DNA of 64,000 nt from Kofleriaceae bacterium (GCA_965215005.1 CBDCCZ010000004.1:32001-96000); one strand, 5' to 3'. Counted from the first letter of the stretch, positions 1 through 64,000 are shown. The notes: generated by a model from the letters alone, not told the origin. Program-made: numbers and translations.

Positions 1-46
1 AGCTCGACGCCAGCGCCGCCGATCGCGCCGATCTCAGCCCCGGCTC

Positions 47-182
47 CGCGGCGTGGGCGATGCGTGGGCAGTAACGCGACTGCGTTCGCGCGCGGTGACG
101 CGGCGTGGGCGATGCGCGGGCAGTAACGCGGCGAGTGCGTTCGCGCCCGGCTCCGCGGCGTGGGCAATGCGTGGGCAGTTAG
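47..182. repeat. Three imperfect tandem copies (period 52-55 bp) of CGCGGCGTGGGCRATGCGYGGGCAGT
   Basis: Core starts at 47, 99 and 154. Confidence 0.75.
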
Positions 183-230
183 CATCGGCGCGCGCCGCGG
201 AAGGCTTTGCGGCGCCAATGAGCAATGTCG

Positions 231-255
231 CGAGCCGCGGAGGCTCCGCGGCTCG
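231..255. terminator. 11-bp GC-rich hairpin downstream of the minus-strand lipoprotein gene (terminator- or REP-like)
   Basis: CGAGCCGCGGA-GGC-TCCGCGGCTCG is a perfect inverted repeat; no clear U-tract. Confidence 0.35.
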
Positions 256-335
256 GTTCGGGCGATCAGTGCGGTGGACGTGGCCCGGTGCGGACCCGCT
301 ACCGAGCTCTACTGCGCCGTTGTCGGTTGCGGCAC

Positions 336-788
336 TCAGCTGTCGTAGCGAAACGCCGACCAGTTGCCGCTCTGCTTTTTGTCGGTGCCGATGACGACGG
401 TCTCAAAGGTGCCATCGATATTATCGCCGTCGACATTGCCGATGAAGATGGTCTGGACCTGACAGTTGCAGGACGGGTCGACGTACGAATCGATCTTGCC
501 ACTCACGTGGCCTTCTTCGACTTCGACGAAGCTTATCTTGAGCGCGTCTGGCGCTCCCTTGACGCCATCGGGGAACATCTTCACGTAGCCGTCGGCGGTG
601 TGTCGGCCGACGCCGAGGCTGAACTTGATCGTTCCCTGTCGTCCGGTCTCGACGCCCTTGTACTCGCCCTGCCAGTCGCCGGCCAGGAGCACCAGATCCT
701 CGTTCTCACCCTTCATCTGAATTGCCTGAGAGCCCCCGCAGGCGCTCATTAGTATCAAGATCGCAACAATCATCATCGCCCGCGTCAT
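336..788 (-). CDS. Hypothetical lipoprotein
   Basis: Signal peptide with lipobox (LMSAC), AGGAG RBS upstream, beta-rich mature domain. Confidence 0.8.
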   Translation of the reverse strand: MTRAMMIVAILILMSACGGSQAIQMKGENEDLVLLAGDWQGEYKGVETGRQGTIKFSLGVGRHTADGYVKMFPDGVKGAPDALKISFVEVEEGHVSGKIDSYVDPSCNCQVQTIFIGNVDGDNIDGTFETVVIGTDKKQSGNWSAFRYDS

Positions 789-1054
789 GGTTTGTCTCCT
801 TTGGCTGCGGTGTTCGGCGCTTCCGCTCTCCGTCGCTCCGCTCCGTTGCAGCTACACTTTTGCATCTCCGCTGTGAAAGCGATGTCGGGAAGATTGCACT
901 AAGCCGCTAAAATCACTCGTTTTTATGTAGGAAAGTGTGGTCGGATACAAATCAGCGCGATTTTGTCGTAAGGGCGACAACAGCGGCTGCAAAGACCGCC
1001 GGTGAGCGGGCTGGCGTGGCTGCAGACGAGCGCGTGCCGCGTTACCGTGACGCG

Positions 1055-1951
1055 GTGGATATTCTTTGTGCAGAGGCCGCTCGCGCGGCTGGCGAGGGCT
1101 TGGCTGGCACCGGGGTGCAGGCGCGGATTTGGCTCGCTCTCGAAGTTCCCGAACCCTGGGACGCCAAGCCTATCAAGAGCCCTTCTTTGGCCACGGTCCG
1201 GCCGCGGCTTGCGCAGTGGCTTGCGGCGGTTCCGGATAGCCGGCTGCAGCTCATCCGCAAGCCGGGCCGCGAACGCGCCGGCGCCCGCACGCTTTTCATC
1301 GGCGACGTTGGAGCACCGTCGCCGTGGCTAGTGCGCTTGTGTCTAACCGACTACGACGAGCTCAATCACCTAAACCTCGAAGCAATTGCCGCCGGGGACG
1401 AGCATCCCCGCGCTGAAGCGGTTCATCATCCGGTGCACCTCGTCTGCACCCACGGCAAGCGCGACCGCTGCTGCGCCAAGTTCGGAATGCCGGTGTTTAG
1501 CGCCATGGCCGCCGCGGAACCCGATCAGGTGTGGCAGACCAGCCACCTCGGCGGCCATCGCTTTGCCGCGACTCTCGTCTCGCTGCCGGTTGGGATGCAC
1601 TACGGCCGCGTCGATGAAGTCGCAGGTCGTCGCATCCTGGCCGATCATGCGCGCGGCACCTTGACGACGCTCGAGGCGGTGCGCGGCCGCTGCTCGCTGG
1701 CGCCGGCGGCCCAGGTCGCCGAGGTCGAGCTTCGCCGCGCGTGCGGATTCGATGGCCTCGAGCCACTCGAGCTCATAGCGCTGCAGCAGCTTGAGCAGGA
1801 GTGGCTCGTGCGTTTCGCGGTTGGCAGCAAGCGGTGGCTGGCGCGAGTCGGTAGCGATTCGTCGAGCGCGTTGCGCCCTGCCAGCTGCGGCGAGGCTGAT
1901 AAAGGATTTGGCTCTCTGCGTCTTCGCTCCCTGGCGCCGGAGCAAGCCTGA
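1055..1951 (+). CDS. Sucrase/ferredoxin-like (thioredoxin-like 2Fe-2S, Apd1/Aim32 type) protein
   Basis: Motifs LVCTHGKRDRCCA and SHLGGHRFA. Start could be GTG 935 or GTG 1055; 1055 follows a TACCGT -10-like box. Confidence 0.85.
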   Translation: MDILCAEAARAAGEGLAGTGVQARIWLALEVPEPWDAKPIKSPSLATVRPRLAQWLAAVPDSRLQLIRKPGRERAGARTLFIGDVGAPSPWLVRLCLTDYDELNHLNLEAIAAGDEHPRAEAVHHPVHLVCTHGKRDRCCAKFGMPVFSAMAAAEPDQVWQTSHLGGHRFAATLVSLPVGMHYGRVDEVAGRRILADHARGTLTTLEAVRGRCSLAPAAQVAEVELRRACGFDGLEPLELIALQQLEQEWLVRFAVGSKRWLARVGSDSSSALRPASCGEADKGFGSLRLRSLAPEQA

Positions 1952-1971
1952 GCCGCTCGTGCGCTCGGCGC

Positions 1972-2442
1972 CTAATTGGCCTTTGAAAGCGCTGCGAGCA
2001 GCAGCGTTCGAACCTCGGCGCCGATCCCAGGGCAGGTGCTGTGGCGAGGGCCGGCGACGTTGAGGGTGATGACCGACTCGGCGACGAGCCACGCGCGCAG
2101 CACCGCGGCCGCCTCTGCTTGGTGCAGCACCGCCAGATCGAGGTGCAAGAGCGGCCGGCGATGACGGTGCGCTAGCCGCTTGGTGAGCGCAGTGCCACCG
2201 CTGAGCTCACCGCGGGTGACGATGAGGGTGGCGTCCGACTGCAAGACGTTCTGTTCGGTGCGCGGAGCGTAGCTCGATGAGCTCATTTCGATTAGGCGAT
2301 AATGAACAGGAATGACGCCATCTTCAGCGCGCCTGCCCCGCGGGCACCAGCCGCCGTGGTCGAGGCCGAGCTCGATGGCTGCATCCAAGCCGCCGCGATC
2401 GGCGCCGGTTTGGCCGCCAGAGACGATCTTGTGTACCGCCAT
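1972..2442 (-). CDS. Putative molybdenum-carrier / YpsA-like SLOG family protein
   Basis: KIVSGGQTGADRGGLD, GGWCP, RTEQNV..SDATL and LNVAGPR motifs; start re-picked at ATG 2442. Confidence 0.85.
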   Translation of the reverse strand: MAVHKIVSGGQTGADRGGLDAAIELGLDHGGWCPRGRRAEDGVIPVHYRLIEMSSSSYAPRTEQNVLQSDATLIVTRGELSGGTALTKRLAHRHRRPLLHLDLAVLHQAEAAAVLRAWLVAESVITLNVAGPRHSTCPGIGAEVRTLLLAALSKAN

Positions 2443-2476
2443 GCGAAGAGCTTGGTTGGCGCTTTCAAACGTGAGC

Positions 2477-4258
2477 TCAGTCGGCGTACATCGTTTCGAT
2501 GCGGTCGGCGAAGTGTTCGCTAACTGCCGACCGCTTGACCTTGAGGGTGGGCGTGAGCTCGCCGTGCTCAATGGTGAAGTTGCGCGGCAGAATCTCAAAC
2601 TTCTTGATTTGCTCTACTCGCGCCAGCTCGCGATTGACGAGCTCGACGGCGGCCTCAATCTCGTTGCGCAGCTCGCGATGCTCGTTGATGGCCTTCGACT
2701 CGTCGAGATGATGATCCCGTACGAACGCAGCCGCGGCTTCCTCGTCCAGGGTTATCAGCGCCGTCAAGAACTTGCGCCGATCGCCTATCACCACCGCTTC
2801 GCTTATGTACGGGGTGTTCTTGAGGGCCGCTTCGATGTTCTTGGGCGCGATGTTCTTACCGCCGGCGGTGATGATGATGTCTTTCTTGCGACCGGTGATG
2901 CACAAGAAGCCTTCGTGGTCGAGCTCTCCCAAATCACCGGAATGCAGCCAGCCATCCTCGAGCGCCTCTGCGGTGGCAGCGTCATCTTTGAGGTAGCCGA
3001 GAAACACGTTGCGGCCTTTGACGAGGATCTCGCCATCGTCGGCGATACGCACCTGCACGCCTGGAATGGGCGGTCCTACGGTGCCGAACTTGGTGCGGCC
3101 AGCCAGATTGAAGCTGGTGGGGCCGGTGTCTTCCGACTGCCCATAGACCTCGCGTATGACGATATCGAGGCCGGCGAAGAACTCGAGCACTTCTTTGCTG
3201 ATGGGCGCCGCACCGCTTACGCACACCCGGGCGCGCGCGAGGCCGAGCGCAGGCTTAAGCTTGCTGATTACCAGCCGATTGGCAGCTAGGTATTGCGCCT
3301 TCAGCCCCAGGTCGAGCTGTTGGCCGCGGTTCTTGGCATCGCTCACGCGCCAACAGACCGACTGCACCCACGCCAGGAGGTGCTTCTTCGGCCCGCGAGC
3401 CTGACCTAGCTTACCGCGGACCCCTGCGTAGAACTTCTCCCAGATGCGCGGCACGCCGAAGACGACGGTTGGCTGCACCTCGCGGAGATTGTCGGCGACC
3501 TTGTCGAGCGACTCTGCGTAATGGATCGACGAGCCCACCGTGGTGGGGCCGTGGATGGTCATCATCTGCTCGGCTATATGTGAGAGCGGCAGATAGGAGA
3601 GCCCCACGTCGGTGGGCACGTTGCGCACCATACGCACCGAGGTATCGGCGGTCCACGCCAGGTTGTCGTGCGAGAGCATCACTCCTTTGGGCGGTCCGGT
3701 GGTACCCGAGGTGTAGATCAGCGTCGCCAGTCCGCTGGGCTCGAGAGCATCGATTCGCTCCTCGACTAGGCTCTCAGCGATGCTCGAGGCCTTCGCCATG
3801 AAGGCTTCCCAGCTCAGCACCAGCGGATCATCGATGGCTGGCGCTCCCTTCATGGTCACCACGTAGCGAAGCCCGGGCAGCTCGGCGCGAACTTGCTGCA
3901 CCTTTGCCCACTGGTCCTCGTCTTCTATGAGCAGCAGCTTGGCTTCTGCGTGGTCCACGATGTAGCGCAGCTCTTCGGCTGACGAGGTGGTGTAGACCCC
4001 TGCCGCGGCACCGCCGGCGCACATAGCGGCAAGGTCGAAGATGACCCACTCCGGGCGATTGAAGCCGATCATTGCGGCGCGATCGCCGGGCTCGAAGCCA
4101 AGGGCGATCATCGCGCGCGCGGCGTCACGGACCTGCTCGACGTACGCTTTCCAGCTCGTGCTGCGCCACGTGCCGTTGTCCTTGATAGAATACGCAGGCG
4201 CGTAAGGACGAATCCTTGCCTGCCTCATGAGCCGAGCCGGAATGGTGTCGACGCGCAT
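2477..4258 (-). CDS. fadD: Long-chain fatty acid--CoA ligase (AMP-dependent synthetase)
   Basis: IYTSGTTGPPKG AMP-binding loop, YGQSE, SGDLG, ITGRKKD, LTPTLK; start ATG 4258. Confidence 0.9.
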   Translation of the reverse strand: MRVDTIPARLMRQARIRPYAPAYSIKDNGTWRSTSWKAYVEQVRDAARAMIALGFEPGDRAAMIGFNRPEWVIFDLAAMCAGGAAAGVYTTSSAEELRYIVDHAEAKLLLIEDEDQWAKVQQVRAELPGLRYVVTMKGAPAIDDPLVLSWEAFMAKASSIAESLVEERIDALEPSGLATLIYTSGTTGPPKGVMLSHDNLAWTADTSVRMVRNVPTDVGLSYLPLSHIAEQMMTIHGPTTVGSSIHYAESLDKVADNLREVQPTVVFGVPRIWEKFYAGVRGKLGQARGPKKHLLAWVQSVCWRVSDAKNRGQQLDLGLKAQYLAANRLVISKLKPALGLARARVCVSGAAPISKEVLEFFAGLDIVIREVYGQSEDTGPTSFNLAGRTKFGTVGPPIPGVQVRIADDGEILVKGRNVFLGYLKDDAATAEALEDGWLHSGDLGELDHEGFLCITGRKKDIIITAGGKNIAPKNIEAALKNTPYISEAVVIGDRRKFLTALITLDEEAAAAFVRDHHLDESKAINEHRELRNEIEAAVELVNRELARVEQIKKFEILPRNFTIEHGELTPTLKVKRSAVSEHFADRIETMYAD

Positions 4259-4395
4259 GGAGCCTCGATTCTCTGCGGGAAGCGACGAGGGTAGAGTTAT
4301 TCCAGTGGTCCACGGCGAGAGTCGTGAGCCACCTAGAAGTGGTAACAATCGGACGAGAAACGCCGGAAGGAGCTCGAGTAGCGGCTCTCGGCGTA

Positions 4396-4884
4396 TTAGG
4401 CTTTACGTCGGCGCATCGGCATTACGGCGCCGGTCGAGGACGCTTGCGAGCCAGGATAGTAGCGCGTGGCCCGCCGATTGCCCTCGGTAATGACCTCGCC
4501 GCTCTCGATGAGCTGCTTGGCCGGAAGCGCCAGGGTCTTGGTGTCGGAACCAAGTGCGCGACCGATGGTCTCCATGTTCTCGCCCGGGTGAGAGTGGATG
4601 AAGTCGAGCAGCGCGGCTCGCGCGCCCGCGATCTCTTCGCTACTGCGCTTACCGCCGCTGCGCTGCCGCACCTTGGTTGGAGCAGGAGCAGCGGCAGCGG
4701 CAGGACGCTGGGTTGCTGGCGGAGACGCCGCGGCGCCGGCGCCCCCGAGCGCTGAAGAAAGCGCTTCGATGGCGGCCTCACGGGCGAGCTCCGTGATTTC
4801 GCCGACGAACTCCTCGACGCGCTCGTTGATGCGTCGCTGAAGTTGCTCGAGTGAATTGGTGTTGATGCGTTTTGAGTTGGCCAT
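4396..4884 (-). CDS. Putative DNA-binding protein: N-terminal helical region, Ala/Pro linker, C-terminal winged-helix-like domain
   Basis: C-terminus LLDFIHSHPGENMETIGRALG...KQLIESGEVITEGNRRATRY resembles a wHTH; start ATG 4884. Confidence 0.7.
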   Translation of the reverse strand: MANSKRINTNSLEQLQRRINERVEEFVGEITELAREAAIEALSSALGGAGAAASPPATQRPAAAAAPAPTKVRQRSGGKRSSEEIAGARAALLDFIHSHPGENMETIGRALGSDTKTLALPAKQLIESGEVITEGNRRATRYYPGSQASSTGAVMPMRRRKA

Positions 4885-5150
4885 GGGTCGCTTTGCGAAG
4901 ATGCGGAAAAGCAGCGCCCCGAGGAGCGCGCTCGGCAACAGCGCGGCGCATCATAGCCGAAGAAGTTCAATTTGCGGGGATCGCGCGACCAACACGATGT
5001 TGCGGCCAATCAGAGGTCGCTACATGGATTCTGCCGCCGCGCGGACCCAAATCTGTCGCTAGAGCTCAGTCGTGGCCAGTGATCCTCTGAGCTCGGGTTG
5101 CGCAGCGCGAGGAGGTTTGCTGATCCGATGAAGCAGGGAAGGGGAGGAAG

Positions 5151-5594
5151 GAGAACCGAGAGAGAAAGGGTCGTGCGACCGCCACCGCCGGGAGTTTGCG
5201 ACGGCCGCACGACCGAGAACCGAGAGAGAAAGGGTCGTGCGACCGCCACCGCCGGGAGTTTGCGACGGCCGCACGACCGAGAACCGAGAGAGAAAGGGTC
5301 GTGCGACCGCCACCGCCGGGAGTTTGCGACGGCCGCACGACCGAGAACCGAGAGAGAAAGGGTCGTGCGACCGCCACCGCCGGGAGTTTGCGACGGCCGC
5401 ACGACCGAGAACCGAGAGAGAAAGGGTCGTGCGACCGCCACCGCCGGGAGTTTGCGACGGCCGCACGACCGAGAACCGAGAGAGAAAGGGTCGTGCGACC
5501 GCCACCGCCGGGAGTTTGCGACGGCCGCACGACCGAGAATCAAAGGGGCCGCGTGACCACCGCCGCCGGGAAATTAACGGCGACCACGCGACCG
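5151..5594 (-). repeat. Tandem array: six identical 64-bp units (5151-5534) plus one diverged unit; each unit is a 46-nt hairpin plus an 18-nt linker
   Basis: Unit GAGAACCGAGAGAGAAAGGGTCGTGCGACCGCCACCGCCGGGAGTTTGCGACGGCCGCACGACC starts at 5151, 5215, 5279, 5343, 5407, 5471; diverged copy from 5535. Confidence 0.97.
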
Positions 5595-5661
5595 AAATCA
5601 GGTTCGAGAAGACGCTTCTTCGGCGCAGCAACGAGCCGCGAGCCACCGAAGACGACCCTGC

Positions 5662-6651
5662 TTACATGCGCGGGCCCGCATCGGGGTGAGGTTGCGCTGC
5701 CGGCGAGGAGGTATCAAAGACGCCGGCCAGCGCCGGAGCACCCTGGTCCCAGTAGTTGAACCGCATATCGCCGTTGCTGTTGGTGCCGATCTGAAGGATG
5801 TCGTTGCCCGGATCGTTGCCCATGAAGTTATTGCGTTGAAAGACGGCGCCGTCGGTGGCGCCGATCATGACGCCGTAGATGCCAGAGATGATGTTGGAGT
5901 TGGTCACCGAGACCGCCTCGGCGCCACCGATGTGGAGATCGCAGTGCTCGTAGCTGCCCTGCGCCCCGCCGATCTCGGAGTGATCGATGGTGAGGCGGCC
6001 GCCGCTGGCGATGACGAGGTCGTGGTCGGAGGTGATTAAATAGGTGTCGGTGATGGTTAGATCGCCGCCGGCACGCACTGTGACGCCGCCGTTGGCGAGC
6101 TCAACGAAGCTCGATTTCTCGATGCTAGCCACCGATTCGGCGATCAGCGCGTTGCCGATACTCGAGAATTCGGCACGGCGGATTGCGCAGGTGAGAGCGC
6201 CTGAGTGGCAATAGAGCAGCGATGCCACGTCGCTGCCGCGAGCATGCTCGATGGTGACCGCACCGCCAGCTTCCGCGACAATGCCTCCCCAGGAGATTGC
6301 TCCCGCCGCCGGCTCCATCGTGACGTTGGCGCTCGCGTCACCCGCCACGACGAGGGTGCCCAGCACCCGAAGCTTGGCACCGTCGGCGGCAGTGAAAGCC
6401 GTTCCCGCGGCAATCGTCACCTCGACGCCGGCGGCAATGGTCGCGTCAGCTGCCAGCTCCACCGCACCCGACCAAGTCGTCGAAGAGGTGATCTCGCCGG
6501 CGATGCCCGAGCCAGCATTGGGCGTTGGCATCGGAGTCGGTTGGCCCACGTCCCCGCCGGGGGTGGGGGCTCCGTCAGACACCGGTGACGTGACCATGCA
6601 CGCGCCGGTGAGAACCGAGAGAGCAAGGGCTGCGACGGAACTGGTGTGCAT
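5662..6651 (-). CDS. Lipoprotein with right-handed parallel beta-helix (pectin-lyase-like) repeats
   Basis: Lipobox LTGAC, Pro/Thr linker, Gly/Asn-rich repeats ending NNF...NYW; start ATG 6651. Confidence 0.75.
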   Translation of the reverse strand: MHTSSVAALALSVLTGACMVTSPVSDGAPTPGGDVGQPTPMPTPNAGSGIAGEITSSTTWSGAVELAADATIAAGVEVTIAAGTAFTAADGAKLRVLGTLVVAGDASANVTMEPAAGAISWGGIVAEAGGAVTIEHARGSDVASLLYCHSGALTCAIRRAEFSSIGNALIAESVASIEKSSFVELANGGVTVRAGGDLTITDTYLITSDHDLVIASGGRLTIDHSEIGGAQGSYEHCDLHIGGAEAVSVTNSNIISGIYGVMIGATDGAVFQRNNFMGNDPGNDILQIGTNSNGDMRFNYWDQGAPALAGVFDTSSPAAQPHPDAGPRM

Positions 6652-6941
6652 CGCCGCCCTATAAAGCAACCGCTGTGCCTCGCCTAAGTAGCCGTAAACG
6701 TTGCAGCACCTACGCGTTTGGTGGGAGTGAAGGCTCCCATCCGGGGCCGCACGTTCCGCCGGTTCGAGTCCCGGTGCTTCCCGTACGCAAGCGCGGCGAT
6801 GCAGCGCCGACCGCGGCCGGTGCGCGCTCGCCCGCCCGCGTTCGAATGCGGCTACCGCGTGCCGCGCCCGCGATCTCGCCGCTCGTTTTTGCGTGCTCGC
6901 GTGGCTGCCGTTGGCCGCTGAGAGCCATTAGGATGCGCCGC

Positions 6942-8219
6942 ATGGTGAGAGCCCGGGGGCGCGCGTTTTGGTCGGACACACTGGGGCCGGGGCTGCTGTT
7001 TGCGGGAGCCGCGGTGGGGGTGTCGCACTTGGTGCAGTCGACTCGAGCGGGAGCCGAGTATGGCTTCAGCTTGGTGCTGATCATCTTAGCGGCCAACCTT
7101 CTCAAGTATCCCGCCTTCGCCTTCGGTCCCCGTTATGCGGCCGCGACTGGCACCAGCATTTTGGAAGGATATCGCCGGCAGGGGCGCTGGGCCCTGGTGC
7201 TCTACGCCATCTTGACCGTAGGCACCATGTTCACCGTGTTGGCAGTGGTCACGGTGGTCACGGCGGGGATCGCCAAGGCGCTGCTAGAGCTCGAAGCCAG
7301 CGTTGCGTGGATCTCGGCATTCCTCTTGGTCGCCGGTAGCGTCACCCTCGCGGTGGGGCGCTATCGAGTTCTCGATCGCTTCATGAAGCCGGTGGTGGCC
7401 CTGCTAACGATCATGACGGTCACGGCCGCGGCGCTGGTGGTGCCAACGATCGATTGGAGTGAAATCGCGCTATGGCCGACCACCTGGAACCACGCCACCT
7501 CGAGCTTCGTTGCGCCGCTCGTGGGCTGGATGCCCTCGGCTGTGGACGTCGCGGTGTGGCACTCGCTGTGGACCCTGGCCAAGCGCCGCGATTCCCACCA
7601 CGCGCCGTCCATCGCCGACGCAATGCTCGACTTCAACATTGGCTACATCGGCACCGCGCTGCTGGCGATTTGCTTCCTCGTGATGGGGGCGGGACTTCTG
7701 TATGGCACCGGCCAAACCGTGCCGGTTGCGGCGGGTGCCTTCGCCAACCAGGTCATCGATCTATATGCAACCGCGCTCGGTGGCTGGAGCCGCTACCTCA
7801 TCGGCAGCTGTGCGTTGGCGGTGATGATATCGACGACGATCACCGTGCTCGATGGCTTTCCGCGAGCGCTGGCCGGGTTGGTGGAGAGGTTTCGCTGCGC
7901 CGAGGTCGCCGATGCCGATGACAGTGAGCTGTCTCGCCGCGCCTACTGGGTGGCGGTGCTGGTGCTGTCGGCCGGCGCGACGGTGATCCTGTTTTACGTG
8001 CAGGGCCAGGACTTCAAGCGGCTGGTCGATCTAGCGACGGCGCTGGCGTTCCTCACCGCGCCGGTGCTGGCGATACTCAACCATCGCTCGGTGTTCGCAG
8101 GCTACATTCCCGCCGACCGCCGCCCCGGAGCAGCCATGCGCGCGTTTAGCTTGGCGAGCATCGTGTTGCTCATCGCCTTCGCCATTTGGTGGCTGGCCAC
8201 CACCTACCTCATGAATTAG
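6942..8219 (+). CDS. NRAMP/MntH-like divalent metal cation transporter
   Basis: LGPGLLFAGAAVGVSHLVQSTRAGA..G N-terminus, GWMP motif, about 11 TM segments; start re-picked at ATG 6942. Confidence 0.85.
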   Translation: MVRARGRAFWSDTLGPGLLFAGAAVGVSHLVQSTRAGAEYGFSLVLIILAANLLKYPAFAFGPRYAAATGTSILEGYRRQGRWALVLYAILTVGTMFTVLAVVTVVTAGIAKALLELEASVAWISAFLLVAGSVTLAVGRYRVLDRFMKPVVALLTIMTVTAAALVVPTIDWSEIALWPTTWNHATSSFVAPLVGWMPSAVDVAVWHSLWTLAKRRDSHHAPSIADAMLDFNIGYIGTALLAICFLVMGAGLLYGTGQTVPVAAGAFANQVIDLYATALGGWSRYLIGSCALAVMISTTITVLDGFPRALAGLVERFRCAEVADADDSELSRRAYWVAVLVLSAGATVILFYVQGQDFKRLVDLATALAFLTAPVLAILNHRSVFAGYIPADRRPGAAMRAFSLASIVLLIAFAIWWLATTYLMN

Positions 8220-8371
8220 TTCGCCGGCCCACAAGTTTTTGCCAGACCGTCCGATAGCGAGGGCGCGACTCGAGCGAGTCGTCGACCCAAGGCGGTCGAT
8301 GCGCGGTGCTCACAGCCTGGCCCTCGTGACTGCCGCCGATGAAGTGAGACTTGTACGAAGGCGGCCCGTCC

Positions 8372-8581
8372 ATGAGTCAACGCAGTCATTCCCCTTCCTT
8401 GCCCGTTGCAGCGGAGCGAAGATCTTCTCCCTCGAGCGAGCTTCAAGACCTTCGCGTCGATAGCGTCGACGCCGATGGTCGCGTCGTTCTGCGGTTTCCC
8501 GGCGGTTGGACTCTTCAGCTCGAGGTCTCCGCCGACGCTGCTGCCGCTTACCGAGCGCTGCTGCGCCGCCGTGCTGCGTAG
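8372..8581 (+). CDS. Small hypothetical protein
   Basis: Plausible 69-aa ORF filling the gap between co-oriented genes; no recognisable motif. Confidence 0.35.
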   Translation: MSQRSHSPSLPVAAERRSSPSSELQDLRVDSVDADGRVVLRFPGGWTLQLEVSADAAAAYRALLRRRAA

Positions 8582-8637
8582 CGTGTCGCCGTTGTCAGAC
8601 ATGCCGCGTACCTTCGGCGCGCTTGGGAGGCATTCTG

Positions 8638-9324
8638 ATGACCACTGCACTGCGTTGTGCCGCTGTCGTAGCGGCGACTCTTTTCACCAGCATTGGCGTC
8701 GTGGGCGCGCAGGAGTTCGACGAAGACGTCGACTCGGCCCCTCCGACCCGGCCGATCGTGCCGCTCGGCGGCAGCGACTTCGACCAGACGCTTGGGGCGT
8801 GGGGCTTCGAGGTAGTGGCGCAGCAGCTGCCACCCGGGCTGGTAGGAGCTGCGACGCCGGCGATCATTCCGCTTCTTGGCGTCCGCACGTGGAGCTCGCG
8901 CGAGGGTGGTTGGGAGGCGGGGGCGGCGCTGGCCTTTCGCCGCGAGAGCGAGGCCGGTGTGGATGCCTCGGCGCTCTACCTCGGGGGCACGTTTGGGTTG
9001 ATTCGGGCGCTCGGCGTCTACGATCACCTCGCGGTTTTTTGGGAGCCGCAGGGCACGCTGCTGGTGCTGGTGCCCGACGACGGCATCGATGGTACCGACA
9101 ACGACCCGGGATTCTTTGCCGAAGCGCGGGTGAGCGTTGGCGCCGAGGTGCGGCTTGGCTTTATTGGCCTCGAGCGCATCGGGCTGACCACCAAGCTCGG
9201 CGCCGGGCTGCAAGTGCTCAACGATGGTAGCGACACCGATTTTGCCGTCGGCACCTTGGGAGGCGTCGCAAACAGCGTCGAGGGGCTCCTCGAGACCAAC
9301 GTCGGATTCGTCTTCTACATGTAG
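8638..9324 (+). CDS. Putative outer-membrane beta-barrel protein
   Basis: GGAGG RBS, signal peptide, alternating beta-strands, aromatic C-terminus VGFVFYM. Confidence 0.7.
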   Translation: MTTALRCAAVVAATLFTSIGVVGAQEFDEDVDSAPPTRPIVPLGGSDFDQTLGAWGFEVVAQQLPPGLVGAATPAIIPLLGVRTWSSREGGWEAGAALAFRRESEAGVDASALYLGGTFGLIRALGVYDHLAVFWEPQGTLLVLVPDDGIDGTDNDPGFFAEARVSVGAEVRLGFIGLERIGLTTKLGAGLQVLNDGSDTDFAVGTLGGVANSVEGLLETNVGFVFYM

Positions 9325-9376
9325 CCGCTGCCTTGGCAGCCGCCGACGGGGGCTGAAGCCAGAGCGCCGATTCCGT

Positions 9377-12277
9377 ATGATCGACGCTCTGCTACCAGCT
9401 GCTCAAAAGATGATCCACGGCAGGGCGGGCCGCTATGCTTGCCGCGTCTGTTTCTGCGCGCTCGCGCTCATGGCGGTGCTCCTGCTTCTGTGCTCGAGCG
9501 CCGGCGCCGCTACCGTGCAACATCATCGTCTGGATAACGGCGTTCGGGTCGTGCTCGCGCCGCATCGCGGGGCTTCAGTCGTGGCGATGCAAGCATGGCT
9601 TGGCGTTGGGGCAGCCGACGACACTATCGCTGGCTCGGGCACTGCGCACGTCGTCGAGCACATGCTTTTCAAGGGCACGGCGCGTCGCGGGGTCGGCGAG
9701 CTCGCTCGAGTGATCGAGCAGGCCGGCGGTGACCTCGACGCGTGGACCAGCTTCGACGAGACCGTCTATCACTTGGTCTTGCCGAGTCGCCGCTTCGACA
9801 TCGGCCTCGATGTGCTCGCGGATGCGCTTGCGCATTCTCGCTTCGCTGCCGACGAGCTCGAGCGCGAGCGGCAGGTGATTCTCGAGGAGCTGCGCCATCG
9901 CGATGAAGATCCTCAGCAGGCCGCCGCGCAAGCATTGTTGGCGATGGCCTACGCCCACCAACCCTACGGCCATCCGATCCTCGGCCACCGCGAGCACGTG
10001 CAGCGGTTGCGCCGCTCGCAACTACTGCAGTTCGTGCGGGCGTGGTACGTCGGACGCAATCTCACGTTCGTGGCGGCGGGGGACTTCGAGCCGGGGTGGG
10101 CGCTCGAGCGCGTACGATTGGCTCTGGCAGCGATACCCGATGCAGCGCTGCCGCGACGTGTGGTTTCACGCGTACGCTCGGATGGCCCTCGTCACCGCGT
10201 CGCGCGGCGTGACGTCGGCCAGAGTTATGTCGCCATGGCGGTGCCCACTGCGGCCGTGGCGCATGAAGATCAGCCGGCGCTCGAGGTCTTGGCTAGCTTC
10301 TTGAATCGCGGCGGGTCCTCGCGGCTGGTGCGGCGAGTCGAGCGCGACGGCGACCTGGTGCACGCGATGGAGGTCTCCGCACACGCTCTGCGTCATGCCG
10401 GCTTATTCGTCATCACGGCGATCGTGCAGCCCGCGGCGCTCGAGTCCGCGATTCGCAGCGTCGCCGCGGAGCTCGCCGCCGTCGCCGAGCAGCCGATGCC
10501 CACCGATGCGCTTCATCGGGCACGGCGCGCCGTGGAGGCGCGAGCGGCGTTTGCTGCCGAGACCGCGCAAGGGGTGGCGCGCACGCACGGATTTTGGGCC
10601 ACGATGATCGGCGACCCCGGCCACCAGCGCCATTATCTAGCGACCGCCGCTGCCGTCGACGCCAGCCAGCTGCGTCGGGTGGCGGCGCGCTACTTCGACG
10701 CTCGCCGACTGCTGGTTGCGGCCATCGTTCCGCCGCATGGACGCGCATCTTCAATCCGCACCGGCACCGCATGGAATCATCCCCCGGGATTCGACGGCGG
10801 TGCGTCGCTAAATGCGCAACCACTGGCCGAGACGACCACCAACGAGGAGCGAGCAGCGGCCGCTCATGCGCCGTCGCAGGAGCGAGAAGCGCGTCAGCAG
10901 TCCTTCGGCCGCGAACAAACGCGTGGACGACATCGCGGGGCCGTGGTCGGGGCGCCAGGCACGGCGGGCGTTCGCGTTGCCTCTAAGCCGGACGTGGTGC
11001 GGGCGGTGCTGCCCAATGGCGTGCGAGTGTTAATCAAAGCCGACGCCGGTGCGCCATTGGTTGCCATGCGTGCTTTGTGGCCCGGCGGCGTCAGGCTAGA
11101 GCGAGAAACCAACAGCGGCGTCACTCGATTGCTCGCGGCGCTGCTTCCACGCGGCTGCGGGCAGTTAGGTGCCAAAGCCTTCGCCAAGCGCGTCGACGAC
11201 ATGGCCGGCTCCATCGTCGGCATCGCCGGCCGCGACTCCTTCGGGCTGCGCGCCGAGTGGCTCGCGCGCGACTGGCGCGAGGGGTTGGAGTTGCTTGCCG
11301 ACTGCCTCACGACGCCGGCACTGCCGTCGCGCGAGCTCACTCGCGAGCGCCGCCGCGCTCTAAACGAGCTGCGCGCGCGCGGCCGAAATCCCAGCTACGC
11401 CGCATTCCGAGCGCTGCACGAAACTCTGTTTCGCAGCCATCCCTACCGCTTCGATCCGCTCGGCCGCCCGGAGGCGCTTGCCTCGATCTCACGAGATGAC
11501 CTCCTCGACCTCTATCAGCACCGTTATCCGCTCTCTGCGATGACGATCGCCATCGTCGGCGATGTCGAGCCCGGCGAGGTGCTCCGCGAGCTCCGTGAGC
11601 GCTTCGCGGATGCACCGCGCCGCCGCGCATCCAAGCCCGAGGTGGCAGGCGAGACCTTCGACGGTCGCAGCGATGCTGAGCGCCAGGTGTTCCGTTTTCT
11701 CGACCGCCAGCAGGCGCATCTGGTCGTCGGCTTTCCGGGCACCACCCTGGCCAGTCCCGATCGCGCTGCTCTGGAAATCCTAGCGACGGTTCTCGGCGGG
11801 CAGGGCGGCCGACTGTTTCTCGAGCTGCGCGAGCGTCAAGCTCTGGCCTATCGCATCAGTGCGCAGTCGGTCGAGGGAGTCGACCGCGGCGTAATCGCGT
11901 TTTACCTCGCCTGCAGCCCTAGCAAGCTGCCCGCGGCGGTTCGTGGCTTGCGCGTCGAGCTGCAGCGAGTGGTCGATGAGGGCATCGATCCCGAGGAGCT
12001 AGAGCGTGCGGTCGAGTACCTGGTGGGCGTCCATGAAATTGCGCTACAGCGGCGCGCTGCAGTCGCCGCCGCCATGGCGTTTCATGAAGCCCACGGCCTC
12101 GGCTGGGACGCCTATCGCCGTTATGCCGCCGAGCTTGCCGCGGTCACCGTTGCCCAGGTGCAGCAGGTGGCGCGCAAGTACCTCGACTGGAAGCTCGCGG
12201 TTACCTCGACCGTCATGCCGCCGACTCTCACCCCAGGCGCGGGCCGACGCGCGAGCCCTCGGAGGCCCGTGCCGTGA
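9377..12277 (+). CDS. M16 family zinc peptidase (insulinase/pitrilysin-like, two-module)
   Basis: Inverted zinc motif HVVEH-MLFKGT, AWTSFDETVY, second M16 module lacking HxxEH; start uncertain. Confidence 0.9.
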   Translation: MIDALLPAAQKMIHGRAGRYACRVCFCALALMAVLLLLCSSAGAATVQHHRLDNGVRVVLAPHRGASVVAMQAWLGVGAADDTIAGSGTAHVVEHMLFKGTARRGVGELARVIEQAGGDLDAWTSFDETVYHLVLPSRRFDIGLDVLADALAHSRFAADELERERQVILEELRHRDEDPQQAAAQALLAMAYAHQPYGHPILGHREHVQRLRRSQLLQFVRAWYVGRNLTFVAAGDFEPGWALERVRLALAAIPDAALPRRVVSRVRSDGPRHRVARRDVGQSYVAMAVPTAAVAHEDQPALEVLASFLNRGGSSRLVRRVERDGDLVHAMEVSAHALRHAGLFVITAIVQPAALESAIRSVAAELAAVAEQPMPTDALHRARRAVEARAAFAAETAQGVARTHGFWATMIGDPGHQRHYLATAAAVDASQLRRVAARYFDARRLLVAAIVPPHGRASSIRTGTAWNHPPGFDGGASLNAQPLAETTTNEERAAAAHAPSQEREARQQSFGREQTRGRHRGAVVGAPGTAGVRVASKPDVVRAVLPNGVRVLIKADAGAPLVAMRALWPGGVRLERETNSGVTRLLAALLPRGCGQLGAKAFAKRVDDMAGSIVGIAGRDSFGLRAEWLARDWREGLELLADCLTTPALPSRELTRERRRALNELRARGRNPSYAAFRALHETLFRSHPYRFDPLGRPEALASISRDDLLDLYQHRYPLSAMTIAIVGDVEPGEVLRELRERFADAPRRRASKPEVAGETFDGRSDAERQVFRFLDRQQAHLVVGFPGTTLASPDRAALEILATVLGGQGGRLFLELRERQALAYRISAQSVEGVDRGVIAFYLACSPSKLPAAVRGLRVELQRVVDEGIDPEELERAVEYLVGVHEIALQRRAAVAAAMAFHEAHGLGWDAYRRYAAELAAVTVAQVQQVARKYLDWKLAVTSTVMPPTLTPGAGRRASPRRPVP

Positions 12278-12999
12278 GCCGCTCACGCCCCTGCCATGGC
12301 TCGCTAGGTCGCGGCGAGCTGGCCAGCAGCCTGGTCTTCATCGTTCCCTTATTCCTCGCCTATGAGGTAGGGGTTCTGTTCTCGCCTTCGGTCAACGGCG
12401 TCGACTTCGTCACGCGCCATGTGTACGCCGCGCTCGATCACGATCGCGGCCGTTATCTGCTCTTTCACTTGGCGCTGGCGATCGCGTTCGGTGTGTATCT
12501 GCTGGTTTTGCGTCGACGCCGGCAGCTCGGCTTCGATTCGTATTTGGCTATGGTCCTCGAGTCGACCATCTATGCCATCACGCTGGGCTCGGCGATCGTC
12601 TTTCTCATGCAGGAGTTGCTGGGCTTTCAGCTCACCCTCGCGGTCAACGTCGACTCGCTGAGCCTCGGCGATTCTGGACGGGCCATCGTTACCTCGCTTG
12701 GCGCTGGTGTGCACGAAGAGCTGGTATTTCGGCTTGGACTGATGGGCGGCGGCCACGCCCTGTTGCGCCGCACGGCGATCGCGAGCGGCCCTGCGTTGGT
12801 CATCGCCTTGATCGGCTCGGCGGTGCTGTTCTCGGCGGCGCATCACGTGGGCCCGCATGGCGATGCGTGGGACGCGAGCGTATTCACCTATCGAGCGCTA
12901 GCCGGGGTGGCCTTCGGACTCATCTTTTATTACCGCTCGCTGGCGCACGCGGTGTATACGCACGTGCTCTACGATCTTTACGTGCTGCTCATCCGGTGA
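12274..12999 (+). CDS. CPBP (CAAX/Abi) family intramembrane glutamic endopeptidase
   Basis: HEELVFR, FSAAHH and HxxYD motifs in a multi-TM protein; GTGA overlap with the upstream gene. Confidence 0.85.
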
Positions 13000-13373
13000 A
13001 GCTCGCCTTTTTGATAGCCCTCTGCGGAGCTGTTGGCACCATCGCCCGCTACTTCGTCGGCCTCGGCGTCACTCGCCTCAGCGGCTCCTCGCTGGCGTGG
13101 GGAACTCTCACCGTGAACGTGCTCGGCTCCTTCGCCATGGGCTTGATCATGGGAATCTTCGCGGCCCGCGGCGAGCTCGACTCGCGACTGCGAATCGCCA
13201 TCACGGTTGGCTTCCTCGGCGGCTTCACCACCTACTCCTCGTTCGCGCTCGAGACCGTGACGCTGCTCGAGCGCCGGCAGGCGGTGTGGGCAGCGCTTTA
13301 CGTGCTCGGCACGCTGCTCTTGGCCGGCGGCGCCTGCTGGGGAGGGTTTCTGCTCGCTCGATCGTTTCGCTAG
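12996..13373 (+). CDS. crcB: Fluoride channel FluC/CrcB
   Basis: [35 protein letters not shown] start overlapping the upstream stop. Confidence 0.95.
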
Positions 13374-13407
13374 CTCGGCGTGATGAACGGTTCGCTTCCC
13401 TGCGCGC

Positions 13408-14340
13408 CTATAGCAGCAGGGAAAGGGGATTTCGCTCGAGCCGCATCTCTTCAACGTAGAGCTTGATTGAGGCCATCTTTGGCTCCGCTTTGTTTGCTTC
13501 GCTCTTGTCGATACGGAATTCTTGAATGCCCACACGCGATAGCTCCACCGACATCAGCTCCGAGCGCAAATCGGGCGTCATGTAGCTGATGACGCCGCTG
13601 CGCTCCTGGCGCACGTCGATGTCGCCGTTGACGATGTAGTCGCTGTACCACTTGCGGAAGCCCCCCGCGTTGACGAGTGGGATACGCAGCGTGAGCTCGG
13701 GGAACTCCAGGCTCATCGGCTCGAGGGTGGGGAAGCGATCCTCGCCGACGTGAAGCTGGTTGACGTTCTGCTTGATGGTGAACGACTCGACGCTCACGAT
13801 GTGCTCGCAGCCGTCGATCCCATCGAGGCTCATGCGGAAGTTGGATGCGAGCCAGGGAATCTGTTTGGCGAGGTTTGCTGGCGAGTACACGGGCAAGCCA
13901 TCGCCTTCGCGCAGCTCGACGTGTTGTGGGTGGAGCTTGATCGTGATGTAGCCAGCTTCGTCCGAGTGGGCGTCGAGCTTGGGAAGCGTGGTCTCGATCA
14001 AGAGCGCGTCGGTGTAGTGCATCTCATAGCGCGAGCTCCCATCGTAGTCGGCGTGGATGATCTCACCGCTGAGCCGGTCATAGTCGCGCCGCCAGGCTTT
14101 TTGAATCGACTCGAGCACGGTCCAACTAAACCCCATGCCGAGCTCGATGGTGAGTGGCTCGATTTCCACCGTTCCCACGTGCTTGAACGCCAGCGCCGTG
14201 GGACCAGTGGATTCGCTCACGACGTTTCCCTTCACTTGTCCACCGTCGACCGACTTGACGAAGGCGGTGTCGAGCACCCCATCGATGGTGAAACGAAAGC
14301 GTCCGGCGGCGAAGCTGGTCCTGTCGAAGATTCCTAACAT
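13408..14340 (-). CDS. Phage tail tube-like protein with two tandem T4 gp19/Afp1-type domains
   Basis: Both halves follow the pattern F..x.DG...V.S.....L.....R.G.I....D....x.A; GAGGAG RBS before ATG 14340. Confidence 0.75.
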   Translation of the reverse strand: MLGIFDRTSFAAGRFRFTIDGVLDTAFVKSVDGGQVKGNVVSESTGPTALAFKHVGTVEIEPLTIELGMGFSWTVLESIQKAWRRDYDRLSGEIIHADYDGSSRYEMHYTDALLIETTLPKLDAHSDEAGYITIKLHPQHVELREGDGLPVYSPANLAKQIPWLASNFRMSLDGIDGCEHIVSVESFTIKQNVNQLHVGEDRFPTLEPMSLEFPELTLRIPLVNAGGFRKWYSDYIVNGDIDVRQERSGVISYMTPDLRSELMSVELSRVGIQEFRIDKSEANKAEPKMASIKLYVEEMRLERNPLSLLL

Positions 14341-14540
14341 GGTCGTGCTCCTCGAAGTTGGCGTCATCCTAGTACGCGTAAACCGCTGTGCTCCTTCCGC
14401 GGCCAACAGTGGGGCCGAGATCCCCAGAGCAACGGCCTGGGTAGCCGCCGAATTGCTCGCGATCACAGGATGTTGGCTCGCTTTGACGCGGTGGTAAGCC
14501 GGGGCCCGAGGTTCCGGCCCTAACGCAGTTGATCCCGTAA

Positions 14541-14573
14541 TTTCAAGAGGTTACCGATGGCACGAGGGTTGAA
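14541..14573 (+). promoter_or_regulatory. Putative sigma54 promoter with an adjacent IHF-like site
   Basis: TGGCACG-AGGG-TTGAA at 14558-14573 (perfect -24 box, variant -12); TTTCAAGAGGTTA at 14541-14553 is one mismatch from WATCAANNNNTTR. Confidence 0.55.
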
Positions 14574-14591
14574 GATATCGCCAGCGGAACC

Positions 14592-16079
14592 ATGAGCAAG
14601 ACCAACACAAACATCTTTCTTACGGTCGCCGCCGGGGTCTTCTTGCTTCTTGGTATCTGGAACGCCTCGACGGCCAACGCAGAAACAGTACGCACGTCCA
14701 AAACCGCGCGGGTGATGAAGCGCCCCGGGGAACGGTCGAGCGTCGTAACCCGTGTCGACCCAGGCACGGAGATGAAGGTTCTCGACCGCACCGGCCGTTG
14801 GGTCAAGGTGCGGGTCGACGGGCGCACCGGCTGGGTCACGCGCACGTCCCTCGCAGCGCCCGATCGCCAGGCCCGCACGGTCTCCAAGACCCGGCGTCGC
14901 GCGTTCGTCGATGGTCGCTCGACCCGGCGCGGCGGCATTGCCGGCGCCCCCGAGGATCGCGTCGGAGCCGACGCCATCGAGGAAGAGGAGATCATCGAAG
15001 AGGACGAAGCGCCGCGTCGAGCGCGGGCGCGCCGAGCAGACGATGAGGTTGCCATTCTCGAGGATGAAGAGCTCGACGACGGCGGCTTCGAGGATGAGAT
15101 TGAGGAGGATAGGGCGGAGCCGGCTAAGCGCGTCGTCATGGTGACCGCTGCCAAATCGGAGCTGCGCTCGCGCCCGTCGAAGAAGTCGCGTCGAGTGATG
15201 CGGGTAAAGGAGGGCGAGGAGCTGTTCTTCGTTCGCGAGAGCGAGTCGGGTAACTGGATGCTCGTCGAAGACAGCGGTGGTGAAGCCGGCTGGATTCGCT
15301 CTTCCGAAGTTGGCAATTCGGGCTTCAACTACCCCGCCTCGACCAAGTTCGCCAACGCCCGCCTCGGGTACGCGAGTCTCAGCTCGGAGTTTCGCTCGAA
15401 CGGCGCCGGTGAGCTCGCCAACTACGACACCTCGGCAGCCGCAGCTTCGGTCGGCATCGGCGGTGAATACATCTATCGCTACTCACCGACCTATCTCATT
15501 CGCGTCGATGGTAGCTATCTCGGTGCGCGCAGCTCGCCCGGCATTCGTTTCACCAATGCCGCCGGCATGAGCAGCGACATCGCCTTCATCTCTCATGAGG
15601 TCGCCGCCGGCGCCGCACTTGGCTACAACTTCCAAAACGAGCGGGGCATCGCCGCATATGCCCGCGCCGGGTATCACTACGGCAAGCTCGATATCTCTGA
15701 TGGCTCCGACATCGCCGTGAACACAGCGTATCTGCCTTCTGAGATCCTCTCCGGCATCACCGTGGGCGCTCTCGTCGATGTTCCGCGCTTGACGAACAAA
15801 ATTGGTGCTCGCATCGGCCTCGACCTGCTCTACCCAAACGGCAAGCTGCAACAGACGCAAGGTCTAGAAGATGGCACGAGCTCCGACGTCACCGCAGCCT
15901 GGGGAACGGCCCTGCTCGTTTATCAGTGGAAGCCGGCGTGGGACATCACCGGCGGGTACCGGTACGGCTACTCCAAGGTCGACTTCGAAGGTGCGTCCAT
16001 GCGTCCGCACGCCGCGACCGAAGCCGACCGCAAGAACGTCTCCCACACTCTATCTTTGGGGGTCGGCAAGTCCTTCTAA
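14592..16079 (+). CDS. Secreted protein with two SH3b-like domains and a C-terminal outer-membrane beta-barrel
   Basis: Signal peptide; WVKVRVDGRTGWV and WMLVEDSGGEAGWI SH3 motifs around an acidic linker; C-terminal strands ending in Phe. Confidence 0.8.
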   Translation: MSKTNTNIFLTVAAGVFLLLGIWNASTANAETVRTSKTARVMKRPGERSSVVTRVDPGTEMKVLDRTGRWVKVRVDGRTGWVTRTSLAAPDRQARTVSKTRRRAFVDGRSTRRGGIAGAPEDRVGADAIEEEEIIEEDEAPRRARARRADDEVAILEDEELDDGGFEDEIEEDRAEPAKRVVMVTAAKSELRSRPSKKSRRVMRVKEGEELFFVRESESGNWMLVEDSGGEAGWIRSSEVGNSGFNYPASTKFANARLGYASLSSEFRSNGAGELANYDTSAAAASVGIGGEYIYRYSPTYLIRVDGSYLGARSSPGIRFTNAAGMSSDIAFISHEVAAGAALGYNFQNERGIAAYARAGYHYGKLDISDGSDIAVNTAYLPSEILSGITVGALVDVPRLTNKIGARIGLDLLYPNGKLQQTQGLEDGTSSDVTAAWGTALLVYQWKPAWDITGGYRYGYSKVDFEGASMRPHAATEADRKNVSHTLSLGVGKSF

Positions 16080-16249
16080 GGAACGAGCCACGGATCGAGA
16101 CCGAGCTGATTACGAACGTGTCGGCTTGCATCAGCGGCTGGGAAGGGAGAACCCCGACCTGGCCGCTCGTGCGTCGAGGCGACGCGATGGACGCGCAACT
16201 CGCACCAGCAGCTTGCCGTGGTTGGCCAGGCTGCCGTAACGTGCGCCCC

Positions 16250-16522
16250 ATGTCGGTCGGTGATGTTGCTGCCGCCTATCAAGCGTATCTCGCGCGTTTC
16301 GAGAGGACCTTGGGCGAGTGCGAGATAGGCAGTTTTGCCAAACACGAGGGCAAGCTGGTCAAGAAGCTGGCGGCACAGCAGTTTGCGGCCGTCTGGGACG
16401 AGTACCACCACGTCACCGGCGCTTACTTCGATAGCATCAAACGCGGCGACACCATCAACGACGTGTTGGTCAAGCTCATCCGCGACCGTGCCGCGCAGCT
16501 GGTGCTGCCAAGTCCGGTCTAA
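16250..16522 (+). CDS. Small hypothetical protein
   Basis: Protein-like 90-aa ORF; TAACGT 7 nt before the ATG. Confidence 0.65.
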   Translation: MSVGDVAAAYQAYLARFERTLGECEIGSFAKHEGKLVKKLAAQQFAAVWDEYHHVTGAYFDSIKRGDTINDVLVKLIRDRAAQLVLPSPV

Positions 16523-16545
16523 CGGTTGCCCCGTTTCCGACGTGG

Positions 16546-16872
16546 TTACCTCGGCGGCAGCTGCAGGTCTTCGACGTCCAAGCGGCTCAGGGCCATGCGG
16601 ATCAGCTGCGACTTATTGGCCTTGGTGTAGCCGCGACGTTTGAGCTCAGCGACCTTGGCCTCCAGCTCCTCGATGTCTTGGGTATACATCGAGATGCAGA
16701 TCACCTTGTAGTGAGTGGGTTTGGCCGTTGCGGCGCGGCGGCGGCGCGGGCGCGACTCATCGTGCCTAGAAGAGGCTGGCCGCTGCTCGCTAGGCTGGCC
16801 ATAGAAGTCCTCCGCCAAGATCGAGTCACTCTCGCCAAGCGGGTCGTGGCGTAGAATCTTGTCCTCCTGCAT
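16546..16872 (-). CDS. Small protein with a C-terminal ribbon-helix-helix-like domain (ParG-like partner of ParA)
   Basis: [14 protein letters not shown].....L.......[10 protein letters not shown] fits an RHH pattern; AGGAG RBS; 9 bp downstream of parA. Confidence 0.7.
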
Positions 16873-16881
16873 CGATGTCTC

Positions 16882-17814
16882 CTAAGCTGCTGTATCGAGG
16901 CTGTGCTCCGCTCGAGCGTCTACCAGCCAATCGACGACGCGGTCGTAGTCATGAGCGCCACTGGAGCGGGGCGCATACTCAAAGATCGTTCGCTTGTGGC
17001 TTGGCGCCTCGGCGAGGCGAGTGTTGAGCCGGATGGGGTCGAGACACTTACCGCGGAAGTGTTCCTGCAACGTCGCCAGCACCTCGCGAGACAGCCGCGC
17101 GCGCCGGTTGAAGAAGGTAGGTAGCACGGCGGAAACCCGCACTGTGTGGTGCAGGTGGCGCTCGATGTCCTTGATCGTGCGTAGCACTTGCTTGACGCCC
17201 ACCAGTGCGAGGTAATCACAGGTTACCGGGATGATGACCTCGTCTGCGTAGCTCAGGGCGTTCTGGTTGAGCAAGTTTAGCGACGGCCCGCAGTCGAGCA
17301 CGACCAGCTCATACCGTCGTGCGACCGCCATCGTGTTGAGTCTACGTGTCATCACTCGCGCGCGGTCAACCGGCTCTTGGCGTGCGAGCCAGATTTCTGC
17401 CGCTGCCAACGCGCGATCGCTGGTGATGACGTCCAAGCTCGACCGAACCGGCACCGCTGCGACCGCCGGATCGGCACCGTCGACCAACACGTGGTAGAGG
17501 GTTTGCTCGCCGGCAACGCCAAGCGACACTCCGACGTTGCCCTGAGCATCGGTGTCGACGAGGAGGACGCGGTGACCACGCTCTGCGGCGCCGGCAGCCA
17601 AGCTCACGGCGGTGGTCGTTTTACCGGTGCCACCCTTCTGATTGAGGATCGCGATGCGTCGCGCCCGTGGGGCACGTATTGCCTCGTCGCCAAGCACATG
17701 GCGTCGGCAACCAAGCGTGCAGAAAAACAGTCGCTCCTGCGCGGTGGTCGTCGCTAGCTGGTAGACGTACGAGGGCGCGAACGTCGACCCACAACGCGAG
17801 CAGGCCCGGGTCAT
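16882..17814 (-). CDS. ParA/Soj family ATPase with an N-terminal Cys-rich (TRASH/YHS-like) domain
   Basis: Deviant Walker [32 protein letters not shown]-terminal CxxC...FCxxxC. Confidence 0.9.
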
Positions 17815-18303
17815 GCGCCATATAGAAGCCGGCGACGGGCTATTGGGCAACTTTTCGGCACCGGCGGCGCGCGTTGGTAAGCATGCGCGGCGGCGGAGCC
17901 CTTAGGAACACCAGGGTGACCATGCTGTTGAAAGGGTGATGCCGCTTCTCGTGGTGCGACAGTGAACGGCTCCGAAGCAAGGCACTACTCACGATTGCGA
18001 TGACCAGCCACCGCCGCGGGATTCGAAGCCACTCGCCGCGCTCGCGACGTGGTCGATGGACAACGTGCTTGCCGCGAGGATTCCCTTCGGGTACTACGTC
18101 GGCGAGCAAGCGACCGTGGTTGAGTGAGCGGCTCGAGGGGATTGGCCACCGCGTGCGCAGTGAATCGCTCCGCGCGTGCCTATGACTGCAGGCGACATGA
18201 TTTCGACCCTCCGACAGGCCCATAGCGCTGCGCGAGCCGGTGTTGGCGGCGCGACGGCTCGGAACCACGACCGCCAAGCGGTGGCTGCGCTGTATGCCTG
18301 ACG

Positions 18304-19467
18304 ATGTCTGAGAACTCCGGCAGCAAATCGAGCGGCGGTTCGTCGCGGCCGCGTAAAGGCACCCTGGCGGAGGCGCGGGTACGCATAAGCGAGCTCGAGG
18401 CCGATTTGGCTGCGGCGCAGCGGACTATCAAGGCACTCCTGGACCGCGCTGAGCGATCTTCGACGGATGTGTCTCCAGAACACGAGGTCTTCGAGGCTGC
18501 CGCGCGGATGGAAGAGCTCATCCAGCAGCGGACCCGGGAGGTCGAGCAAAAGGGGATCGAGCTTGCCGCGGCCAATCGCGAGCTGCGCGATCTCACCAAT
18601 AATCTCGACCAAAGCGTCCGGCAGCGAACCCGCGCATTGGCCGAGTCGGAGGCCCAGCTGCGGCGCAAGAACGTCGAGCTCGAGCGGCTCAACGAGATCA
18701 AAGCCGAGTTTATTTCCATCGCGGCTCATGAGCTGCGGACGCCGCTAACCAGCATCGTTGGCTATCTGGATCTATTCATGGAAGGGCGCTTCGGTGCGCT
18801 AGCCGACAGCATGGTGCGACCGATGGGCTCGCTGCGGCGCAACTCGCATCGGCTCAAGCGCCTCGTCGACGAGATGCTCGACGTGAGTCGCATCGAGGCC
18901 GGGCGAGTCGCCCTGCGGCGTCGACCCGCATCGCTAGCCGAGATCGTGACCGACGTTTTGGCGGAGCTCGAACCGCTCGCCGCGGACAAAGAGCAACGGC
19001 TGCTGTGTGACTTGGGCGAGACGCCACCGGTGAGCGCTGATCCCGACAAGATTCATCAAGTCGTCGCCAATCTCGTTGCCAATGGCATCCGCTATACCCC
19101 TCACGGCGGTGAAATCACTGCCCTTGTCGATGAGGCGCCGCAAGATCGCTTTGCTGGCGCCTGGGCGCGGCTGCGGGTCCGTGACAACGGCGTGGGCATA
19201 CCCTCCGATATGCGCAGCCGGATTTTCGAGCCCTTCTCGGGCGTCAACCCTGTGAAGCACCACACCTCCGCAGGTCCCGACTCAGCCGGCTTGGGGCTCT
19301 ACATCGCGCGCGGACTGGTGGATTTGCACGGCGGGCTCATCACCGTGGAGTCCGAGGAGGGTGCTTATACCGAGTTTACGGTGCTGCTTCCGCTGGCCGA
19401 CGGCAGCGCTGCCGTGGCGGAATCGCCGCTGGCGACCGGCGGGACCAACGAGCGCACCATGCGCTGA
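18304..19467 (+). CDS. Cytoplasmic sensor histidine kinase (coiled coil, HisKA, HATPase)
   Basis: AHELRTPL H-box, [10 protein letters not shown]-box, DNGVGI and GLGL G-boxes. Confidence 0.92.
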
Positions 19468-19661
19468 GCGCCGCTCCGTCGCCAACCCCGGAGCCGCCGG
19501 TACCGCGCCGCGATTCATGGCGCGGGCGACTGCTCAGCGCCTCGGATTGCAGCGATGACGGCTCGCATCGCTATACGCCAGCGCGGCAACGTCGCGATGG
19601 TTCGCGTGTCGCCGCGCCGCTGGCTGCTGCAGGAGTGGCTCGAGGCGCCGCGCGCCTCAGG

Positions 19662-21203
19662 CTACTTGCGCCGCCGATTGGCGGCTTTACCAGCTGATTT
19701 CTTGGCCTGCGATTTCTTCGCTGCAGGCTTCTTGGCAGTCGATTGTTTGGCCTGTGGAGTGTCGGCGGACTTCTTGTTCGAAGCTCGTTTCGCCGCTGTG
19801 GCCTTGCCCGCCGCTTTACCAGCTGCCTTGCCAGAAGGAGGCTTCTTGGCCGCGGCGGCCTTGGCCGACTTCTTGGCCGCAGGCTTCTTGGCAGCCACTT
19901 TCTTGGCCGTCGCGGCCTTAGCCGACGTTTTGGCCGCAGACTTCTTACCGACCACTTTCTTGGCTGCCGCGGCCTTGGCCGATTTCTTGGCTGCCGACTT
20001 CTTGGCGACTGCCTTTTTCGTGGCCGGCTTCTTGGCGACTGTGCTCTTGGCGGCGTTGGCGCCCGCCTTCTTACCGGCCGCTCGCTGCGAAGCCGCGCCC
20101 CGTGCTGACTTCTTGCTGCTGGCGGTCTTACTGTTGTCGGTCTTGCGCTTGGTTGCTGCAGCCGCCGGAACGCTCTTCTTGCCGCCTGTGCGACGTTGTG
20201 GCTCCGACACTGGAGGCGCCGGCACCGTGGTCGCCGTTGGCTTCTTGCCCGCTGCCTTGCGCGAGGCTGCCCGCTTCGCAGTCGAACGCGTCGCCGCGGG
20301 CGTGGAGCTCGCTTGCGCAGCCGCTTGCTTGGACGCCTTGGCCTCGCTCTCTCCTTCGCTGGCCTCGCTTGCGCCGGCCGCCGTGGCTGCCTCTGCCGGT
20401 TCCGTCGCCGCTTCGTCTTGCATGGTGACCTTCTTGGTTCGCTTTCGCGCCTTTGTGGGTGTCTGCTGCGCGTCTGCGTCTGGTTCCGCGGCGCGGCGCT
20501 CGTTTTTCTTGCGTTTCGCTTGAATGACCTCGGCCGCGCGCCGCTGGTGGAGCTTGCGCTTTTCCTCTGCGACCATTTCCGCCGCCGCTGCTCGCGCCTT
20601 TTCCGCGCGCTCGAGCTCTTCTGGGGCCATCGGCTCGGGCGCCGGCAGCGGCGTCACCGCGACCACGGCACCTTTCTTCTTCTTGCTGCGCTTCTTTGGC
20701 TTCTTCTCGCGGGGCGTTGGAAGCTCGGTGATGGCGGGATCGGCGTGGGGCAACGTGCCGGCGCCGCGGTTGTGCGCCATGATCCGCGCTTTGTCTTTGA
20801 AGGTGATCTCGACCTTGTTGTCGGGAAGCAGATCCGTCACAAAGCCGACGTCGTAGCTGGGATGCGCCACGATATCCATTGGCTCGTAGGTGTCGCGAAT
20901 CGAGTAAGGCCGGGAGATCTTCAGATCGACTTCCCGTACCCGCGACATCGCGTCTTCCCAGCTCGGCTTGTTGGTCTTGTTCTCCCGCACCGGCGTGTCG
21001 ACGTCGTCGTCGAAAGGCTCGCCTCGGGGCTTGCGGAACGAATGGACCTCGCCGCACACCTGGCACTGCACGCGACGAACTTCGTCTTCGTACATGCTTA
21101 TGATGGTGTGCGGGGTATCCCCCTTGCACCTAGGGCCAGGGCAATACGCGATGATTTCGCCGCCAACCTCTAGGACATCTTCATCGAAGATGGATGCCAC
21201 CAT
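19662..21203 (-). CDS. Zinc-ribbon protein with a long histone H1-like Lys/Ala-rich tail
   Basis: CPGPRC...CQVC N-terminus; C-terminal [15 protein letters not shown] repeats. Confidence 0.85.
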
Positions 21204-21400
21204 GTGTCACTTTCGCCCAGGGGGCCGAAGCCCACGAATTTCTTCGTTTCTTCCTCAGGCCGGGTTCAATCCGGATGAGGACCGTGAAGTTGGTTATCTT
21301 GCTAACACAGCCGGCGAATTCTAGCAACCTTCCGCACTTATGGAGTTTCAGCGCTCCGAGCCAAGGCCTGGCATGGAACCGTCCGCGGTAGAGTGAGGCA

Positions 21401-22927
21401 ATGCGCCGCTTGGCCCTGGTTTACGTCCTGTTCGCGGCGGTGATCGCCTCGGCCGCGGGGCTTGCGTACTACGGCTATTCCTATTCATCGGAGCTCTCGA
21501 GCCGCGAGCGCGCGGTGATCATGGACACCATGCGGGAGCTCGCCGAGGAGAAAGTGCTCGGCATCGAGAGCGAGCTTCTCAAGTCCGATCGGATCGTGTT
21601 CACCGGGATCGATTTCGACGATCTGCCCGGCATTCGCGACCTGATTCGCTCTTCGGGTAGCTTTGCCGAGAGCATTTTGATTCTCGATGACGATCAGATG
21701 ATCGTCCCTGGCGGCTATCAGACCAAGCGGCAAACCGGCAGTCAGGAGTTTCGCAAGCTGTTCGAAGAACAGATCCGCCCGGAGCTGCACCTCGAGCGAG
21801 TCGTGCAAGGGCAACGAGGTCACCTCCACGCCATGTTCGATGGCCGTCCGTATTTGTTCTCGTACGTGCGTGCCCAGCACGATGACCGCACCTATTTCGT
21901 GGTCTTAGAAGAGGACCTTGCGTTTCTGGTCGGCAGCGTGTTTCCGCAGTTCTTCGGGGTCAGCTCGCCTCGGCTCTATCAGGTCGTCAACGACGTCGGT
22001 GAGCTCATCTACGGGTTTGACTTCGCCGGCATCCCAACCGATGACATCGTCGAGCTACCGTTCGTCGACACAGTCAGCCGCTGGCGGCTTCGGGTTGCGC
22101 AAAAGGACGCTTCGGCGCTGCGCGGCGATACCCGCCGGCAGCTCGTCGACGTGATCCTCATTGGCGTCGCTCTCGCGGTGATCATCGCAGGACTGGCGGT
22201 GTTGCTGATGGCGGTGCAGCGTGAGCGGCGCGCAAACGAGCTCAAGAGCGAGTTCATCAGCAACGTGTCCCACGAGCTCAAGACGCCGTTATCGATTATC
22301 AGCATGTTCGGAGAGATGCTCGCCTCGGGGCGCACCAAGTCATCGGCGCAGGCCACGGAGTACGCCGAAATCATTTGGCGCGAGAGCGTGCGGCTCTCGC
22401 GACTCATCGACAACGTCCTAGACTTTGCGAAGATCGAGCGCGGCGTAGACGTCTATGAATTCGCCGAAGGCGATGTAGGCGAGGTGGTGCCGCGGGCGCT
22501 CGAGCTGAGTCGCCACCGCCTCGAGCGCGCCGACCTCGAGGTCGAGGCCGATGTCGCGGACGACTTGCCGATGCAGCTCATCGACGCAAATGCATTGACG
22601 CTTGCCGTTCTCAACCTTGTCGACAACGCCATCAAATATGCGGCGGAGGGCGAAAAGCTCGTCGTCGCCGCCTATCGCGAGAATGGCCGCGTCTATCTGT
22701 CCGTGCGCGATTTCGGTCCCGGCATCGCCGCCGACGAGCACCACGCCATCTTCGACCGTTTTTATCGGGCCAAGGATGTGCGCCTGCGGCCGATTCGTGG
22801 CTCAGGGATCGGTTTGGCGCTGGTCAAACACATTGCGCTCGCTCATGGCGGCGGGGTCGAGGTCGCCAGTGCTGCTGGCCAGGGTGCAACCTTCCGCGTG
22901 TGGATTCCCGCAGCGCAGGGCGAGTAG
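21401..22927 (+). CDS. Membrane sensor histidine kinase
   Basis: Two TM segments, [29 protein letters not shown]. Confidence 0.93.
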
Positions 22928-22937
22928 AGTACCCGGT

Positions 22938-23642
22938 ATGCAGCAGTCGGACGACGACAGTCGCAGGAGGATCCTGGTCATCGAGGATGAGCCAGACATC
23001 GTCCGGGGGCTTCGCGACGCGCTCGAGTTCGAGGGCTTCGAGGTTGAGGCCAAAGGCACCGGTGCCGAGGGATTGGAAGCCGCGACCGACTGGGTGCCAG
23101 ACTGCGTGCTCATCGATCTCATGCTTCCCGACGACAACGGCTATCGCGTGTGCGAGACGTTGCGGTCACGCGATCCGGTGGTGCCCATCATCATTCTCAC
23201 GGCCAAAGCACAAGAGGCCGACAAGGTGCGCGGGCTCGAAGCCGGCGCCGACGACTACGTCACCAAGCCGTTTTCGGTCGCCGAGCTCATCGCTCGCATC
23301 AACGCCATCTTTCGCCGTCACGCCCGGTTGGCGAGTCACGAAGAGACCTTCGAGATTGGGCCGTGGACCATCAATGCGCGCAAGCACACGATGAATCGCG
23401 GGCGCACGAGTAAGCGGCTCACCTTCTACGAGCTCGAGGTGCTCAAGCTGCTTCGCGAACGCGCCGACGATGCGGTGTCGCGAGATGAGCTGCTAGAGAA
23501 GGTCTGGGGCGTAGCGCCGACGCCAAATAACCGCACCGTCGATAACTTCGTGGTCAAGTTGCGCCGTAAGCTCGAAGAAGATCAGAAGAACCCGCGCCAC
23601 ATTCTCACCGTGTACGGCTACGGCTATAAGCTCGTGCCATAG
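22938..23642 (+). CDS. OmpR/PhoB family response regulator
   Basis: [20 protein letters not shown] receiver and wHTH ([15 protein letters not shown]...TVYGYGYK); start ATG 22938. Confidence 0.95.
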
Positions 23643-23654
23643 GGGGCAAGGACG

Positions 23655-24305
23655 ATGATCAACCGCGGTAGCGACCTGTCCACCGACAGCACTCATCCGT
23701 GTCCTAGTTGTGGAGGACGGGTGCTGAGAGGCTACGCGCGCTGCCCCAAGTGCAACGCGCTCATGCCAGGCGCGCCGCACGCCGCGCGCGCCCCCACCAT
23801 GCACGAACGTCTCGCCGGCGGCACCCGGCTGCCAGACGCGTCACGAACGCGTACGTTGATGGCGCTTGGAGCGGCCACGCTGGCAGCGCTGGCCGTGCTC
23901 CTACTGCTGGCGGTGACCAGCGGCCGGTCCGCGTCCGAGTCGGCTCCCGAGGAGCTGGTGGAGGCGCCGGTGGCGGAGCCTGACCCCTCGATTGCACTGT
24001 CGGCGCCCCCGGTTGCGGCGGCGCCAGTGCTCACGGAGGAGGTCGATGCGGCGGAGCTGGAGGCGTCGCAACGGCAGGAGGCGCGCTCGGTGCTCCGCGA
24101 GGCGCTTAGACTCCAGCGGGTGTGGGCAGAGGTGGAAGCCGACCCCGAGGAGCCGGCGGTGGTGGTGCTGCGCTCAGCGCTTTGCGAGGATCCAGCGTTG
24201 GCGGCGGTGCTCGCCGACCAACAACAGGCGCTCTCAGCCGCGGGGCTCACGCTGGTGCGCTGCCACGCGCGCCACGGCAAACTGCTATTCGAGCAGCGGC
24301 TGTAG
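23655..24305 (+). CDS. Hypothetical zinc-ribbon single-TM protein
   Basis: CPSC...CPKC followed by one TM helix; co-oriented with the two-component pair. Confidence 0.65.
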
Positions 24306-24378
24306 CGCGCTGAGCCCCAGTCAAATCGCGCGGGCAGCCATCCTCCTGATGGCCTCATCAAGGCCAGGTCCGGCCGTT

Positions 24379-25578
24379 CTACGCGGCGCGCTCCGCTCCG
24401 CTGCGTCGCCTTCGCGGCAATGCCAACAGCGCCAGCACCGACAAGCTCAACACCAGGGGGCCGAAGGGACTCTGGTTGCTGACCGAACAACAACCGCCGG
24501 TCTCGAGCTCGGCGCGCTTACACTCAGGTGCCTCGCCCGTCTTCGGGTAGATCGCGCACGCCCCGGCGATGTCATCGGGCTCGAGCGTGATTTTCTTGGT
24601 CTCGCCGCACTCCTGAAAGTTGTACATCGTCGGTTCGCTAATCGCCGGTGGCGGCGTGCGGCGCGTGCACAGGGGCACGACGTTGCCGTTGCCATCTAGC
24701 GGCGCCGCACCGGCCTGATCGTGGCAGGTGTGGTCGAGCCCGATGAGGTGGCCGACCTCATGGGTGAGAGTGTTGGCCAAATCGGCGAGGCAGGGCTCGG
24801 AGGCTTCGCTGCTGCCATCGGTGGAGATGGCGAAATCCACCCCGTTGAGCTCAATATCCGCGTCGACGATCTCGCCGTTGCGGTCGCTGTCAGGATCGTC
24901 GATGAAGGTGAGAATCGTGAGAGCGGCGGCCATGGGCGCGTAGCAGCGTTCCTCCGCATCGTCGTTGGCCGGACGGCACCACTTGGTATCGCGGAAGCGA
25001 ATCAGATTGATCCCGTCGAAGCCCGGCTCCGCTTCTCGCGGCCCTTCGAGCACGAACTCGAGATACGAGCAGCTCGAGATGGCCTGCTGCCAGGTTCGAA
25101 ACACTTGATCGAGAATCGCGAACTCAGCGTCGCCGGCGATCGCCGCGGTGCCTTCCGGGTGGTAGGCGATATAGACGCAGCCCGCCTTCCACCGCAGCGG
25201 CTCCCCTTTGTCGGTCGTCGTGCGCACGAACTTGGCTGTGTCGGTGGCGCTCAGCACCTCGGTGAGGGTGAGTGTTGGGGTAGCGCCGCGCCGCCCGCTC
25301 GCATGAGCGCGAACCGTCACGCTCTCGCCGGCAACCAGCAGACGAGGGCCATGCAGGATGAGCTGGCCGAATCCATCCGCTGAGCCGCCGAGCTGCCCGA
25401 CGACGACCTCATCGCCGGCAGGCGTCTGCAGCACCGACTCGGTGACGAGATTGCCGTCGACGGTCCAGCGCGATTCGCTGTGCAGCACGATGCCGCTCAG
25501 CTCGACCTCGGCGGCATGAGCCGCCAACGGCAGGAGCAGTGCCGCTACAAACGCCAGGATTCGCAGGGAGAGCCGCAC
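24379..25578 (-). CDS. Matrixin-like (metzincin) metalloprotease with a MYXO-CTERM sorting signal
   Basis: HEVGHLIGLDH and Met-turn TMY; C-terminal GGCCSVS-hydrophobic-RRRR; signal peptide from GTG 25578. Confidence 0.88.
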   Translation of the reverse strand: MRLSLRILAFVAALLLPLAAHAAEVELSGIVLHSESRWTVDGNLVTESVLQTPAGDEVVVGQLGGSADGFGQLILHGPRLLVAGESVTVRAHASGRRGATPTLTLTEVLSATDTAKFVRTTTDKGEPLRWKAGCVYIAYHPEGTAAIAGDAEFAILDQVFRTWQQAISSCSYLEFVLEGPREAEPGFDGINLIRFRDTKWCRPANDDAEERCYAPMAAALTILTFIDDPDSDRNGEIVDADIELNGVDFAISTDGSSEASEPCLADLANTLTHEVGHLIGLDHTCHDQAGAAPLDGNGNVVPLCTRRTPPPAISEPTMYNFQECGETKKITLEPDDIAGACAIYPKTGEAPECKRAELETGGCCSVSNQSPFGPLVLSLSVLALLALPRRRRSGAERAA

Positions 25579-25617
25579 TGTTCGCAACCTATCACGGCGT
25601 GCTAAAAGCTGCCCACC

Positions 25618-27084
25618 ATGGCTGTCGACGGTCCTCAGAATGCCAAATCGGTGCGGGTCCGCATCGCTCCGTCCCCCACGGGTGATCCGCATGTCGGCAC
25701 TGCCTACATCGCGCTCTTCAACTACGTTTTTGCCAAGCAACATCATGGTCAGTTCATCCTGCGGATCGAAGACACCGATCGGGCGCGATCACGAGCCGAT
25801 AGCGAGGCGATGATCTTCGAGGCGCTGCGGTGGGTGGGGCTCGAGTGGGACGAAGGTCCGGATAAAGGTGGCCCAATGGGGCCTTACCGGCAATCGGAGC
25901 GGTCGGCGATCTATGCGGAGCACGCGCAGATTCTGCTCGACACCGGCAAAGCCTACCGATGTTTCTGCACGACCGAGCGCCTCGCCGAGCTCCGCGAGCG
26001 TCAGCGCGCAAACAAAGAACGTCTTGGCTACGATCGCCATTGCCGCGCCATTGCGGCCGGTGAGTCGTCCGCGCGGGCCAACGCGCAAGAGCCGCATGTG
26101 GTTCGTCTCGCGATGCCAACCGATGGCAAGACGCGCTACCGAGACCATCTGCGGGGCGATATCGAGTTCGAGAATGCGCAGATCGACGACCAGGTCTTGC
26201 TCAAGTCAGATGGCTTTCCCACCTATCATCTGGCCAACGTCGTCGATGATCACTTGATGCAGATCACGCACGTGATTCGTGCTGAGGAGTGGATCACCTC
26301 GACCCCTAAGCATGTGCTGCTGTATGAGGCGTTCGGCTGGCAGCAGCCGACGTGGATCCACATGCCGCTGCTGCGCAATAGTGACAAGTCGAAGATCTCC
26401 AAGCGCAAGAACCCGGTTTCGATCAATTTTTACCGCGACCTCGGCGTGCTCCCTGAGGCGCTGCTCAACTTCTTGGCCATCATGGGCTGGTCGCTGGGCG
26501 GCGATCGAGAGAAATTTACCCTCGCGGAGATGATCGATGGCTTCGATTGGGCGCGAGTCTCGCTCGGTGGACCGGTGTTCGATCAAGACAAGCTCCGTTG
26601 GCTCAACGAGCAGTACATTCACGCGCTGTCGCACGAAGAGCTGGTCGATCGACTGCAAGACTGGCGGCTGGGGCGCGAGCACCTGCTGGCAATCGCGCCG
26701 CTGATGCGCGAGCGAATCAAAGTGCTGAGCGACTTCATTCCGGGGACCGAGTTCTTCTTCTCGGGCGGCGTTGATCACAGCGCCATTGCCGCCGACCTGA
26801 AGATGGGCGATGCGCCCAAGAAAGACATCCGCGTTGCGATCGCCGAGCTTATCGAGCGCTATGAAGCGCTGGAATCATGGGAGCCGAGCGCGCTCGAAAC
26901 CGCGTCTCGCACGTTTTGCGATGACAAAGGGTTGAAGGCCAAGCACGTGTTCATGCTGGTGCGTCTGCTCGTTACCGGACGCAAAGCGTCGCCGGGCCTA
27001 TTTGAGACCATGGCGGTGCTCGGCAAGGAGCTCTGTCGGTACCGAATGCGGCAGGGCTCGGACCTCCTGGCGACCCTAAAGTGA
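25618..27084 (+). CDS. gltX: Glutamate--tRNA ligase
   Basis: [13 protein letters not shown] (HIGH-like), LRIEDTD, KISKR (KMSKS-like). Confidence 0.97.
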
Positions 27085-27920
27085 CCGCGTCGGCAAACCC
27101 CCAGACGCGTTCCAGCGCGCTGGGACGGCTGCTTCGGCGTCTCACGGTGGAGCAGTGGCGCGCCATCGACTCGGAGTGCGAAGCTGCCCGCAGCCGCGAG
27201 CTCGGCCAGCAGTTCGACTGGCGACCGCTGGTGGTGTTGGTGGTAGCCGCGATTTCGCTGAGCCTGCAGGAGTACTTTGGCCACCGCGGCTACTTTCAGG
27301 AGTTATTTCCACCTGCCGCCAACGATGACTGGTACCAGCTCAAGGGCTTCGTCTGGTGGTCGGGGTGGCGCTTCTTTGGCTACGTGGTGCTGCCGGTGGC
27401 GGCGATTTGGATCATGCCGGGTGAGCGTGTTCGCGACTACTTCCTCGGCTTCCGCGGCTTCCTTCGCCATCTAGGCCTCTACGGGGTGCTCTTCATCCTG
27501 GTGTTGCCCATGGTGGTCATTGCAGCTCGAACCGAGTCGTTCTTTCTCACCTATCCGTTTTACAAGTGGGCGAATCGCTCGGCTCTGGATTTCTGGCTTT
27601 GGCAGGCGCTGTACGGCTTGCAGTTCCTCTCGCTCGAGTTCTTCTTTCGCGGCTTCTTGCTCTATGGACTGCGGTACAGCATGGGCTCTAAGGCCATCTT
27701 CGTGATGATCGTGCCCTACTGCATGATTCACTTCGGAAAGCCGCTGCCTGAGACCTTGGGTGCCATCGGCGCCGGGCTCATCCTCGGCACCATCGCCATG
27801 CGCACCAAATCGATCTGGGGCGGCGTGCTCATCCATTGCGCAGTGGCGTTGACCATGGACGCGCTGGCGGTGGGACATTGCCCGCAGCCGCAGGCCAACC
27901 TGCCGTGTCGCAGTCACTGA
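27081..27920 (+). CDS. CPBP family intramembrane glutamic endopeptidase
   Basis: [17 protein letters not shown] and GVLIH motifs; multi-TM. Confidence 0.88.
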
Positions 27921-27982
27921 GCTGCAGAACCCCTTGCGCGGCTCGCGGCCGGCTGGCTCGCTGGCGCCACGTTTGATGCGCC

Positions 27983-29428
27983 ATGCTCGAGCTTACGTGG
28001 ATCCTGTATGCGGGCGTGTTGAGCTTACTCGCTGTCTATGGAGCGCACCGCCTGTTGCTCACCTGGCGCGCCTGGCACCTGGCGCCGCAAGGCAGCGTCG
28101 AGGCGCCAGAGTTGCCTGCGGAGCTGCCTCGGGTGACGGTTCAGCTTCCGCTCTACAACGAATTCTATGTGGCCGAGCGGGTGATTGCGGCGGCCGCGGC
28201 TCTGGATTGGCCGGCGGACCGACTACACCTGCAAATCCTCGACGACTCCACCGACGAGACTAGTGCGCACTGCGCGCGCTTGATCGCCGAGCTCAAAGCT
28301 CGCGGCCTGCAGGTCGATCACCTTCGCCGCAGCAATCGGCGTGGGTTCAAAGCTGGTGCGCTCGCAGCCGGGCTCGCTGCCACAGACGCGGAGCTGATCT
28401 TGGTGCTCGATGCCGACTTCGTGCCGCCGCCATCGCTCTTGCGAGACACCGTGGGCCACTTCGCAGATCCGAGCGTTGGCATGGTGCAGGTGCGTTGGGA
28501 GCATCTCAATCGCTGTGCCTCATTGCTCACGCGCGTGCAGTCCATCCTCCTCGATGGCCACTTCGTAATCGAGCAGAACGTGCGTGCTCAGCGGGGCCAG
28601 TTTTTCAACTTCAATGGCACTGCTGGGATCTGGCGTCGCTCCGCTATCGAGAGCGCCGGCGGGTGGCAGGCAGACACGCTCACCGAAGACCTCGATTTAT
28701 CGTATCGCGCGCTTTTGGCGGGTTGGCGTTTCGTTTACCGACTCGATGCAGCCGCTCCCGCGGAGTTGCCCGCGGACATGAATGCGTTCAAGTCGCAACA
28801 GTTTCGCTGGGCGAAGGGCTCGGTGCAGGTTGCCCGCAAGGTCCTGCCAGCGGTGTTGCGTGCGCGTTTGCCGCTGCACGTCAAGCTCGAGGCGGCGCTG
28901 CACTTGACGCAAAATCTGCCGCACCTCTTGATGCTACTTCTCGTGCTCCTCGCGGTGCCGGCGCTGCTGCTGCGCGGGTCGGCGAGCGCGGCCGAGACGT
29001 GGCTCGTCCATATGCCTACGCTGCTGGTGAGCGCGGTGACGGCGGCGGCTTACGCCGGGGTGAGCCAGCATTCGCTGGGGCGAGATGATTGGCGCGGCGC
29101 CCTCTGGCGCGCCCCGGCGCTCGTGGCCGTGGCCGCTGGCCTGTGTGTGAGCCAAGCCAGGGCGGTCGTAGAAGGCGCACTGGGGCACCAGACGCCGTTC
29201 GTGCGTACACCCAAGCACGGCGGCGCGGCTGCGACCGGACGCTGGCGTAGGCTCCGCTACCGCGGAATGCCCGGCCCTACGTGCGTGGCCGAGCTCTTTC
29301 TCGGGGCCTACTTCGCAGCCGCTTGCGCGCTTGGCTGGGTGCTGGGGACCTGGGCGGTGTTGCCGGCGTTCATCCTCTTGTGCGCAGGCTTCAGCTACGT
29401 CGGTACGTGTTCCCTGCTGCGCCGGTGA
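27983..29428 (+). CDS. Glycosyltransferase family 2 (cellulose synthase-like, processive)
   Basis: QLPLYNE, DDSTD, KAGAL, DADF, TEDLD, QQFRW motifs. Confidence 0.92.
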   Translation: MLELTWILYAGVLSLLAVYGAHRLLLTWRAWHLAPQGSVEAPELPAELPRVTVQLPLYNEFYVAERVIAAAAALDWPADRLHLQILDDSTDETSAHCARLIAELKARGLQVDHLRRSNRRGFKAGALAAGLAATDAELILVLDADFVPPPSLLRDTVGHFADPSVGMVQVRWEHLNRCASLLTRVQSILLDGHFVIEQNVRAQRGQFFNFNGTAGIWRRSAIESAGGWQADTLTEDLDLSYRALLAGWRFVYRLDAAAPAELPADMNAFKSQQFRWAKGSVQVARKVLPAVLRARLPLHVKLEAALHLTQNLPHLLMLLLVLLAVPALLLRGSASAAETWLVHMPTLLVSAVTAAAYAGVSQHSLGRDDWRGALWRAPALVAVAAGLCVSQARAVVEGALGHQTPFVRTPKHGGAAATGRWRRLRYRGMPGPTCVAELFLGAYFAAACALGWVLGTWAVLPAFILLCAGFSYVGTCSLLRR

Positions 29429-29471
29429 GACGCATTGGCTGACCGCTGTAATTCTCGAGGTCGCGGGGCGA

Positions 29472-29504
29472 GAAAAGAAAAGGGCGGCTCGAAAGCCGCC
29501 CTTT
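29472..29504 (-). terminator. Intrinsic terminator of the 6S RNA gene (may also serve the convergent GT2 gene)
   Basis: Minus strand AAAGGGCGGCT-TTCG-AGCCGCCCTTT followed by TCTTTT. Confidence 0.9.
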
Positions 29505-29512
29505 GAAAAGAT

Positions 29513-29697
29513 GGGTTCTCCGCTTGGACCGTGGGCAAAAAATCTATCCCCTACGTTTTGCGTAGGTGGGCTCCGCGATAACCGAAGCTAAGGCTTCCCG
29601 ACGTGCGGGCGTGCGCGCTTCAGCCAGAGACAGATCCCAGGATAGACATTGTAGGGAAAAGATTTGTACCCGTACTCGTGTCTAGCAGATGAAACCC
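29513..29697 (-). ncRNA. ssrS: 6S RNA
   Basis: About 185-nt rod: 5' GGGTTTC..TCTGCT..GGGTACAAA pairs with 3' TTTGCCC..AGCGGA-GAACCC; inner TCTATCC/GGATAGA; 6S-type GGGAAGCC and GCCCACCT motifs; own promoter and terminator. Confidence 0.8.
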
Positions 29698-29704
29698 AAG
29701 AGCT

Positions 29705-29733
29705 ACGTTAATGACGACAGTGGCAGGCGTCAA
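29705..29733 (-). promoter_or_regulatory. Sigma70-type promoter of the 6S RNA
   Basis: TTGACG-17 bp-TAACGT, ending 7 nt before the predicted RNA 5' end. Confidence 0.75.
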
Positions 29734-29841
29734 GGACAATGAAGCGGCCCCCGCGAAGTCTCGCAAACGTGCCAAAGGGAGTCGTTTGCGCCGCAACGTC
29801 ATTCTCGCTCCCGGCGTTTTTCCCTTGACCGTGACGGGTGA

Positions 29842-30465
29842 TCAACCTTCGCGCCAACCAGACCCTTTGCCGCCCTGTGTGGCCACCGAGCGATCGCCGA
29901 TCTTCTCGCTCAACGCCATCATCATCTCTTTGGTCATGATCGCATCGCCGCGTTCTTCGACTGGCAGCGCATGAGCACCCGTGTCCATGCGAATCGCGTC
30001 GCACGGGCATGCCTCGACGCAGAGGCCGCACACGATGCAGCGGAGCTCATCGATCTCAAACACTGCCGGATACTTCTCCACGCCCTTGTCATCGGTCTCT
30101 GCCGGGACGATGGTGATGCAGTTGGCGGGGCACACCGTGGGGCAGCACATGCACGCAACGCAACGAACCCGGCCATCGTCGCGCAGCATGAGCCGATGGA
30201 GTCCACGATTGCGCTCGGGATACTTCACCGGCTCTTCCGGATACTCGATGGTCTCGATGTCGTTGTTGCCCTTGCCGCGGAAGAAGTTCTTGCCGAAGTG
30301 TCGGATCGTGATGCCGAGACCGGTAAGGGTCGCCTTCAGAAACGATGCTTCCTGCGCCTCCGGGCGCGTGATCTGAACGGTGCGGTGCTTTGGGTTCTTC
30401 TCCGAAACCGAGAGCACTTTTAGTCCCGCGGGCTCCGCGACAGTCTCTGCGTGGGTGGTTGCCAT
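29842..30465 (-). CDS. nuoI: NADH-quinone oxidoreductase subunit I
   Basis: TIEYPEE, RGLHRL, two CxxCxxCxxxCP motifs. Confidence 0.95.
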   Translation of the reverse strand: MATTHAETVAEPAGLKVLSVSEKNPKHRTVQITRPEAQEASFLKATLTGLGITIRHFGKNFFRGKGNNDIETIEYPEEPVKYPERNRGLHRLMLRDDGRVRCVACMCCPTVCPANCITIVPAETDDKGVEKYPAVFEIDELRCIVCGLCVEACPCDAIRMDTGAHALPVEERGDAIMTKEMMMALSEKIGDRSVATQGGKGSGWREG

Positions 30466-30515
30466 GTCGTACCTCGTTGTATCGTGCTCTCGCCGTTGCG
30501 CAACTGGCGACGAAG

Positions 30516-31793
30516 TCAGCGCCGGGCGCGTGAAAGGCCAATCCCGGCGACCACCACCAACCCGATGAGCTGCAAGATCCCGAGCAGCTCAACGCCGCCG
30601 ATGGCCGAGTAGGGGCCGAGCGGGATGAGCCGGGCGGGCAGCAGCGCGAACAGTGCCGTTGCCATGATGTTGGCGAGCGCCAACGGCAGCAGCACTTTCC
30701 AGCCGAGATTCATGAGTTGGTCACCGCGGAATCGCGGCAGCGTCCAGCGGATGGCCAGCTGCAGCCAGCAAAAGAACAACACCTTCACGCCCCACGTCCC
30801 GAACTGGATCAGGATCACCGCCCAGTGCGGCAGGTAAACGGCTCCGAGCGCGCCAAAGTGAAACCCATCGGTGGCCAAGAACGGGAACTGCCACCCACCA
30901 AAGAACACGGTGGTCATCACCGCGGAGATGAAAACGATCTCGATGAACTCACCGAGGAAGAACATGCCCCAGCGCAGGCCGGAGTATTCTACGAAGTAGC
31001 CAATGATCTCGGGCTCGCCCTCGGGAATATCGAAGGGCGCGCGCTTGGTTTCGGCAATCGCCGCCACGAAGAACAGCAAGCACGCCAGCGGTTGCAGTGC
31101 CCAGCCCCAGTTCCACGGCAGCGGCCCCTGCGCCCACACCATCGCGCCCGGCTCCAGCGTCCCGAGCACCAGGAACACACCCATGGCGGTCAGGCCCATG
31201 GAGACCTCGTAGCTCATCATCTGCGAGGACGCGCGCAGCCCGCCGAGCAGAGCCCATTTGTTGTAGCTGGCCCACCCCGCGATGGTCGCGCCGTAGTTGG
31301 CCAGTGTAAGGATCGCAAAGTAGAAGATCAGGCCGAACTCGATCTCCAAGACTTGCAGCGGGATCGCATCGGCAAACCGACCGCCTGCGTCGCTCATGAC
31401 CGCCTGGGATAGGACGTACGGGTCGATGACGTCGCCGAGGGCGTGTGGGTAAATGGTGGGCCCGAAGGGGATGATGGCAAAGGCGATGAGCACCGGTGCC
31501 AGTGCGAGCACCGGCGCCAAACTGAAGAGCCAGCGGTGGGCGTTGGCCGGCATGAAGTCTTCTTTGCCGATCATCTTGATGGCGTCGGCAACGAAGTGCA
31601 GAACGCCCTTGAGACGAATCGGACCGATGTTGGCGCGGTTGGGACCGAGCCGATCTTGCATCATGGCGCTTTGGCGACGCTCTGCCCACGTGAGCAGCGA
31701 TGCCACCGGCATGACGAAGGCAAACACCAGAAACAGCCACTTGGTGCCCGGCCAGTGGATGGTCCACCAGAGAGCGTCTTTGACGACTTCCAT
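30516..31793 (-). CDS. nuoH: NADH-quinone oxidoreductase subunit H
   Basis: ERRQSAMMQDRLGPN, GGLRASSQMMSYE, ETKRAPFDIPEGE, WTLPRFR. Confidence 0.97.
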   Translation of the reverse strand: MEVVKDALWWTIHWPGTKWLFLVFAFVMPVASLLTWAERRQSAMMQDRLGPNRANIGPIRLKGVLHFVADAIKMIGKEDFMPANAHRWLFSLAPVLALAPVLIAFAIIPFGPTIYPHALGDVIDPYVLSQAVMSDAGGRFADAIPLQVLEIEFGLIFYFAILTLANYGATIAGWASYNKWALLGGLRASSQMMSYEVSMGLTAMGVFLVLGTLEPGAMVWAQGPLPWNWGWALQPLACLLFFVAAIAETKRAPFDIPEGEPEIIGYFVEYSGLRWGMFFLGEFIEIVFISAVMTTVFFGGWQFPFLATDGFHFGALGAVYLPHWAVILIQFGTWGVKVLFFCWLQLAIRWTLPRFRGDQLMNLGWKVLLPLALANIMATALFALLPARLIPLGPYSAIGGVELLGILQLIGLVVVAGIGLSRARR

Positions 31794-31796
31794 CGG

Positions 31797-33442
31797 TTAG
31801 CCTCGCGAGTTGGCCCAGCGCAGCTGAGTAGGAATGACTTCCTTACCCCAATCCGCGCCTTTGAATGCCTCGACGGCAGCGATCATCTCTTTGAAGATGA
31901 GCTTTGGGTGGGTGTAATCGACCGCCGCGCTGGCCGCGCGACCGAGGCGGTTGATCACCTCCCACGCTGGCAGCGCTTGACCCATGGGTGGATAGGCTGC
32001 GCGCAGGCGCTGCACCTTGCCCTGGCGGTTGGTGATGGTGCCGTGCGCCTCTGCCCATGCCGCCGCCGCCAACGTCACCGCCGCGTGTTTTGCCAAGCCG
32101 TGCTCCTGATCAGCGATCACGACCACGGTCTGCAATCGAGCCGCTGCAGCCAGCGCCTCGGCGGAGAGCGGTAGCTCATGGCCCAAGACCAATAGCGACC
32201 GCAGCTCCCCCGCCAGGAGCGCCGCTTCGAGAGCTTCGATACCTTGCGCGGTCGGCGCGATGGCGCGAACGCCGGCGGTGTTGGGATTGACGTCAGCGTC
32301 GCGAAGGATGTCATCAGCGCGCTCGGGACGCGGGGCTTTGCCGCCGATATACAAGCGAGAGACTTGCCAGATGTCGCGAGCCAGCTTGGCGAGGACATAG
32401 TTGTCTTCGTTGGTGTGCTGCGCCGACAACACCACGCCAACCGCACCGCGATCATCAGCCACGGCGGCCTGCAACGCGGCGGCGGCGGTCGCGATGGCGC
32501 GATCCCACGCCGCGGGCAGCCCGTCTACCACCGGCCCAGCAAGGCGATCCTCGCGCAGTGCGTGATAGGTAAAGCGGCCCTCATCGCACATCCAGTAGTC
32601 GTTTACTTCTAGGTTTGGCCGCGGCACGAGCCGCCACACGCGCTCGTTGCGGTGGTGGATCTCCATGTTGCATCCGGTCGCGCAGCCATTGCAGACCGAG
32701 GGCGTCGCCATGAGCTCCCACGCCCGCATCGTGAAGCGAAAGTCTTTCGAGGTCAGCGCGCCAACTGGACAAACGTCGACCGTGTTGATCGAGTAAGGAT
32801 TGTCGAGAACGGCGCCCGGGGCCGTTCCGAGCTCCTCGTGATCGCCGCGGTTCTTCATCTCGAGCTGATGCTCGCCCGCGACCTCATCGCAGACGCGGAT
32901 GCAGCGCGTGCAGAGGATGCAGCGCTCGGCATCGAGAACGATGGTGGGCCCGAGATCCACGACTTTGGGCTTTCGTACCTTCGGCACGTCGACGCGTGAG
33001 CCTTGGTTGTCGTGGTCGAAATAGTGGCGTTGCAGCAGGCACTCGCCGGCTTTGTCGCAGATGGGGCAGTCGATCGGATGATTGACGAGCGTGAACTCGA
33101 GCATCTGCTGGCGCGCGAGCCGCGATTCTGCATCCGCCGTTTCGACGACCATGCCATCCGTCGCCGCCATTTGGCAGCTCGGTTGTAGCTTGGGCATCTT
33201 CTCGATCTTGACGAGGCACTGCCGGCAGCACGCCGCAATCGAGAGGCCTGGGTGATAGCAGAAGTGCGGAACGTCAATGCCGACGAGCTTGGCGGCTTCG
33301 AGGAGATTAGTCCCTTTGGGGACGACCACCTCGCGGCCATCGATGGTGACGGTGACCGCGTTGGGATCTTTGGGAGTCGCTGGCGCGGCCGTATTGGCTT
33401 CGCGAACGTTCTCTACATCGGGCTTCTTGATGTGGTTCTCGC

Positions 33443-33446
<4 letters not shown>
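31797..33446 (-). CDS. nuoG: NADH-quinone oxidoreductase subunit G-like (short, 549 aa)
   Basis: PHFCYHPGL..CRQCLV, NHPIDCPICDKAGEC, RCILCTRC, CPVGAL, CNGCATGC...CDEGR. Confidence 0.9.
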
Positions 33447-34684
<1,238 letters not shown>

Positions 34685-34686
34685 GA

Positions 34687-35178
34687 TTAGGTCGCCAGGT
34701 CATCGCGGCGCACGAGCGGTTGCCGCTTGTCTTTGGGATAGTCCTTGCGCATCGGGTAGCCGACGAACTCCTCATACAGGTAGATGCGTCGCAGGTCGTG
34801 ATGGCCCTCGAAGAGGATGCCGTACATATCGTAGGTCTCACGCTCCTGCCAATCGAACGCCGGCCACAACGCTGCCAACGAGGGAAGCTTGGGATCCTCT
34901 TCTTCCACCCGAATCTTGAGGCGAAGGCGGTGCCGATGGGGGAGGGAGCGCAGCTGATAGCAGACCGAGAAGCGCGGACCATCGCCGCCAAGCTCGTCGA
35001 TGCAGGTCACGAACACCGGCACGTCAAAGAGCATCGCGGGATCGTCGCGCAGCCACGTGGCGATCTCTCGCAACTTCTCGCGGGTGACGTAGGCGACTTC
35101 ATCGCCGTGATCGGTGTGCGTTTCGACGACTGCGTCGCCAAACTTCTTCTTGAGGGCGTCGAGTACCTTCTGCGCCAT
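34687..35178 (-). CDS. nuoC: NADH-quinone oxidoreductase subunit C
   Basis: WQERETYDMYGILFEGHHDLRRI...PMRKDYP; start ATG 35178. Confidence 0.95.
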   Translation of the reverse strand: MAQKVLDALKKKFGDAVVETHTDHGDEVAYVTREKLREIATWLRDDPAMLFDVPVFVTCIDELGGDGPRFSVCYQLRSLPHRHRLRLKIRVEEEDPKLPSLAALWPAFDWQERETYDMYGILFEGHHDLRRIYLYEEFVGYPMRKDYPKDKRQPLVRRDDLAT

Positions 35179-35212
35179 GATGTCCGATTCGGGAATAGAG
35201 GAGGAGAGAGGC

Positions 35213-35761
35213 TCAGTCTTCGGAGGCTTGCAGCTGCTCGCGGCGATGCCGCTGCTGACTGAAGCCACGCGCCTTCTGCACTCGGTCTTGCAGCATGATG
35301 AGCGCGTCGAGGACCTGCTCGGGCCGCGGTGGGCAGCCAGGTATGTAGACATCTACGGGGATGACCTGATCGGCGCCGGGCATGGAGTGGTAATTTTGGT
35401 AGAAGCCGCCGGTTGACGCACAAACGCCAAATGCGATGACCCACTTCGGTTCGGCCATCTGCTCCCACACTCGCTTGAGCGCCGGTCCCTGCTTCTCGGT
35501 GATGGTGCCGACGATCATGAGGAGATCGGCCTGGCGCGGCGAAAACCGCGGAAACTCGGCGCCGAAGCGGGCGATATCATATTTGGGCGCGGCGACTGAC
35601 ATGAATTCCATGCCGCAACACGCGGTGACGAACGGGTAGCTGAACAACGAGAACTTGCGCCCCCAGTTGCCGACCTTCTCGATCATCTTCTGCTTGGTGA
35701 GGACGTCCTCCGACCACTTGGCGACGTCCTCGAGACGCGTCGTTGTGAGCTCTACTCCCAT
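35213..35761 (-). CDS. nuoB: NADH-quinone oxidoreductase subunit B
   Basis: TACCGME, SPRQADL, PKWVIAFGVCA, VDVYIPGCPPRPE; start ATG 35761. Confidence 0.97.
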   Translation of the reverse strand: MGVELTTTRLEDVAKWSEDVLTKQKMIEKVGNWGRKFSLFSYPFVTACCGMEFMSVAAPKYDIARFGAEFPRFSPRQADLLMIVGTITEKQGPALKRVWEQMAEPKWVIAFGVCASTGGFYQNYHSMPGADQVIPVDVYIPGCPPRPEQVLDALIMLQDRVQKARGFSQQRHRREQLQASED

Positions 35762-36135
35762 CCGATTGCCTTCTTTCGCCAAACGTAAGCGAGCGCGACC
35801 GTTAGGATGATGACGAAGAGGAACATCTCCACGAAGCCAAACAGGCCGAGCCCCGGCCAGCCCAACAGTGGGTTCTCTCGATATAACAGCGCCCACGGGT
35901 ACATGAAGGCTGCTTCGATATCGAACACCAAGAATAGGATGGCGACCTGGTAGAACTTGACCGAATAACGACCGCGTGGCGAGCCGATTGGTTCAGAGCC
36001 GCACTCGAAAGGGGCGGCTTTCTCCACCGTGACGCGCTTCGGGCCGACGAACACCGCCATCGCCACCAGGAGACCGGCGAATCCCAGCGCCAAAACGAAC
36101 GACAGCCCGGCTGGTATGTATGCCTGTAGTTCCAA
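35752..36135 (-). CDS. nuoA: NADH-quinone oxidoreductase subunit A
   Basis: PFECG, KFYQVAILFLVFDIE; TTG start. Confidence 0.95.
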   Translation of the reverse strand: MELQAYIPAGLSFVLALGFAGLLVAMAVFVGPKRVTVEKAAPFECGSEPIGSPRGRYSVKFYQVAILFLVFDIEAAFMYPWALLYRENPLLGWPGLGLFGFVEMFLFVIILTVALAYVWRKKAIGWE

Positions 36136-36404
36136 AGCGAGCGCATTATAGAGCAGAGGTGTGTAGCCGAGGTCAATCGCTCCTGGACCCGGTTTTCATC
36201 GATGTTGCCTCGCGGCGCCGCGGTATCCGCCACTACGAATCGCTCTGAGCCTCGCGATTCACCGCGCAGGTCGCGACCACGAGCAGAGCAGCGATCGGTT
36301 GAAAGAGTAACGATCGGCTGAGCTGCGCCGAGCTGGCCTTCGAGCAGCAGAGTGACGCCGCCGAGCATCGAGCGGGGGTACCGCCGCGTGACTCTTGCAG
36401 CGTA

Positions 36405-36914
36405 TCAAGCGTTCTGCTGGACGTTGTACAGCGCTTCCTCGAAGGCCTCGATCACGCTCGCCTCGGTGGCGACGAGATAGACCGTCTCGGGAAACGCACG
36501 ACGATGGGAGCGAAGTTCTTCGACGATAGCGCGAGCGGCCTCTTCCACGGCCACTCCGGCGGTATCGGTGCCTATCGCGGGAAACGCGATGACGCGAAAC
36601 TGGCTAGCATGGGCGGCGATGAGAGCCGCGCGGGCGGCGCGGCGAAGATTGTCGGCGGCTACACGCTCGCCGGGCTCGGCCATGATGGGTGCGTGAATCA
36701 CGTGTTTGGCGGGAAGCTGGCCGCCTTCGGTGACGATGGCGGCTCCAACCGCGACCGGGGCGGCGTCCATAGCGGCCGCTTGGATGCCCGCGCCGCCCGC
36801 TTGCTTGATTTGCGCGGCGATGCCACTTCCCATGATGCCGCGGGAATTGGCGGGATTGACGATCGCGTCAACCGGTAGAGACGTTAACGTGGTCGCTGCG
36901 ACGTGAACCTGCAT
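36405..36914 (-). CDS. Macro domain (ADP-ribose binding/hydrolase) protein
   Basis: VDAIVNPANS.G.MGSGIA, HVIHA, IAFPAIGT; start ATG 36914. Confidence 0.9.
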   Translation of the reverse strand: MQVHVAATTLTSLPVDAIVNPANSRGIMGSGIAAQIKQAGGAGIQAAAMDAAPVAVGAAIVTEGGQLPAKHVIHAPIMAEPGERVAADNLRRAARAALIAAHASQFRVIAFPAIGTDTAGVAVEEAARAIVEELRSHRRAFPETVYLVATEASVIEAFEEALYNVQQNA

Positions 36915-37047
36915 GGGAGCTGTGCGCCTCGCGACGAGGCTAGCACGGGGCCAGGAGGGGACGCAAAACGAGCGCGCCATGGCTTGCGGCGCGCTCGTCT
37001 TCTCGCAGGGACGATGATGCGGCTAACAGCATCGTCACGCCTGGCCC

Positions 37048-37536
37048 TCAGGCTGCGAAGGCTTTTTCGAGCTCTTTCTCGACCTTATCCTCGGACCACT
37101 TACGAGCGACCGCCAGCTCTTTGACAATGAGGTTCTTCGCGGTATCGAGCATCCGCCGCTCGCCAAACGACAGCGTCTTGGTGCTCTTGAGGCGATACAG
37201 ATCGCGAAACACCTCAGCGACCTCGAACAGCGAGCCGGTCTTGATCTTTTCCATGAATCCGCGATAGCGGCGATTCCACGTTTGCTTGTCGATGTGGATG
37301 TCCTGCTCGCGCAGGATATCGAACACTTCTTCGACCTCGTCGGTGGTCGCGACGGAGCGGAGCCCAACTTGGTCGGCCTTGTCCTTCGGGACCAGGATCT
37401 GCATCTCGGTGTCGATCACCTTGAGCACGTAAAACGAGCAGATGGTTGCGTTGATTTCCTTTTGTTCGATCCCCACGACCTCCGCTACGCCCTGCGCGGG
37501 ATAGACCGCTTTGTCGCCGATCCTGAACTCGACCAT
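37048..37536 (-). CDS. cdnL: CarD family RNA polymerase-binding regulator (CdnL-like)
   Basis: FRIGDKAVYPAQGV, TWNRRYR, LSFGERRML; no C-terminal AT-hook domain; start ATG 37536. Confidence 0.9.
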   Translation of the reverse strand: MVEFRIGDKAVYPAQGVAEVVGIEQKEINATICSFYVLKVIDTEMQILVPKDKADQVGLRSVATTDEVEEVFDILREQDIHIDKQTWNRRYRGFMEKIKTGSLFEVAEVFRDLYRLKSTKTLSFGERRMLDTAKNLIVKELAVARKWSEDKVEKELEKAFAA

Positions 37537-38035
37537 GAACCTGTACCTCCGTCTGAACTTGGGCGTAAGCGGCAAGCAAATCACATACCAGCTGGCACTC
37601 TGCTGCCCAAGAAGCTTTGATTCCGGTGGGTTATGCGCATGATGGGGATTCAGACCCCGGCGCGACTTGCGCCAAGCTGTCACAGCGCTGCTTCACGATT
37701 CTGCGGCAAAATCACAAAAACCGCAACGCAGGCGGAAACATACGCGGTCATCGCAGCCAGTTGCATAGCGACTCGCGAGGTGGGGCGATTTGACTAGCCA
37801 CTTGCCTGCACTGCCTACTTCCTATGCCTTGGGAGTAAGCCAGCAAACCTCAATGAATAGTGGAGGAAAGTCCACTGTAATGCCGCGAAGTAAAATAGCC
37901 AGAAATCTGGCCCCACCGGTCGGTCGCCAGCCAGCAGACGTGGGAAGTTGGAAGTGAATGTGAGCGGCGGCGGATTGCTTTCATCATTGGCCAAGACGGT
38001 GTGGACGCGAAGGATCGGCTGTTACCATCCCTTCC

Positions 38036-39652
38036 ATGGCAAGGCGCGTCGACCGGCTCGGCCAGGTGCTCGTGCGCAACGGCACCTTGACGGAAGAGAC
38101 GCTAAAGGACGTGCTCGATCAACAGCAGCAGCAGCTGCCGCTGGCCTCGCTGTGCTACACGCTCGGTTACGCGGATGAGGAGACGCTGGTGCGAGCGCTC
38201 TCCAAGCACTGTGGCGTGCCCGCCATCGTGCTCGATGCCAGCGTCATCGACCTCAGCGTTCTTGAAGGTGTGTCGCAAGAGTTGGCAACCCGGCACGTGC
38301 TGCTGCCGGTGTACGAAGACGAGCGGCGCATCTTCGTCGCCTCACAGAGCCCGCACCTCGTCAGCGAGGTGTTTGCCGAGTTGCAGCTCGTACGCGGCAA
38401 GCTACTGGTTCCGCATCTCGCGTTGCAGGTGACTCTGGCGCGCACCATCCGTCATTGCTTCGATGCCTTCTCGCGCGGTGAACGCGTGGTGCGCGGGTTG
38501 GTTGCGCAGGCGGGACCTAGCGCCTTCATGGCGGTGGTGTCCGACGTCGCGGCAGCAGCGATCGATACCAAGGTCTGGCCAGCGCATGAAGCTCTTCTCG
38601 AGGATGTCACCAAGGAGCTCGTGGAGAGCGACCTGGTGCTGATCGAAGCCGAGGAAACCGAGGTGCCCGAGCGGCCGTCGTTTAATTTCGATGAGTCGTC
38701 GGTGGCGACCGCAGCGCCGCCGAGCGAGCTCGACGCTGGGACGACTGGCTCAGGAGATGGTGATAGAGCGGCAGGCGAGGCGTCTTCTACGTTTGCCGAT
38801 CTGCAGGTGGAGCCGGTGTGGGGGCACGGCAGCTCGGTGGATCTCGACAGTGGCGAAGGCGCTCAGCATCAGCCGCGGCACGCGGGACCGGCGCGGGTCC
38901 TCATCGTAGATGATGACTTCGCCACTCGACATTTGTTGGTGAAAGAGCTGCAGCCGATGGGCATCGCCACGGCTACCGCTGCGACTGGTGGCGAGGCCGT
39001 TCGAGCGATTAAACGGCAGCCGCCGGATCTCGTGCTGATCGACGTGATGCTGCCCGAGATCGATGGATTTGGGGTGTGTCGAGCGATCAAGCAGAGTCGC
39101 AAGTACAAGCACATTCCGGTGATTTTGATGTCGGCGGTGCTCGACTCGGGGCGGGTTACCGATAGCGTTCTGCGCCGCTATGGTGCCGACGCGTACTTCG
39201 AAAAGCCAATGGACACCGCGCGGGTGCGTGCGCGGGTGACCGAGCTCCTTCAGGTACTGCGGTCACGCGAGGTCACTAGCGACGATGAGAGCTTCGAGCA
39301 AGCGATCGCGCTCTATAAAGAAGGACACTTGGACGAGGCCGTCGAGGTGTTGCGCCTTGGGCTGCGCGTGGATCCTCTTTCGGCCAAACATCACTTCGTG
39401 TTGGCCAACTTGCTGCAAAAGAAGTCTCTGTTGTACGAGGCCATCGACGAATACGAAGCCACGGTAGACCTCAAGCCTGACTATTTCCCTGCTCTCACGC
39501 GGTTGGCGTATCTCTATTACAAGAAGGGCTTCTCTGCCAAAGCAATCGAGATGTGGCAACGGAGCTTGCCCCACTGTAGTGACGGAAACCTGCGGCAGAA
39601 CATTGAGGTGTTCATGCGCAAGTTGATCGCTGAGATGCAGACTGAAGTTTGA
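38036..39652 (+). CDS. MshEN-receiver-TPR multidomain response regulator
   Basis: RLGQVLVRNGTLTEETLKDVLDQQ fits the MshEN motif; REC (VDDD, DVMLP, KP); C-terminal TPRs. Confidence 0.88.
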   Translation: MARRVDRLGQVLVRNGTLTEETLKDVLDQQQQQLPLASLCYTLGYADEETLVRALSKHCGVPAIVLDASVIDLSVLEGVSQELATRHVLLPVYEDERRIFVASQSPHLVSEVFAELQLVRGKLLVPHLALQVTLARTIRHCFDAFSRGERVVRGLVAQAGPSAFMAVVSDVAAAAIDTKVWPAHEALLEDVTKELVESDLVLIEAEETEVPERPSFNFDESSVATAAPPSELDAGTTGSGDGDRAAGEASSTFADLQVEPVWGHGSSVDLDSGEGAQHQPRHAGPARVLIVDDDFATRHLLVKELQPMGIATATAATGGEAVRAIKRQPPDLVLIDVMLPEIDGFGVCRAIKQSRKYKHIPVILMSAVLDSGRVTDSVLRRYGADAYFEKPMDTARVRARVTELLQVLRSREVTSDDESFEQAIALYKEGHLDEAVEVLRLGLRVDPLSAKHHFVLANLLQKKSLLYEAIDEYEATVDLKPDYFPALTRLAYLYYKKGFSAKAIEMWQRSLPHCSDGNLRQNIEVFMRKLIAEMQTEV

Positions 39653-39698
39653 CAGAGCGCGGGCGAGAATGACGGGCGCGCCGTGGCGGCGCTAGGTA

Positions 39699-40034
39699 CT
39701 AAATGCTGCCAATGAGCGCCCGCAGTCGCCTCAGTGTGCGCGGGCTGAGGCAGTAGCAGACGCGTGGTCCGTCGACTTCGCCCTGCACCAAGCCGGCATC
39801 TTTCATGACTTTGAGATGTTGTGAAACGGTCGATTGAGCGAGATCGAGCTCGTCGACGATGTCGCCGCAGATGCAGCTATTGCGCCGCGCGAGCAGGCGA
39901 AGGATACGGACCCGCGCCGGGTGGGCGATTGCTTTGGCCAACGCTGCCAGCTCGACGTCCGCCGCTGCGCCCTCGACCGGCCGCAGGTCGGTGCCGTCCT
40001 CGCTGGGAGTGCAGGCGTCCTCAGTGCGTTCCAT
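39699..40034 (-). CDS. ArsR/SmtB family metalloregulator
   Basis: [42 protein letters not shown]. Confidence 0.92.
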
Positions 40035-40116
40035 CGTTGACCGCCGATATACCTATGAACCGCAGCGACTGCAAGTCGTGCACTTGGAGACGCGGCAGGG
40101 CGCGAGCTGCCATCGG

Positions 40117-40929
40117 TCACGGCGGTGACGCTGCATTGCTAGGCTCTATCTGAGGGTTACTTTGCCGCTGCTGCGCTTCTCCAGTCATCGGCACGAAGCG
40201 CACCGGAAAAACGGTTTGCGAGCGAAAGCCGTCGGCGGTGCGGGTGATGACGCGCAGCTCCTGATCGTCATCGCCCACCGGCACCACCAGCTTTCCTCCT
40301 ACCGCCAGCTGTTCCTTTAGCGGTTGCGGAATGGCTGGCGGCGCTGCGGTCACGATGATGGCATCGAACGGTGCTTCGCTCGGCCACCCAGCATAGCCAT
40401 CGCCAATGCGGGTTTGAATGGCCTCGTAGCCGAGTCGCTGCAAGTCCTGGCGCGCTCGCTCGCCGAGCGGCTCGACGATTTCGATGGTGAAGACCTCACC
40501 GGCGAGCTCAGCGAGAACCGCGGCTTGATAGCCCGAGCCGGTTCCTACCTCCAGCACTTTATCGCTGGGCTCGATTTCGGCGAGCTGGGTCATGGCAGCG
40601 ACGATGTACGGCTGACTGATCGTTTGCCCATTGCCGATGGGAAGCGGGTGGTCTCGATAGGCTAGAGATGCGACGTCGGGCGGAACCAGCTCGTGACGCG
40701 GCACCCGTCGCATCGCCTCGAGCACCCGAGGATCCGTGATGTCGCGCGCGACCAGCTGCTCGTCGACCATGGCCTGCCGCTCCGCCTGCGATGCATCGCG
40801 CGGTCGCGGCAGCTGGTCGGATACTCTCGAGGGCGAGCGCGTCCGCTCCGTGGGCCCGCGATTCTGTTTGCACGAGCTCACGGCTAGGGCGACCAAGCCG
40901 GCCAAACCTACTCGCCACCAGTCCTTCAT
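40117..40929 (-). CDS. pcm: Protein-L-isoaspartate O-methyltransferase with an N-terminal lipoprotein-like signal
   Basis: GQTISQPY, VLEVGTGSGYQAA, APFDAIIVTAA, VRFVPM; start re-picked at ATG 40929. Confidence 0.93.
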   Translation of the reverse strand: MKDWWRVGLAGLVALAVSSCKQNRGPTERTRSPSRVSDQLPRPRDASQAERQAMVDEQLVARDITDPRVLEAMRRVPRHELVPPDVASLAYRDHPLPIGNGQTISQPYIVAAMTQLAEIEPSDKVLEVGTGSGYQAAVLAELAGEVFTIEIVEPLGERARQDLQRLGYEAIQTRIGDGYAGWPSEAPFDAIIVTAAPPAIPQPLKEQLAVGGKLVVPVGDDDQELRVITRTADGFRSQTVFPVRFVPMTGEAQQRQSNPQIEPSNAASPP

Positions 40930-41060
40930 ACACGGAGGAATAGCCGCATGAGTCGCCTTGCACAACAGGGCAGTCGCCGTTAGTGCATATTCGAGCAAGG
41001 TGCTTGGAACGCCGATGCGCTCGCGGTACGGATCTGGGACTGCCGATGATGAGGAGCTAG

Positions 41061-42230
41061 ATGCTGGGGATTTTCGCGACGGGAATGCTCCTGATGCTCG
41101 GTGGCGACGCCGGCGCCGGCAGCGTCGTTTGCCCGCGAGTCGCTGACGGGGCCTTGCTCGTCGACGGCATGCTCGACGATTGGCAGGGAGTGCGCGGCGT
41201 CCGTGCGGCGGGCAAAGACGCGGATGCAAGCTTTGCTCTCCGTTGCGGCTATGACCGCCAGCGACTGTATCTGGCGGTGGACGTGCGCGATCAAGAGTTG
41301 GTGCGCCGCGCTGGCGGCAGAGAGGACCAGCTCGAGCTCGTCGTGCAAGTCCCAGGCAAGGCGCCGCTGCGCTTGGTCGCCCGTCCCGGCACCAAACGGC
41401 ACCGGCCGGTGCGTCGGCTCGGAAAGCGGCGACCACCGGCGTGGCTCGAGCTCGAGGATACGCGCCAGCCCCACGGCTTTTCGCTCGAGGTATCGTGGCC
41501 ACTGCAGCGCATGGCCGGCTTTGGCCGGCATTCGTTTCAGCTCCAGGCGCAGGTGCGCTACCGCGACGTCGATGGTGGCCAGAGGCCTGCGGCGGTGCGC
41601 TTCGAAGGCACCCTCGAGCTCGCGGAGGGGCGCGCGCTGGTGCGCAGTTTCTTGCGTGAGACCGGGCTCGAGCGCAGCGAGTTACGCTTGGATGCAATCG
41701 CGGATGTCGACGGCGATGGCGCTTCCGAGCGCATCTTGGCCGGCGGCGCGACGATCGGCGTGTTGAGCGACAGATACGTCTTCATGACGCTACCAGCGGC
41801 GCCAGCGGAGGTGAAGAACGTGCAGGTCGTGGAGCTGCGCGGCGATGGCACCTCGCACATCGTTGCGCAGTATCGCGAGCACGGCGGTGGCGGAAGTCGC
41901 GACGTCGTATCGATCTGGAGCGTCTCCGGTCGCGGGCGCTTCGAGCGGGTGCTGGCGTTCGAGGTTGGTAAACGCCTCGGAAGCCGCTCGATCGCCAATA
42001 CCTGGCGCTTGACGCCTCGCGCAGCATTCCGCGCCGGGAAGCGCAGCCGGCGCGGACACGACATCGTGGTCGAGGTGGGAGCCGTGGAAGGCTGGGATCA
42101 GGAGAGTTTTCTCGAGTCGCCTGCGACGGACATGCGCCCGATCCTCACCCCATGGGGCGAGCAGCGCTCGGCGGTGTATTGGCTAGAAGGCGATGCCGTG
42201 CTCGGGGGGGAGCCGATGAAGCGCCGCTGA
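41061..42230 (+). CDS. Secreted hypothetical protein with a CBM9/DOMON-like N-terminal domain
   Basis: GAGGAG RBS, signal peptide, VDGMLDDW...YDRQRLYLAVDVRD pattern, FG-GAP-like DVDGDG motif. Confidence 0.7.
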   Translation: MLGIFATGMLLMLGGDAGAGSVVCPRVADGALLVDGMLDDWQGVRGVRAAGKDADASFALRCGYDRQRLYLAVDVRDQELVRRAGGREDQLELVVQVPGKAPLRLVARPGTKRHRPVRRLGKRRPPAWLELEDTRQPHGFSLEVSWPLQRMAGFGRHSFQLQAQVRYRDVDGGQRPAAVRFEGTLELAEGRALVRSFLRETGLERSELRLDAIADVDGDGASERILAGGATIGVLSDRYVFMTLPAAPAEVKNVQVVELRGDGTSHIVAQYREHGGGGSRDVVSIWSVSGRGRFERVLAFEVGKRLGSRSIANTWRLTPRAAFRAGKRSRRGHDIVVEVGAVEGWDQESFLESPATDMRPILTPWGEQRSAVYWLEGDAVLGGEPMKRR

Positions 42231-42244
42231 TCGCGCATTGGCGC

Positions 42245-43138
42245 ATGGCTACCTATACTCGCGGCGTGGCGAACATCGCGCTGATTGTTGCTGTGCTCGC
42301 CGTGTCGACATCCGCGCCGCTGATTCGCTGGGCAGCACCAGCGCCACCGCTCACGGTTGCAGCTGCTCGGGTGATCATCGCGGCGATACTGCTGCACCTC
42401 GTCGCGCGGCGCGCTGTGCCGCTATATCTGGCGCTGCCTCGCCGCGAACGCGTCTTAATCGCCTTTGCGGGGCTGCTTCTGGGCGCGCACTTCGGCGTCT
42501 GGATCACGTCGCTCTACCTAACCTCGACCGCTGCGTCGGTGGCGTTGGTGGCAACGCAGCCGATCTTTGCGGCTCTGTTTGCGCGCCTGCTGGGGGATCG
42601 GGTTGGCCGTCGCGCAGGGGCTGGAATCGTGGTCGCGGCAGTGGGTTGTGCCGTTCTAGCCAGCGGCGATCTCGGGCAAGCCGGGGATGCGCTGCTGGGC
42701 GATGCGCTGGCGATTGCCGGGGCTGCAACCGCCGCTGGCTATTTACTGGTGGGGCGGGCCCTGCGCGTCTCCTTGCCGTTGGTGCCGTATCTGGCGATGG
42801 TCAACTCGTTCGCCGCGGCGCTGCTATTGGTTTGCGGGGCAATTGCGCAGCCGCCGGTGCTGGGCTTTGCTGCCGAGTCGTACGCGGCCATTGCATTGTG
42901 TGCGGTGATTCCGTCGCTCTTGGGCCATACGCTGCTCAATTGGTCGGTGCGGCGCACGCCTGCGCATCTGGTGACGCTTGGCATCCTCGGCGAGCCGGTG
43001 GGCGCGGCGCTGTTAACTTGGCTGCTGTTTGCCGAGCAACCTTCGGTGCACGCGGCTCTCGGTGGCGGCATCATCTTGCTTGGTATCGCGGTTGGGTTTG
43101 GCGAGTTGCGCCGCAGGCGAGTGGCCCCTGAGGGCTAG
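42245..43138 (+). CDS. DMT/EamA family transporter
   Basis: About 10 TM in two EamA repeats (ATQPIF, GEPVGA); start ATG 42245. Confidence 0.9.
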   Translation: MATYTRGVANIALIVAVLAVSTSAPLIRWAAPAPPLTVAAARVIIAAILLHLVARRAVPLYLALPRRERVLIAFAGLLLGAHFGVWITSLYLTSTAASVALVATQPIFAALFARLLGDRVGRRAGAGIVVAAVGCAVLASGDLGQAGDALLGDALAIAGAATAAGYLLVGRALRVSLPLVPYLAMVNSFAAALLLVCGAIAQPPVLGFAAESYAAIALCAVIPSLLGHTLLNWSVRRTPAHLVTLGILGEPVGAALLTWLLFAEQPSVHAALGGGIILLGIAVGFGELRRRRVAPEG

Positions 43139-43179
43139 CTGGTGGCTCGCGCCGCAAGTGGCGCTCGGTTTGGTCGTCA

Positions 43180-44850
43180 TCAATCCAGCGGCGTCGCATG
43201 AGCGGCAGCGATGTCGCCGTGGCCTTCTTTCCATAAGGCTTGGTGCAGCGCGCGGAGAAGCTCATCGAACGAGGTGGGGTCGAGAGCGGAGAGCAAGATG
43301 CCGTCGTAGAAGGCAGCGCGAAAGTGAGCCTCGTCGACTCCGAGCTTGTCGACCTTGTTGAAGACGACGAGTCGCGGTTTCTCCGCCAGCTCGAGCTCGG
43401 CAAGAATGGCGGTGACAGAGTCGATTTGCTGCTCGTAATCATCATCGCTGGCGTCGACCACGTGCACGAGCAAGTCGGCTTCTGTGAGCTCTTCGAGAGT
43501 GGCGCGAAACGCCCGCGCTAGATCTGCAGGCAAGTCGCGAATGAAGCCCACGGTGTCGATGAGCACCACCTCGCGCTCATAAGGGAATCGCAGGCGCCGG
43601 CTGATCGGGTCGAGCGTGGCGAAGAGTTTGTCTTCGGCGAGCGCGTCACTGCCGGTAAGTTGATTGAGCAGCGTCGACTTGCCGGCGTTGGTGTAGCCAA
43701 CAAGCGCGATGATCGGCACGCCGCGATCGTGACGGCGCTGTCGCCGCAGCCGGCGGCGCTTGCCCAATTCCTCGAGCTCTTTCTCGAGCAGAGTGACGCG
43801 GTCGCGAGCGCGCCGGCGACTCACCTCGAGCTTGGTTTCGCCCGGACCACGACCGCCGATGCCACCGGTGAGACGGGACATCATGGTGTTCTTTTCGGCC
43901 AATCTCGGCAGCGCGTACTTGAGCTGTGCGAGCTCGACCTGCAGCTTGCCGTCGCGACTGCGGGCGTGCTGCGCGAAGATGTCGAGGATGAGCATCGTAC
44001 GGTCGAGAATCTTCAGCTCGGTATCGTCGCTGATCGCTCGCGCCTGCCCCGGCGTGAGGTCTTGATCGAAGATGACAGTCTCGGCACCGAGCTGCATGGC
44101 TCGCAACAGCAGCTGTTCGAGCTTGCCGCGGCCCACCAGAAAACGCGGATCGGCTTCGTCGCGCTGCTGAGTGATTACGTCGAGAACCCGAACGCCGGCG
44201 GTGCGGCATAGCTCGCGCAGCTCGGCGATACGCGCGTCGCTGTCGGCAGCGCGGCCGAGCGCGACGTGGACGAGCAATACGCGATCGCCGGTTTCGTCGG
44301 TCAACAGCGGCTTCGAGGTTCGGGCAAACTCGGCCTCGAGTGCGTTCATGAGCGCATCGAAGCGCGTGGTCTGTTGATGTGGATCTTCGGCGGGAAGCTC
44401 GCGCCACAGCTCGCCATCCGGGTTGTCCGGCAACAGATGCCCGAGATACAGCTTGCCGGGCCGGCCATCGGGCTCCACGGTCACCGCCGCGACCAGATCG
44501 AGGCGAAGCAGGGCGAGGTCGGTGAGATCGTCGTGGCTGAGCGACTCGCCGCGCAAGTGGGTGTGTACCAGCCGCAGACCGCGAAAGCGCCCCGGTGCAC
44601 CGCGTAGCCGGCCCACGTCGGGGAGCATGATGCGCGTGGCGTCGCCGACCATGACGTGCTCGATCGCGCCGCGGCGATTGATCAGCACGCCGATCTGTCG
44701 GTGCAGCTGCGCAGATTGCTCGGTCATGAACGCGAGCAACTCCGGCGAGGCCACATCCGTAGGCGCTACGCGCCGGCGATAGATGCGCGCCAGCGCTTTG
44801 ACCGCACTGGCCTTGAGGCCGGCGGTATTGCCGATTACGTCCTGTTTCAT
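43180..44850 (-). CDS. hflX: GTPase HflX (long form with N-terminal extension)
   Basis: [38 protein letters not shown]; start ATG 44850. Confidence 0.96.
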
Positions 44851-44901
44851 GCAGTAAAACTCTACGACGCTACGGCGTCGTCCGCCCGTATAATGGCTGT
44901 C

Positions 44902-46083
44902 GTGCGCCGTAGGTTTACTGCCCTCGCTGTGCACCAGCAACCGGAAGCACTTGGCGAGCTGGTGGAGCTATTGTCGTTTCCGGAGCTACGCGTGGAAACG
45001 GCACGCTCCGCCACAGAAGCGCACAATAAGCTCATCGCTGGCCAATACTCGGTGATTCTCGTTGGTCATCGACCGCCCGAGCTCGACGGCGTAGAGCTCC
45101 TCGAGCGAACGCTCACCAGCAGCCCCGATGCACTTCGCATCCTGCTCGTGAGTCATCCCGACGAGGCGCTCGAGGTCGACTATCGGCATGGTCCCACCGG
45201 AAAGGTGATGCGGTTCGTCGCACGGCCGAGCGAGCGGAGCCGTCTCACCGGGTTGATTGGTGAGAGCATCAAGCTCCTTTGCTTACTCGAGGATCAGCGG
45301 GCGATGGTGCGCAAGCTCGGCATCGAGTACGAGCGTCTGCAGCGCCGTGAGACGCTGCTCGATGTAGTCGTCAAGGAGCGGACCAAGGAGCTCGAGGAGA
45401 GCTACTTGAAGCTCAAAGCTGCCAACCGGCAAGCGCTGTTTGGGCTCGCCGAGGCAATCGAAGCCAAAGACCCGTATACCAAAGGTCACTGCGGGCGAGT
45501 CGCCGCGTACAGCTTGGTGCTCGCGCAGGAAGCCGGCTATCCCGATGAAGGCCTGGAAACCCTCGAGTTTGGCGCGTTCCTCCACGATATTGGCAAAATC
45601 GGCACCCGCGATTCGGTTCTGCTCAAGCCCGGTCCGCTCGACGAGACCGAGTGGGCGCACATGCGCGAGCACCCGCTGCGCGGCTTCGAGATCGCCTCGC
45701 AGATCGAGATGCTCGAGCCAATCATGCCGGCGGTTCGCAATCATCACGAGCGCTGGGATGGCGACGGCTATCCCGATCGAATGGTCGCCGAAGCAATCCC
45801 GTTGGTTGCCCGCATCGTTGCCATCGCCGATGCCTACGACGCGATGGCAACGGATCGTCCTTACAAGAAGGCGTTGCCGCTCGACGAGTGCGAGATGCTG
45901 CTGCGCAAGAGCGCCGGTAAGATGTACGACCCCGAGCTAATCGAGATCTTCGTCAGTCGGCATATCGGGGCCATCTACCGCGATGAGTACGATGGGCAGG
46001 CCTGCGACGACGGCTACGGCACAGAGCGAGAAGGCCGTGCACCTACCGAGCACGACGTCCTGGAGAACATCGGCCGCAACTGA
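44902..46083 (+). CDS. HD-GYP cyclic-dinucleotide phosphodiesterase with a degenerate receiver domain
   Basis: [34 protein letters not shown]; start ATG 44893 or GTG 44902. Confidence 0.92.
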
Positions 46084-46151
46084 ACCTGGCGCTGCCGAGC
46101 GTGTGACGGCTAAGGAACGCAGGGCAAAGCTGGTGCGGCTGCGCGAGTGGG

Positions 46152-49100
46152 CTAGCTTTCCTCGCCGGTCGAGGTCGCGGAGTGCAGCTCGTGCGTCGTT
46201 ACATTTTCATCGAGCAGGGTGAGGGCGATAGCCAGTGCTTTCTTCGCCTTGGTGACGGTGTCGTCGTCGCGCCGGATCTTTTGGTAGGCCTTTAGGACCT
46301 GCTCCTGATAGGCCGCGTTCTGCGCTTTGAGCTCTTCGAGATCGGCTTCGAGACGCTCTAGCGTTGCCTCGTGCGCTTCGATCGTTTCGCGGTGGGCATC
46401 GAGCTCGGCGTCGCGGGCGGCGATCAGCTCATTGGCGGTGCTCAGCTCCGCTTGACGCTCTACCAAGCTCGCGTTAGTGGCGTCGAGGGACGTGGCGAGC
46501 CGGTCTCGCTGCGCCGTGAGTGCCTCGGCGGCCTGGCGATGTTGCGCCCGCATCTCGTCGGTCTCGGTCTGGAAATCCAGCCTCATGACGCGCTCGGCTT
46601 CGCCGCGATCCTGCTGTGCTCGCTCGAGCGCTTCCCGCTTATCGTTTTCGGCGTCGGCGAGTGCTTTGGCCTTGTCGTCTTCGGCGGCGGCGAGCTCGCG
46701 TTCGCGGCGCTGTTCGGCGTCGGCGAGTGCTTTGGCCTTATCGTCTTCGGCTGCGGCGAGCTCGCGTTCGCGGCGCTGTTCGGCGTCGGCTAGTGCTTTG
46801 GCCTTGTCGTCTTCGGCGGCGGCGAGCTCGCGTTCGCGGCGCTGTTCGGCGTCTGCGAGTGCTTTGGTCTTATCGTCTTCGGCGGCGGCGAGCTCGCGTT
46901 CGCGGCGCTCTTCGGCGTCGGCGAGCTCACGCTGGCCGTGTTGAATTGCCTCGCGATGCTCGCGGTCGAGCCGCGCCAGCTGGCCCGCGTGCTGATCGGT
47001 GAGCGTCTGCAGCGCCTGCCGATGGCCCGCGGTCAACGTGGCCGTCTCCTCCTCGTGTTGGGCTGCGAGGCTCTCCAGTGCCTCCTGGTGAGCGTCCTGC
47101 TCGGCTGCGCGCGCTCGTGTGGCCTCAGCGAGCGCTTGCTCGCTGCGTTCCTTTAGCGATGCCAGCTGAGCGCGAAGTGCCTCTGCGACCTGGGTGGACT
47201 CCGAGCGCAGCGTGGCGAGTGCTCGTTCGCTTTCTTCGCGCAGCGCGGCACGAGCGGTTTCGTGCTGCTCAGCTTGCGCCGCAGCGTCGCGCGCGTGCTC
47301 TTGCGCAAGCGCCGCGGCAGCTTGCTCACTTTGACTCGCCAGGGCCTCGAGCTGCTGCTCGTGCTCGCTCCGCAGAGCGGCAAGAGCGGTCTGGTTTTGC
47401 CTGCGCAACGACTCGAGCTCGCCCGTATGCTGCTCTTGCAGCGCCGCCTGAGCCTCCGCGCTCGCTCGTTGTTGGTCTTCGAGCGTGCGCGTGTGCGACT
47501 CGTTCAAGCCGTGTAGCGCGCGCTTTTGGGCGGCGTCGGCGTCGGCAAGCGCTTGTTCTTTGGCCTCGGCGGCATCGAGCAGCGCCTGTTCGTGCTCACG
47601 CCGCTGTGCCGCCAGCGCCGAAATCTTGGCCTCTTCGGCCTCGACGAGCGCCTTATCGCGGGTTTCTTCGGCGGCGGCGAGCTCACGACGATGCGCCTCT
47701 TCGACTCGCGCCAGCGCATCGCGATGGCGCTCCTCGACCTCGGCTCGATCCCTCTCTGCCCGCTCCTCCGCTGCGTCGGCCGCGCGCTGGGCCTCGGCTG
47801 CGTGCGCTTGCAGCGCCGCTTCCCGCTGCTCGGTTAGCTCATCGCGCAATGCCGCCAGCTCTTCGAGCTGAACGCGCTCGCGCTCATGACTGGCGTGCTC
47901 ATGCTCTCGCTGCACCGCCTCGAGCGCCGCCGCATTTTTGCTAGCCAGCTCCTCGAGCGCTGAGTCATGCGCTCGCTCGAGCTGCTCGCGCTCTTTTGCG
48001 GCACGAGCGGCGCGCTCGTCCGCGAGTTGCTCGCGCTCCTGCAGCGTCGCCTCGAGCTGAGAACTGGCCTTGCGCGCCCGCTCAAGCTCGCTTTCGAGCG
48101 CTACGCCGCGTCCGCGCAGCTCGTCGAGCTCGCTTTCGAGGTTGGCACTTCGTTCCCGCAGCTCGCCGAGCTCGTCTTCGACCGCGCGCCGCTGGGCCTG
48201 CGACTCGCGCGTTGCCCGCTCGGCTCGATCGACGGTCTCACTGTCTTCTAAAAGCCGCTGCTCGAGCTCGAGGTTCTTGGCATCGAGCGCGGTCTTGGAA
48301 TGCTCTAGCTGCCGCAGGCGGTCGTTGATCTCGAGGATCTGGCGGTCCTTGCCACCCACCTCGTCGCGCAGCTCGAGGATCTCGCGTTCTTTCTTGTTGA
48401 TGAGCTCGCGGAGGTTTAGGAACTCACGCTCGCGCGAGAACGACTTGCCGACTTCGGGTTGCTCGCGCGACTTCTCGAGCTCGGCCTCCAGGCGCTGATT
48501 CTCGCGCTCGAGCGCATGCAGCTTCTGCAAGGTGCGGCGGTCGTGAACCCCCGACTGCTCTTCGTCGGCAGCGCGGGCGACCTCTTCGAGACCGAGATCG
48601 AGCTCGGCAGGCTTGTTGACCGGCGCCTCGACGCGCGCGTTATCCGCGGCCTCGGCGGCGGCGGCGGCGGCCATCAGCGCTGCGGCATTTATGGTGGCCA
48701 CCTGCGTGGGTTTTTCTTCTGGCATCTCGAAGCCGACCGGCTCCGACGCGGTCGCGAAGTCGGCTTCGGAATCGTCCGCGGCCGCTTCAGCAAACGGCGA
48801 TTCGGGCTCGGACTCGGCGCCGACGTCTTCGAAGCCCAGCTCTGCCGCCGATAGCTCTGCCGCCGACAGCTCTGCCGCGCTTTCTTCTTCTTCGGCGGCG
48901 GGATCGTCGGCGAGTGCGGAGAAATCCTCGGTGAGCATCGCAAAGGCGGCGTCGGTTTCAGCGTCGATGCCCTCGTCGATCAACAGGTTCGGAGGCGCGA
49001 CGGTGGTCTTTTCCACCGCTTCTTCGGCAAAGTCACTCAGATCAGCGCCAAGCTCGAGATCATCGGCGTCGATTTCGTCGACCAAGACGTCGTTCTGCAG

Positions 49101-49547
49101 CTCGACATCTCCGAGCTCCATCTCTTCGACATCTACCGGAATCTCGAGATCGTCCACCTCACCGATCTCACCGAGGCCGATCAAGTTATCGAGCTTGCCG
49201 ATGAGCACGTGCGGATTCAGGTCGCGCTTGTCGAAGTATTCGTCGGCGTGGGCGCGTAGCTTCCGATGGCTCTGAAACCCCGAAGACGGCACCGACTGCG
49301 TGGTCAGGACAATAGGAATGTCAGCGGCAATCCCCTTCTTCGCCTTGTTGCACAGCGAATAGCCGAGCTTTTCCGGCTCCTCGACAGCGATGAAGATGAC
49401 CTCCGGTTGAATGTCGTGCACCTGATCGAGCGCCTCTGCGCTTTCTTCGACTGCATAGATCTCGAAGCCGTAAGGAGCGAGTTGCTGGTCGAGGAGGCGA
49501 TGAAATTCTGGATCAGAGTCGATGAGGAGAAGGCGGCGTGAGCCCAT
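46152..49547 (-). CDS. frzS: FrzS-like pseudo-receiver plus long coiled-coil protein
   Basis: Receiver with Ala at the phospho-Asp position (IFIAVE) and [14 protein letters not shown], matching my recollection of FrzS; acidic linker; >700 aa coiled coil. Confidence 0.75.
46647..46925 (-). repeat. Intragenic 66-bp tandem repeat (about 4.2 copies; 22-aa unit)
   Basis: Units start at 46647, 46713, 46779, 46845, partial 46911; encode [22 protein letters not shown]. Confidence 0.92.
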
Positions 49548-49677
49548 GAGCCGGCGGTCCTTTCGCTGCGCCAAAAGTCTATCGCGCGCGTCGACAGGGC
49601 CGCAACGACACGAATGTGGGTAGCCGCCGTGCAGGCGCTGCGATGTAGGGCTTCAGCGTTGCGCAGAGGGCAGCAGC

Positions 49678-50490
49678 TCAGCGGGCGCGAAGACGTTCGT
49701 TGACGCGCAGCAATAAGTCTGAGCTGCCTACGAGATCGACGAGTTGGCGCTCATCCATGTCGGAAGAGGTGAACACGTAGCCGATACCGTCTGGCGCCTT
49801 GTAGGCAACCACGCTGAGCCCGAGTTGTCCGTCGATCCACAGCTCGCGGCCATCGATCACCTGTCGACGGCTGCCGCGAAATGCGAGATTCGAAGCATCG
49901 ATTATGTGCGCCTGCACTTCGTGAAGCCGCCCAAAGCTCTCTACTTCATAGAACAGCTGCGCAGCATCGAGACCGCGAAGATGTGACAGCCGAGCACCCT
50001 TGAGACGGATGTCAGAGCTCGAGAACCGCGGCACCTCGATGCTGGGTCGAAAGTGCTCGTGCAGCCACGGAGACACCGCTGCGCCTTGCACTTCGATGGG
50101 CGGCTGCCGCAGGTGTTGTTGCACGGCAGCGTGAGTCACCAAGTCTTCATTGCGACTCGAGCCTGGCGCCACCACGAACACCGCGAGCGCCGCGGCCGCT
50201 GCCACCGTTGCTGCACCCGGCAGCGCCCACGACCGCAGTAGCTGCGCTCGACTCTGGCGATCTTCGGCGTCAAGAGCGCGGAGAAGACGCCGCTCCAATA
50301 GCTCTGGTACCGGCGGTGGCGCTAGATGCATCCGCATCGTGTCGCTAAAGCGGGTCTCGGCGTCGACGCGATCGGCGCAGCTAGCGCAATCCGCCAGATG
50401 CGACTCGAAGTCGATGCGCTCGTGCTCATCGAGCTCGTCGTCTAGATAGCTAAAGAGGAGATTTTCGATCTCTGCGCACTGAATCGACAT
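49678..50490 (-). CDS. Membrane-anchored zinc-binding anti-sigma factor (zf-HC2/ZAS)
   Basis: YLDDEL...HLADCASC (HxxxCxxC), one TM, extracytoplasmic domain; follows the ECF sigma gene. Confidence 0.9.
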   Translation of the reverse strand: MSIQCAEIENLLFSYLDDELDEHERIDFESHLADCASCADRVDAETRFSDTMRMHLAPPPVPELLERRLLRALDAEDRQSRAQLLRSWALPGAATVAAAAALAVFVVAPGSSRNEDLVTHAAVQQHLRQPPIEVQGAAVSPWLHEHFRPSIEVPRFSSSDIRLKGARLSHLRGLDAAQLFYEVESFGRLHEVQAHIIDASNLAFRGSRRQVIDGRELWIDGQLGLSVVAYKAPDGIGYVFTSSDMDERQLVDLVGSSDLLLRVNERLRAR

Positions 50491-50493
50491 GGA

Positions 50494-51156
50494 TCAACTT
50501 CTCCGCTGGCGCCGATAGGCATCCAGGTCGATGGCGGCTTCGTCGGTCGCAGTATCAGGTGTATCATCGCTCGTAGGTTCCTCCGCGCGAATGATGCCTT
50601 CGGCAACTGCGAACGAGCGAAGCGACTTCTTGAGGAGGCGACGCCCACGATACAGGCGGCTCATGACAGTTCCGACCGGACACTCCATGATCTCGGCGAT
50701 CTCTTTGTACGAGAACCCTTCCACGTCGCAGAGAACCACCGCCAAGCGGAAGTCTGCGGGCAAGGCTTCGAGTGCTCTTGCGACGTCATCCGAGAGCGTG
50801 CGATCGATCAGCTGACGTTCGGGGTCGCGAAGGCTAGCGGCGTCTTCCTGCACCAACACGCCATCGGTCGCGGCCTGCTCGGCGGCGGCCGCGGCAATCA
50901 CCTCTCGACCGCGTTTGCGCTTCTGATAGCTAGTGATGAAGGTGTTCGTCAAGATGCGAAACAGCCACGCTTTGCAGTTCGAGTCCTTCTGAAACGAGTC
51001 CCAGAAGCGGTAGGCGCGCAACATCGCGTCTTGCACCAGATCTTCGGCGTCTCGCGGATTGCGAGTGAGACGATAGGCGGCGCCGTAGAGCGAGTTTAGG
51101 TGCGGCAGCGCGAGCGTCTCGAACTCGGCACGGGCTGGTTTTTTGCGACGTAACAT
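50494..51156 (-). CDS. ECF RNA polymerase sigma factor (SigR/SigH-like)
   Basis: [47 protein letters not shown]. Confidence 0.95.
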
Positions 51157-51171
51157 GGTGACCAAGAGCTG

Positions 51172-51197
51172 AACCGGGCAGATGAGAAGCTTATTCC
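51172..51197 (-). promoter_or_regulatory. Putative autoregulatory ECF promoter
   Basis: Minus strand GGAAT-18 bp-GTT, the SigR-type consensus, directly upstream of the ECF gene. Confidence 0.7.
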
Positions 51198-51471
51198 CGC
51201 TCGCCCGGGATTCGCTAACTAGCCATTCGCAAACGAATATTGCCTGGCCCAGCCCCAGGATTTCCTATCGGCCGCCTCACGCGCAGCCGATAGGGCGGAT
51301 ACGCGGTGAGAGCGTGCGGCGAGGACCACAGGCGAAGAGGGCCGGCCAGTGGTGCGCGGCGACGCCGAAGAGGGCGGTTGCGCAGCGCGCATCAGCCGCC
51401 CTTGCCCCGCATTGGGCGGCCGATCCGTGCGTCATCAATTCCGCGGCGTCGTAGGCGACTGCGAGCTCAGC

Positions 51472-52578
51472 TCAAGCCGCGAACGGCGTGTGATCGACAC
51501 CGAGCGCTTCGGCGACCGCGCGATGGGTGCAGCCACCGCGATACGTGTTGATGCCGCGCTCGATGGCCGGGTCATCTTTGGCAGCTTTGACCAATCCTTT
51601 GTCGGCCAGTGCGGCGACGTAACGAAGCGTGTCGTTGGTGAGCGCGAAGGTCGAGGTCCGTGGCACCGCGCCAGGCATGTTGGCGACGCAGTAGTGGATC
51701 ACGTCGTGCACGGTGTAGGTCGGGTCTTTGTGCGTGGTGGGGCGACAAGTGGCAACGCAGCCGCCCTGATCCACCGATACGTCGACGACCACTGAGCCGG
51801 CTTCCATCTTGCGAATCATGTCTTCGGTGACCAAATGCGGAGCCCGCGCACCGGTGATCAACACGGCGCCAACCACCAAATCCGCGCTCAGCACTGACTC
51901 TTCGATCGAAACCGGATCCGAGTAGAGGGTCTGAATGCGGCCCTCGTAGATGTCATCGAGGTAGGCCAGGGTGGCGCGGTTGACATCGAGCACCGTGACC
52001 TGCGCGCCGAGCCCGATAGCGACGCGGGCTGCGTTGGCGCCAACCACACCGCCGCCGATGATCGCCACGCGACCACGCCGCACTCCGGGCACGCCGCCGA
52101 GCAGGATGCCCTTGCCGCCGCGCTCACGCTCGAGATACATCGCGCCCGCCTGCACCGCCATGCGTCCAGCGACCGCGCTCATGGGGGTGAGGAGCGGTAG
52201 CTTGCCGGGCGAGGGCTCGATGGTCTCGTAGGCAACGGCATCGACTTTTCGCTTCATGAGCTCATGGCCGAGCTCATGGGCCGCGGCGAGATGCAAATAC
52301 GTAAACAGCAGCTGGCCCTCGCGCATCAGCGGAAACTCGGGTGCGATCGGCTCCTTGACCTTGACGATCATCTCCGCGCGCTTCCAGACTTCTTGTTGCG
52401 ACGCGACGATCGTGGCGCCAGCGCGCTCGAACTCCTCATCTTGAATGGATGAGCCAACGCCAGCGCCGCGCTCGATGAGCACCTCGTGACCGGCACCGGT
52501 CAACACGGCAGCGCCGGCTGGCGTCATGCCGACGCGGAACTCTTGAGTCTTGATCTCTTTCGGTACACCAATACGCAT
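51472..52578 (-). CDS. ald: Alanine dehydrogenase
   Basis: [47 protein letters not shown]. Confidence 0.97.
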
Positions 52579-52640
52579 GGTGCGCGGGACTATCTGATGG
52601 CGCTTCAAGAACTGTCAATAGCGCGGTGCTAGCGCATTGC

Positions 52641-53831
52641 TCAGCTGCGATAGTCAGCGTTGATGGTGACGTAGTCGTGAGACAGGTCGCACGCGAGATA
52701 CTGACCGCTACCAGGGCCCATGTTCAAATCGATGATGATTGGATAGCGCGGCGCGGTCATCACTTTGGCCGCGCTGGCTTCAATATCCGCTGCGACGCGG
52801 GCGCCGCCGGCAACGACTTGAACTTCGCCGATGAAGAGGTCGATCGATGCCGGCCGCACGGCAACGCCGGCGTTGCCAGCGGCGCACAAGATGCGTCCCC
52901 AGTTGGGATCGGCACCGGCGATGGCGGTCTTGACCAGCGGCGAGTTGGCGATGCGGCGCGCGATGGTCTGCGCCGCGCGGTCGCTGGCAGCGCCGCGTAC
53001 GCGGATGGTGACGACGTGGTGCACGCCCTCGCCCTGGCTCATGAGCGCCTGAGCGAGCTCATCGAGAAGCTCGGTGAGGGCGGTGGCAAACGCAGTAAGA
53101 GCCTTGCCGCGCAGCGCGCGGCGATTACCAACGCCGCTGGCGAGCACCACGATCATATCGTTGGTGGAGGTGTCGCCGTCGACGGTGATGGCGTTGAAGG
53201 TCGTGGCGCACGCCGAGCCGAGCGTCTGTTGCAGCGCAGCGCTCGAGACGCGTGCGTCGGTGGTGACGAAGGTGAGCGTGGTGGCCATGTTGGGCGCGAT
53301 CATGCCGGCGCCCTTGGTGCAGCCGATGATCGTGATGGTCTCGCCGTTGATGGTGAGCGAGCGCTGCGCGGTCTTGGCGGCTCGATCGGTCGTGAGAATG
53401 GCCTCTGCAAAGCCGCTGAAGCCATCGCCATGCAGTTGCTTGCAAGCTTGTTCGATGCCGGCGGCGACCGCGTCGATGGGAAGCGGCACGCCGATGACGC
53501 CCGTGGATGCCACGATGACCTCATCAGCCGTGCTGTCGATGAGAGCCGCGGTTTGCCGCGCCATGGTTCGCGCATCGCGCAGCCCGCTGGCGCCGGTGCA
53601 GGCGTTGGCGTTGCCGCTGTTGACGACCACGGCCCGAACGACGCCCGCGGTGCGGGCAAGCGCGGCGCGGGAGACTCGCACCGGTGCTGCCGCCAAGCGA
53701 TTCTTGGTGAACACCGCCGCCGCGGTCGCAGCGCCGTCGCAGGCGATGATGCCTAGATCGGGGAGGCCGCTACTCTTGATGCCGCAAGCGAGGGCGGCGA
53801 AGCGGAAGCCCGCACAGCAAAGCGAAGCCAT
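52641..53831 (-). CDS. argJ: Bifunctional ornithine acetyltransferase / N-acetylglutamate synthase
   Basis: NSGNANACTG, STGVIG, KGAGMIAPNMAT, DGDTSTND, DPNWGRI, NADYRS. Confidence 0.97.
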   Translation of the reverse strand: MASLCCAGFRFAALACGIKSSGLPDLGIIACDGAATAAAVFTKNRLAAAPVRVSRAALARTAGVVRAVVVNSGNANACTGASGLRDARTMARQTAALIDSTADEVIVASTGVIGVPLPIDAVAAGIEQACKQLHGDGFSGFAEAILTTDRAAKTAQRSLTINGETITIIGCTKGAGMIAPNMATTLTFVTTDARVSSAALQQTLGSACATTFNAITVDGDTSTNDMIVVLASGVGNRRALRGKALTAFATALTELLDELAQALMSQGEGVHHVVTIRVRGAASDRAAQTIARRIANSPLVKTAIAGADPNWGRILCAAGNAGVAVRPASIDLFIGEVQVVAGGARVAADIEASAAKVMTAPRYPIIIDLNMGPGSGQYLACDLSHDYVTINADYRS

Positions 53832-53846
53832 GCGTCCACGTATACC

Positions 53847-55061
53847 TCACGAGGCGTCGCGTTGGCGCTGCTTGGCCAGCTGGGGACCTGTGGTCGCGAC
53901 GCGCGCGTAAGCGCCCGACTGCAGGGTCACGCCGGTGACGACGGCGAGCCCGGCTTCGTCGGTGACGCGCAGATGCGTGCGATCGAAAAGCTCGGCGATG
54001 CGCTGCTTGACCAGCGGAATGTTGCAGGTGCCGCCAATGAGGATCACCTCGTCGACCTCGCTTGGTTGCCATCCCGCGTGTTGCAGCTGTGCCGTCGTCT
54101 CGGTTACCGCACGCGCCACCAGCCGACGCCATAGGGGCTCGAGCCACGGGCGATCGACGACCACATCGATGTCCATGCGCGTGCCCCGCTCGACGTACGC
54201 ATCGGGGACGACCAGCTGCGCACTCTCAACGCGCGAGAGCACCCGTTTGATCGACTCGCAGCGCATTCGCAGGCTCGCCCAGCGGATCGCATCGCGGCGC
54301 ATGTCGAACTTGCAGCGGCGAAATACTTGCCCAGCGATGGCGTCGGCGAAGGCGTCGTCGAAGTCATCACCGCCCAAGAACGGATCGCCGCCGGTGGCGA
54401 CCGGGCGGAATACCGTTCCTTCCTGCTCGAGCAGGCTCACGTCGTAAGTGCCGCCGCCAAAGTCGCACACCGCGATGCGGCGATTGGCGGGCTGGGCGTG
54501 CAGTCCAGCGGCGAGCGCGCCGGCGATGGGCTCGGGAACGACTTGAAGAATTTCTACGTGCGCCAAGCGCGCTGCACGTCGCAGTGCGGCGATGTAGCCC
54601 GCATGGCACATCGCCGGAACTCCCAGCACGACAGAACGTACCGCGCAGCCAAAGCGTCGCTCGGCCAGTCCGCGCAGATGCGAGAGGATGGCAGCGGCAA
54701 TCTGCTCAGGGGCAATTTCGCTGCCGTCGATGTCGAGGACCGCGCGACCGCGGGCACCAGCTTTGATGCGATAGCCGACGCCGGCATCGAGACCACGGAC
54801 CTCGGGATCGGTGTTGGAGCGACCGAGCAGCCGCTTGATCGAACCGACGGTCCGCATCGGCTCGGTGGCCATCTTGAGCTGCGCGCTGCGACCAACGATG
54901 GGAGCGCCGCGCTGCGGCACGTGGACGACACTTGGAACGCTGGGATCGCCGTTGTCGAGGACCATCTCGAGGCGCTCACCGAGCATCGTTCCCGCCACCG
55001 AGTAGGTGGTTCCAAGGTCGATGCCCAAGACCACCTCGGTCTTACTCGCTGTTGCGCTCAC
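53847..55061 (-). CDS. Hsp70-family protein, nucleotide-binding domain only
   Basis: GIDLGTTYS, EPIAGAL, DFGGGTYD, LGGDDFD, LIGG; ends at about 400 aa without a substrate-binding domain; start uncertain. Confidence 0.9.
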   Translation of the reverse strand: MSATASKTEVVLGIDLGTTYSVAGTMLGERLEMVLDNGDPSVPSVVHVPQRGAPIVGRSAQLKMATEPMRTVGSIKRLLGRSNTDPEVRGLDAGVGYRIKAGARGRAVLDIDGSEIAPEQIAAAILSHLRGLAERRFGCAVRSVVLGVPAMCHAGYIAALRRAARLAHVEILQVVPEPIAGALAAGLHAQPANRRIAVCDFGGGTYDVSLLEQEGTVFRPVATGGDPFLGGDDFDDAFADAIAGQVFRRCKFDMRRDAIRWASLRMRCESIKRVLSRVESAQLVVPDAYVERGTRMDIDVVVDRPWLEPLWRRLVARAVTETTAQLQHAGWQPSEVDEVILIGGTCNIPLVKQRIAELFDRTHLRVTDEAGLAVVTGVTLQSGAYARVATTGPQLAKQRQRDAS

Positions 55062-55235
55062 GGGTTCCGTCGCTCCACGAACATGCAATCGTCCGCATTG
55101 CGGCTCGATTGAGGAGCGCCGTGGCGAATTTTGTCGGCCGGCGCCAGAATCGCCGACGAATCGGGCTGCAAGACTGCAAAGGCCGCGAAACGACACAGTG
55201 CGCTGTGCGGCACTGCCATTGCACCAAGGAGCGCG

Positions 55236-55745
55236 ATGCGTTGCTCTATGCTCGGAATGGTCGTGCTCGTGCTCAGTGGCAGCAGCGTGCGCGCCGAGAC
55301 CATTTCACCGGCGCTGGTGACGGCGGAGGTGCGCGCAGGTGCGGGCCTGGCGGTCGGCGGAGGTGCTGGGCAGTCGCAATGGCGGCAATCGCCGGTGACC
55401 GTGGGGGCGTTGGCGGATTTCGCGATTCTCACCGAGCCTTGGACGACGCTTTACGGCGGCGCCATCGTAGAAGGAGGCGATCGCGTCACCGCCGGCATCA
55501 CCGGCGGCGTGCGGCTTTGGCCCGGCCACGGGGCGGGAGGACGACTGGCCGCTGGTGGCGTGGCCATATTAGTGCCATTTCAATTGCTTGGCGGTCAGAC
55601 GGCGCTTGGATACTGCATGGGCGGTAGCATGCGCGTCTGCGGCGATATCGAGGCGACGGTGTTCTTTGCTGGCAACGACTTGCCCGATGATCGCGTCGCT
55701 GGGCAGCTGCAGCTGGTTTTAGGAGTGGGCTTCAGTGCGTATTAG
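55236..55745 (+). CDS. Small secreted / outer-membrane beta-barrel-like hypothetical protein
   Basis: Signal peptide, Gly-rich alternating strands, C-terminal LGVGFSAY. Confidence 0.65.
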   Translation: MRCSMLGMVVLVLSGSSVRAETISPALVTAEVRAGAGLAVGGGAGQSQWRQSPVTVGALADFAILTEPWTTLYGGAIVEGGDRVTAGITGGVRLWPGHGAGGRLAAGGVAILVPFQLLGGQTALGYCMGGSMRVCGDIEATVFFAGNDLPDDRVAGQLQLVLGVGFSAY

Positions 55746-56133
55746 CCATCTCGCCGCCGCTATGTTGCTGCTTGTCGGCTGCGAGCTCTCCAACGAGAAC
55801 TGCACGCGCCATAGCGACTGTTCGGCGGAGCTTGTCTGCGGGCGCAGCGGCGCCTGCATCGTCGCGCCGCCCGATGCCGCACCGACAGGCGATGACGGCG
55901 GCCAGTCGCCGAACGCAGATGCAGGCAAGCCGATGGTCGATGCCGGGGCGCGCGATGCGGCCGGCGCGATTCCCAACACCGCGCCAGCCCCTCCTGAGCG
56001 TCCTTGGCGGCAAACGCCGCCCGATGCCGCCATCGATGGCGGTGAGCCCGTGTCCGATGCCGGCACTGTCGATGGCGGTGAATTCATGCCCGATGCCGGC
56101 CCGTCCGGTGCGATAGGAGAGCGATACCGATGA
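55735..56133 (+). CDS. Cys-rich lipoprotein with a DAG-rich low-complexity tail
   Basis: Lipobox LVGC, C....DC....C....C motif, repeated DAG/DGG. Confidence 0.7.
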   Translation: MRISHLAAAMLLLVGCELSNENCTRHSDCSAELVCGRSGACIVAPPDAAPTGDDGGQSPNADAGKPMVDAGARDAAGAIPNTAPAPPERPWRQTPPDAAIDGGEPVSDAGTVDGGEFMPDAGPSGAIGERYR

Positions 56134-57056
56134 TGCATTCAAGCAAGCGCAGCTCGAGTCGCAGTGGCGGCGAGGGTCGCGCTGCGGTCGACGACGTGCT
56201 CGCGCAGGTCGATAACTTGCCGACGCTGCCGCTGGTGGCCATCACCGTGGGCGACATGGTCAATGATCCGGGGGCAACCGCGCGCGACATCTCGGGTGTG
56301 TTGCAGCGCGACCCGAGTTTGAGCGCCAAAGTGCTCCGGCTGGTCAACTCGCCATATTACGCGATTCCGGGCGGAGTTGGCGATGTACAGCGCGCCATCT
56401 CCTTCATCGGCTTCAACACGCTGCACCAACTGGTGCTGAGCGTCTCGGTGCTGAGCGCGTTGCGAACACCAGCAGGCTCGCGCTTTAACGCGCGGGGCCT
56501 TTGGCTGCATTCTCTGGCGGTCGGTGCGTGCGCCGAGGTCATCGCGACCCACATCGGCTACCGCGATCCCGGGGTGTGCTTTACCGCCGGTCTAATGCAC
56601 GACATCGGCAAGATTGCGCTCGCCAAAGCCATGCCCGAGCGCTTCGGCGCCGCGCTCGATGAAGCGAGCAAGAGCGGCACGCAGATGGCGGTTGCCGAGC
56701 GTGGCGCGGGATTGCCGTCGCACGACAAGGTCGGCAGCCGCCTAGCGCGCAAGTGGAAGTTTCCCGCGCCGCTGCTATGCGCGATCGAGCATCATCACGG
56801 CGCGCACCGGCCGCAAGTTCGACGTGAGCTCGCGCCAGCGATCTTGTCAGTAGTCGACATCGTCGCGGTTTCTGACGAGATCAGCCGCTTCTACGCCATT
56901 GGCGATAGTGGCTCGCCAGCGCCGGAAAAGCAGGATATGGCGGCTCTGGAGCGCGTCGGGCTATCGACGATTCAGGCCGAGCGCATCCACTCCGACTTAA
57001 TGCGCAAGCTCGAGGTCTCCAAGACCTTTCTAACGCTCATCGACGGCGACGACTGA
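56130..57056 (+). CDS. HDOD domain protein
   Basis: LPTLP, DPSLSAKVLRLVNSPYY, LWLHS, GLMHDIGK, WKFP...HH. Confidence 0.93.
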   Translation: MMHSSKRSSSRSGGEGRAAVDDVLAQVDNLPTLPLVAITVGDMVNDPGATARDISGVLQRDPSLSAKVLRLVNSPYYAIPGGVGDVQRAISFIGFNTLHQLVLSVSVLSALRTPAGSRFNARGLWLHSLAVGACAEVIATHIGYRDPGVCFTAGLMHDIGKIALAKAMPERFGAALDEASKSGTQMAVAERGAGLPSHDKVGSRLARKWKFPAPLLCAIEHHHGAHRPQVRRELAPAILSVVDIVAVSDEISRFYAIGDSGSPAPEKQDMAALERVGLSTIQAERIHSDLMRKLEVSKTFLTLIDGDD

Positions 57057-57076
57057 GCCATCCTGCCGCGTCAGCT

Positions 57077-58564
57077 CTAGGGCTCGAGGAGCGGTGCGCT
57101 TGCTTGCAGCGCCTTGACGCTCGGCAAGGTCAACGTGAACCGCGAGCCAACCGCGAGCGGCTCGTAGTCGATGCGGCCACCGTGCTCGGCGACGATATGC
57201 GCGGCGATCGCAAGCCCCAGTCCCGAGCCCTCGTGCTGGTCTTTGGTGGTGACGAACGGCTCGAACAGGCGCGGCACCACCTCAGCGGCCACGCCCATAC
57301 CTTCGTCGGAAACCGCAATCCGCACCCAGTCGGCGTCGACCTCGGCACGCACCGTCACCACACCATCGGTGGGCGAAGCATCGACGGCGTTGCGCAACAA
57401 GTTGATGACGACTTGGAGCATGAGCGGCTCGGAGACCATGACCTCGATGTCGGCGATTGGCTCGACGCGCAGCTCGACGCGAGCGCGAGCGTAGGCCTGT
57501 ACCAGGGTGATGCCGCGCTCGATGAGCTCGCCGACGCGACACGATCGGTGATTGGTCTCGCCGTTGCGCACGAAGGACCGCATGGCGGTGAACAGCGACA
57601 CCATGCGCTTGGACATCTCGGTGACGGTCGCGAGCGAGTCGAGCACCTCAGGGTCGCGGTCGGCGGTATCGCGCACGAACGAATCGAGGTCGAACAGCGC
57701 GGCCTGGAGCGCCTGGACGATCGAGGCGAGCTCGTGGACCAGTGCGGCGGTCATGCCGCCGAGCGTGGCGCGCCGGGCCACGTCCGAGAGTCGCGAGCGT
57801 GCTTGCGGATCGCTTGCCGCCTGCCGCGCGAGCTTGGTGGCTTCGTCTTGACTGCTCCAGTGGCGTGCGCGCCGGGCGAGAAACTCGAGGATGTCGCGGG
57901 TGCTGTCGCTGGTGACGTCGGCGATCAGGAAGGCATCGCCATCGGCGACGATGGGCTCCTCGACGCGCCAGCGCCCCGACTCTGGCAACGGATCGGGACC
58001 GCTCGGAGCCTGTCCAGCGAGCATGCGGCGACGGCCACAGACGTCCAGGACGACGCCGCATGACTCGACGCCGCCCAGGTGCGACGCCCGCTGGTGCACG
58101 ACCAACGCGAGCGAGCTCAGGCCTTCGGTGGCGCTGAGCTCATCGTCGACGCCAGCCACAGCGAGCGCATCGCCAACCGAGCTGGTGAGAGCGCGCTTGG
58201 CGTCGCGAAACTCGAACGCGCGGCGCAGCGTGACCTCGAGCTCGTCGTGCCAAGGCTTTCCAACCTTGAACGGAGCGTCCGGTTGCAACGTGGCGCGATG
58301 GGCATCGCTATCGAGATAGCCGGTCAAGAGGATGCGTATGACCTCGGGTGAGGCGTCGCGAGCGGCTTCCAGCACCTCGATTCCGCTCTTGCCGGGCATG
58401 CGCAAGTCGGAGATGACGGCGTCATAGTTGCGGCTGGCAAAGAGCTCCATGGCGGCCTCTCCGGACGCGACGGCTTCAACGTCATAGTTGCCGCAGAGCT
58501 CGTCGAACAGCGAGTCGCGGACGTCGTCGTCGTCGTCGACGATCAGGATTTTGCTTTTCACCAT
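57077..58564 (-). CDS. Hybrid receiver-histidine kinase
   Basis: REC (IVDDD, SDLRMPG), VHELAS H-box, NLLRNAVDA, GSGLGL; start ATG 58564. Confidence 0.9.
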   Translation of the reverse strand: MVKSKILIVDDDDDVRDSLFDELCGNYDVEAVASGEAAMELFASRNYDAVISDLRMPGKSGIEVLEAARDASPEVIRILLTGYLDSDAHRATLQPDAPFKVGKPWHDELEVTLRRAFEFRDAKRALTSSVGDALAVAGVDDELSATEGLSSLALVVHQRASHLGGVESCGVVLDVCGRRRMLAGQAPSGPDPLPESGRWRVEEPIVADGDAFLIADVTSDSTRDILEFLARRARHWSSQDEATKLARQAASDPQARSRLSDVARRATLGGMTAALVHELASIVQALQAALFDLDSFVRDTADRDPEVLDSLATVTEMSKRMVSLFTAMRSFVRNGETNHRSCRVGELIERGITLVQAYARARVELRVEPIADIEVMVSEPLMLQVVINLLRNAVDASPTDGVVTVRAEVDADWVRIAVSDEGMGVAAEVVPRLFEPFVTTKDQHEGSGLGLAIAAHIVAEHGGRIDYEPLAVGSRFTLTLPSVKALQASAPLLEP

Positions 58565-59784
58565 GCCGGCTCCTTGCGATGGATCGTTACGTCGAAGCGT
58601 GCGCCTTCGTCGGTGGGCACGTAGACGACATCGCCGCCCCACTGCCGTGCCAACCGCCGCGCCAGACATAGGCCAAGGCCGGTTCCATCACTCCGGCCCG
58701 ACACGAACGGCTCGAAAAGAGAATCCACCATCGCTGCAGGCACGCCCGGACCGGTGTCGATGATTGACACCACGACGCGATTGTCATCGCCGCTGCGGAG
58801 GGCGAGGCGCACCTTACCGGCGCCGCGGAGGGCGCGAATGGCGTTGTCGACCAGGTTCGACAGCACGTGGTGGAGCGCATCCGGCGGCGCCCACGCGGTC
58901 ACGTCGGTGTCGCCTTCGACGTGGAGCTCGACGCGAGGGGAGCGGCCGTCGAAGAGCGACAAGATGACATCGATCTCATCGGCCAAGCGAACCCGCTGCG
59001 GCTTGTACTCCAGCGTGCCGGTCTTATGCGCGCGGCGAATCGAGGTGACGATCACCTCCATGCGCGAGACCGCGTGCTGGGTGCGGCCAAAAAAACGCTC
59101 GAGGTCGGAGGCGAGCTCGGGATACTTCTCGGGCTCGATGCGCCGTTGAATCTGCCGAATCGCGCTGCACAGCGCCGCCATGGGATTGTTCATGCTGTGG
59201 GCGATGCCCGCGGAGAACTCACCCAAGGCGGCATGATGAGCCGCGCGCGCGAGCTGCGCGCCGACCGCGGAGAGCTCTCGGTTGCGCTCTTCCAACCGAT
59301 CTTGCGTCTCTCGCAGCCGTACGAACGCTTGCTCGAGCTCTTGATGAGCGGTGTAGAGCGCCGCGTGCTTGGCGATGACCTCGCGCTCGAGAATGCGCCG
59401 CTCGGTGGTGTCGCGGGCGATGCAGGCCACCAACGGCGCGGTGGGATGATCGATGTGAGCGACGGTGAGGGCGACGAAGACGGTGTAGCCATCGAGGCGG
59501 CGCAGCGCGACCTCTTCGTGGAGACCCGCGCGGTCGAGGATGCGCGAGGTCCAGTCGTCGTCGCGCGTATCGCGGTTGTCATCGGCGAAGAGCTCGCCCG
59601 CGGGCATACCGACGAGCGAGGCGCGCGAGCGACCGACCAGGTCTTCGAGGCGACTGTTGGCTGCGAGCACCCGCCGGGTATCGCGATGGATGCTAAATAC
59701 CGCTTCGGTTCCGTGCTCGAAGAGGATGCCAAACACCTGGTCTTCGAGCGTGGAATCACCTTCTTGAGTCTCGAAGAGCACCAT
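58558..59784 (-). CDS. PAS-domain sensor histidine kinase
   Basis: PAS-like region, AHSMNNP H-box, NLVDNA, DTGPG, GTGLGL; start ATG 59784. Confidence 0.9.
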   Translation of the reverse strand: MVLFETQEGDSTLEDQVFGILFEHGTEAVFSIHRDTRRVLAANSRLEDLVGRSRASLVGMPAGELFADDNRDTRDDDWTSRILDRAGLHEEVALRRLDGYTVFVALTVAHIDHPTAPLVACIARDTTERRILEREVIAKHAALYTAHQELEQAFVRLRETQDRLEERNRELSAVGAQLARAAHHAALGEFSAGIAHSMNNPMAALCSAIRQIQRRIEPEKYPELASDLERFFGRTQHAVSRMEVIVTSIRRAHKTGTLEYKPQRVRLADEIDVILSLFDGRSPRVELHVEGDTDVTAWAPPDALHHVLSNLVDNAIRALRGAGKVRLALRSGDDNRVVVSIIDTGPGVPAAMVDSLFEPFVSGRSDGTGLGLCLARRLARQWGGDVVYVPTDEGARFDVTIHRKEPAW

Positions 59785-60041
59785 CGCTAGCTCTTGGTTC
59801 GTCCGCTGCGGTGCTGCCTTTAGGCTGGTTCTGCGGGTCGGTGACGACCCACGGGGTGGGTCATTGACCCGGGTCCCCGCCGACCTACCGCGGCGGGGTG
59901 ATGGGAATAATGTGCAATGATATTGATGGTATCGATGGGTCGGCCGAAACTCGTGAAGCTGTAGCGCAGCGGCATGTTTCGCAACCATGCGTAACAGCGG
60001 ATGGTGCGTTGCTGGATCGAATCTTGATTGATGAAGCCGGC

Positions 60042-61457
<1,416 letters not shown>

Positions 61458-61570
61458 TACCGATCTCGCTTGGCTTCGCCGAAGCGGCTCCACGGGGGCC
61501 GCTTTGGCGTTTTCGGCCGTTGCGAGGATATGCTCCATCGCGCTGCCGTCGCGCTTGCAGCTGCAGTGCG

Positions 61571-61619
61571 CGTCGGGCCGCCTGACGCACGGGGCATCGG
61601 ATCGTCAATAACGGCGACG
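61571..61619 (+). promoter_or_regulatory. Two palindromic CGTC-N9-GACG boxes, candidate enhancer sites
   Basis: Boxes at 61571-61587 and 61603-61619, 32 bp apart, upstream of the sigma54 promoter. Confidence 0.55.
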
Positions 61620-61669
61620 AATCGCTTCCGCCGCGGCGACAACGGCGCGGAATCAGGAAGACCTCTGAT

Positions 61670-61685
61670 TGGCCCTGCCCTTGCT
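61670..61685 (+). promoter_or_regulatory. Sigma54 (-24/-12) promoter of the flgB operon
   Basis: TGGCCCT-GCCC-TTGCT with GG-N10-GC spacing, ending 12 nt before the flgB ATG. Confidence 0.8.
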
Positions 61686-61697
61686 GTTAAGGCCGCC

Positions 61698-62045
61698 ATG
61701 CGCGTGTTCGCCAACATCGACAGGATGGAAGGAGCGCTCACCTTCCACCGCGATCGCCACAGCGTCATCGCTGGCAATGTCGCGAACGTGGATACGCCTG
61801 GCTACCGGCCCGTCGACCTCGAGCGCCCCACTGATATGTTCGACGTGGGCTTGGGCGAGCGCGGCTACACCACCGCCTTCGATGACTCATCGATGGCGGT
61901 ATCGGCCGATGGCAATGCCGTGAACCTCGAGCGTGAGCTGGCGAAGATCGATGCCAACCGCGTTCGCTACAGCACCAGTGCCGAGCTGGTAACGCGGCGC
62001 ATGGCGATCCTGCGCTACGCCGCCACCGACGGCGCTGGCGGCTAA
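61698..62045 (+). CDS. flgB: Flagellar basal-body rod protein FlgB
   Basis: RHSVIAGNVANVDTPGY and DGNAVNLERE; start ATG 61698. Confidence 0.92.
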   Translation: MRVFANIDRMEGALTFHRDRHSVIAGNVANVDTPGYRPVDLERPTDMFDVGLGERGYTTAFDDSSMAVSADGNAVNLERELAKIDANRVRYSTSAELVTRRMAILRYAATDGAGG

Positions 62046-62059
62046 AGGAGGAGGAACCG

Positions 62060-62491
62060 ATGGATTTCTTTACTGCCATGGAAGTCTCTGCCTCTGGCTT
62101 GGCCGCGCAGCGCACGCGCATGAACGTGGCCTCGTCAAACCTTGCCAACGTCTCGACGACGCAAACCGCCGAGGGTGGGCCGTACAAGCGTCGCGATGTA
62201 GTGCTGTCGTCGCAGCAAGTACCGTTTAGCGTTGGCGGGTCCGATCCCACCAGCGATGCGGTACGTGCGGTGGCCGTCGACGGCATCGTCGAGGATCAGG
62301 CGCCACCGATGCTCGAGTATGACCCTGGCCATCCCGATGCGGATGCGCAGGGCTACGTCGCCTATCCCAACGTCAATGTCGTCGAGGAGATGGTCGACAT
62401 GATCACCGCCTCGCGCGCCTACGAGGCCGGCGTGACGGCGCTCTCTACCGCCACCTCGATGGCCGAGCGTGCGGTCGGCATCGGCCGCTGA
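62060..62491 (+). CDS. flgC: Flagellar basal-body rod protein FlgC
   Basis: ASGLAAQRTRMNVASSNLAN, YDPGHPDAD..GYV.YPNVNVVEEMVDMI. Confidence 0.97.
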   Translation: MDFFTAMEVSASGLAAQRTRMNVASSNLANVSTTQTAEGGPYKRRDVVLSSQQVPFSVGGSDPTSDAVRAVAVDGIVEDQAPPMLEYDPGHPDADAQGYVAYPNVNVVEEMVDMITASRAYEAGVTALSTATSMAERAVGIGR

Positions 62492-62499
62492 GGTAGCTC

Positions 62500-62823
62500 A
62501 TGACTGACCAGATCGTTCCCATAGGTCCGCGCGCCGCTGGTATCGGCGGCATCGCGGATGCGCGGCCATCGAGCCGCATCGATGGCGCTGCCGAAGGCGG
62601 CATGGACTTTGGCGAAGCCCTCGCCAATGCGATGAAGGGCGCCTCAGGCGCCGAGAACACCGCTGAGGAGATGAGCGCGCGGTTCTCCGATGGCGATCCC
62701 AACGTCGGCATTCACGAGGTGATGATCGCCTCGGAGAAGGCCAGCATCACCATGCGCTACGCGGTGACCCTCAAGAACAAGATGGTCTCCGCGTACCAGG
62801 AGCTGATGAACACCCAGGTGTGA
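62500..62823 (+). CDS. fliE: Flagellar hook-basal body protein FliE
   Basis: IHEVMIASEKA...KNKMVSAYQELMNTQV. Confidence 0.95.
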   Translation: MTDQIVPIGPRAAGIGGIADARPSSRIDGAAEGGMDFGEALANAMKGASGAENTAEEMSARFSDGDPNVGIHEVMIASEKASITMRYAVTLKNKMVSAYQELMNTQV

Positions 62824-62840
62824 AGCAGCGCTGAAGCACG

Positions 62841-64000
62841 ATGAGCGATATCGAAGACAAGCCCAAGAGCGCGCCCGAGCAGCTCAAGAAGCTGTGGGAC
62901 GAGCTGCCGCGCCGCCGCCGCATCATCTTGGTGGCGGCGGTGCTGCTCACGTTTGGCATCGTGGGCTATGTCGCGACGCGCGAGGTCGAGCCGCCGTACG
63001 CTGCGGTGGCCTCAGGGGTTTCGCACGAAGAGGCCGCGCGCATCGTCAAAGAGCTGCAGGCGCTAGGTGTGCCGTATCGGTTGCGAGCTTCGAGCACCAT
63101 CGTCGAGGTGCCCGAGAGTCGGGTCGACGACGTGCGTTTGGCGCTCACCGATGTCGGCGCGCTGCGCGGCCCCGGAACCGGCTTTGAGATCTTCGATCAA
63201 CAGAGCTGGTCGACGTCTTCGCGGGTCGAAGAGATCAACCTGCGGCGGGCGCTGCAAGGCGAGCTCGAGCGCACGATCGGTGGGTTCGCCGGCATCGAGT
63301 CGGCTCGGGTGCACATCGCGCCGGGGCGGCGCTCGGTGTTTCGCGAAGCCGACGAGCCGCCTTCGGCTTCGGTCAACCTAGTGCTGCGGCATGGCGCGAG
63401 CAAAGTAGATGTTCGCGGCATCGTTGCGACCGTGGCACGGGCGGTCGACGGCCTCGATCCCGAGCGCGTGGTCGTCACCGACGAGACCGGTCGCATCTTG
63501 TCCTCGGGAGATCCCGACGACGCCATCACCGATATGCAGACGCGGCTCGAGCAGACGCTGCGCAAGCGCATCAGCGACATGCTAGAGCGCGCCGTTGGGC
63601 CAGAGAACATCGAGGTCGTGGTCACCGCGGAGATCGATCAGTCGCAGGTCGATCAAACGGAGGAGCTGTTCGATCCGCAAGGTGCGGTGATTCGCACCGA
63701 GATTCGCAATCTCGAAGGCGCTACTAACGACGGCACGATTGGCGGCATCGCCGGCGCGCGGGGCAACTTGCCCGGCACCGACAACGCGCCACAAGCGGGA
63801 GCCGCCGGCAGCGATGCGGATCGCCTCAGCGAGCGTCGCGACTTCGAGATCAGCAAGGTCGTTCGCCGAACCGCCGGTCCCAAAGCCAAGATCAAGCGGC
63901 TGCACGTGGCGATTCTCGTCGATCATCGCGTGGTGCCCGCGGTCGAGGACGGCGCCGAGCCAACCACCGAGCCGCGCGGTACGCAAGAGCTGGCGACGCT
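62841..64000 (+). CDS. fliF: Flagellar MS-ring protein FliF (runs off the window end; absent from the ORF track)
   Basis: My translation from ATG 62841: N-terminal TM, GFEIFD, NLRRALQGELERTI, ARVHIA, PSASV, GGIAGARGNLPG. Confidence 0.93.
   Translation, partial: MSDIEDKPKSAPEQLKKLWDELPRRRRIILVAAVLLTFGIVGYVATREVEPPYAAVASGVSHEEAARIVKELQALGVPYRLRASSTIVEVPESRVDDVRLALTDVGALRGPGTGFEIFDQQSWSTSSRVEEINLRRALQGELERTIGGFAGIESARVHIAPGRRSVFREADEPPSASVNLVLRHGASKVDVRGIVATVARAVDGLDPERVVVTDETGRILSSGDPDDAITDMQTRLEQTLRKRISDMLERAVGPENIEVVVTAEIDQSQVDQTEELFDPQGAVIRTEIRNLEGATNDGTIGGIAGARGNLPGTDNAPQAGAAGSDADRLSERRDFEISKVVRRTAGPKAKIKRLHVAILVDHRVVPAVEDGAEPTTEPRGTQELAT

Follow-up and report, generated by a model that had tools for sequence, protein, structure and literature searches.

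The window analysed here, a stretch of 64,000 nt from contig C4 of genome G000, ends in a run of genes (56130 to 64000) that a sequence-only reading had described as a flagellar basal-body operon, flgB-flgC-fliE-fliF, preceded by a dedicated signalling block. Searches with Pfam and NCBIfam models recovered all eight named genes (those for an HDOD protein, a receiver-kinase, a PAS kinase and a sigma54 activator, followed by flgB, flgC, fliE and fliF) intact at the positions listed in Table 1. The layout required some revision: the genes of the block stand, but those for the two kinases are read from the minus strand and diverge from the unit formed by the activator gene and flgB, flgB itself likely begins at 61698, and the block as a whole is just the 5' end of a much longer cluster.

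Table 1. Genes and promoter-like motif at the end of the window, with positions counted from its first nucleotide
Feature	Position	Strand	Evidence
HDOD-domain protein, 308 aa	56130..57056	+	Pfam HDOD 190.4 bits, HD 46.2 bits (HD-type domain within)
Hybrid kinase, receiver (N-terminal) + histidine-kinase ATPase, 530 aa (longest ORF)	57077..58669	-	Pfam Response_reg 58.5 bits (41-142), HATPase_c 87.2 bits (416-517)
PAS histidine kinase, 476 aa	58558..59988	-	Pfam PAS_9, PAS_4, HisKA, HATPase_c
Sigma54-dependent response regulator (REC - AAA+ - HTH_8)	59898..61457	+	Pfam Sigma54_activat 234.5 bits, Response_reg 71.8, AAA_lid_14, HTH_8
Sigma54-promoter-like motif TGGCCC-N5-TTGCT (GG-N10-GC)	61670..61685	+	13 nt upstream of ATG at 61698
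flgB (proximal rod)	61698..62045	+	Pfam Flg_bb_rod 23.4 bits; NCBIfam FlgB models best 62.8 bits, under cut-offs
flgC (proximal rod)	62060..62491	+	Pfam Flg_bbr_C 59.6 bits, Flg_bb_rod 33.2 bits
fliE (rod/MS-ring adaptor)	62500..62823	+	Pfam FliE 84.5 bits
fliF (MS ring), 5' part	62841..64000	+	Pfam YscJ_FliF 163.6 bits, YscJ_FliF_C

No Pfam domain was recognised in either of two candidate ORFs just before the signalling block (between 55131 and 56138). Within the block, the PAS kinase gene is located upstream of the hybrid kinase gene on the same strand and is divergent from the activator gene. The HDOD protein, both kinases and the activator are all free of TM-like hydropathy windows, and the two kinases are predicted to be cytoplasmic. 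The kinase core of the hybrid protein (residues 283-523) is matched by several NCBIfam models, every one under its equivalog cut-off. The activator carries a Walker A motif at residue 222 and GAFTGA at residue 269, and its predicted architecture is that of FlrC, FleR and FlgR. It nevertheless falls outside the curated flagellar families of NCBIfam, scoring 317.9 bits against FlbD (NF050807) and 299.5 bits against FlgR (NF049963) with cut-offs of 750 bits, and its top matches in that collection are the generic AtoC and NtrC models, likewise under cut-off. What links it to the flagellar genes is therefore its position and the conservation of synteny.

This synteny was assessed in relatives whose flgB lies within the compared stretches, which leaves out G020, G031, G015, G027, G081, G164 and G090. 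Homologues of the hybrid kinase (36-54% identity) and of the PAS kinase (41-57%) adjoin flgB in all five same-family loci that hold this gene, and an HDOD homologue stands beside the kinase pair in one of the five (G018, 25% identity, E=6e-13). A homologue of the activator is found directly upstream of flgB in four of seven assessable loci (G001, G017, G092 and G051), including one from the same class and one from the same phylum.

The longest ORF for flgB spans 61470-62045, but homology starts near its residue 84; the in-frame ATG at 61698 is the likely start, and the predicted product of 115 aa aligns to relatives over residues 1-114. FlgB scores 53.3 bits against TIGR01396 (cut-off 59.05), while FlgC is 68-75% identical to its counterparts in same-family genomes. 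The fliF gene, clipped by the end of the window, is complete on the contig (C4:94841-96478, 545 aa). The sigma54-like motif upstream of flgB differs by one mismatch from TGGCAC-N5-TTGCW and lies so near the ATG that almost no leader is left. Four sigma54-like sites occur in the window against a mean of 1.82 by chance, a number reached in 14 of 100 shuffles, and counts of the consensus are not above chance in the window or in stretches L002 and L003. As the site total is unremarkable, what is suggestive about the flgB-proximal motif is limited to its position. A second GG-N10-GC site with one mismatch is present at the start of fliL, and a common motif was found upstream of flagellins 1-3. The E. 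coli-type sigma28 consensus TAAA-N15-GCCGATAA gave seven sites at three mismatches in stretch L003, a number within chance expectation (mean 4.78), and no flagellin gene has such a site upstream of it.

The genes in Table 1 occupy the opening 8 kb of a flagellar cluster that runs contiguous and uninterrupted over ~42 kb (C4:88130-129971). From flgB onwards, a co-directional block (C4:93698-128147) encodes FlgBC, FliEFGHI, a FliJ-sized ORF, a FliK-like protein, FlgDE, FliMNOPQR, FlhBA, FlhF, a MinD/ParA-type FlhG, FliA, FlgFGAHI, a FlgJ-like Rod-binding+M23 protein, FlgM, FlgN, FlgKL, four flagellins, FliD and FliS, with FliL immediately past its end. Flagellar or flagellum-associated families (E<=0.01) account for 17 of the 18 ORFs scanned in C4:94841-113385 and for 16 of 19 in C4:114118-133819. 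The rest of the cluster, which lies beyond the reach of the sequence-only reading, is intact: no stop codon interrupts a flagellar-family match, more than 45 genes are uninterrupted in G000, and the family models are matched from end to end.

All parts of the organelle are accounted for. The export gate is represented by FHIPEP (FlhA, 820.5 bits), Bac_export_2 (331.2), FliP (235.4), Bac_export_3 (91.1) and Bac_export_1 (142.7) in Pfam, and the export ATPase FliI (ATP-synt_ab and T3SS_ATPase_C) is accompanied by FliH (81.7 bits). The MS ring and C ring are complete, with clear matches for FliF, FliG (three domains) and FliN; FliM, with its FliMN_C domain, is divergent (48 bits against a cut-off of 219.6 for TIGR01397), yet the match is full length. 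Rod, hook and L/P rings are likewise complete (FlgB, FlgC, FlgF, FlgG, FliE, FlgD, FlgE, FlgH, FlgI and FlgA; FlgI 423.1 bits, FlgH 167.5 bits), as are filament, junction and cap, with Flagellin_N and Flagellin_C in each of the four flagellins, FlgK_D1, FlgL, FliD_N/C and the chaperone FliS. The stator is encoded outside the cluster, on contig C44, where the only MotB_plug match in the genome, in a MotB_plug+OmpA gene, adjoins a MotA_ExbB gene with a weak MotA_N match. FliA (220.9 bits against 189.6), FlhF (205.5 against 174.15) and FlgM (26.4 against 25) exceed their cut-offs, and RpoN (449.7 bits) is encoded elsewhere in the genome, as are CheW-domain genes, which are grouped in two chemosensory clusters away from the flagellar one. 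The less certain assignments are FliJ, a weak match (E=0.078), and the FliK-like protein, which is under the Pfam cut-off (25.8 against 29.8). In Pfam searches, the long FliO showed neither an AMIN nor a LysM domain and the 140-aa ORF after fliS gave no match. Altogether, a whole flagellum is encoded by G000.

The genome is myxobacterium-like, as had been proposed, and its phylum, judged from marker hits and the nearest RpoB and not from a classifier, is most likely Myxococcota. MYXO-CTERM (TIGR03901), which is not known from outside Myxococcota, gave 15 matches over cut-off in G000, one of them in the window (24403-24498, minus strand). Among the four same-phylum genomes searched, three gave 8, 2 and 2 matches and G164 gave none; 14 controls also gave none. 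The window also contains the FrzS-like and CdnL-like genes named earlier: a 1140-aa protein (46152-49574, minus strand) with an N-terminal receiver whose best PDB match is to FrzS chains (2gkg, E=1.1e-10), and a 211-aa protein (37048-37683, minus strand) with CarD_TRCF_RID and CarD_C domains and a best PDB match to the CarD-family entry 2lwj (197 bits). The nearest named RpoB, 84% identical, is recorded as 'Myxococcales bacterium', and RpoB is 66-72% identical to that of five same-phylum genomes, one of them of the same class. In an RpoB tree whose references include no named classical myxobacterium, G000 groups with same-phylum genomes, apart from named Alphaproteobacteria, Desulfobacterota-type, Nitrospira and Deferrisomatales rows. 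Two Bdellovibrionota rows and a same-phylum pair (G053 and a named MAG) are unresolved beside the main group at a node with support 83, so this tree fails to separate Bdellovibrionota. The EspA equivalog NF052573 had no match in 151 genomes, with 6 of ~50-220 candidates scored per genome, nor in the controls, and so gives no information on whether the phylum contains Myxococcus. Type IV pili are represented in G000 by PilQ and four PilT-family genes over cut-offs. Since a complete flagellum occurs here together with these genes and a FrzS-like protein, the proposal that the lineage swims as well as using surface motility fits the gene content.

The earlier description implied that flagellar genes are rare in such a lineage, which did not hold. 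Of the genomes sampled, 43 of 81 from the same family and 61 of 151 from the same phylum carry the flagellum-specific P-ring gene flgI, and a myxobacterial precedent was reported in 2008 (Thomas et al., 2008; PMC2330069). The presence of flgI is patchy within genera (18 of 34 genomes in g14, 12 of 17 in g6), a pattern that loss could produce, as could some transfer or the incompleteness of MAGs. One could take the 38 same-family genomes in which flgI was not found, together with this patchiness, to mean that the lineage is losing its flagella and that the cluster of G000, intact but cryptic or rarely used, is a relic heading for deletion and not a routine swimming organelle. In two relatives (G005 and G010) flgI is split across two or three frames, and swimming of Anaeromyxobacter dehalogenans 2CP-C is reported as 'not commonly observed' despite its full cluster (PMC2330069). 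Split genes in low-coverage MAGs may, however, be assembly errors, and the genes of G000 are of full length throughout. FlhA, again over its full length, is 62-73% identical to that of order-level relatives, which suggests continued constraint, and a recent tandem duplication, of at least 98% identity, is present among the flagellins. We therefore regard a cryptic relic as unlikely.

The FlhA sequences also bear on where the cluster came from. Identity drops with rank, from the values above within the order and family to 49-54% within the class and 45-51% within the phylum. The FlhA tree recovers the order (SH-aLRT 100) and the class (99) as clades, and its sub-clades agree with those of the RpoB tree. 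The two trees conflict inside the order, where the sister of G000 is G025 in one and G005+G018 in the other, each with a support of 96. As the FlhA phylogeny mirrors both the RpoB phylogeny and the taxonomic ranks, inheritance of the cluster looks vertical, and for the relatives without it the best reading is that one contiguous block was lost repeatedly.

The contrary view would be that the block is foreign to the myxobacterial lineage and derives from a flagellated neighbour (e.g., from Desulfobacterota or Bdellovibrionota), through horizontal transfer or through chimerism in binning or assembly. FlhA is 46-51% identical to proteins of other phyla (Desulfopila, Halobacteriovorax, Deferrisomatales, Bdellovibrionales), no lower than to distant members of its own phylum, and its phylum-level monophyly lacks strong support (85-91), with the long branches G053 and G057 unresolved. 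Against this stand the agreement of the FlhA class and order clades with taxonomy and RpoB, same-family synteny, which holds on contigs as long as 557 kb, and the setting of the block in a 381-kb contig, with 88 kb of sequence on one side and 250 kb on the other and between housekeeping genes (ArgJ, an Hsp70-like gene and SecA). As had been noted earlier, there is no compositional break: GC is 0.61-0.69 across the window, and by tetranucleotide profile the cluster ranks at the 54th and 30th percentiles among 276 genome chunks, which is genome-typical. Nor was a transposase or integrase family found among the ORFs scanned between 50 and 64 kb with Pfam and NCBIfam. An independently assembled Logan contig of 11,772 nt spans 53598-64000 of the window with 0 differences and bridges the upstream boundary of the cluster; the two sequencing runs that contain this stretch represent one sample, possibly the source of the assembly, and no RNA run was listed as containing it. 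Assembly depth is low (~5x) and secA near the cluster is split, and undetected assembly errors are possible. The contig is not an obvious chimera, and we consider a foreign origin of the block very improbable.

The other alternative offered by the sequence-only reading, a reduced flagellum-derived export or secretion apparatus, can be put aside with near certainty: Myxococcota are reported to carry non-flagellar T3SS with FliO homologues (PMC12248157), to which the second, weaker and split FHIPEP matches of relatives probably belong, but the single FHIPEP gene found in G000 belongs to the flagellar cluster itself, and the external and torque-generating parts (FlgE, FlgK, FlgL, four flagellins, FliD, FlgH, FlgI and MotAB), the rods, FliA and FlgM are present and uninterrupted. 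Most probably, the window thus closes with the promoter-proximal part of a flagellar regulon that is complete and was inherited vertically in an uncultured, Myxococcota-like family.

FlrB/FlrC of Vibrio, FleS/FleR of Pseudomonas and FlgS/FlgR of Campylobacter and Helicobacter form, with FlhF/FlhG and FliA/FlgM, the flagellar control hierarchy of polar flagellates. The locus described here resembles these systems in that a REC-AAA+(GAFTGA)-HTH activator adjoins a soluble PAS histidine kinase near rod and MS-ring genes, and RpoN, FlhF, a MinD-type FlhG, FliA and FlgM are all encoded in G000. Unlike those systems, the locus has a pair of kinases, of which the hybrid one itself carries a receiver, and an HDOD protein; the kinase genes are divergent from the activator gene, and the activator scores under the flagellar equivalog cut-offs. 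By analogy, the cytoplasmic PAS kinase, perhaps together with the hybrid kinase, would phosphorylate the receiver of the adjacent activator. The activator and sigma54 would then turn on the flgB-led basal-body/hook operon, FlhF and FlhG would control the place and number of flagella, and export of FlgM through the hook-basal body would allow FliA to transcribe the flagellins. The HDOD protein may be an accessory input. An organism with this gene content would be expected to swim and to use type IV pili.

The closest described counterpart is A. dehalogenans 2CP-C, for which a 55.7-kb flagellar cluster and swimming were reported (Thomas et al., 2008; PMC2330069). As in G000, there is a large single cluster alongside myxobacterial traits and type IV pilus genes, and the authors' argument for vertical inheritance, with loss in fruiting myxobacteria, is the picture that emerges here from the FlhA and RpoB trees and the flgI tallies. 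In contrast, motAB and che genes are embedded in the cluster of 2CP-C but lie outside that of G000, and the 2CP-C cluster was reported without fliJ, flgN, fliT, flgA, flgJ and fliK, whereas FlgA, FlgN, FlgJ-like and FliK-like proteins are present here; G000 also comes from a different, uncultured family. [quoted passage not shown] No study that systematically surveys Myxococcota for flagellar genes appeared in the literature searched, and the accessible parts of four further articles (PMC11821767, PMC10576062, PMC11613949, PMC13055281) held nothing on flagella of this phylum.

The find is thus real but largely ordinary. Relatives often carry the same genes, flagellar clusters of Myxococcota have been in print since 2008, when that of Anaeromyxobacter appeared, and have been mentioned for MAGs, and the regulatory layout follows the familiar sigma54, FlhFG and FliA pattern and is no new kind of system. 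The conserved two-kinase module next to flgB, with its occasional HDOD protein, is the sole, and mildly, distinctive element. What the cluster adds is one well-assembled example, listed part by part, of a complete flagellar regulon from an uncultured Myxococcota-like family, and the flgI tallies show that uncultured relatives commonly, and not just exceptionally, have such a cluster. It is tempting to speculate further, though we offer this only tentatively, that the flagellum dates back to the ancestor of the whole phylum and persists in about two fifths of its species-level genomes, that the 'non-flagellated myxobacteria' of textbooks represent a condition derived within the cultured fruiting clades, and that loss is ongoing as a recurrent single deletion, even within genera. 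The basal-body operon would then be gated by family-conserved cytoplasmic kinases (the PAS kinase, the receiver-kinase and sometimes the HDOD protein) that feed one sigma54 activator, possibly coordinating swimming with surface motility based on FrzS and type IV pili. These observations bear on reconstructions of flagellar loss and on views of motility and predation in environmental myxobacteria.

Pfam and NCBIfam searches of the window end bore out the HDOD gene, the two kinases, the sigma54 activator and FlgB, FlgC, FliE and FliF named in the sequence-only reading. The flagellar genes continue uninterrupted past the window on the same contig (C4, 381,114 bp, with the window at 32001-96000; the genome, G000, comprises 6.21 Mb in 62 contigs, with completeness of 92.8% and contamination of 2.2%), and the block including its regulators covers C4:88130-129971, or ~42 kb. 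Flagellar or flagellum-associated families were matched by 17 of the 18 ORFs scanned in the first stretch and 16/19 in the second, and a SecA gene beyond FliL marks the cluster end. The proposed inventory of the remainder of the cluster found fliG/M/N, flhAB, flgE/K/L and flagellins in place, with adjacent MotA and MotB genes on another contig (C44). CheW-domain genes form two clusters elsewhere in the genome, one of which carries the sole H-kinase_dim match. Since the block, together with MotA/MotB elsewhere, encodes a whole flagellum, the alternative of a reduced flagellum-derived export apparatus is excluded; the earlier interpretation was therefore half right, the full flagellum standing and the remnant not.

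Features in the window (W) and on contig C4, including its stretches L002 and L003
Feature	Position	Strand	Remarks
Protease 1, CPBP/Rce1-like	W 12274-12999	+	intramembrane
Phage_T4_gp19 protein	W 13408-14466	-	352 aa; tail-tube domain, 40.9 bits
Protease 2, CPBP/Rce1-like	W 27081-27920	+	intramembrane
FrzS-like protein	W 46152-49574	-	1140 aa
HDOD gene	W 56130-57056	+	Pfam, NCBIfam
Receiver-kinase	W 57077-58669	-	Pfam, NCBIfam
PAS-HisKA-HATPase kinase	W 58558-59988	-	Pfam, NCBIfam
REC-Sigma54_activat-AAA_lid-HTH_8 activator	W 59898-61457	+	Pfam, NCBIfam
FlgB, FlgC, FliE, FliF 5' part	3' of activator, to window end		Pfam, NCBIfam
FliF, FliG, FliH, FliI	C4, 3' of the start of fliF in the window		FliF complete, 545 aa
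FliJ-sized ORF			145 aa; FliJ at E=0.078 only
FliK-like protein			613 aa; 25.8 bits, below cut-off
FlgD, FlgE, FliM, FliN			FliM divergent
FliO	L002:11103-12521 (C4:105103-106521)		up to 472 aa
FliP, FliQ, FliR, FlhB, FlhA
FlhF			over equivalog cut-off
FlhG			MinD/ParA-type
FliA			over cut-off
FlgF, FlgG, FlgA, FlgH, FlgI
FlgJ-like protein			Rod-binding+Peptidase_M23
FlgM, FlgN, FlgK, FlgL
Flagellins (n=4), FliD, FliS, 140-aa ORF			no Pfam match for the ORF
Flagellins 1+2	L003:7992-10127 (C4:121992-124127)		tandem duplication
Motif regions upstream of flagellins 1-3	L003:7975-8097, 9138-9260, 10289-10411		CTT(A/C)AAGG motif
GNAT gene, then FliL	after 140-aa ORF	opposite
secA, two overlapping ORFs	L003:16123-19276 (C4:130123-133276)	-	710 aa (DEAD, PP-bind, P-loop); 361 aa (SecA_SW, SEC-C)
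RpoN gene	C4:180991-182439

The longest flgB ORF shows homology from ~residue 84 onward, and an in-frame ATG at 61698 yields a FlgB of normal size (115 aa) that aligns end to end with its relatives. FliO is unusually long: a likely signal peptide (MKALSLL...) and an N-terminal extension of ~200 aa precede a core spanning only residues ~240-305, which is followed by an Ala/Pro-rich tail of ~165 aa. Pfam detected no AMIN or LysM domain in it; Myxococcota FliO proteins with LysM and AMIN domains are noted in PMC12248157. The duplication of flagellins 1 and 2 covers 1163 bp at ≥98% identity including the upstream region and may be explained by a recent duplication event, by gene conversion or by the assembly itself. 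Upstream of the block, ~930 nt between an Hsp70-like gene and the HDOD gene (55197-56129) hold no confident gene, the candidate overlapping ORFs there (55131-55745, plus; 55719-56138, minus) giving no family match.

The sequence-only reading had seen no obvious compositional break, and GC along the window (0.61-0.69) and tetranucleotide correlation with the genome profile (54th percentile of 276 chunks for one 20-22-kb half of the cluster, 30th for the other) agree. A contig of 11,772 nt from Logan's independent assembly of one of the two runs that contain the stretch (X1 and X2) spans window positions 53598-64000 with zero differences, bridging the Hsp70-like gene, the HDOD gene, both kinases, the activator and fliF. 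It supports the upstream join and speaks against a chimera at that boundary, though the sample is not independent: both runs derive from one sample, possibly the assembly source, at a depth of only ~5x. An X2 contig (depth ~3) has an extra A behind position 59088, inside the PAS kinase gene, which is absent in X1 and is probably a low-depth error. The split of secA, an essential gene, suggests a frameshift that is probably an assembly error due to low coverage.

The activator-flgB unit and the two kinase genes are divergently oriented. GAFTGA (269) and Walker A (222) motifs are present in the activator, which falls below both the FlbD and FlgR equivalog cut-offs and is likened to these proteins in working, not in membership. 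As none of the four signalling proteins has a TM-like hydropathy window, their inputs are predicted to be cytoplasmic. We compared synteny in 20-kb stretches taken at a guessed offset from flhA, with flgB present in 8 of the 12 loci read. Both kinase homologues directly adjoin flgB in all five same-family loci holding flgB, the activator gene immediately precedes flgB in 4/7 loci with the upstream side visible (G001 and G017 in the family, G092 in the class, G051 in the phylum), and an HDOD homologue adjoins the kinases in G018 only. These conserved positions thus argue for an activator-flgBC-fliEFG unit that is old in the phylum and for the kinase pair as a family trait, with the HDOD gene as a loosely attached neighbour.

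The flgB ATG is preceded at a distance of 13 nt by a GG-N10-GC motif (TGGCCC-N5-TTGCT), which leaves almost no leader, and a second such motif stands at the fliL start; counts of this motif are not above chance, and the copy before flgB is a lead only towards a putative sigma54 promoter. Flagellins 1-3 share an upstream motif, CTT(A/C)AAGG-N13-14-CGGGCGAACCA after a T-run. This is a candidate FliA (late) promoter; it is unlike the enteric consensus, for which no site was found upstream of the flagellins. The FlrBC/FleSR/FlgSR systems provide the model for a regulatory order in which a kinase would act on the activator, the activator with sigma54 would drive the genes for the basal body and hook, placement of the flagella would be set by FlhF and FlhG, and FlgM export would free FliA for flagellin transcription.

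RpoB of G000 is 84% identical to a record named 'MAG: Myxococcales bacterium', 72-74% to two 'Deltaproteobacteria bacterium' MAGs, 55-67% to all others returned and 66-72% to five related genomes (four same-phylum, one same-class). MYXO-CTERM matches over cut-off number 15, one inside the window; they are present in 3/4 same-phylum genomes and 0/14 controls. The best solved structure for the receiver of the 1140-aa protein is FrzS, and a 211-aa CarD_TRCF_RID+CarD_C protein matched 2lwj, a CarD-family entry that we take to be M. xanthus CdnL, at 197 bits. The FrzS-like, CdnL-like and MYXO-CTERM genes reported earlier were thus recovered, and Myxococcota is well supported as the probable phylum. 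PilQ (401.8 bits) and four PilT-family genes score over cut-off. Because flagellar genes occur together with these and the FrzS-like protein, the genome is predicted to encode both swimming and pilus-based motility, as in the first of the two alternatives posed earlier. Protease 2 scores 71.6 bits against the 'archaeomyxosortase MrtA' model (cut-off 200), and both proteases are candidate sorting enzymes for MYXO-CTERM proteins. The Phage_T4_gp19 protein may belong to a contractile-injection or T6SS-like system; PMC11937823 reports high expression of a gene of this kind in Myxococcota MAGs.

FHIPEP matches occur in 31/41 relatives, G000 counted, and because this family also detects non-flagellar T3SS we counted flgI (PF02119, the flagellum-specific P-ring) instead, bearing in mind that absence from a MAG is not proven absence. 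Within the family, flgI was found in 43/81 genomes including G000 (31/58 high-quality genomes, 8/17 genera) and is patchy inside genera (18/34 in g14, 12/17 in g6); in an even phylum sample (completeness ≥85%) it occurs in 61/151 genomes and 53/120 genera. The rarity implied earlier does not hold: flagellar genes are common in the lineage and phylum, so the surprise was overstated. Two relatives within the family have flgI broken up over two or three reading frames (G005:C16:91995-93019, G010:C10:181461-182489), and these may be pseudogenes marking ongoing flagellum loss, or MAG errors.

FlhA was compared across 26 phylum genomes picked for having matches (hence no prevalence figure) and five named outsiders. 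Identity to G000 declines with rank from 62-73% within the order and family to 49-54% for the class and 45-51% for the phylum, the outsiders reaching 43-48% on the same aligned segments and 44-51% in a separate comparison. In a quick IQ-TREE analysis (32 rows), the order and class each form one clade (SH-aLRT 100 and 99) and most phylum rows attach at 85-91, with two long rows (G053, G057) lacking a resolved position. The suggested comparison of flagellar and species trees, run as FlhA against RpoB (32 rows), agrees in its pairs and sub-clades but differs within the order, where the sister of G000 is G025 for FlhA and G005+G018 for RpoB (96 each).

The core of this finding is already known in print, since PMC2330069, PMC11937823 and PMC12248157 report flagellar genes or FliO in such bacteria. 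High expression of flagellum and pilus genes in Myxococcota and Bdellovibrionota MAGs is described in the second of these, and the first gives a 55.7-kb flagellar cluster for A. dehalogenans 2CP-C and proposed in 2008 vertical descent with repeated loss for Anaeromyxobacter. Taken together, the results for G000 and its relatives fit the same scheme.
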